From contig NZ_QLIR01000014.1 in the NCBI RefSeq assembly GCF_003428155.1, forward strand, positions 16,533-48,532: a stretch of 32,000 nucleotides of DNA. Reading direction: 5' to 3'. The notes beneath the pieces are model-generated. The model did not search any database and was not told the origin of the DNA. It saw only the letters and a program-made list of their open reading frames with translations. This DNA is from Fastidiosibacter lacustris (GTDB taxonomy: Bacteria > Pseudomonadota > Gammaproteobacteria > Francisellales > Francisellaceae). The position numbers and the translations under genes were made by a program. Of this stretch, positions 1 to 32,000 are shown piece after piece (position 1 is the first letter of the stretch; the number at the start of each line of letters is the position of its first letter).

Positions 1-602
1 CAGTTGGTGGACATGGCTTACCAAAGGATATCATCGACATCAATGCAGAACCTGCTGAAAATCTAAAACGTTTAGCTGATTTTAAAGCTATCCCAATAGA
101 AGCCTTAGTAGTGTGTATTTTGGAGCGTCCAAGACATGAAGAAATCATTCGCAAAGTGCGTGAGGCAGGTGCGCGTATTGCACTTATTGGTGATGGCGAT
201 GTTTCGGCTGTTATAGCTACAGCACAAGAAGACAGTGGTATTGATATGTATATGGGTGTAGGTGGCGCGCCTGAAGGGGTGTTAGCTGCTGCTGCCTTAC
301 GTTGTCTAGGTGGACAAATGCAGGGGAGATTAATTTTCAGAAATGATGATGAAAAAGCGCGTGCTAAAAAATGGGGCATTGCGGATCTGAATAAAATCTA
401 TCATTTAACCGACCTTGCTTCTGGTAATGTGCTTTTTGCAGCCACGGGTGTGACTGATGGTCAAATGTTAAAAGGTGTAAAACGCAAGGGTCAAATCGCA
501 AAAACACATAGTTTGGTCATGCGCTCTGTTTCTGGTACGATTCGACATATTGAAGCGGAACATAACTTCAACTTTAAAAAAGGTTTTGAATATTTAGGTT
601 GA
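1..602 (+). CDS. glpX: fructose-1,6-bisphosphatase class II (GlpX), 5' end outside window
   Basis: Frame open from base 3. Translation VVCILERPRHEEIIRKVREAGARIALIGDGDVS...GVGGAPEGVLAAAALRCLGG fits the conserved C-terminal half of GlpX-type FBPases. Confidence 0.85.
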   Translation, partial: VGGHGLPKDIIDINAEPAENLKRLADFKAIPIEALVVCILERPRHEEIIRKVREAGARIALIGDGDVSAVIATAQEDSGIDMYMGVGGAPEGVLAAAALRCLGGQMQGRLIFRNDDEKARAKKWGIADLNKIYHLTDLASGNVLFAATGVTDGQMLKGVKRKGQIAKTHSLVMRSVSGTIRHIEAEHNFNFKKGFEYLG

Positions 603-1486
603 GTCATAACAATATGCTGTCCTATCAACAACTTGCCATATTTACTGCGATTGCCGAGCATGGCAGTATCACTAAAGCATCAGAAGCGCTCAATTTAACA
701 CAGCCTGCATTAAGTAGTGCTTTGTCAGGATTAGAAGCGAAATTAGGCGTGAAACTTTTTGATCGTGTTGATCGTAAAATTGTACTTAACCATAATGGGG
801 AGCGTCTTTATCCTCAAGCTGTTAAGCTTTTGGAAGAGGTAGCTAAAGTCCAAAGTTTTTTCTCTCATAACCAAGCGCTTTGTGGTAAGATCCGCATTGC
901 TGCAAGCAACACCATTGGCAACTATGTTTTACCACCGCGTATGGCGAGTTTTAAAACCAAATACCCAAATGTGCAATTGATACTAACTATCTCTAATAGT
1001 GAGCAAGTTATTGAGCAAGTGATCCAGCATCAAGTTGAAATTGGATTCATAGAGACAAATTGTCTAAATAACCAAATCAACTCTTTCCCTTTTGCCCAGG
1101 ATGAACTGGTTTTATTTGTGTCAAAACAACACCCATTAGTAGGTAAGAACAATGTGAGCATAATGGACTTAAAAGACTATCCATTTATTTTGCGTGAACG
1201 TGGCTCAGGCACAAGAGGCATTCTAGAGCAAAACTTCTTACCTTTAATGAACTATCAACTCAATATTTTTTTAGAACTTGGCAGTAGTGCAGCAGTATGC
1301 TTAGCGGTTAAGAATAGCCAAGCTATCGGTTGTATTTCACGTCATGCCTTAGTCGATCAACCTGAGTGTGTTATTTTAACATGTGATATGTTTGAGTTGA
1401 AACGTGATTTTCTTGTTGTTCAAAACAAGCGCACACATATTTCAGAGCTTACCGAAGAATGGTTGGACTGGGTTATTAATAAGTAA
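599..1486 (+). CDS. LysR-family transcriptional regulator
   Basis: N-terminal HTH LSYQQLAIFTAIAEHGSITKASEALNLTQPALSSALSGLEAKLGVKLFDR followed by a substrate-binding-type domain. Start overlaps the glpX stop by 4 nt. Confidence 0.85.
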   Translation: MSHNNMLSYQQLAIFTAIAEHGSITKASEALNLTQPALSSALSGLEAKLGVKLFDRVDRKIVLNHNGERLYPQAVKLLEEVAKVQSFFSHNQALCGKIRIAASNTIGNYVLPPRMASFKTKYPNVQLILTISNSEQVIEQVIQHQVEIGFIETNCLNNQINSFPFAQDELVLFVSKQHPLVGKNNVSIMDLKDYPFILRERGSGTRGILEQNFLPLMNYQLNIFLELGSSAAVCLAVKNSQAIGCISRHALVDQPECVILTCDMFELKRDFLVVQNKRTHISELTEEWLDWVINK

Positions 1487-1536
1487 AATTAATGTGTCCA
1501 ATAACTTTTAAAAAATTTAATTTATTTTTATTGTCA

Positions 1537-1555
1537 AATATACTATCAGTATATT
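1537..1555. promoter_or_regulatory. perfect 8+3+8 palindrome AATATACT-ATC-AGTATATT, candidate LTTR operator in the transporter promoter
   Basis: Read directly. Lies between a TTGTCA -35-like hexamer (1531-1536) and a TTAAAT -10-like hexamer, 20 nt upstream of the 1576 ORF and just downstream of the LysR gene. Confidence 0.4.
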
Positions 1556-1575
1556 AAATTGCTTAAAGGTGTATT

Positions 1576-2580
1576 ATGAGACAACGTATTAAAACAATTT
1601 TAGAAAATACGCCAACTCCGATGGCAGGTTTGGCATTGGGTATATCAGGCTTAGGTTGGAGTGCTGAAAATGCACTTTCTACTCATCATACTTTGCAGAT
1701 TACAAGCGCGGGAATAGCATTAATATTGATCCTAGTCGTAGCCAGTAAATTTATGCTCTGGCCACAAAAACTGCTTACTGACCTATCTCATCCTGTTATT
1801 GGTAGCGTTGTCCCTACATTTGCGATGACACTTATGATTATTTCTAATAGTATCGAATATTTCAATCATATTCTAGCTGAAATTGTATGGCTTATTGCAG
1901 TGATCATTCATTTGTTATTCTTAGCTACTTTTATCTTTCACAGAGCGAAAGTCTTTGAATTACATCACATGGTACCGTCATGGTTTGTACCACCAGTTGG
2001 GATTATTGTTGCTGACGTTGCTTTTCCAGGTGGGGTATTACAGCCATTGGCAATCACTTTGCTTTATTTCGGACTTGTTTGTTATGCAATTTTACTACCT
2101 GTAATGCTTTATCGCATTATTTTTTGTCATGAGATACCTGATGCGTCTAAACCAACTATTGCAATTTTTGCTGCACCTGCAAGTTTATCTTTAGCAGGTT
2201 ACTTGACTGTTATCGAAGATCCTTCGCCAAATGTTGTTATCCTCCTTGTTGGTATTGCAATTCTCATGACTGCTTTAATTTACATTGCATTTATTAAACT
2301 CATGACGCTTCCTTTTAGCCCAGGCTTTTCAGCATTTACGTTCCCAATGGCCATTGGCTCAACAGCTTTATTTAAAACAGCACATTGGGCAGAAACCGTT
2401 ATACATCTTCCACCAGAATACGTTGCCCAAATATATTACCTTGCTGTATTTGAGCTTATTATCGCCACACTTGTTATTGGGTTTGTTGCCCAGCAATATT
2501 TGTATCACTTAGTGTTGAAAAAATTCAATATAGGTGCTGTAAACAAGGTGAGTGGGATGAAAAAGAAGATTAACGCTTAG
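1576..2580 (+). CDS. TehA/TDT (tellurite-resistance/dicarboxylate transporter, SLAC1-like) family membrane protein
   Basis: 334 aa, about 10 hydrophobic segments. N-terminal PTPMAGLALGISGLG and FAAPASLSLAGY segments are typical of the TehA/Mae1 family. Confidence 0.7.
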   Translation: MRQRIKTILENTPTPMAGLALGISGLGWSAENALSTHHTLQITSAGIALILILVVASKFMLWPQKLLTDLSHPVIGSVVPTFAMTLMIISNSIEYFNHILAEIVWLIAVIIHLLFLATFIFHRAKVFELHHMVPSWFVPPVGIIVADVAFPGGVLQPLAITLLYFGLVCYAILLPVMLYRIIFCHEIPDASKPTIAIFAAPASLSLAGYLTVIEDPSPNVVILLVGIAILMTALIYIAFIKLMTLPFSPGFSAFTFPMAIGSTALFKTAHWAETVIHLPPEYVAQIYYLAVFELIIATLVIGFVAQQYLYHLVLKKFNIGAVNKVSGMKKKINA

Positions 2581-2616
2581 TTGCTAAAAAACTAAACGAT
2601 TTTGATTTTATGTTAT

Positions 2617-3378
2617 TTACTGATATGCTGATATAACTGCTGTTTGGTTGAGTTTAAATCCTGATGGATTAGTTATTATTTTATAATCTCCAGCTACTAC
2701 TCCATCTGCTGCTATTGAAGTGATTTCGCCTAAATCTGCTAAAACTTTACCAATGGTTGCAATTGTAAAAGCTCCATATTCTGATTGTAATACTAAGCCA
2801 TAGTTATTGACTGAATAGATGCGATAACGATTTGTAACTTTATCTTCATTTGTCGCTACTACTGTCTGTGGTTGTGGTAATTTTGCATTTATTACCGGAG
2901 CGCTACTAGAGATATGCTTAAGCTTAGCATCAATTTGCTTCATAAGCTCATCACTGACTTTATCTAAGTTTTTTGTCTGCTTTTGGATTTCATCAAGCTT
3001 CATCTGTATTTGTTGTAATTGCGTTACCGCCTCAGTATTGCCATTTAGAATCATCTGCTGTAAATCAGCAATTTTAGCATCTGTTGATTTACGCACTTGC
3101 TTTGCTTCTGCGTGTATGATGTCAGAGAGTGTATTGCGAATCTCTCCTGCTTGATCCTCAATATGTGTTTGTAAAACCTGTTGGTGTGCTAGGATATCTT
3201 TTTGATTCTTAATGATAAATATTTCAAAAATCAAAACACATATCATTGCTCCAATGCAAATAAACACAAGTTTCTTTTGTTGGGTTATCGGTACTTTTTT
3301 TGGCTGTTCATCATATATGTTATTGGTTGAATGATTATCCTGTGGTTTTTTATTCCATATTTTAAATAAATTCTTCAT
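2617..3378 (-). CDS. hypothetical membrane-anchored coiled-coil protein
   Basis: 253 aa ORF with one TM segment (LVFICIGAMICVLIFEIFII), a long Q/K/D-rich heptad-like region and a beta-rich C-terminal domain. No family recognised. Confidence 0.6.
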   Translation of the reverse strand: MKNLFKIWNKKPQDNHSTNNIYDEQPKKVPITQQKKLVFICIGAMICVLIFEIFIIKNQKDILAHQQVLQTHIEDQAGEIRNTLSDIIHAEAKQVRKSTDAKIADLQQMILNGNTEAVTQLQQIQMKLDEIQKQTKNLDKVSDELMKQIDAKLKHISSSAPVINAKLPQPQTVVATNEDKVTNRYRIYSVNNYGLVLQSEYGAFTIATIGKVLADLGEITSIAADGVVAGDYKIITNPSGFKLNQTAVISAYQ

Positions 3379-3545
3379 AGCATTAACGCGATTTTGTTTT
3401 GCAATTGATGTGCTAAGTATATATCACTCACAAACCATTTTGCAGTATTTCTTGTTCTGCCTAGTAATTAATAGTGATTTCTTATTTTTCTTGTTTATAC
3501 TTTTAAGTTCCATGATTTGGAGAAAAACAACACAAGGATAATGAT

Positions 3546-4064
3546 ATGCCAAAATATAACGTTCTTATTCGATTACTGCATACACTTGTTGCGCTAGGAG
3601 TGATTTTACAAGTTATCGTTGGCTTTTTCTTTGATGATATGTTCAGTAAGCTTAACCCTGCATTTTTCATGACCATCCATAAATCTATAGGTTTAAGTTT
3701 ATTCTTACTTATTGTGTTTTTAATCATTACGCGTATATTTTCCAATAAAATTCCCTATCCCAAAGAAATGCCCGTCATCCAGCGGATGCTTGCTAAATTG
3801 GTGCACTGGGGATTGTATTTGTGTATATTACTCATGTCATTGTCAGGTTTTATAGCATCACAACTCTTTCATAGCAAATGGCAATATTTTTATTGGTTTG
3901 ATATCCCCAATTTCTTACCGAAAAATCCTGGGCTTGGACGTGAGATTTTTAGCTGGCACCCTTTTATTGCTATGATTTTATTGGTGCTTGTCATTTTGCA
4001 CATATTAGCTGCACTTTCCCATCAGTTTATTGCTAAAGATAAAATCATGCAAAAAATGTTTTAA
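3546..4064 (+). CDS. cytochrome b561 family protein (CybB-like)
   Basis: 172 aa, four TM segments with conserved His positions (LLHTLVALG, HKSIGLS, HWGLY, HILAALSHQF) typical of bacterial cytochrome b561. Confidence 0.75.
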   Translation: MPKYNVLIRLLHTLVALGVILQVIVGFFFDDMFSKLNPAFFMTIHKSIGLSLFLLIVFLIITRIFSNKIPYPKEMPVIQRMLAKLVHWGLYLCILLMSLSGFIASQLFHSKWQYFYWFDIPNFLPKNPGLGREIFSWHPFIAMILLVLVILHILAALSHQFIAKDKIMQKMF

Positions 4065-4627
4065 TCTCTTAAAACCTCGTTGCTAATAAGGTTGATAACG
4101 CGTGAAGGTTTTGCTGCAATAAAATTTTGTTGTGGATGAATATAATCTAGCTGATCACCAAAATAATGTTGTACCTTATCATAGGAAGTGGCAGGCGGTT
4201 GATTGGATAGATTTGCGCTTGTTGAGATAATCGCGCATCCTAGTGTTATTGTTAGCTCCTTAAGTAGTGGATGATCTGTTAAACGTACCGCAATCGTACC
4301 AAAATCACCAGTTAACCAACGGTATTCATGTTTCACTGGTACTACCCATGTCGTTGGTTTATCTTGTCTTTGACTGAGTATTTCTAGCTGTTTTTCATTG
4401 AGCTTTTCGGTATCTATTAACGCTAATAAATGTGAAATGTCACCAGATAATACAATAAATCCTTTCTTTAAATCGCGCTGTTTCAACGCTATAACTTTTT
4501 CAACAGCCGCTTTTTGAATAATACAACTTAAGCCATAAACAGATTCTGTTGGTAATCCTAACACTTTACCATTTTTAAGCATTACGGCTATCTGTGCTAG
4601 GGTTTTATAAAATTTTTCAGTGCCCAT
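4061..4627 (-). CDS. tsaC: L-threonylcarbamoyladenylate synthase TsaC/YrdC family
   Basis: From Met58 of the supplied ORF: MGTEKFYKTLAQIAVMLKNGKVLGLPTESVYGLSC...ISTSANLS is YrdC/Sua5-like. The upstream 57 codons look like non-coding promoter DNA. Confidence 0.75.
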   Translation of the reverse strand: MGTEKFYKTLAQIAVMLKNGKVLGLPTESVYGLSCIIQKAAVEKVIALKQRDLKKGFIVLSGDISHLLALIDTEKLNEKQLEILSQRQDKPTTWVVPVKHEYRWLTGDFGTIAVRLTDHPLLKELTITLGCAIISTSANLSNQPPATSYDKVQHYFGDQLDYIHPQQNFIAAKPSRVINLISNEVLRD

Positions 4628-4781
4628 GTGTTTTTTCCAAATTTGCCATTTAGGTTCATCAATGCTAACGTTGATTATTCTGATAATCAATATACAGATA
4701 AAATCTAGAGTAAAGGGTGTGGGTCTAGCAGGCAATAGATAAGGTCTTGGCAATGACAAGACGCATTTTTTAAAATTTATT

Positions 4782-4809
4782 CTTGCAATTTTTAGCATCA
4801 GCTCAATCT
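4782..4809 (+). promoter_or_regulatory. candidate sigma-32 heat-shock promoter of hslVU
   Basis: CTTGCAA (4782-4788), 13-nt spacer, CTCAATCT (4802-4809), compared with consensus CTTGAAA-N13-15-CCCCATNT. Position upstream of hslV fits. Confidence 0.35.
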
Positions 4810-4856
4810 ATTGCCAATACGTTTTTTAACCCAAACGCTAAGTGGGGAATTGTTTT

Positions 4857-5411
4857 ATGTTGGAAATGAAGGGCACAACAATTTTGTGTGTGCGCAGAGG
4901 CGACGAAGTTGTTGTTGGTGGAGATGGTCAGGCGACATTAGGTAACACAGTTGCTAAGGATAACATTATTAAAGTGAGAAGGCTAAGTAATGGTAAAGTA
5001 CTAACAGGTTTTGCTGGATCGACAGCAGATGCGTTTACCCTATTTGAAAAATTTGAACAGAAATTGGATTTTTATCAAGGCAATCTTGAACGAGCGTCGG
5101 TTGAAATGGTACGTGAATGGCGTTTGGATAGAATGATGAGTAAACTTGAGGCAATGATTATTGTCGCAGATGAAACAAAATCTTTACTGATCTCTGGTTC
5201 AGGAGACGTAATGGCTGCTGATGACAAAGGTATTTTGTCTATTGGTTCTGGTGCAGCATTTGCTAAAGCTGCAGCACATGCACTTGTTGATAATACAGAT
5301 TTACCAGCTTACGAAATTGTGAAAAAGAGTTTAAATATTGCAGCAGATATTTGTATTTATACCAATCATAATTTAACAATTGAAAAATTGCCTAATAAAG
5401 CAAAAACATAG
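4857..5411 (+). CDS. hslV: ATP-dependent protease subunit HslV
   Basis: [32 protein letters not shown]... carries the GTT active-site N-terminus and the GDGQ motif. The ATG at 4857 gives the usual short leader before Thr. A GTG at 4842 is also open. Confidence 0.9.
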
Positions 5412-5439
5412 TAATTTAAATTTTTAGAGGATAGAAGTT

Positions 5440-6789
5440 ATGTCGCAAATGACTCCAAAAGAAATTGTGAGTGAATTAGATCGATTTATTATCGGTCAAA
5501 AAGAGGCTAAGAAAGCAGTTGCCATTGCGCTTAGAAATCGTTGGCGCAGAATGCAGTTAGAAGAAGGGATGCGCCAAGAAGTGACACCCAAAAACATTTT
5601 AATGATTGGACCTACAGGGGTTGGGAAAACAGAAATTGCACGGCGCTTAGCAAGGCTTGCTAATGCTCCATTTATCAAAATTGAGGCGACAAAGTTTACT
5701 GAAGTAGGTTATGTTGGGAAAGACGTTGATTCTATTATACGGGATTTAGCAGATATTGCTATCAAGATGCTTCGTGAGCAAGAAAAAGCAAAAGTGGCGG
5801 TAAGAGCAGAAGAGCTTGCACGAGAGCGAATTTTGGATGCGCTATTGCCATCAGCAAGAGAAAGTAAAGTTGGCTTTGCCAACGAGCCAGTGGAAAGTGA
5901 TAAAAAAATTGAAAGCACTACAAGGCAGCTGTTTAGAAAAAAGCTAGAAGCAGGTGAGTTGAATGATAAAGAAATAGAAATAGAAATTGCAACACCTACA
6001 ATTGGTATGGAAATCATGGGACCTCCTGGCATGGAGGATATGACAAATCAACTACAAAGTATTTTTTCATCTATGGGAGGTGATCGTAAAACACGCAGGA
6101 AAGTCAAGGTTAAAGATGCGCTTAAATTATTGCAAGATGAAGAAGCTAGTAAGCTTGTTAATGAAGATGATGTTAAGCTTAAAGCGATTGAGGCTGTCGA
6201 GCAAAATGGTATTGTCTTTATTGATGAAATTGATAAAGTGTGTAGAAGATCAGATCAACGAGGTGCGGATGTTTCTCGTGAAGGTGTGCAGCGAGATTTA
6301 TTACCACTGGTTGAAGGTTCAACGGTGTCAACAAAATATGGTATGATTAAGACAGACCATATTCTGTTTATTGGTTCGGGTGCCTTTCATGTTGCAAAAC
6401 CTTCTGACTTGATTCCTGAATTACAAGGTCGGTTACCGATTCGTGTTGAGTTACGGTCATTAGAGGTTGAAGATTTTTTCCGAATCTTAACGGAGCCTGA
6501 TTATTCATTGATTAAACAGTACATTGCGCTGTTAGCCACAGAAGGAGTTGAAGTGAGATTTGAGCAAGAAGCAATTGCGCGTATTGCTGAGATTTCCTAT
6601 CGCGTCAATGAGGAGATAGAAAATATAGGAGCTAGACGCTTACATACTGTGCTTGAGCGTTTATTAGAAGAGATTTCGTTTGATGCTTCTGACCGTATGG
6701 AAAAAAATTTTGAGATTAACGCTAGTTATGTAGATGAGAAGCTTGGGGATCTGGTAAAAGATCGGGATTTAAGTCAATATATTTTGTAA
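5440..6789 (+). CDS. hslU: ATP-dependent protease ATPase subunit HslU
   Basis: [34 protein letters not shown], Walker [26 protein letters not shown] Walker B. Full-length at 449 aa. Confidence 0.95.
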
Positions 6790-6805
6790 AGTTACGTTGT
6801 GCCAA

Positions 6806-7312
6806 TTACATAGTGGTGTTGTTATTAGTTTTTTCCCACACTTCAAAGTCAAAACTGCATTCATTTTTATCATCTTGTAGATAATGGCGTTGACCAATAC
6901 GCTTAAAGAGCTTTTCATCCCATTGTGGAAAAAAAGTATCGGCTTTTTTTATGGTGTTGACTTTAGTAATATACAGTCTATCGACATACGGTAAGAAAGC
7001 TTGGTAAATTTCAGCACCGCCAATAATAAAAATTTCATACTGTGGTTTTTCGCGTACTAAATTCAGAAGATCATGGATGTCATGTATCACAGTACAGTTC
7101 TCTTGAGTATATTTTTTTTGCCGAGTGAGAATAATATTTTTGCGGTTGGGAAGTGCATGACCAATTGAATCAAAGGTTTTGCGTCCCATGACGATATAAT
7201 TGTTTTGAGTGAGGACTTTGAAATTCTTTAAGTCATCGGTCAACTTCCATGGCAAGCTGTTTTTAATGCCTATACCTTGGTTTTGATCATAGGCAACAAT
7301 AATAGATAGCAT
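6806..7312 (-). CDS. folA: dihydrofolate reductase
   Basis: MLSIIVAYDQNQGIGIKNSLPWKLTDDLKNFKVLTQNNYIVMGRKTFDSIG is a canonical DHFR N-terminus. 168 aa. Confidence 0.9.
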   Translation of the reverse strand: MLSIIVAYDQNQGIGIKNSLPWKLTDDLKNFKVLTQNNYIVMGRKTFDSIGHALPNRKNIILTRQKKYTQENCTVIHDIHDLLNLVREKPQYEIFIIGGAEIYQAFLPYVDRLYITKVNTIKKADTFFPQWDEKLFKRIGQRHYLQDDKNECSFDFEVWEKTNNNTTM

Positions 7313-7473
7313 GATGAGCTAAACTCCCTAAGAATGTAAGAATTAAAGTTGGGTTATTGTAACGAATTTTAGTGGAAGAAGAAAAATTTTTGCACTTAAA
7401 ATAGTCATAAAAACCTTTGATTTTCAGGTTTTTATGACTTTATAGACATAAAATAAATTATTCAAAAAAGTGC

Positions 7474-7504
7474 TTGACCGAGTTTGGGAAATCCGTTTTA
7501 ATAT
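7474..7504 (+). promoter_or_regulatory. candidate sigma-70 promoter of the tRNA operon
   Basis: TTGACC (7474-7479), then a TAATAT-like -10 around 7497-7504, then a GC-rich discriminator GCGTCA. A/T-rich UP-like tract upstream. The first tRNA starts at 7513. Confidence 0.5.
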
Positions 7505-7512
7505 GCGTCATT

Positions 7513-7588
<76 letters not shown>

Positions 7589-7599
7589 TTATCGATATT

Positions 7600-7676
<77 letters not shown>

Positions 7677-7709
7677 TAGATTGGATACCGTCAATGGTGG
7701 AGAGAAAAT

Positions 7710-7786
7710 GCGCCCGTAGCTCATCTGGATAGAGCATCGGCCTTCTAAGCCGAGGGTAGCAGGTTCGAATCCTGCCGGGCGTACCA
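7710..7786 (+). tRNA. tRNA-Arg (TCT)
   Basis: Acceptor GCGCCCG/CGGGCGT, anticodon stem TCGGC/GCCGA, loop CTTCTAA, T loop TTCGAAT, CCA. Confidence 0.9.
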
Positions 7787-7800
7787 TGAAAAGAGTTTAT

Positions 7801-7877
7801 GGTGGACGTAGCTCAGTTGGTAGAGCCCCGGATTGTGATTCCGGTTGTCGTGGGTTCAAGTCCCATCGTTCACCCCA
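7801..7877 (+). tRNA. tRNA-His (GTG)
   Basis: Extra 5' G(-1) typical of tRNA-His, anticodon stem CCGGA/TCCGG, loop TTGTGAT, T loop TTCAAGT, CCA. Confidence 0.9.
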
Positions 7878-7882
7878 GATAT

Positions 7883-7965
7883 GCGGACGTGGCGAAATTG
7901 GTAGACGCACTGGATTTAGGTTCCAGCGGGTGACCGTGGGAGTTCGAGTCTCCCCGTCCGCACCA
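7883..7965 (+). tRNA. tRNA-Leu (TAG), type II with long variable arm
   Basis: Acceptor GCGGACG/CGTCCGC, anticodon stem CTGGA/TCCAG, loop TTTAGGT, variable arm CGGGTGACCGT, T loop TTCGAGT, CCA. Confidence 0.9.
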
Positions 7966-8075
7966 AATAATCATCTTATAACGTTTCAAATCATCTTAAT
8001 ACTAACCTTAAACCCTTACTTTACAAGGCTTTTCGATTTCATGACGTTTTATAACGTCTTATAGTGACTTACTTT

Positions 8076-8098
8076 TAATTGTCCCCTGTAGTGTCCCC
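8076..8098 (+). repeat. left terminal direct repeat (attL candidate) TAATTGTCCCCTGTAGTGTCCCC
   Basis: 21 of 23 nt identical to 20354-20376. Contains two tandem TGTCCCC units. Confidence 0.6.
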
Positions 8099-8100
8099 TG

Positions 8101-8109
8101 TGCTATAAT
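8101..8109 (+). promoter_or_regulatory. extended -10 element TGcTATAAT, candidate integrase promoter
   Basis: Exact TGnTATAAT immediately after the TGTCCCC repeats, 21-42 nt upstream of the possible int start codons. Confidence 0.45.
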
Positions 8110-8150
8110 TTATCAATAAAAATTTCCAAATGTTGGATTTGGGGACACTT

Positions 8151-9413
8151 ATGCAGCTGAATGATAGTAAAATAAAGGGTTTGAAGTATACAGGGAAAGA
8201 AAAGCTTTACAGCGATGGTAGAGGTAGCATGCTATATCTTCGTGTAAGGGAGGTTTCAAAATCTTTTCTGTTTAAATACAAGCTTTCAGGAAAGACCTAT
8301 AAACTTAGTTTAGGGACTTACCCTGATTTGTCCTTAAAAAACGCAAGAGAAAAAGCAGCAGAGTACAGGGAGTTGCTATCTAATGGAGTTGACCCCAAAA
8401 CTTATAAAGACAAACAAAAAACAGAACATGACAAGACGCTTGAGCATATCGCTGCCTATTGGTTAGACGTCAAGAAGAATGAGTTTTCTGCCAGTCACTA
8501 CAAGCAAACCGTTAGCAGGCTAAACCGCTTTATTTTGCCAACCTTCGGTAAAAGGGATATTGACAAGATAGACGCGCCAGAAGTCGTTAGGTTTTTAAAA
8601 AATTTTGAAGTTGAAGGACACCTTGAGCAGCGAAATAAGGTTAAAAGTCATCTTAAGCAAATCTTTGCTTATGGCGTGGCTAGTGGTGTATGTTCTCATA
8701 ATCCAGTAGCAGGCATTAGCCCCGTTTTAAAAGTATCAAAAGGCAAAAACTATGCGGCAGTAACCAAGCCTGAGGATATAGCCAGTTTATTGCGTGATAT
8801 TGATAACTACCATGGCTTTTATACTACTGTTATGGCGTTAAAACTCGCCCCCTATGTGATGTTACGTCCAAGTGAATTGGCAAAGCTTGAATGGGAAGAA
8901 ATACACGAAGATGAAAAGCAAATACATATTAAGCCTGAGCGCATGAAAATGCGTAAAGCTCATATAGTACCTTTGTCTAAACAAGCATGGGCTATTATTG
9001 AGCAAATGAAAGCATACTCTAGTAAAGGTGTGCACGTATTTCCAAGTGCAAAGAATCCACAAAAACCTATTGATATAAACTCGCTTAGATTAGCATTAAG
9101 GGCAATGGGTTATAAATATTCATCGAATAGTGCGGAGCCAATGCGAGAAGGAGAGAAGCCAAAGCATGATACTCATGGTTTTAGACATATGGCAAGCACG
9201 CGACTTTATGAGATGGCAAGTATGTATGGTTTTCATGGGGATATGATAGAGTTGCAACTAGCGCATGCAGAATCCAATAAAGTAAAAGCAGCTTATAATC
9301 ATGCGCAATATATTAAAGAACGCACTAGAATGATGCAGATATGGGCGGATTACTTGGACAATCTAAGGGATGGTAAAAATGTGGTTAATCTATCTGATTT
9401 TAAAACTGGCTGA
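8151..9413 (+). CDS. int: tyrosine recombinase, P4-type integrase family
   Basis: MQLNDSKIKGLKYTGKEKLYSDGRGSMLYLRV... has the DUF4102-type arm-binding N-terminus of P4-like integrases. C-terminal catalytic residues HGFRHMASTRL...LAHAE...AYNHAQY. The ATG at 8130 is an alternative start. Confidence 0.9.
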   Translation: MQLNDSKIKGLKYTGKEKLYSDGRGSMLYLRVREVSKSFLFKYKLSGKTYKLSLGTYPDLSLKNAREKAAEYRELLSNGVDPKTYKDKQKTEHDKTLEHIAAYWLDVKKNEFSASHYKQTVSRLNRFILPTFGKRDIDKIDAPEVVRFLKNFEVEGHLEQRNKVKSHLKQIFAYGVASGVCSHNPVAGISPVLKVSKGKNYAAVTKPEDIASLLRDIDNYHGFYTTVMALKLAPYVMLRPSELAKLEWEEIHEDEKQIHIKPERMKMRKAHIVPLSKQAWAIIEQMKAYSSKGVHVFPSAKNPQKPIDINSLRLALRAMGYKYSSNSAEPMREGEKPKHDTHGFRHMASTRLYEMASMYGFHGDMIELQLAHAESNKVKAAYNHAQYIKERTRMMQIWADYLDNLRDGKNVVNLSDFKTG

Positions 9414-9431
9414 GAATAATACTAAATTTAT

Positions 9432-9653
9432 ATGGCTTTATCAGTTAGATTATCAGATGAATTGGTGAAACAAGCGCAAAGTGTAAGCGCTGTTATGTAT
9501 CGCTCATGCGCAAAACAGATTGAGTACTGGGCAAGAATAGGGAAGATGGCAGAAGAGAATCCAGAACTAAGTTATGAATTTATTAGAGATACGTTAATTG
9601 CTAAGGCAGAATCTAATAATAATGATGTGAGCGATTATGAATTTGATAATTAA
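9432..9653 (+). CDS. ParD-like type II antitoxin
   Basis: 73 aa. MALSVRLSDELVKQAQSVSAVMYRSCAKQIEYWARIGKMAEENP matches the ParD_like antitoxin pattern (RLSDEL...QIEyWArIG). Confidence 0.6.
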   Translation: MALSVRLSDELVKQAQSVSAVMYRSCAKQIEYWARIGKMAEENPELSYEFIRDTLIAKAESNNNDVSDYEFDN

Positions 9654-9756
9654 ACAAACCAATAGCTTTAAAAAATCCATCAAAAAACTATCTAAACAAG
9701 ATAAATTTTAATTAGATGACGAAGACATATCTAAGTCATTAATACCGAATAGTTGA
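9637..9756 (+). pseudogene. decayed RelE/ParE-family toxin remnant
   Basis: The ATG overlaps the antitoxin end. MNLIIKQTNSFKKSIKKLSKQDKF then TAA (9709-9711). The same frame continues LDDEDISKSLIPNS then TGA. Only a toxin-type N-terminus (TxxFkKdlKKL) remains. Confidence 0.5.
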
Positions 9757-9995
9757 CCGTGTAAACTGGTGTTATGGTTGACTACCCACACTTTTAAAAC
9801 TACACATTCCTAGATGGATTTGTATTAAAAATTTACAGCTAAACCAAGCAATATGTGCCTTACTCAGTTTAAGTTTATATCTAAATGTATCATAATATAT
9901 CATACCGCCTTAAGCAGTGCCTAGGCTCGCTACCGAATAGCTGACTTTCCACCAGCGTGGCACTGTTTAATTAAGTGGATGCTTAGGAAGGTGAA

Positions 9996-11060
9996 ATGAA
10001 GCCAATAAAAGAACTTTTATCAATACCATCTGAACTATCTTATCATGAACTTTTAGAACGTTGGCGTGAGCCTTTGGAACTTTGGGGATTCTCAGATAAT
10101 AATGCAAAGGCTAAATATATCGCACAACTAATTAATAAGCACGGTTTAAAAGCATTCTTGACGCCATCTTACGATGGTAAAGAATACATATCAATTTCAA
10201 TTAAATTAGGCAGCCAGGCAATTAATTATAGCGAATTGAGCATTAAAATAATAAAACACGCGTTGAGCAATTTAGCGCTTGTAAAATCACTACCTGTTAA
10301 GGGGTATAAAATCAATAGGTTTAAATTTATCGAAAGTGAAGCATGGCGTAATTTGTTTTTGCGATCCATAACAACTGTTCTATTTCCCATTGATGACGAT
10401 ATTGTTGACAAAATTGGTAACAAAACGCGTGGCGAAATTCTCTCGATTATCTCAAATGGTACCTATTGCACGGTATTATTAAACCATCCTCTTGAACTAA
10501 AAACTGTGCTTGTTCAAGATTACAATGGTTATTTGCAGTTGCAAGTTGGTGATGTCGTGGGCGCTGATTATATTATAACTACATATAAATGGAAAGATGT
10601 CATGGACGATGATTGTATTGTAGCTATATACAAAGAGTTATGGAATCCTGTACTTCTTGAACCAAAGATTGAAGCACCTGTATTTAAAGAGTCTCAGTTA
10701 TATTTCAAGGGTGAAGACATTATAGCCTTTGAAGAAGCACAAATCAGGCAGAAAGAGAGTAACAAACGAGAAAACAATAATAAGGATAAGTCAAGCAAAG
10801 AAAAAGCACCAGAACCTACAAGCAATGGTGTCTTAAAGTGTGTTCAAAAACAACGAGAGTTAGCTTTGCAAACTGCCATAAATCTCGGGGCGATAAAAAA
10901 AAGCCATACAAAGGCAGAGATTCATAAAATATTAAAGCAAGCATCACCAGAGTTATTCACTATAGCAAGAACTACTTTTAATGACTTTTTTAAGAAGCAG
11001 CAGCTGTTTAACCTAAATTCTGGACGTAGAAGCATGGAAGACATAACCGAAAAATGCTAA
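9996..11060 (+). CDS. hypothetical protein (no recognisable domain), lysine-rich linker and alpha-helical C-terminus
   Basis: 354 aa ORF with SD AGGAAGGTG 12 nt upstream and a strong hairpin terminator downstream. Confidence 0.6.
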   Translation: MKPIKELLSIPSELSYHELLERWREPLELWGFSDNNAKAKYIAQLINKHGLKAFLTPSYDGKEYISISIKLGSQAINYSELSIKIIKHALSNLALVKSLPVKGYKINRFKFIESEAWRNLFLRSITTVLFPIDDDIVDKIGNKTRGEILSIISNGTYCTVLLNHPLELKTVLVQDYNGYLQLQVGDVVGADYIITTYKWKDVMDDDCIVAIYKELWNPVLLEPKIEAPVFKESQLYFKGEDIIAFEEAQIRQKESNKRENNNKDKSSKEKAPEPTSNGVLKCVQKQRELALQTAINLGAIKKSHTKAEIHKILKQASPELFTIARTTFNDFFKKQQLFNLNSGRRSMEDITEKC

Positions 11061-11120
11061 ATATAGAGTGACTTTCATTTTTTTTCAATATGACTGAAAC
11101 CCTGATTTAATAAGGATGTA

Positions 11121-11175
11121 AATATGGGGTGATTGGTCGACTACCCCATATTAGCCCCCTTTTTCTTTTCCTTTT
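11121..11175 (+). terminator. hairpin plus T-rich tract
   Basis: AATATGGGGT (11121-11130) pairs perfectly with ACCCCATATT (11143-11152). 12-nt loop, followed by CCCCCTTTTTCTTTTCCTTTTTT. Confidence 0.5.
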
Positions 11176-11195
11176 TTGTCTCTCATAATACACCC

Positions 11196-11217
11196 CAAGA
11201 CTTGGCGCCAAGTCTTG
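11196..11217. promoter_or_regulatory. perfect 22-nt palindrome CAAGACTTGGC|GCCAAGTCTTG upstream of alpA
   Basis: Read directly. Lies 42 nt upstream of the alpA ATG, just after a CATAAT hexamer (11184-11189). Confidence 0.45.
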
Positions 11218-11258
11218 TTAAATAGTGATTGTATAAAGTCTATTAAAAAGGGGAAACC

Positions 11259-11465
11259 ATGAATTTAAATATTATTAAATTACCGTTGGTGGTTGAAAAA
11301 ACAAGCCTTTCAACTGCATCCATATATCGATTAGCTAAAGTGGGTAAGTTTCCAGCTCCTGTAAAGCTAAGTGAGCGTTCAAGCGGCTGGCTTGAATCGG
11401 ATGTAAATCAATGGATTGATAATCGCATTAAAGCACGTGATGGTAAATTGAGTAAAGGGGTGTAG
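11259..11465 (+). CDS. alpA: AlpA-family phage/island transcriptional regulator (excisionase-like HTH)
   Basis: 68 aa. LPLVVEKTSLSTASIYRLAKVGKFPAPVKLSERSSGWLESDVNQWI is the canonical AlpA/Phage_AlpA signature. Confidence 0.85.
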   Translation: MNLNIIKLPLVVEKTSLSTASIYRLAKVGKFPAPVKLSERSSGWLESDVNQWIDNRIKARDGKLSKGV

Positions 11466-11467
11466 GC

Positions 11468-11749
11468 ATGTTAAGTAATGAAATTCAACTAAGTAAACGT
11501 CAATTAAGGACACTTGAAGAGTTGGCTTTAAAGGGTGAAGTGTCAAGGCTTGAGTTGAGTCGCTATGCGGGGTTAAATACACCTGAAACCATAAGCCAGT
11601 TACGTAAAAAGGGATGCATTATCCATATGGTTAGAAAACCCCGCGTTGACCATTATGGTGTGAAGGTTTACGCGGGGTTTTACAGCTTGGATAAAAGCCA
11701 GAAAGATGATGCTTGTAAGCTAGTAATTAAAAACAAGGAGGTGAAATGA
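11468..11749 (+). CDS. small winged-helix DNA-binding protein (island regulator, family not identified)
   Basis: 93 aa. RQLRTLEELALKGEVSRLELSRYAGLNTPETISQLRKKG is HTH-like. Tightly packed after alpA (2-nt gap). Confidence 0.55.
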   Translation: MLSNEIQLSKRQLRTLEELALKGEVSRLELSRYAGLNTPETISQLRKKGCIIHMVRKPRVDHYGVKVYAGFYSLDKSQKDDACKLVIKNKEVK

Positions 11750-12021
11750 TGATTGATAATAAGTTTAATCAAAAAGTAAAAGGAAATCACATTGGTGATT
11801 CCCTGTTTACTTCCCGCCCCACAATGTTATACTGCGCTCGTTCGGGCGTAGTAACCTGCAAAAACAAGCGTAATCATGCGATAAATGGTATCAATATATT
11901 TTCATCTTGGCTACTTGTTTTTCAAGTTGTCGGGTGGTGGCGTAAATACAATACCCGTTTCATTATGGGAAATAGCGCCAGCCTTACTTGTTTGAGGTTA
12001 CTAACCACCCGATTAATTTAG
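11746..12021 (+). CDS. possible leader ORF running through RNA element A1 (coding status doubtful)
   Basis: Very strong SD AAGGAGG (11735-11741) and an ATGA overlap with the previous gene argue for translation initiation. The product has no protein-like features, and the 3' third is the structured element. Confidence 0.25.
   Translation: MMIDNKFNQKVKGNHIGDSLFTSRPTMLYCARSGVVTCKNKRNHAINGINIFSSWLLVFQVVGWWRKYNTRFIMGNSASLTCLRLLTTRLI
11839..11868 (+). promoter_or_regulatory. module-1 leader box with bipartite target (a1 TAGTAACCT, b1 AAACAAG)
   Basis: CGTTCGGGCGTAGTAACC is homologous to 12252-12269. 11849-11857 is complementary to 11995-12003, and 11862-11868 is complementary to 11987-11993 of element A1. 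Confidence 0.55.
11930..12012 (+). ncRNA. structured RNA candidate A1 (c4/CI-like antisense immunity RNA, module 1)
   Basis: Perfect 9-bp closing helix TCGGGTGGT/ACCACCCGA. Internal hairpins GGCG...CGCC and CCTT-ACTTGTTT-GAGG. Paralogous to 12368-12449. The loop is complementary to flanking boxes. Confidence 0.55.
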
Positions 12022-12047
12022 TAATACAAAACAAGGAATCAAATTAT

Positions 12048-12485
12048 ATGAATAATCTAAACCGTATAACGCGGCGTTCGTATTCTCATACTGGTGTAGA
12101 AGTACAAAGCCCGCGCTATACAGTCACTCATGAACCAACTGATAAAACCAACGACATCAGTCAATGCAATTGTATATCAATAGCCCCGTCTTGGTTTTGT
12201 GCTTTTAATCTGTTAAGCTTGCGAATGTTGGTCGTAGAAAGCCAGCAAAAACGTTCGGGCTTAGAAACCCAGATACTACCAAAACGCGGAGCTTATCAAA
12301 CCGTTAAACTTGATATTCAAACGATTATATCTCATTTATGGCTAGTTATAGCTTCATGGTTTCATATAATCGGGTGGGCGCATCAATACAACACCTTTAT
12401 GGGAATAATGCGCGCTGTTTCGTTTTGGGCAGTTTCTAACCACCCGATTTTTAAGGATAACCAAAACGGAGCTAAACCATGGTAG
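12048..12485 (+). CDS. possible 145-aa ORF (icd-like coupling ORF?) overlapping RNA element A2, coding status uncertain
   Basis: ATG at 12048 with SD AAGGA. The end overlaps the start of the next gene (ATGGTAG). The frame is open for 165 codons, which is unusual for AT-rich non-coding DNA. The sequence is not protein-family-like and contains element A2. Confidence 0.3.
   Translation: MNNLNRITRRSYSHTGVEVQSPRYTVTHEPTDKTNDISQCNCISIAPSWFCAFNLLSLRMLVVESQQKRSGLETQILPKRGAYQTVKLDIQTIISHLWLVIASWFHIIGWAHQYNTFMGIMRAVSFWAVSNHPIFKDNQNGAKPW
12252..12286 (+). promoter_or_regulatory. module-2 leader box with bipartite target (a1 TTAGAAAC, b1 CCAAAACG)
   Basis: CGTTCGGGCTTAGAAACC is homologous to 11839-11856. 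12261-12268 is complementary to 12432-12439, and 12279-12286 is complementary to 12421-12428 of element A2. Confidence 0.55.
12368..12449 (+). ncRNA. structured RNA candidate A2 (c4/CI-like antisense immunity RNA, module 2)
   Basis: Perfect 10-bp closing helix AATCGGGTGG/CCACCCGATT. Hairpins GCGCA...TGCGC and CTG-(TTTCGTTTTGGG)-CAG. Shares AATACAA-ACC...TATGGGAA with A1. Loop CGTTTTGG is complementary to CCAAAACG at 12279 and 12461. Confidence 0.55.
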
Positions 12486-13066
12486 TAAAAACAATTATTT
12501 TCAATGACAAAAACATCACTATCCATTATATAAATGGTGATTACTATTTATCCATCGTTAAAATTATGGATGATTTAAACTTAGACTTTAACGACACCGT
12601 AAAAGCCTTAATGAAATCGTCATATTTACATATAACCGCCGATGACGTGACTATTAAATTATCTGAATTAAACAACTGGCTTAATACGATGGATAAAAGC
12701 AAACTAGATAATGGTTCTTTACTTTTTTTAGCTGAGTATCAATCGTCATTACTGAATATTATTAAGCATGAAATTAACCAACTATCACAAGCCTCTAAGC
12801 CAAAGCCTAAATATAATTTTCATATTTTCCAAGGTTCAGTAAGTACCAGAAAGCATAATGAATCAATTTATCTATCCGCAATGGATTTGTGTGAACATCT
12901 AGGAGTCAATAAAGAAGAAAATATCAATAGACTTATTAATGATGAAGATTTTAATGGCTTTTTACATTACTCAATCAATGGCTTATATATCAGTGAAATA
13001 ATTGCGCAATGGTGGATTGGCAAGCTTACTGGTACACATAATCAAGTAAAGGGGGTTAGGCTATGA
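12479..13066 (+). CDS. tandem Bro-N/KilA-N-like domain protein (antirepressor-type candidate)
   Basis: 195 aa with two similar halves: IIFNDKNITIHYINGDYYLSIVKIMDDLNL and FHIFQGSVSTRKHNESIYLSAMDLCEHLGV. These resemble the F-x-F...W/Y-x-S/A-x-D-L/V...LG pattern of Bro-N/antirepressor N-domains. Confidence 0.5.
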   Translation: MVVKTIIFNDKNITIHYINGDYYLSIVKIMDDLNLDFNDTVKALMKSSYLHITADDVTIKLSELNNWLNTMDKSKLDNGSLLFLAEYQSSLLNIIKHEINQLSQASKPKPKYNFHIFQGSVSTRKHNESIYLSAMDLCEHLGVNKEENINRLINDEDFNGFLHYSINGLYISEIIAQWWIGKLTGTHNQVKGVRL

Positions 13067-13968
13067 GGCTTGAAGAATATATGCTTAAATGCGGCTATAC
13101 GCCCCCAAGTGTAATTAATCCAGATGGCTACAATCGATACCCCGCTCCAGACAAAGGAAAGGGTAATAAAGCAGGCTGGCTGATTGTTATTAGTGAAGAG
13201 TGTGCCGTTTTTGGTGATTGGGTGAGTCAAAGCAAATACGTATGGCATGCCAATATGGATAAGATGAGTCATACGGAAAGAACAGCAGCCTATGAGTGCG
13301 CTATACACCAGGCAGAAAGATTGAAGCTTGAGCTGCAACAGCAGCAAGAAGAAGTAGCACATCAATGCCAGTTCATTTTGAATAACTCAGAGAAGGCGCA
13401 AGATAGTCATGCTTATTTAGTCAAAAAAAGCGTTATTTCTTTTGGGCTTCATTGGGCTCCACACTTACAAGGCGTGGATAATGCGTTAATTGTCCCTATT
13501 TATGGTTTTGATGATGGTGCCAATACATTACTGCAATCGCTGCAAATAATCTCGCCTCAAGGAGACAAACGCTTTTTTAAGGGTGGACGAAAGAAGGCGG
13601 GATTCTATCCCTTGCAGGTAAGAGAAGGCAAAGATGTAAGGATATTAATTGCGGAGGGCTATGCAACAGCAGCAAGCTTGGCAATGGTTCAGCCAAACGA
13701 TAGCGTTTATTGCGCTTTTGACGCGGGTAATTTAAAAGATGTTGCTTTATCCCTACGCAAGTACCACCCATTTAGTAAAATCGTTATATGCGCCGACAAT
13801 GACCGCTTTAATGACAAAAACACCGGTGTGCTTGCTGCAAGAGACGCGGCTAACTCTGCCGATGCTGTTTGTATCGTCCCTAGGTTTGAAACGGAAGAAA
13901 CAGGCACAGATTGGAATGATTGGCTAGTGCTAAGGGGATATATAGGAACAAAGGAGGTGCAATCATGA
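13063..13968 (+). CDS. TOPRIM DNA primase of the P4-alpha / TraC / Sog type
   Basis: ILIAEGYATAASLA is the EGYATA primase motif. The TOPRIM acidic motif ICADNDRFN follows, then a TDWNDW tail. Confidence 0.8.
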   Translation: MRLEEYMLKCGYTPPSVINPDGYNRYPAPDKGKGNKAGWLIVISEECAVFGDWVSQSKYVWHANMDKMSHTERTAAYECAIHQAERLKLELQQQQEEVAHQCQFILNNSEKAQDSHAYLVKKSVISFGLHWAPHLQGVDNALIVPIYGFDDGANTLLQSLQIISPQGDKRFFKGGRKKAGFYPLQVREGKDVRILIAEGYATAASLAMVQPNDSVYCAFDAGNLKDVALSLRKYHPFSKIVICADNDRFNDKNTGVLAARDAANSADAVCIVPRFETEETGTDWNDWLVLRGYIGTKEVQS

Positions 13969-14939
13969 ACCAGTTTAATGAACAAAGCAATCAAGCCAGT
14001 GCAAGCGACCTTGTAACAAATGAGCTTAAAGAACAGGGGATAATAACGCCGCAAATTGTACCAATTAAATACGGTGATTTTAAAAAACTAAACCTTAAAA
14101 GCGCGGAGTTCCTTTTATATCCAATCATTGAAGAACAGGGGTTAGCCATGATTTACGCTATGCGTGGGGTTGGCAAAACTCATGTAAGCTTAAATATTGC
14201 CTACGCCGTGGCAACGGGTGGAAGCTTTTTAAAATGGAAAGCCAGGCGCCCAGCTAAGGTCTTATTTATTGATGGGGAAATGCCAGCATATGCACTGCAT
14301 GAACGGTTAAAGGTAATTGACCAAGGTAGAGGGTTTGCAGATGACAATTTAAATATTATCACCCCCGATTTGTTAAAGGATAAAATCCCGCCAGACTTGG
14401 CAACGTCTACAGGGTGGAAGGCTGTAGAAGCTGCTGTGAATGATGTGGATTTAATCATTGTTGATAATATCAGCACACTTTGCCGCAATGGTAGAGACAA
14501 TGAGGCAGATAGCTGGATACCTGTTCAACATTGGGCACTTAAATGGCGTGCGCAAGGCAAAGCAATATTATTTATCCATCACTCCAATAAAAACGGCGAC
14601 CAAAGGGGAACTAGTAAAAAAGAGGATGTGCTTAGCACAGTTATAAAGCTAGAACATGAAGAAGGTTATAGTGCAGAAGACGGCGCTGCCTTTAGGGTAA
14701 GCCATACCAAGTCAAGATTGTTTCATGGTGAGGACGCCAAACCGTTTAAAGCAGCACTAACAAGCAATGGCTGGGTATATGAAGATTGCGAAGCAGGAAT
14801 CAAAGAAGAGGTGTGGGCACTCCATAATGATGGGATGAAGCAAGTTGATATTGCCAGAGAGCTTGGGCTTGAAAAATATCAAGTGACCAGAATCATTCAA
14901 AAGCATAAAAAATGTGATGGAATTTTAAGGACCGTATAA
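13965..14939 (+). CDS. RepA-like / AAA_25 RecA-fold ATPase (replicative helicase candidate) with C-terminal HTH
   Basis: Walker A MRGVGKTHVS, Walker B LIIVDNISTL, HHSNKNGDQRGTSKKED sensor region, C-terminal VDIARELGLEKYQVTRIIQK. The ATG at 13965 has SD AAGGAGG and overlaps the primase stop (ATGA). Confidence 0.8.
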   Translation: MNQFNEQSNQASASDLVTNELKEQGIITPQIVPIKYGDFKKLNLKSAEFLLYPIIEEQGLAMIYAMRGVGKTHVSLNIAYAVATGGSFLKWKARRPAKVLFIDGEMPAYALHERLKVIDQGRGFADDNLNIITPDLLKDKIPPDLATSTGWKAVEAAVNDVDLIIVDNISTLCRNGRDNEADSWIPVQHWALKWRAQGKAILFIHHSNKNGDQRGTSKKEDVLSTVIKLEHEEGYSAEDGAAFRVSHTKSRLFHGEDAKPFKAALTSNGWVYEDCEAGIKEEVWALHNDGMKQVDIARELGLEKYQVTRIIQKHKKCDGILRTV

Positions 14940-15013
14940 TGGAGTGTTTGATTAAATTATATGCTAAATTTTGCCATGCTTTTTGTGAAATAATTAAAGT
15001 AACTTTCGCAATA

Positions 15014-15212
15014 GTTGCAGAGTTGCAGTCCCTTAGGGCGTTGCAACTTGCAACTTTTCAAAAAAGCGTGCAACTTTTCTTGCAACTGTATCAGGTAAAA
15101 AACATGCCTGAAACCCTTATTTTAAAAGGAAGTTGCAACTGCAACTTTTATTGCAACGAACTGCAACTGAATGATATTTGTGCTGCAACTTTTAGGGGTA
15201 AAAAAGTTGCAG
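15014..15212 (+). repeat. iteron array: TGCAAC x9 and inverse GTTGCA x5 (candidate origin of replication)
   Basis: TGCAAC at 15042, 15049, 15069, 15081, 15134, 15140, 15152, 15162, 15184. GTTGCA at 15014, 15022, 15040, 15132, 15206. An A/T-rich stretch at 15090-15130 separates two clusters, directly downstream of the primase/ATPase genes. Confidence 0.7.
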
Positions 15213-15274
15213 TAATATTTCAATAATATGATCGTAAAATCTACACATTTTGCCATGGTAGGAGTGACAAAAAA

Positions 15275-15586
15275 ATGATTAAATCACACGTCAAAAATGA
15301 CGAGCAAAAAAACATCAATTCTGGAGGTGAAATCCTCGGAGATGTATCCGAAAAAACAACACCAAAAACACTGGTGGATTTAGTGCCATACGGAATAACT
15401 GTATTAGATGCTGCTTATGTTAAGCAACTGCTTGTTCATACCACTTGGTTTTCAAGGTATGAAGTTATCGAAAGGTATTGCCAAGTATGGGTAGATGAAT
15501 ATCACGCAACTGACTGCCTAATAAAGCGCGCGAACTTAGCCAGGCGCAAAGCTAACACTTGGATACGTCAATATTTAAATCAATAA
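15275..15586 (+). CDS. hypothetical protein
   Basis: 103 aa ORF with SD GGTAGGAG upstream. No family recognised. Confidence 0.5.
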   Translation: MIKSHVKNDEQKNINSGGEILGDVSEKTTPKTLVDLVPYGITVLDAAYVKQLLVHTTWFSRYEVIERYCQVWVDEYHATDCLIKRANLARRKANTWIRQYLNQ

Positions 15587-15728
15587 TGGAAAGGAGGTTT
15601 TAAAATGAATATCAAAAAATCACTCGTTTTTCTGGCGATACTTAAATTGCACCAAATCTAATGATTTTATAATTAAATAACCCGTTGAGAAAATCTACGT
15701 AATGTTGTTTATCTCCTAAGATCTTTTT

Positions 15729-16028
15729 TTATTGGGATAGCGCAAGCAAAACATGTTTTGGATCTTTTGATATTGCTTTTAGCAAAGCTTTAGCAGGTCC
15801 AGTAGGCTCTCTACGCCCTTGCTCCCAATTTCTTAGGGTTGGCAACTTCACATTAATCAATCTGGAGAATTTTGCCTGAGATAGCCCAGTTTTATTGCGA
15901 ATCTCTTTTACTTTCATAGCATTTATTGTGAATTCTCGCGATGGAGAGCGCTCTCCATCTATGATTTCATTCATTTGTTGCATGCTTTCAACCAATCGAT
16001 TAAAAAGTTTATTTTCCATCACTGCCAC
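15729..16028 (-). CDS. HigA-2-like XRE antitoxin
   Basis: MENKLFNRLVESMQQMNEIIDGERSPSREF...IRNKTGLSQAKFSRLINVKLPTLRNWEQGRREPTGPAKALL matches HigA-2-type antitoxins as I recall them from Vibrio. Overlaps the toxin gene by 10 nt. Confidence 0.8.
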   Translation of the reverse strand: MAVMENKLFNRLVESMQQMNEIIDGERSPSREFTINAMKVKEIRNKTGLSQAKFSRLINVKLPTLRNWEQGRREPTGPAKALLKAISKDPKHVLLALSQ

Positions 16029-16339
16029 CTTTCATTTAACTGCCTTAATATTTTCTTTTGTTCTGGTGTCAAGTCATCTTGTTTGCCTTTTTGATAAATC
16101 AATAAAAGTCTTATCTGTGAATCAGGTAATACGTAATAGTATATAACTCTAACACCACCTTGTTTACCTTTACCTTTTGCTGACCACCTGACTTTTCTTA
16201 ATCCACCAGTTTGTTGTATCACATCACCAATCAGAGGGTTTTCAGCCAAATAGGACTGAAATTCCGCATATTCATCATCACTAAGTAATGCCTTTACATC
16301 TTCAGTAAAAATATCCGTTTCAATAAAGATCAATTTCAT
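16019..16339 (-). CDS. HigB-2-like RelE/ParE superfamily toxin
   Basis: MKLIFIETDIFTEDVKALLSDDEYAEFQSYLAENPLIGDVIQQTGGLRKVRWSAKGKGKQGGVRVIYYY is the HigB-2 (DUF1044-type) signature. The supplied ORF extends to a GTG at 16357. Confidence 0.8.
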   Translation of the reverse strand: MKLIFIETDIFTEDVKALLSDDEYAEFQSYLAENPLIGDVIQQTGGLRKVRWSAKGKGKQGGVRVIYYYVLPDSQIRLLLIYQKGKQDDLTPEQKKILRQLNERWQ

Positions 16340-16771
16340 ACATCTAGCATTATCCACTTGTTATCGAGTTTATATCACGCTTAAAAGTAAGTCAATGGCG
16401 TATTAAATATTTATCATATAAAATCATTTAATGTGGGTCGAGAAATATTTATAGAGTCAATATAACTTTGATGCTATAGCATCCATAGCTATGCTTTACC
16501 ATGGCACTTTAGATATGTAACAGCTGAAATCCAGCGGTTAGAATATGATCAAAATTTAACTCCTGAAATAAACGAGTTAAAATACTCTCAAGCTTGACTC
16601 CTGAATTTTCAGGAACGCGCGTAATGCCTACCTGTTATCAATTGTAATGACTGTGACTCCAGAGGTATGAGCTGCTTGCTGTCGCGTGACAATGTTTCCT
16701 TTGGCAACTGTCGGCATTTCCCCCTAATTATTATCCCCCGAACCTAAACCCTACAACTCAAAATTGCACAC

Positions 16772-16831
16772 AGAAAGTATTTTTTGCGCGTCATACACCC
16801 GCTTGCTTTCAACCGTTCAAAAGTACCTTTT
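16772..16831 (-). repeat. left copy of 60-nt inverted repeat
   Basis: The reverse complement is 49/60 identical to 20019-20078 (AAAAGGTACTT...AAAGCAAGCGGGTGT...CGCGCAAAAAA.ACTTTCT). Starts at the higA stop codon. Confidence 0.7.
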
Positions 16832-17274
16832 TAATGTATTGATTTACTGTTATTGATGTCATCCCAAGAAATAAAAGCATCAGCACTTAAATTAAAGCGC
16901 TTACTAAGCTTGGTAACTTGCTCTAAGGTTAGCTTGCGGTGACCGTTTAGAAATTTAGAAACATTTCCTTGATTGCCAAAGATATTTATAAGGTCTTTTT
17001 GCTTTAGGTTATATTCTGCCATTAAAAACTTAACCAATTTATTGGGTGTACTTAGTTCTGAAAGCTGTGGCAAGTGCATGTTTTCATAATCAGCAATATG
17101 TTGTTCTATTATCTCTAGAACAGGTAGATATTCGTGCTGAGTGTTATCTCCTATAAAGTCAGCCAACTCTATAGATAAATTTATCAGCTGGCTTAATTCG
17201 GTACTATTTTCTGGAGGTTTAAACCATGGTGCAACTATGCTAAGCGCCTGCTGTGTTTTTTTTGCTTCTAACAT
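16831..17274 (-). CDS. higA: HigA-family antitoxin (E. coli HigA/YgjM-like)
   Basis: 147 aa. The C-terminal HTH LMAEYNLKQKDLINIFGNQGNVSKFLNGHRKLTLEQVTKLSKRFNLSADAFI parallels E. coli HigA. Confidence 0.75.
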   Translation of the reverse strand: MLEAKKTQQALSIVAPWFKPPENSTELSQLINLSIELADFIGDNTQHEYLPVLEIIEQHIADYENMHLPQLSELSTPNKLVKFLMAEYNLKQKDLINIFGNQGNVSKFLNGHRKLTLEQVTKLSKRFNLSADAFISWDDINNSKSIH

Positions 17275-17276
17275 CG

Positions 17277-17468
17277 TTATATGTCTCCATTTACTAATTT
17301 CATCTGGTTTACACGTTTACTATATTCTGTATGAGTCCAAATTGCTCTGGTATATACTTTCTGCCTGTTATAATGAATAGTAGCAATCAGTCTGTAGGCA
17401 TTGCCACCAATATTAAAAACCGTATATCTGCCTACTGAATCAACTGTTTTGTAACTGCTACGGTTGAA
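17277..17468 (-). pseudogene. higB: 5'-truncated HigB-family toxin remnant
   Basis: Minus-strand translation FNRSSYKTVDSVGRYTVFNIGGNAYRLIATIHYNRQKVYTRAIWTHTEYSKRVNQMKLVNGDI* equals the C-terminal two thirds of HigB. An in-frame TAG lies just upstream, and there is no start codon. Confidence 0.7.
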
Positions 17469-17540
17469 AAGATTGCAAGTCTAAACTACAATTTGTTTTG
17501 AGTTAGAAGCTATTTCATATAATTAACGGTAAATAATAAC

Positions 17541-18674
17541 ATGAAGAGTCAAGCACTAGTTAAAACAGATAATATCGTTTGGGCTAGATTACAAGCTGGG
17601 CTAAGTCGCTTTGAATTAGCAAAGAAATTATCTGTTAAAGAAAACAGAATAGAGGATTGGGAAAAAGGTAAAAGTTTTCCAACATTCAAGCAAGCTCAAA
17701 AACTAGCTGATTCTACTCATATTCCTTTTGGTTACTTGTATTTATCTAACCTACCTAATCAGGATATTAATATTCCCGACCTTCGTACAATGGCGGGGAA
17801 AAAGATTCTGGAACCATCAAGAGAGCTGAAAGATGTAGTAGCTAAAGTAGAGTTGAAACAAGAGTGGTATCGAGATTATTTACTGTCAACAGGAGCACAA
17901 GAGTTAAGCTTTGTAGGCTCATTCAGTGCTAAAGATAGTGTTTTAAGTATTGTGCAAGATATGCGGAAACATATAGGTGTTAAATCTTCAAATGCACTAA
18001 GTTGGGACGGTTATGAGCGTCAGCTAACAAAAAATATTGAATCTATAGGTGTTTTGGTCATGCGTAGTGGTGTAGTTGGCAATAATACGCATAGAGTATT
18101 AGATCCCCAAGAGTTTAGAGGGTTTGCAATAAGCGATAAAATAGCACCTGTTATTTTTATTAACGGAGCAGATGCGGCAACTGCCCGGTTATTTACTTTG
18201 ATTCATGAACTTGCACACATATGGATAGGAAGCAGCGGAGTTTCTAATTTAGAGAATGATTCTTCAGAAGAAGAGAAATTTTGTAACTCTGTGGCAGGGG
18301 AATTTTTAGTTCCTCATCAAGATTTTATAGAACGTTGGAAAGCCAGTCCTAATAATGACGAAAAAATAAAAGAACTCGCTCGATATTATCAAGTAAGTGT
18401 AATGGTTATTATGATAAGAGCGTATCATTGTAAACTAATCGATTGGCAACAGTATTCGGAATATCGTGCTTTGGAAAAGCAGAAAGCTAAATCTAAAGTC
18501 AAAAATACCAATGGAGGTGATTTTTACAAAACCTCCAAAATAAAGAATGGTCTTGTGTTTTCAAGTACTGTCATATCTGAAGCTTTAAGTGGAAGAATGT
18601 TACTAAGAGATGCTGGTAAGCTGTTAGATATCAAACCAGAAAGATTTAAACGCTTTGCGATGGAATTAGAATAA
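17541..18674 (+). CDS. XRE-HTH + ImmA/IrrE (M78) zinc-metallopeptidase fusion protein
   Basis: N-terminal HTH LQAGLSRFELAKKLSVKENRIEDWEKGKSFPTFKQAQKLA. HEXXH motif in FTLIHELAHIW with a downstream E(EKFCNSVAGEFLVP), typical of the ImmA/IrrE domain. Confidence 0.8.
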   Translation: MKSQALVKTDNIVWARLQAGLSRFELAKKLSVKENRIEDWEKGKSFPTFKQAQKLADSTHIPFGYLYLSNLPNQDINIPDLRTMAGKKILEPSRELKDVVAKVELKQEWYRDYLLSTGAQELSFVGSFSAKDSVLSIVQDMRKHIGVKSSNALSWDGYERQLTKNIESIGVLVMRSGVVGNNTHRVLDPQEFRGFAISDKIAPVIFINGADAATARLFTLIHELAHIWIGSSGVSNLENDSSEEEKFCNSVAGEFLVPHQDFIERWKASPNNDEKIKELARYYQVSVMVIMIRAYHCKLIDWQQYSEYRALEKQKAKSKVKNTNGGDFYKTSKIKNGLVFSSTVISEALSGRMLLRDAGKLLDIKPERFKRFAMELE

Positions 18675-19174
18675 TGGATTATTTGCTCGACTCAAATACT
18701 TTTATTGAAGCTAAAAACAAGTATTATAGACCAACTATATTTTGTGAATATTGGCGTTGGCTATCCGATTCATACAAAGAGTTTGCGGTTGCAAGCATTG
18801 AGAGTGTTAAGGATGAATTGAAAGAGGGTAATGATTATTTAAGTGAATGGGCGGCAACAAACAATTTTTTCTTTTTGCCAGTAAGTGACATCGAGACACA
18901 GAGTAACTATATTCAAATAATTGATTCTATATACAAATCAGGATATAAGCGAGCGGCATGTGATGATTTTATCGAAGGAGCAGATCCATGGTTAATTGCA
19001 AAAGCAATGACATTAAAAGCTACTGTCGTGACACATGAAAGGCTTAACCTAAACTCAAAGAGAAAAGTTCTTATACCTAATATGTGTAGGGAATTTCAGG
19101 TTAGTTATATAGATACGTACGACCTATTGGAAACCTTGGAAGTAAAATTCTCTGTGGTGAAACGAGACGAATGA
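18674..19174 (+). CDS. DUF4411-family (PIN-like nuclease fold) protein
   Basis: MDYLLDSNTFIEAKNKYYRPTIFCEYWRWL is the characteristic DUF4411 N-terminus. The start overlaps the upstream stop (TAATG). Confidence 0.7.
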   Translation: MDYLLDSNTFIEAKNKYYRPTIFCEYWRWLSDSYKEFAVASIESVKDELKEGNDYLSEWAATNNFFFLPVSDIETQSNYIQIIDSIYKSGYKRAACDDFIEGADPWLIAKAMTLKATVVTHERLNLNSKRKVLIPNMCREFQVSYIDTYDLLETLEVKFSVVKRDE

Positions 19175-19335
19175 CCTTTACCATCTATCACATTTAAGTG
19201 AAGCTGCCCTTTACATCTTGTCAGCGACAAGAACCATTTCAGGCTTACTGTATGACAGATTAGTCGTACCCACAAGGTAAAACTAAACTATTTTTATGTC
19301 TAAGCGCTTACCTAGAGCGCCTAATGCTTGTTCAA

Positions 19336-19683
19336 TCAGCGATAGCGCAAATTAAACAGTCTGTCTAAATTTGATGGCGCAATCCCTATTTTATTGGCAA
19401 TATCTGTCTTCTTAAGATTTGATGCAAGCCATTCGTTATAAAGATAAACTTTGGCAGCAAGTGCAGCAGGTAATGTAACAAAATCTGTGCCAATATTCTG
19501 AGGCACGGGAATTGGCTTTTTGTCTTCAATGTAGAAATCAAAAGCTGAGATAAGTGCATCAACAGCTTGGGTTTGTAAATCAGTTAAGCTATCAACGGTA
19601 GTAGCAGCCTCGGGCACATCAGGGAAGGTGACTAGGTATTCGCCGTTATCGTCTTTTTGAATATTCATGTTGTATTTCATCAC
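19336..19683 (-). CDS. hicB: HicB-family antitoxin, probably frameshifted near the 3' end
   Basis: N-terminal HicB fold (MMKYNMNIQKDDNGEYLVTFPDVPEAATTVDS) plus HTH. The expected C-terminus LSLIEQALGALGKRLDIKIV* is present in another frame, extending to 19283. Confidence 0.65.
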   Translation of the reverse strand: MMKYNMNIQKDDNGEYLVTFPDVPEAATTVDSLTDLQTQAVDALISAFDFYIEDKKPIPVPQNIGTDFVTLPAALAAKVYLYNEWLASNLKKTDIANKIGIAPSNLDRLFNLRYR

Positions 19684-19693
19684 ACACCTCGCT

Positions 19694-19801
19694 TTATTTT
19701 AGATTCAAATCTTTTTTAATCTTCGCCACTAAACCTTTACCAATTTCTTTAGCACCATGGTCAGGGAAAACGGGATTCATTTTTTGAACAGCTATGTATT
19801 C
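19694..19801 (-). pseudogene. hicA: 5'-truncated HicA toxin remnant
   Basis: Minus-strand ...MNPVFPDHGAKEIGKGLVAKIKKDLNLK* equals the HicA C-terminus only (vtvP-H-..gtl..Ikk). The N-terminal dsRBD part is missing, with a TAG upstream. Confidence 0.6.
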
Positions 19802-20004
19802 CTACTCCAAGGGAATATCACGGGCAAGACATTAAAAGCATTCGATTACGCGAGCACATGAGTCAACCAGTTTTTGCCAGATGCCTAAATGTCAGTACAG
19901 AGGTTTTAAAAAAATGGGAGCAGGGAGTGAGAAAGCCTAGCGGTTCAGCATTAAAGCTATTAAATTTGATTGATAAAAATGGCATCAATATTCTACTGGT
20001 CTAG
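19801..20004 (+). pseudogene. 5'-truncated HigA-2-like antitoxin fragment
   Basis: PTPREYHGQDIKSIRLREHMSQPVFARCLNVSTEVLKKWEQGVRKPSGSALKLLNLIDKNG aligns with the C-terminal HTH half of the 15729-16028 product. No N-terminus and no cognate toxin. Confidence 0.6.
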
Positions 20005-20018
20005 TTAATAGGCATCTG

Positions 20019-20078
20019 AAAAGGTACTTCCAGAGGTTTAAAAGCAAGCGGGTGTGATACGCGCAAAAAACACTTTCT
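20019..20078 (+). repeat. right copy of 60-nt inverted repeat
   Basis: 49/60 identical to the reverse complement of 16772-16831. Confidence 0.7.
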
Positions 20079-20353
20079 CGCTACCAGTAAAAATACATTT
20101 CGTTTCGTTTTTGACACATATGTAAATGGAAAAAGTGATAAAAAAACGAAATCAATAGCGAAAAAATCATGAAGTAGGTTAAGCCCCAGACTTGGGGAGT
20201 GGCAGAATCCAGTCTTTCCCTTGTTTGTTTACATATTGGTCACACGCCAATAATGGCGGATGGGGAAAAAACAATGTGTTAGGGTATAACATAGCAATGC
20301 GGTGTATGGTACAAATTTGAACCTTGGTCAATTAAACCAGAGGCACATTGAGC

Positions 20354-20376
20354 TAAGTGTCCCCTGTAATGTCCCC
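20354..20376 (+). repeat. right terminal direct repeat (attR candidate) TAAGTGTCCCCTGTAATGTCCCC
   Basis: Direct copy of 8076-8098. Sits about 30 nt beyond the stop of the convergent gene 20406-21365. Confidence 0.6.
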
Positions 20377-20405
20377 ACAGTAAAAGTTGAATTTTTGAAA
20401 GCCTT

Positions 20406-21365
20406 TTATATTAAGGCTTTTGTTACCTCTTTTTGTGTCTCCCCGTCGCAATTCACCATGCCATCTAGTTTTCCTTGTACTTTAAGTTTAAGTAATGCTT
20501 TCCAGCTGTCATCGCTACAGCTTTTGGGTTGCACTTTCGGTATGCACCATGCAGTCCATGTACCTTCATTTTGTGTTTGTAAACACTGGTTATAACCCTC
20601 AACTTGTAAGTAAGCAGGTGGCAGTACCGTTGCTATTTTCATTTGCACATCCTTTTTAATAGTTGAAGTAAGAACATCTTTTTGTGCTAATGTTACATAG
20701 GCACGCATGTTGACTTTTTTAGAGATTTGTATCCCTTTATTGTCTTCATTATTATCGCTTGATTGTTCAATTGCAGCATTATCTGTTCTCATGGACATCA
20801 CTGCTTTATTTGCAAATGGGCTTTCATCTGCATTGTAGTTTATTGAACGGATAAAATAATGACTATTTGTTTTGTTGTTAAATGTATCGACATATTGCTC
20901 AATGGATTGATACATCTCAAGCATCATATTTTCTTTAGCTTGGTTAAGCTGATCTTGTGTTGGATTAAAGCTTATAACGTCAACTTTAAATCGACTGTTA
21001 CTAGAGTTATTACTCTTTAATTCTTTCTGTAAGGTTTTAATTTGTTGATCAGTTAATCTAGCTTGGATTACAAGCTTAATATTTTGAGCACCACTATCGG
21101 CTTGTGATTCTTTTAGATCAATTACTTTCCAGTCAATTTTTGGTAGGATAGATGTAAGTCTCTGAATCGCTGATTGCTGAATAATTGAACTATCATCTTG
21201 CAATGCGGTAGCGTTAACGGTGATATTAACCAAAGCTGTTGTCGAGCTAACGATCATTTCAGACGTTTTAGTAAAGCTAATACTTGATTCAGGTTGTTCA
21301 TTACCACTTGCATTGGCATTTATGCACATCAATATCGTTGTGCTTAATATCATTGCTTTTTTCAT
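20406..21365 (-). CDS. secreted hypothetical protein with Cys-containing C-terminal domain
   Basis: 319 aa with signal peptide MKKAMILSTTILMCINANA and four Cys in the last 70 aa. No family recognised. Confidence 0.6.
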   Translation of the reverse strand: MKKAMILSTTILMCINANASGNEQPESSISFTKTSEMIVSSTTALVNITVNATALQDDSSIIQQSAIQRLTSILPKIDWKVIDLKESQADSGAQNIKLVIQARLTDQQIKTLQKELKSNNSSNSRFKVDVISFNPTQDQLNQAKENMMLEMYQSIEQYVDTFNNKTNSHYFIRSINYNADESPFANKAVMSMRTDNAAIEQSSDNNEDNKGIQISKKVNMRAYVTLAQKDVLTSTIKKDVQMKIATVLPPAYLQVEGYNQCLQTQNEGTWTAWCIPKVQPKSCSDDSWKALLKLKVQGKLDGMVNCDGETQKEVTKALI

Positions 21366-21508
21366 TTTTTTAACACCTTGATTATATTGATGTGCTTATC
21401 TTAACAAATTTTGATTTTTTGCAACCACCTAAATACAGCATTTTCTTGAAAAATCTACTTCCTTCTATCATACTCACAAAACATAAAGCGCGTTAAAAGG
21501 ATTTTTAG

Positions 21509-21751
21509 ATGTTTATTAAGAAAATTAAATTATTTACTCTTGTTGCAACACTTATCGGCGTAAGTGCTTGCACCCATAATGAATTTAATGTACTTCATGC
21601 CCCTGATGTCAACGCTCAACCTAAAACACCAGGATATTACAATCCTAATGAACATAATTATGCTATGCCACAAAATCAGCAACCTATCATTGAAAACCAA
21701 TTTTATTGGAAAGACAATCATGACAAAACAGCTGTAGCACCTGATGAATAA
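21509..21751 (+). CDS. small lipoprotein
   Basis: 80 aa. The signal peptide has lipobox LIGVSAC. Confidence 0.55.
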   Translation: MFIKKIKLFTLVATLIGVSACTHNEFNVLHAPDVNAQPKTPGYYNPNEHNYAMPQNQQPIIENQFYWKDNHDKTAVAPDE

Positions 21752-21789
21752 GCTATATCAAGTTATTAAAAAGTATAATCATAGACATA

Positions 21790-22079
21790 TGGTCATTCCA
21801 ATAAATACCCATATTCCTTAATGATTTCATCAATGGATGCCTATGATCCATATATTTTTCGTTTCTTCAGTACAACAAATCTTGTTGAATTGGATTAAAA
21901 TTTGGCAAGTAATTTGGTAGAAATAATGCCGTATGACTATTACACTCTAAAGTAGCTTGTATCTCTTTCTTTTTATGAAATGAGGCATTACCCATAATAA
22001 CCATTGAACCCGGTTTAAGCTTTTTTATCAAATTCTCATCTAACCACTGATTAAACGATTGACTATGGGTTTTGAGCAT
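21790..22079 (-). pseudogene. IS630-family transposase C-terminal remnant
   Basis: VIMGNASFHKKKEIQATLECNSHTALFLPNYLPNFNPIQQ corresponds to the DNAxxH...LPPYSPxLNPIE region. The catalytic D and E are replaced (G, Q), and the tail is frameshifted. Confidence 0.6.
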
Positions 22080-22132
22080 TTTAGGATGCTATAATGAAGG
22101 TGAAGGAATCGTACTGGAAAGAGGGATTGTCT

Positions 22133-23356
22133 ATGCAACAAAATAATAAAGTCACACTCACTATATTCTACACTTATGTTGCGCTATTAAGCTCAACTGA
22201 TTTGATGCTGTTAACGGGAATGATTTGGTTTTCGTTAAAAGTGACAGGTAGTCCCATGTTGATTGGTATCTTGTTAAGCGTTTCGGTATTTTTACCATTT
22301 CTTGCTAAGAAATTTATATACCGCCAAAAACGTGATAAAACCCTGAAAAATATGGCCGTACAAAGAATATTAATCTATGCCATTATCATGTTATCGTCAT
22401 TAGTATTTTCACAACATGATCTTTTAAATTTAATGATGTGGGGGATATTGTTAGGTCTGTCTAGTTTTATTACGAATTCAACGCTTGAGAAACATAATAC
22501 GATAATAGCCATGTCAGGAAAACTTAAATATGAAATAGCAGCAAGACTTATGCAAACTATGGTGCAAATAGGAGCGTGTTTAGGAGCATTTTTAGGTGGA
22601 ATTTTAATTTATTATTTGAACATTTTGTCGTTTGCACAAGTGATTAGCATCATTTCACTTTTGGCAACAATAAGTCTGTTGATTCTTTGGAAAGGAGAAC
22701 ATGAGCAGCTTCAAGCCTCAGAACACGAAAATAATGAGTCTAACGCTCTAAGCTCAACGGGACAATTTAGTAAATATACTGTGATGTCTTTAGTTGTGCT
22801 ATCAGTAGGTGTGGGAATGATTGGTTTTCAGATTAGTTCATTTAATATCCTGATGCCTGTTGTATTTCAAAAAGTTTATATTTGGAATGCCGTCTATTTA
22901 GGAATAGCTTCTGCAGTAGCAGGTGTAGGATCCTTTTGTGCATCATTAGTTAGAAATCATAGTAAAATCGTTATTATATTTGCAATTATTTTGGCTGTCT
23001 GTGATTGGATTGCAGGATTGGCAGGCACTTTAGCTATTGTCATGGTTGCATGTTTTTTCATAGGATTTTCAATGAACTATTGCCGCATAGCCTTACGACA
23101 AGAACTGATGAAACTTCCAACAAACTCATCTGAGGCAGAAAAGATTGCTTCTTTTTCGACTGCAACATATATGTGTTTTCAAGGTGTATCACCGATTCTT
23201 GTTGCATTGATACTTTCTGCATTAAATGCCAATGACATCATTGCTTCTTATTTATTTGGTGTGATTGGTATTGTGGTCATGCTTGTAATTATATTATCTG
23301 TTTCATCCAAAACATTACTATTGGAATTGTATAATGAAGGAGCTAAAAATGCGTAA
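22133..23356 (+). CDS. MFS transporter (EntS/MFS_3-like exporter)
   Basis: About 12 TM segments. The ATG at 22133 has SD GAGGGA. The upstream ATG at 22094 sits inside a TATAAT hexamer. Confidence 0.7.
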   Translation: MQQNNKVTLTIFYTYVALLSSTDLMLLTGMIWFSLKVTGSPMLIGILLSVSVFLPFLAKKFIYRQKRDKTLKNMAVQRILIYAIIMLSSLVFSQHDLLNLMMWGILLGLSSFITNSTLEKHNTIIAMSGKLKYEIAARLMQTMVQIGACLGAFLGGILIYYLNILSFAQVISIISLLATISLLILWKGEHEQLQASEHENNESNALSSTGQFSKYTVMSLVVLSVGVGMIGFQISSFNILMPVVFQKVYIWNAVYLGIASAVAGVGSFCASLVRNHSKIVIIFAIILAVCDWIAGLAGTLAIVMVACFFIGFSMNYCRIALRQELMKLPTNSSEAEKIASFSTATYMCFQGVSPILVALILSALNANDIIASYLFGVIGIVVMLVIILSVSSKTLLLELYNEGAKNA

Positions 23357-24587
23357 TAACAATATTTTAATAGTAGATCCATTTTCGACGGGTGCGTTGT
23401 ATGCAGATGCATTCACTGCACAAGGCTACGATGTATATTGTTTAATTTCCAATGAACAAGTACCAGCATATCTTATAGGTACACTAGACAAGGCAAAATA
23501 TAAGCACTTATTCTACAGTTATGAGGAATGCGTTCGTTTTTTCAGCCAGCATGGTTTATATATTGCAGTTGCGGGTGGTGAAACGGGTGTTTATTTTGCC
23601 GACAAACTCAATTCATTATTCAAAATTAATGCCAATCAAGCTTCAAGCTCATCCATTAGAAGAGATAAATACTTGATGCAAATAGCATTGAAAGAAAATG
23701 ATCTACGCCATATATGCTCCTACGAAATCCTGTCTCAAGATCAAGATCTCACTAAGTTTTTAAAATACAGTTCAATTAACAGTATAAATAGATGGATAAT
23801 CAAACCACTTAACTCAGCTGGTTCAGATGGAGTGATTTCGTTTGATAGCGTTGAACATATCTATGCTTATTTGGCACAATATAATTGGCAGCGGGACACC
23901 GCTATTGGAGAGAAGTGTCGAGGGTTGGTATTACAAGAATTTATTGCAGGGGATGAATATGTGGTGGATTTGGTCAAAAGTGAGAGTAAGTATTTCATCG
24001 CATCGCTTTGCAAATATACTAAAGTGGGAGAAACAGGTCTAGTCTATCACTGCTTGGATATAATTGACCCATCGGATACGAAATATAATGATTTAGTACA
24101 ATATGCCATTGAATGTGCTAATGCACTAGAGTTAGTAAAAGGTCCTATGCATATGGAGTTTATGAAAGATGATAAAGGATTTGTTATGATCGAAGCAGGT
24201 GCAAGATTGCACGGGGGTGTCGCACCTAGCTTTTTTAAATCATGCTATGAACCGCATTTGCTTGCATATGCCGTTGACAGTTTTTTAGGCAAAATGTTTG
24301 ATTGTACTTATGCGACTAAACTACGTGAAGGAAGAATCGTTTTTTTACATGTTGATAGCGATGGGATTATGCCAATGTTTGAGGCGCAATATCTACCTAA
24401 ATTCGAAAGCTTAACAAGTTATCAAGGGCATAAATGGTTTGTTCCAGAAGGAAAGCCTATTCCCAAAACAAAGAGCTTATTTGACTGCCCTGGTATTATT
24501 TGGCTTGCGCATAAAGATATTAATATCGTTAATGAGGATGAAAAAACAATACGAGATATGTTTTGTTTTAACAGTGTGACCATATAA
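23349..24587 (+). CDS. ATP-grasp domain enzyme (carboxylate-amine ligase type)
   Basis: About 410 aa. WIIKPLNSAGSDGV, LVLQEFIAGDEYVVD and GPMHMEFM...MIEAGARLHG are ATP-grasp motifs. SD AAGGAG lies 7 nt before the ATG at 23349, which overlaps the MFS gene end. Confidence 0.7.
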   Translation: MRNNNILIVDPFSTGALYADAFTAQGYDVYCLISNEQVPAYLIGTLDKAKYKHLFYSYEECVRFFSQHGLYIAVAGGETGVYFADKLNSLFKINANQASSSSIRRDKYLMQIALKENDLRHICSYEILSQDQDLTKFLKYSSINSINRWIIKPLNSAGSDGVISFDSVEHIYAYLAQYNWQRDTAIGEKCRGLVLQEFIAGDEYVVDLVKSESKYFIASLCKYTKVGETGLVYHCLDIIDPSDTKYNDLVQYAIECANALELVKGPMHMEFMKDDKGFVMIEAGARLHGGVAPSFFKSCYEPHLLAYAVDSFLGKMFDCTYATKLREGRIVFLHVDSDGIMPMFEAQYLPKFESLTSYQGHKWFVPEGKPIPKTKSLFDCPGIIWLAHKDINIVNEDEKTIRDMFCFNSVTI

Positions 24588-24848
24588 GTTAACTAGAGTT
24601 AGAAAATAATTGTTATGATAGTATTACAAAAATGGGAGAGAACACTTTCAAATCGGTATTTTAAGTAATATGTTGACACCATTTGCTACAGGTCTAGTAA
24701 AGACTCACAGACTTATTAAAATAAAGTGGGAAGCTACCCCTATTAAATAAATAAGATTGCTGATGTTATTACCATTTCAGAAAGGAAAAATTAGTTTAAT
24801 TACGCTATAATACGTAACATGATTTTTTATCACTAGCACAGGCAAAAG

Positions 24849-26453
24849 ATGGAAGTTAAGTGTAGTGCATTCCCATATCCAAAAGAAAATGGTGGTGTTT
24901 TATTAATTGCTCTTATTGTCGTTGCTGTTGTGTCTATCCTGTCAGGTTCTATCCTTTATATGATTAAAATTAATGTAGTGCAAAATCGCGCAATTGAGAA
25001 CGATCATAATGTCAGAAATACAGCATATTTATCTTTGAAATTTTCGTTAGCAACGAATGATTATCTATATACCAATATCCCTCCTGCAACTATTATTAGT
25101 AACTATAGCGCGGGTAATACAGAAGCCACTGTAACGAATACTGCTAAAAGCATTATCCCAGATAGCTTTGCCTTAAATAACGCCTCAGCTATGTTACAAT
25201 ATGATGTTAAGATGGACGTTACAACTCAAGCACAACATCAAGTAAGCTACCAAGCAATTGTTAACGCACCTAGCGAATATAGACAGATAAATGACTTAGT
25301 TCCTCAAGTAATACAAAATGTTAATATTCCCGTTGTAAACTTGACACAATTAAATAACAGGCAGAAAAATGCTAGTAATTCGATAAGTGTTGGTCCAGCA
25401 GGCTATATTGGAGCACTAACCGTTGATAATTCAGGTAGTGTACTAGGTGTTGGTAAAGAAGTTGTTTATTTTCCTTTTCCAACTACCACACCCGCAAGTT
25501 TTGCTTTGAAATTTCCTAACGACAATTCTTATCAATTAGAACAAGGTTGGCGTTTGGAAGATGGAGAATGTTATTGGAGTTTACTTATTTATGATGTAAG
25601 CGCAACGAATGTATGGCAAACTGAGATTACTTTATCTAGCTTAAAAAACCTTGCTACAGTCGATACATTTTCAACTTTACAATGGCATGAGATTATAAGT
25701 CAGTGGGATTTAGCGCCAGCAGAATATAATTTTCTTTTACAATATCCTAAAGGTAGTTATGTAACATTTGATGAGCAAATTTTTGTTTCCCTTCAGCCTA
25801 TCAATACAGGAGTTAATGAGAATCCTTATAATAATCCAAATGATTGGCGGTTAGTGATTCCTGGAAATACTTATCCACAATGGAATACCAATGTGAATTA
25901 TTATAAAGGGGATATTGTTACTTATAGTGGAATTAGATATGTAGCAACTAGTGATAATAATGTCAATCAAACGCCCCCTCCTAGTAACCGTTGGGAAGTG
26001 GCACAATTTAATGCAACTCCGTGGCAAGAACAAGTATACGATCCAGGTGAGTTTGTTACTTATAGTGGGTTTACCTTTGTTAATGTTCAAAAAAGCGGTA
26101 AAAATAGAAATCCACTTGATCAACCTGCTCGTTGGCGAATTGTAATTCAGAATAATAATCCATTGCCTTACAATGAAAATATATTTTATACCAAGGGTTT
26201 ACGTATCAGTTATGATAATCAAGTTTTTGTGAATCTTAACTCTACTAGTAACAATCCTTATCAGAACAATCAAAATTGGTGGCGCATTTTTATTCCTGAA
26301 AATACAGCGTCCTCTTATAACAGTAATGTACGTTACTATAAAGGTGATACGATTATATTCATGGGGACAATATATTTTGCTGATATCAATTATAATAGCT
26401 CTATTAATCCTGGTGATCCTCCCCCAGGTAACGGTTGGACAAGTTTGCCTTAA
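24849..26453 (+). CDS. PilX-N/GspK-like N-terminal anchor protein with five C-terminal CBM5/12-like repeats
   Basis: N-terminus ENGGVLLIALIVVAVVSILSGSILYM resembles minor-pilin PilX_N segments. Residues 291-534 form five ~48-aa repeats (Y-x-KGD-x-V-x-Y-x-G-x-x-Y/F-V...NP...W-R-I/V). Confidence 0.6.
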   Translation: MEVKCSAFPYPKENGGVLLIALIVVAVVSILSGSILYMIKINVVQNRAIENDHNVRNTAYLSLKFSLATNDYLYTNIPPATIISNYSAGNTEATVTNTAKSIIPDSFALNNASAMLQYDVKMDVTTQAQHQVSYQAIVNAPSEYRQINDLVPQVIQNVNIPVVNLTQLNNRQKNASNSISVGPAGYIGALTVDNSGSVLGVGKEVVYFPFPTTTPASFALKFPNDNSYQLEQGWRLEDGECYWSLLIYDVSATNVWQTEITLSSLKNLATVDTFSTLQWHEIISQWDLAPAEYNFLLQYPKGSYVTFDEQIFVSLQPINTGVNENPYNNPNDWRLVIPGNTYPQWNTNVNYYKGDIVTYSGIRYVATSDNNVNQTPPPSNRWEVAQFNATPWQEQVYDPGEFVTYSGFTFVNVQKSGKNRNPLDQPARWRIVIQNNNPLPYNENIFYTKGLRISYDNQVFVNLNSTSNNPYQNNQNWWRIFIPENTASSYNSNVRYYKGDTIIFMGTIYFADINYNSSINPGDPPPGNGWTSLP

Positions 26454-26462
26454 GGAAGTTTT

Positions 26463-27299
26463 ATGATTAAGCATATATTATATAGGAAGGTAGTATGGGT
26501 AGTGGCGTTAATTTTCAGTATGAATCGTATTTACTCAGCAATGTTACCTGCAGAAGAAACGATCATAGCTGCAAAACTCATTAATGCTCAAGATAATATT
26601 TATAGTATTGTATTAACAAAAGACTTATCTAATCAAATTGGTACTTGGTTATATGATAGTGTTGGTAATCAAGTCAGCCTTGAATATAACCTTGGAACAT
26701 TCGTTAATATAAGTAATGCCTATATTTTACCAATTGACATAAACAGTAATCAAAATACACAACATGTATTATTGTTTTTATCTAGTGTCACTCAACTAGA
26801 AAAACTTTTACAAATAAACTTTAGTACAACGACTTTTGGGGTTGATTCATCTGTAGATATTACGCCAGGATCATTCCCTAGAGCACGAATGACTTATATG
26901 CCTTTGGTTATTCCTAATGGTACGGCAAATGCTTTTTTGGTATTACCTTATCAAAATAGTATTGATATTTATCTATATACACCTAGCTCAGGAACGTTAG
27001 AATTTGTCAGACAGATAAATTTTAGCGGAGAGACCATTAAGCGAATACTACCATTTAAAGGTTTCATCATTGTAATTTCTGAAGACGACACAACCCCCCC
27101 AATGGGTTCTGCACATTTTATTGCATTAGCTGTGGATACAGAGTTTGCGACATTTAATTTGGCAACAACGGCTGGAGTATATATTAGCTATGATCGAACA
27201 CAGCAAAGGACTTTGCTAAAAACGACAGCTGATAGCGTTGGTATTGAAATTCAAAATGCACCTATGCCTTATGGTGTGATAGGCATGCAAATGGTTTAA
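26463..27299 (+). CDS. hypothetical secreted protein
   Basis: 278 aa with a signal-like N-terminus VVWVVALIFSMNRIYSA. Starts 10 nt after the upstream gene, so probably co-transcribed. Confidence 0.55.
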   Translation: MIKHILYRKVVWVVALIFSMNRIYSAMLPAEETIIAAKLINAQDNIYSIVLTKDLSNQIGTWLYDSVGNQVSLEYNLGTFVNISNAYILPIDINSNQNTQHVLLFLSSVTQLEKLLQINFSTTTFGVDSSVDITPGSFPRARMTYMPLVIPNGTANAFLVLPYQNSIDIYLYTPSSGTLEFVRQINFSGETIKRILPFKGFIIVISEDDTTPPMGSAHFIALAVDTEFATFNLATTAGVYISYDRTQQRTLLKTTADSVGIEIQNAPMPYGVIGMQMV

Positions 27300-27357
27300 A
27301 ATTAGATCGAATTCTCAAATTGTTTCTATATCTAGAGTGTATTATAATGCCGGCACT

Positions 27358-27434
27358 CGGGGCGTAGCGCAGATTGGTAGCGCGTTAGCATGGGGTGCTA
27401 GAGGTCGTGGGTTCAAATCCCGCCGTCCCGACCA
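27358..27434 (+). tRNA. tRNA-Pro (GGG)
   Basis: Acceptor CGGGGCG/CGTCCCG, anticodon loop ATGGGGT, T loop TTCAAAT, CCA. Confidence 0.9.
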
Positions 27435-27602
27435 GTTATTTCTACAGCTGGACTTAGAGTGTGTCGTAAAACTTAGTTATTTTAGTTTAACACAAGGAAA
27501 ATTCATATTAAGCTATAACTTAAATATAAATTAATGACAAGCAAAACGTTGAGCTTGGTGTGTTATTTGATCAAGTTGACAGTTTTATGACAAACTCTTA
27601 GG

Positions 27603-28280
27603 TTAATCAATAACGTTAACACCATTTGTTTCATTAGCGATTAATAAAACGTCTGCTGGATGAACTGCAAAAATACCATTACAAACAACGCCTGTAATTT
27701 GGTTGATTCGTTGCTCAATACGCAAAGGATTATCGATCATAAAGTTATGAATATCAAGAATAATGTTACCGTTATCAGTGATCACACCTTCTCTATATAC
27801 AGGTTGCCCACCAATTTTCATTAATTCTTTGGCGACATAGCTACGCGCCATTGGAATAACTTCAACAGCTAAAGGAAATTTGCCCAACTGAGTGACGAGT
27901 TTACTTTGATCAATGATGCATACAAATTTATTACTGGCTACACGGCAAATTTTTTCGCGTGTTAAAGCTGCACCTCCACCTTTAATAAGCTCACGATGTT
28001 TATTTGCCTCATCGGCACCATCAATGTAAATGTCAACCTTGCTTGGATAGTTTAAATCAACGACTTCAAATCCATATGCTTTTAACTTTGAAGTAGTTGA
28101 CTCAGAACTTGAAACAATCATTTCTACCTTTGCTTTGGCTTTAACCAGTTCATCGATGAAAAAATTAACTGTTGAGCCTGTACCAATACCAACCACCATA
28201 CCTGGTTTGATGTATTCGATAGCAGCTTGAGCAGCACGTTGTTTTAATTCGTTTTGGTTCACTTTTTTGTTAAAAAACAT
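27603..28280 (-). CDS. rpiA: ribose-5-phosphate isomerase A
   Basis: [34 protein letters not shown]...IDGADE...[11 protein letters not shown] are RpiA signatures. Confidence 0.9.
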
Positions 28281-28531
28281 AGTTTATATTATAAGCCAAT
28301 ATTTATGGTAGTTATTGTGGCATAGTTTAAGTTATGCAACAATTTCTTTAGCATGGCTTTTGTAGAATTTAGTTGACGTAAGAACAAACATAGAGCAAGT
28401 AATTATTTTACCTGCACAAACGTTTAAAGTTACGTATGGCCAAAATGCTTTATGGTGTTGATCAATAGTAATGGTGTTTTCTAAGTACTTATTTTAAAAT
28501 TATTGCAATTTAAGCCAATCAGTATTTCTTC

Positions 28532-29452
28532 ATGATTTCGACAAAAGCACTTACAATACGAGCGATTTATCTTAAAAAAATTCGTCAGTATTTTGAGCAA
28601 AAGCATGTTTTAGAGGTGGAGACGCCATTATCTTATCCTTATCCTGTAACGGATCCATATATTGATGCTTTTACTATCGAGACGCAATCAGGAATTCGTT
28701 TTTTGCAAACTTCCCCTGAATATGCAATGAAGCGTTTATTGGCAAATAGCTGTGGTAGCATTTACCAAATATGTAAAGCCTTTCGCAATGATCCAAAAGC
28801 ACAATACCATAATCATGAATTTACGATGCTTGAGTGGTATAGAGTGGGCTTGGATGATGAGAAGTTAAGGCAAGAAATAATGGAAATGTTGTTGTTGCTT
28901 AAACCTAACGCTGTGATTCATAGCTTAAGTTATGGTGAAGTATTTATGAAGGTGTTAGATATAAATCCACATCAAGCACCTCAAGATCAATTACAAACGT
29001 TGGTCAAAGAAAAAATTGGAGACATCGTTGGTTTGGCTTCTCCCAATATGTTTGAATGCTTAGACTTATTGTTTAGTCATTGTATTGAACCGTGGCTTAC
29101 ACAATTTCAATTTGTGTTTATTTATAATTACCCAAAGATGCAAGCAGCACTTGCACGTGTGATGCCCGATAACTCAGGAGAGCTTGTTGCAAAGCGTTTT
29201 GAGCTTTTTTACCAAGGTGTCGAACTTGCCAATGGTTATTATGAATTAACAAATTATCAGGAGCAAAAGCGGCGCTTTGAAAATGATTTAAAGTCACGTG
29301 CAACGCTAGGAAAAATAGCAGTTCCCATCGACAATGATCTTCTTATGTGTTTAGATAATATTCCAGAGTGTTCTGGTGTAGCGCTTGGCTTAGATCGTTT
29401 GATCATGTGCTTGGAAGGGTTTAAGCGAATTGATGAGGTATTATATTGTTGA
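28532..29452 (+). CDS. epmA: elongation factor P--(R)-beta-lysine ligase (EpmA/PoxA/GenX)
   Basis: Class II LysRS-like core without an anticodon domain: LEVETP, TSPEYAMKRLL, FRNDPKAQYHNHEFTMLEWY, ELANGYYEL, CSGVALGLDRL. Confidence 0.85.
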   Translation: MISTKALTIRAIYLKKIRQYFEQKHVLEVETPLSYPYPVTDPYIDAFTIETQSGIRFLQTSPEYAMKRLLANSCGSIYQICKAFRNDPKAQYHNHEFTMLEWYRVGLDDEKLRQEIMEMLLLLKPNAVIHSLSYGEVFMKVLDINPHQAPQDQLQTLVKEKIGDIVGLASPNMFECLDLLFSHCIEPWLTQFQFVFIYNYPKMQAALARVMPDNSGELVAKRFELFYQGVELANGYYELTNYQEQKRRFENDLKSRATLGKIAVPIDNDLLMCLDNIPECSGVALGLDRLIMCLEGFKRIDEVLYC

Positions 29453-29544
29453 TTATTATAACGTTGAGATCATAAGCAATCAAATATAGGCTATGTAAAA
29501 GCATAGTGTTTATTAAGTCGTATAACAAATTTAGAGTAGATAAT

Positions 29545-30498
29545 ATGAATAAACTAGAGCAGTTAAAGAAAATGACAAAAGTGGTTGCTGATACGGGTGA
29601 CTTTGCTCAAATTGAGCAATATCAACCTGTAGATGCAACGACAAATCCAAGCCTATTACTCAATGCCGCTAAAATGTCTGAATATGCTTATGTCATTGAT
29701 AAAGCACTTGCTAAAAGCAAGCATTTGTCGGGCAGATTACGCGTTGAAGAGGCAATGCTTGATCTGGCAGTTGGCTTTGGCGTTGAAATTTTAAAAATCA
29801 TTCCAGGGCGTATCTCAACAGAAGTTGATGCGCGTTTATCTTTCGATAAGGAAGCAACGATTGAATATGCACAAAAGTTGGTGGCTAAGTATGCTGAGTA
29901 TGGCATTGATAAGTCACGTGTTTTGATTAAAGTTGCTTCAACTTGGGAGGGGATTAAGGCAGCTGAAGTGCTAGAGCAAAAAGGTATTAATTGTAATTTG
30001 ACCTTGATGTTTAATATCGTGCAAGCAATTGCTTGTGCGCAGGCAAAAGTCTTTTTGATTTCACCATTTGTGGGTCGTATTACCGATTGGTACATGAAAG
30101 AGCAAGCTACAGTAAACTTTCCAGATGTCAGTGAGGATAATGGCGTATTGTCTGTCAAAGAGATCTATAAACATTATAAGCTTCATGGCTATAAAACAAT
30201 TATAATGGGAGCAAGTTTTAGACATATTGCTCAAGTGGAGGCTTTAGCAGGTTGTGATGCATTGACAATTGCCCCTAGTTTATTGCAACAATTGCAGCAA
30301 GATAATGGTGAACTAATACGCCATTTGTCTCCTGTTGAGCTCGCAAAAGAGTCAGATTATAAAATAAGCGAGGGGGATTTTAGGTGGATGATGAATGAAA
30401 GCCCAATGGCAACAGAAAAGCTTGCCGAAGGTATCCGTAAATTTGCGATTGATACGGTTAAGCTAGAGAAACTCATTGAGAATAAATTAGGACTTTAA
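29545..30498 (+). CDS. tal: transaldolase
   Basis: [39 protein letters not shown] and [11 protein letters not shown] (Schiff-base Lys region IKVAST). The ATG at 29545 is preferred over the GTG at 29506. Confidence 0.9.
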
Positions 30499-30501
30499 GT
30501 T

Positions 30502-31704
30502 ATGTCTAAGTCTTTATCGGTTAAAGTTGGCAACATTATCATTGGCGGGGGCGCGCCAGTTGTGGTTCAGTCGATGACAGATACAGCAACAGCAGACGTT
30601 GAAAAAACAGTTGCTCAAGTGTTGGCGCTCTACCATGCGGGTAGTGAACTGGTACGCATTACAGTTAATGATGATGAGGCAGCGCAAGCCGTTCCAGAAA
30701 TTAAAAGGCAGCTATTAAAGCGTGATTGCGATGTGCCGTTGATAGGGGATTTTCATTATAATGGTCACAAGTTATTAGGAGACTTTCCAGAATGTGCTAA
30801 AGCGCTTGATAAATACCGAATTAACCCAGGCAACGTTGGATTTGGACGTAAAAAAGATACTCAATTTGCTGAAATTATTCAAAAAGCAATTGAGTATGAT
30901 AAACCTGTGCGCATAGGAGTGAATTGGGGAAGTTTAGATCAAGTCTTGCTTGCTAAACTGATGGATCAAAACAGTCAATTAAAAGTGCCACTGTCATCGC
31001 GTGAGATTATGCACAAAGCTTTAATTGAATCGGCTTTACAAAGTGCAGAGTATGCACAAGAGCTGGGCTTGGCACCAAATAAAATTATTGTTTCATGTAA
31101 AGTCAGCGATGTTCAAGATTTGATTGAAGTTTATCAAAAGTTAGCAAGAAAATGCCGATACCCATTACATTTGGGATTAACTGAAGCGGGGATGGGAATT
31201 AAAGGTATAGTTGCCAGTAGTGTGAGCTTAGGTTATCTATTACAGCAAAATATTGGTGATACGATTCGAGTGTCTTTAACACCTGAACCAGGTGCACCTC
31301 GCACAAATGAGGTAAAAGTTTGTCGTGAGATTCTGCAAACAATCGGGCTACGTACTTTTACTCCTACAGTTTCATCTTGCCCTGGATGTGGACGCACAAC
31401 CAGTAGCTTTTTTAGAGAGCTTGCTAACGATATTCAAAATTATTTAACAAACCAGATGCCTGTATGGAAAAATCATTATATTGGTGTTGAAAACATGAAA
31501 GTTGCGGTGATGGGTTGTATTGTCAATGGTCCAGGTGAGAGTAAGCACGCTAATATTGGCATAAGCTTACCTGGAACAGGAGAAGCACCTGTGGCACCTG
31601 TTTTTATTGATGGCAAAAAAGTACATACGTTACGAGGCAAGCATATCGCTCAGGAGTTTATGGCGATTGTTGATAAATATGTAAAAGAAAAGTACAGTGC
31701 TTAA
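30502..31704 (+). CDS. ispG: 4-hydroxy-3-methylbut-2-en-1-yl diphosphate synthase
   Basis: [21 protein letters not shown], Cys ligands SCPGCGRT and GCIVNGPGE. Confidence 0.9.
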
Positions 31705-31915
31705 AGAAAGCATTTGTATTGATATTACAGGTAGAAACCATATTGTAGTATTTAAAACTCTTTAATCATTGGAGCGGTTACGTTTGACCAACAACCTGTC
31801 CATCAAGGATTACGGCTTTGTACATTATTTTCTGCCAATTTAAGGCAATCCACATTTATTTTATCAAACTTAGCTGTATTAGTCTAGATATAATCTGACA
31901 TTCATCTTGACTTAG

Positions 31916-31976
31916 ATGAGGTTGCCTGTTTTGATAAACGTGAAACAAAATAAATCAAAAACAGGAGCAACCTCAT
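31916..31976 (+). promoter_or_regulatory. 5'-leader hairpin sequestering SD and start codon of the next ORF
   Basis: ATGAGGTTGCCTGTTTT (31916-31932) pairs with AAAACAGGAGCAACCTCAT (31958-31976). 17 bp with a 2-nt bulge. The right arm contains AGGAG and the AT of the ATG at 31975. Confidence 0.45.
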
Positions 31977-32000
31977 GTTGGATACTAATAATAAATTCAT
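31975..32000 (+). CDS. start of an unidentified ORF (MLDTNNKF...), runs off the window
   Basis: ATG 7 nt after AGGAG. Only 8 codons are visible. Confidence 0.3.

Follow-up and report, generated by a model that had tools for sequence, protein, structure and literature searches.

Two tandem sRNA-Xcc1-class antisense modules as the probable RNA-immunity control region of a P4/PICI-like island in Fastidiosibacter lacustris

In the immI region of P1/P7, RNase P processes the c4 RNA from the operon transcript, and ant is repressed by a translational block with polarity. A second small RNA, sRNA-Xcc1, is said to have been described from an integron of Xanthomonas campestris by Chen et al. in 2011. 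It is treated in the literature as a virulence-linked, trans-acting sRNA (PMC2996969, PMC12189769). In P4, the ORF that encloses the immunity RNA begins upstream of an internal constitutive promoter and is coupled to an alpA homologue (PMC10111431); an untranslated leader transcript is the presumed source from which this RNA is processed (PMC4825925). In Salmonella Gifsy-1, an antirepressor-type gene is coupled to a small ORF whose translation is under RNA control (PMC4825925).

The region under study is the probable RNA-immunity control stretch of a small integrative island of Fastidiosibacter lacustris, analyzed within a 32-kb stretch of DNA (the window). The core of the island is P4/PICI-like, with a tRNA cluster, int, alpA, primase, and helicase genes. 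It has what marks a P4-like satellite, namely an integrase beside a tRNA gene, an alpA/vis homologue, and a primase-helicase pair. The original prediction of such a satellite holds for these genes and does not extend to psu, sid, delta, or epsilon-type genes, for which the ORFs of 9432-27299 gave no Pfam or PHROG match, in a search of limited sensitivity over an island whose boundaries are undefined because the tRNA-Leu 3′ end yielded no att repeat. The features of the control region and the adjoining operon are listed here.

11259-11465, + strand: alpA-family regulator gene, heading the coupled ORF chain (Pfam Phage_AlpA, E 2.8e-16; AlpA family regulator according to NCBI)
11468-11749, + strand: ORF93, weakly similar to winged-helix proteins, with its stop and the ORF91 start overlapping in ATGA
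11721-11741, + strand: site S0, TAGTAA (a-type) plus AAACAAGGAGG (b-type), an exact complement of RNA1 over the ORF91 Shine-Dalgarno sequence
11746-12021, + strand: ORF91 (WP_116964342.1), spanning the promoter-like site, leader 1, and RNA1; proposed eta-like read-through ORF
11806-11833, + strand: promoter-like site TTTACT-16-TG-n-TATACT with extended -10; the predicted start is the beginning of leader 1
11843-11868, + strand: leader 1, the a1 hairpin CGGG-CGUAGUAA-CCUG (a1 at 11849-11857) followed by b1 AAACAAG (11862-11868)
11928-12014, + strand: RNA1 (A1, 11930-12012), sRNA-Xcc1-class RNA of c4 type
12019-12037, + strand: site S2 (a2/b2 of module 1), TAGTAA..AAACAAGGA over the ORF145 ribosome-binding site (ATG at 12048)
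12048-12485, + strand: ORF145 (WP_116964343.1), spanning leader 2 and RNA2; its stop overlaps the next start (ATGGTAG); proposed kil/icd-like coupling ORF
12256-12286, + strand: leader 2, the a1 hairpin GGG-CUUAGAAA-CCC (a1 at 12261-12268) followed by b1 CCAAAACG (12279-12286)
12368-12449, + strand: RNA2 (A2), sRNA-Xcc1-class RNA of c4 type
12461-12471, + strand: module 2 b2 box CCAAAACGGAG, which covers the Shine-Dalgarno sequence before the start at 12479 and has no a2 partner
12479-13066, + strand: gene for a 195-aa protein distantly related to P22_AR_N (Bro network, antirepressor-like), opening the replication operon
13063-13968, + strand: Toprim primase gene (Pfam, PHROG), its start overlapping the preceding stop; presumed controlled gene
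13920-14939, + strand: AAA_25 helicase gene (Pfam, PHROG); presumed controlled gene

The two tandem modules, each containing an sRNA-Xcc1-class antisense RNA of c4 type, probably constitute the RNA-immunity control region of the island and act by a P4/P1-like mechanism. Judging from the sequence, the RNAs most likely keep the antirepressor-like and replication genes silent. The locus is a variant of a known system, and both its RNA type and its tandem layout are widespread in prophages.

Both RNAs form a three-way junction of the c4/CI kind, composed of a P1 closing helix, P2, an adjacent P3, and a single-stranded 3′ junction, in minimum-free-energy folds as well as in the Rfam structure lines. 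The P3 loop exposes the b′ segment, and the 3′ strand of P3 together with the junction carries a′. For RNA1, b′ is CUUGUUU (11987-11993) and a′ is AGGUUACUA (11995-12003); for RNA2, these are CGUUUUGG (12421-12428) and GUUUCUAA (12432-12439). The perfect 9-10 bp closing helices and two internal hairpins first proposed from the letters are recovered by folding: A1 has a 9-bp closing helix and two hairpins (-32.0 kcal/mol, z -4.0 against shuffles), and A2 closes with a 10-bp helix (-28.5 kcal/mol, z -3.4). On the minus strand, A1 folds no better than shuffles (z -1.0), while A2 folds well (z -3.1), largely because its closing helix is palindromic. As had been noted, an AATACAA.ACC...GGGAA block and a 3′ block GTT(A/T)CTAACCACCCGATT are common to A1 and A2, and the conserved 13 nt of the latter fall in different frames of the two ORFs (..LTTRLI versus ..SNHPIF). 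All quoted strings, coordinates, helices, and complementarities proved exact on re-check.

The original prediction of c4/CI-like RNAs is right about topology and misses the RNA class. The proposed check with the Rfam C4 model (RF01695, gathering 45 bits) gave no match at E<=10 in 11600-12600; the same search scored control P1 c4 at 68.8 bits and P4 CI at 74.9 bits. No match at E<=10 was obtained with c4-a1b1 (RF03163, gathering 46.7 bits), and none in the window with isrK (RF01394, gathering 50 bits). The sRNA-Xcc1 model (RF02221) aligns with both RNAs over its full length (1-87 of 87), at 47.0 bits and E 5e-7 for RNA1 and 50.0 bits and E 1e-7 for RNA2 (E values for a 1-kb search). Both lie below its gathering score of 53 bits, and a gathering-threshold scan returns nothing. 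The conserved family motif AAUACAAnACC...GGRAAU in P2 and the family secondary structure are present in both, and seven relatives fetched by the motif of the window and checked with Rfam score 56-73 bits, above the RF02221 cut-off. A1 and A2 are thus divergent sRNA-Xcc1 members just under the curated cut-off and not members of Rfam C4. Rfam assigns sRNA-Xcc1 to no clan, and C4 and c4-a1b1 to CL00128. A separate covariance model, R1, was built from 24 IMG/VR relatives and the two window copies, so that its window scores (A1 65.1 bits, A2 61.4 bits, E around 1e-12) are partly by construction. Within the window R1 finds just A1 and A2, on the + strand, plus a 17.7-bit echo of the closing helix on the other strand.

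In the manner of c4, a′ and b′ complement a1 and b1 upstream and a2 and b2 downstream, with b2 on a ribosome-binding site; the exception is the a2 of module 2. Calculated duplexes of RNA1 reach -19.0 kcal/mol with leader 1, -14.0 with S2, and -14.8 with S0, where RNA2 reaches -9.2. Leader 2 pairs at -20.0 kcal/mol with RNA2 and at -9.6 with RNA1, and the b-segment duplex of the RNA2 loop with the module 2 b2 box amounts to -13.3 kcal/mol over 10 bp including G.U. In the specificity matrix for the window, cognate values of -14 to -20 kcal/mol stand against non-cognate values of -7 to -10, and the specificities of RNA1 and RNA2 are predicted to be mutually orthogonal. The b-type boxes over the ribosome-binding sites of the starts at 11746, 12048, and 12479 are upheld by exact matches and duplex energies. 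The claim that each module has its own target boxes stands for the leaders, the b boxes, and the orthogonal specificities, and fails for module 2 a2, since downstream of A2 the b box occurs alone with no a-type site.

An a-site followed by a b-site within 30 nt is matched in 1/5000 shuffles for the leader of module 1 and 1/5000 for that of module 2, which confirms the bipartite complementarity of each RNA to its own leader. The a+b site downstream of A1 is matched in 3/5000 shuffles, and the b box downstream of A2, an exact 8-mer, in 107/5000. On the + strand of the 32-kb window TAGTAACCT occurs once, CCAAAACG lies at 12279 and 12461 only, and AAACAAG has 11 copies, three of them within 11731-12029. 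These exact-match, segment-wise duplex, and shuffle tests took the place of an RNAduplex scan of the entire window; queried with the complete P3 hairpin, that scan did not discriminate the targets because stems were opened and bulges allowed. Target sites are unstructured, and the leaders fold no better than shuffles. Each leader has the second hairpin of a c4-a1b1 element, displaying a1 in an 8-nt loop ahead of b1, and lacks the first. In other leaders of the family, the arms of the a1 hairpin co-vary by inspection (GUGG/CCAC, GAGG/CCUC, AAGG/CCUU, GCCGC/GCGGC). No terminator-like site follows b1 on the + strand; most family members have a GC-rich intrinsic terminator there.

Support for the structure and the pairing logic extends to the wider family. 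MAFFT with RNAalifold recovered only P1 and P2 fragments; the structure was supplied by hand, followed by re-alignment with the covariance model. Across 37 distinct sequences 94% of cells are paired, 16 of 22 pairs are changed on both sides, and pairs are kept through G.U and compensatory changes; no shuffle out of 500 matches this, and slid controls are 35-46% paired. Among 31 distinct RNAs, the P3 loop varies, and its complement recurs ~75 nt upstream and, on a ribosome-binding site, ~31 nt downstream. The mean longest perfect match to the RNA's own flank, compared with non-own flanks, is 7.7 vs 4.8 nt for loop and upstream, 6.8 vs 4.4 nt for loop and downstream, and 6.5 vs 4.7 nt for junction and upstream. 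The proposed covariation of loop and box is therefore strongly borne out, and the varying loop with matching complements at both flanks argues that the sRNA-Xcc1 class works like P1 c4 and P4 CI. No paper giving sRNA-Xcc1 such an a′/b′ target logic was found in the searchable literature.

Close homologues of the island were not found by primase, protein, or RNA-pattern searches. Genome contigs searched with the primase gave relatives of 30-37% identity only, viral contigs gave 0 matches for the leader-plus-P1 pattern and 0 for the 195-aa protein, metagenome contigs gave one unrelated contig (L105) for the RNA pattern, and exact-protein contig look-up gave nothing. For this reason, the covariation applies to the family and to the two paralogous modules rather than to orthologous loci. 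In islands of Massilia and Herbaspirillum with a distant primase homologue, tRNA/tmRNA and int are present, and an isrK leader with a single C4 RNA precedes the primase gene by 300-900 nt; L007 is the only one in which alpA was read. Their isrK-leader and C4 module occupies the slot equivalent to that of the F. lacustris RNAs, between alpA and the primase gene, in keeping with the original prediction of a layout like P1 immI and P4. Related int-alpA-primase islands thus house a c4-type or an Xcc1-type RNA at the same regulatory position.

The ORFs tile the region and, at the level of sequence, are start/stop-coupled from alpA through to the primase gene. ORF93 holds a strong hairpin at 11635-11682. 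ORF91 has no Pfam, PHROG, or NCBIfam match, nor does ORF145, which has zero homologues among 5.8 billion proteins. The 169-codon open frame at 11976-12485 is equalled in 4/5000 shuffles. Tiling, coupling, and open frame suggest, by analogy, a P4 eta/kil-like role for translation itself. Selection on the nucleic acid rather than the protein, as originally argued, gains from the differing frames of the 3′ block and is overstated insofar as the open frame makes the ORFs not irrelevant. The Bro-N-like antirepressor gene of the original prediction is a distant P22_AR_N relative whose assignment is borderline: the 195-aa protein scores 30.0 bits against a Pfam cut-off of 30.7, its first 95 residues match the genuine P22_AR_N antirepressor of prophage locus L021 (E 2e-5), and no other homologue is present among 5.8 billion proteins.

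A mechanism can be proposed in which RNA1 would pair with leader 1 and with the two a+b sites on the ORF91 and ORF145 ribosome-binding sites, and RNA2 with leader 2 and the Shine-Dalgarno sequence of the first gene of the primase-helicase operon, the antirepressor-like one. The site at 11806-11833 within ORF91, by consensus match alone the sole + strand promoter-like match in 11000-12700, would act as a constitutive promoter of an untranslated transcript, and processing of that transcript would release RNA1 and, after read-through, RNA2. The same scan found no promoter-like site before leader 2. RNA1 would then block translation of ORF145, leaving untranslated RNA prone to Rho-dependent termination before the replication genes, a step modelled on P1 c4/icd and P4 CI/kil. 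Any transcript that escapes would carry RNA2, which would block the next start site. Derepression would consist of transcription from the alpA promoter, whereby coupled translation of alpA, ORF93, ORF91, ORF145, the antirepressor-like gene, and primase would traverse the RNA modules and prevent pairing and termination, as translation of eta does in P4. Transcription, processing, repression, and termination at the modules are predicted from sequence features, and Rho dependence and the role of ORF translation are proposed by analogy. Two-layer control is a plausible outcome of this scheme. Counting against it, the leaders are without the usual terminator of the family, and module 2 is without a2 and without a promoter-like site.

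Tandem modules of separate specificity were at first thought unusual, and they are not, as many prophages have such arrays. They occur in 76 E. coli genomes, in IMG/VR prophages with two to four copies (L019, L021, L024, L043, L099), and in Xylella, where sXF1-5 of Xylella fastidiosa form such an array (PMC12189769). In these sRNA-Xcc1/C4 arrays, two to five copies lie on one strand with 200-540 nt spacing (PMC12189769 Table 4). No paper interpreting them was found. In several arrays, the upstream modules look like orphans or recombination debris: two of the three modules of L021 have a leader but neither a ribosome-binding-site target nor a gene downstream, no gene follows the two modules of L099, and the gene between the modules in E. 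coli is a truncated antA pseudogene. Module 1 of the window need not, for that reason, be an evolved second layer. It is conceivable, though unlikely, that module 2 alone is the working cis-regulator and that module 1 is a leftover of recombination or an orphan acting in trans (hetero-immunity), for instance on antirepressor mRNA from a helper prophage or a competitor. Recent duplication of the modules in situ, considered as their origin, is unsupported because RNA1 and RNA2 share 75% identity and neither is closer to the other than to unrelated family members, which also fits a leftover. Against a dispensable module 1, RNA1 has three cognate a+b sites in cis, S0 and S2 fall exactly on the ribosome-binding sites of tiling ORFs coupled to the downstream operon, its structure is intact directly behind the sole promoter-like site, and no further RNA1 target was found in the 32-kb window.

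The modules might instead be antitoxin-like RNAs that silence toxic small ORFs, with ORF145 as a Kil, Icd, or SymE-like toxin of an addiction or abortive-infection module. Precedent comes from Xanthomonas integron cassettes, in which sRNA-Xcc1 lies immediately upstream of symE toxin genes (10.1101/2025.06.18.660453), and from P4 kil and P1 icd, the toxic first ORFs under CI and c4 (PMC10111431; P1 annotation); the a2/b2 site of RNA1 does cover the ORF145 ribosome-binding site. ORF145, however, has neither homologue nor domain and gives two thirds of its length to leader 2 and RNA2, the target of RNA2 is the ant-like gene heading the replication operon, and related islands place a P4-type C4 module in the same slot, all of which makes this improbable. 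It overlaps with control by RNA immunity and does not exclude it.

That ORF91 and ORF145 are ordinary protein-coding genes with incidental RNA-like features is very improbable. NCBI does annotate both as hypothetical proteins, each has a Shine-Dalgarno-like sequence and overlaps its neighbors at start and stop, and the 169-codon frame is open beyond chance; yet neither ORF has a family match, ORF145 has no homologue among 5.8 billion proteins, the conserved block is read in different frames, and covariance-model matches at E around 1e-12 with family-wide compensatory changes would be unexpected of coding sequence. That the inverted repeats act as DNA, serving as an origin or iteron or as a site for recombination or protein binding, is scarcely credible, for although they adjoin the primase and helicase genes, include the palindromic pair TCGGGTGG...CCACCCGA, and in A2 fold on the minus strand too, pairs are preserved by G.U and compensatory changes, the A1 minus strand is not stably folded, full-length model matches are confined to the + strand save for the closing-helix echo, and the loops complement ribosome-binding sites on that same strand.

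With c4-type immunity control as the preferred reading, the link of sRNA-Xcc1 to c4/CI, made by the family-wide covariation of loop and box, joins an RNA treated in the plant-pathogen literature as a virulence-associated trans-acting sRNA to the immunity mechanism of P1 c4 and P4 CI. Annotations of sRNA-Xcc1 in Xanthomonas, Xylella, APSE phages, Haemophilus, Aeromonas, and E. coli prophages need re-reading. The two diverged neighboring modules offer a compact natural case of predicted orthogonal RNA-target specificities, and the homologue-less yet open ORFs hint that small satellites in general may, on the P4 pattern, let translation of the immunity region determine termination. A bolder reading is offered only tentatively: sRNA-Xcc1 RNAs might generally be programmable c4-type immunity RNAs instead of virulence sRNAs, and each array a set of mutually orthogonal locks. 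In this island, two such locks would stand in series within a chain of translationally coupled ORFs of no other meaning, and the replication operon would open only once translation from the alpA promoter had passed through both RNA genes. If so, the operon would be under a two-key, translation-gated antitermination switch, and RNA1 might besides act in trans by recognizing the antirepressor mRNA of a helper or rival prophage.

Among described systems, the IsrK/STnc1160/anrP region of Salmonella Gifsy-1 shares a prophage leader with a processed downstream RNA (PMC4825925), a processing that would apply here; IsrK differs as an a1b1-plus-terminator element that activates in trans, and its model has no match in the window. 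With sRNA-Xcc1 (RF02221), the window copies share the full-length structural alignment, the helices, and the invariant AAUACAA.ACC...GGGAA motif, differing in scores (50 and 47 bits) under the cut-off of 53.

The P1/P7 immI region has the same order of a1-b1, RNA, a2-b2/SD, small coupled ORF, and antirepressor (icd and ant in the P1 annotation), the same three-way junction (P3 loop for b′, 3′ junction for a′), a1 displayed in the loop of a short hairpin, and b2 on the Shine-Dalgarno sequence of the first ORF. It differs in a P1 helix of about 17 bp, against 9-10 bp in the window, in having one module rather than two, in the terminator hairpin after b1 that is missing here, and in its host, a phage-plasmid as opposed to a small integrative island. 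The C4 P2 is a short hairpin, usually with a stable tetraloop (Weinberg 2010 supplement), while P2 of the window is extended with the internal loop AAUACAA.ACC/GGGAAU (an 8-nt/3-nt loop AAUACAA.A/GAA and an inner CCC/GGG helix), and neither the C4 nor the c4-a1b1 model matches the window at E<=10.

P4 shares the control, predicted here, of the replication operon of an int/alpA/primase element by an RNA, which in both lies within an ORF begun upstream of an internal promoter and coupled to an alpA homologue. Unlike P4, the window has RNAs of the sRNA-Xcc1 rather than the C4 class, in two modules of different specificity, and an antirepressor-like gene between the RNAs and the primase gene; an isrK/seqA-type terminator is missing, and psu, sid, delta, and epsilon were not found. 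The antA arrays of E. coli likewise have a1/b1 and a2/b2 boxes of differing sequence for each module, with the difference that an antA gene, the first one truncated, stands behind each RNA; in L021, each module has a promoter-like site and a terminator of its own. Compared with these tandem arrays, the window has no gene of recognizable function between its modules, ORFs overlie both, and the promoter scan found a site before leader 1 only. What is special to this locus is a series of two modules, uninterrupted by an antirepressor gene, inside coupled, homologue-less ORFs that recall P4 eta and kil.

The two tandem modules of putative antisense RNAs are real as sequence features, and an exact string check of 11500-12800 found every feature listed in the original prediction in its place. 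RNA1 (A1, 11930-12012) forms two hairpins inside a 9-bp closing helix (-32.0 kcal/mol, z -4.0), and in RNA2 (A2, 12368-12449) the closing helix is 10 bp long (-28.5 kcal/mol, z -3.4). On the minus strand, A1 folds no better than shuffles. Pairwise alignment of the modules recovers the common blocks CGTTCGGGC.TAG.AACC, TCGGGTGG, AATACAA.ACC, GGGAA and CTAACCACCCGATT, and ORF translation bears out that the two overlapping ORFs read the 3' block common to A1 and A2 in different frames.

By covariance-model comparison, the RNAs are best classed as divergent sRNA-Xcc1-class RNAs and not as C4 members. At gathering thresholds, an Rfam scan of the window returns tRNAs only. A permissive scan gives full-length sRNA-Xcc1 (RF02221) matches at 12368-12457 (A2, 50.0 bits, E 1e-7) and 11928-12022 (A1, 47.0 bits, E 5e-7), both below the cut-off of 53. 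The proposed C4 membership fails, as the C4 model has no match at E<=10 in the module region; the c4-a1b1 and isrK models have none there either. As a control, the same scan of P1 and P4 finds C4 at the c4 and CI immunity RNAs, c4-a1b1 and isrK at their leaders, and no Xcc1 match. A search pattern based on the window RNAs brought up 87 IMG/VR stretches, and a covariance model was built from 24 distinct IMG/VR relatives and both window copies. The model finds 89 copies across the fetched loci and, in the window, only A1 (65.1 bits) and A2 (61.4 bits), both members of its training set. Among 37 distinct model-aligned sequences, pairing is kept in 94% of cells and 16 of 22 pairs change on both sides, figures somewhat favoured by an alignment fitted to the model; no shuffle does as well, and slid controls are 35-46% paired. 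In seven fetched loci, 11 of 12 Xcc1 matches pass the RF02221 cut-off (56-73 bits).

The complementarity between each RNA and its own boxes is rarely reached by chance. Of the box sequences, TAGTAACCT has a single + strand occurrence in the window, CCAAAACG occurs at 12279 and 12461 only, and AAACAAG is commoner, though three of its copies fall at 11731, 11862 and 12029. When an a-site followed by a b-site within 30 nt is scored for pairing with the junction and loop of its own RNA, 1 of 5000 dinucleotide shuffles matches leader 1, and likewise leader 2; the site downstream of A1 is equalled by 3 of 5000. Downstream of A2 the b box stands alone, with no a-type site. The target regions are predicted to be unstructured, and each has its lower duplex energy with the RNA of its own module.

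Segment-wise duplex energies of target regions with each RNA (kcal/mol)
Leader 1: RNA1 -19.0, RNA2 -6.8
S0, 11721-11741, ribosome-binding site (RBS) of ORF91: RNA1 -14.8, RNA2 -9.2
S2, 12019-12037, RBS of ORF145: RNA1 -14.0, RNA2 -9.8
Leader 2: RNA1 -9.6, RNA2 -20.0
RBS of the gene at 12479: RNA1 -9.0, RNA2 -18.9

Covariation across the family was measured in 31 distinct RNAs as the longest perfect complement of P3 loop and junction in own versus all other RNAs' flanks. The P3 loop varies freely (CAUAUGUG, CUUAACUG, CUUUGAAG, CUUAUUUG and others), and its 7-8-nt complement almost always lies ~72-78 nt upstream and again ~31 nt downstream on GGAGG. Mean lengths for the loop are 7.7 (own) versus 4.8 nt (non-own) upstream and 6.8 versus 4.4 nt downstream; for the junction they are 6.5 versus 4.7 nt and 5.3 versus 4.6 nt. 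In family leaders, a1 lies in a short hairpin's loop, and the arms of that hairpin vary between loci by compensatory changes. The second hairpin in Weinberg's c4-a1b1 motif has this layout, and the predicted leader box corresponds to the a1 hairpin. Because loop complements recur upstream and on the RBS, and a1 lies in a hairpin loop as in c4-a1b1, c4 target logic extends to the sRNA-Xcc1 class. The proposed c4/CI-like mechanism is well supported by comparative sequence evidence.

Similar arrays occur elsewhere. Eight IMG/VR loci carry two copies ~535 nt apart, and fetched loci L019 and L099 have two copies apiece; L043 has isrK, C4, Xcc1 and Xcc1 consecutively, and L021 has three modules ahead of a single P22_AR_N antirepressor. 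In L021, Type I-F CRISPR-like 28-nt repeats with a 60-nt period (1684-1771 and 3925-4072; Rfam CRISPR-DR4 matches) bracket a 2.1-kb block of a lipoprotein-like ORF, the three sRNA-Xcc1 modules and the antirepressor gene. An E. coli two-module block is found in 76 genomes at >=80% coverage, with no RNA annotated by PGAP; every RNA comes with boxes of its own and lies 5' of an antA gene, the first truncated (a pseudogene between the modules at 2719-2985 of L106, NZ_CP060061.1). This truncated antA suggests that arrays grow as whole modules are inserted or recombined. Five sRNA-Xcc1 copies, spaced ~380 nt apart, occur in Xylella fastidiosa Temecula1, and strain De Donno has C4, isrK and Xcc1 inside 400 nt (PMC12189769). 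Xcc1 RNAs also lie 5' of an ORF6N gene in APSE phages (10.1101/2020.03.17.996009) and upstream of symE in Xanthomonas integron cassettes (10.1101/2025.06.18.660453). The openly available literature that was searched yielded no link of sRNA-Xcc1 to c4 and no interpretation of such arrays.

The island of Fastidiosibacter lacustris reads five tRNA genes, integrase, ParD-like gene (antitoxin, 9432-9653, beside the integrase), 354-aa ORF, alpA, ORF93, RNA region, 195-aa protein (gene at 12479, a distant P22_AR_N protein), Toprim primase and AAA_25 helicase. A second copy of the tRNA-Leu 3' end, which would have marked the island's limits, was not found in the window. Nearby accessory genes (15729-16357, 17541-19174) are an MqsA-like HTH gene with a RelE-like gene on the minus strand and, in that order, an ImmA/IrrE M78 peptidase-HTH gene and DUF4411. 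In four genomes of Massilia and one of Herbaspirillum, distant primase relatives lie in islands adjoining a tRNA or tmRNA gene, and each island has one canonical C4 RNA at 300-900 nt upstream of its primase gene; the two Xcc1 modules of the window therefore fill the position of a P4-type immunity module. C4-bearing primase islands are L003, L005, L006, L007 and L017, at about 5000-5700 in each. An isrK-type leader is found in L007, with a weaker match in L017; the order in L007 is alpA, promoter-like site, a1b1 with terminator, C4, b2 box on the SD, two small coupled ORFs and primase-helicase gene. The int-alpA RNA (RF02996) is present in L006 and L016 and absent from the window.

From alpA to the primase gene runs a chain of ORFs with stop/start overlaps. 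ORF91 and ORF145 carry hypothetical-protein annotations; each is the sole member of its 90%-identity cluster, and neither has a Pfam, PHROGs or NCBIfam match. A search of 5.8 billion proteins found no homologue of ORF145. The reading frame at 11976-12485 stays open over 169 codons, a length reached by 4 of 5000 shuffles. The sole + strand promoter-like site in the scan, TTTACT-16-TGtTATACT (11806-11833), lies inside ORF91 just 5' of leader 1. In P4 the eta ORF, which contains CI, starts upstream of the constitutive promoter and is coupled to the alpA homologue, and its translation prevents immunity-specific termination (PMC10111431); CI is processed from an untranslated transcript, and its pairing partners are seqA and seqC (PMC4825925). 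Because this arrangement parallels the window's, ORF91 would be eta-like and ORF145 kil/icd-like, with selection presumably for an open frame and not for protein sequence.

A perfect GC-rich hairpin at 11635-11682 (AAAACCCCGCG..CGCGGGGUUUU, -30.1 kcal/mol, z -5.9), followed by UUUUAC, is terminator-like yet lies within the ORF93 frame and precedes the promoter-like site by ~125 nt; it could belong to the translation-dependent control. At its foot, 11631-11641 (TTAGAAAACC) is similar to the a1 box of module 2, TTAGAAACC, with an additional A, perhaps by chance. Nearly all other family leaders carry an intrinsic terminator, b1-CGG..CCGC..GCGG-UUUUUUAUGCC. In the window leaders (11869-11929, 12287-12367) only the U-rich ..AUGGC tail remains and the GC stem is missing, which points to either Rho-dependent termination or loss of the termination step in this AT-rich host.

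Rfam structure lines give C4 and sRNA-Xcc1 a single shared topology of closing helix, P2, immediately adjoining P3 and 6-7-nt 3' junction. In P1 c4, the annotated a2/b2 partners make the P3 loop b' and the 3' junction a', and the complementary segments of the window RNAs occupy the same positions. Unlike C4, the window RNAs have a short P1 helix and an extended P2 with an invariant AAUACAA.ACC/GGGAAU internal loop. This P2 loop (AAUACAAnACC/GGRAAU; window 11946-11975, 12385-12408) is the best-conserved part of the sRNA-Xcc1 class, above the antisense loops; at this position c4 and CI carry a simple tetraloop hairpin. The predicted pair of immunity-RNA modules in series is present, but it is not unusual as such, since tandem modules are already known and common in IMG/VR, E. 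coli and Xylella. What is distinctive here is two modules in series, predicted to be orthogonal, that lie within coupled ORFs and are not separated by any recognisable gene, ahead of the antirepressor-like/primase/helicase operon of a minimal island.
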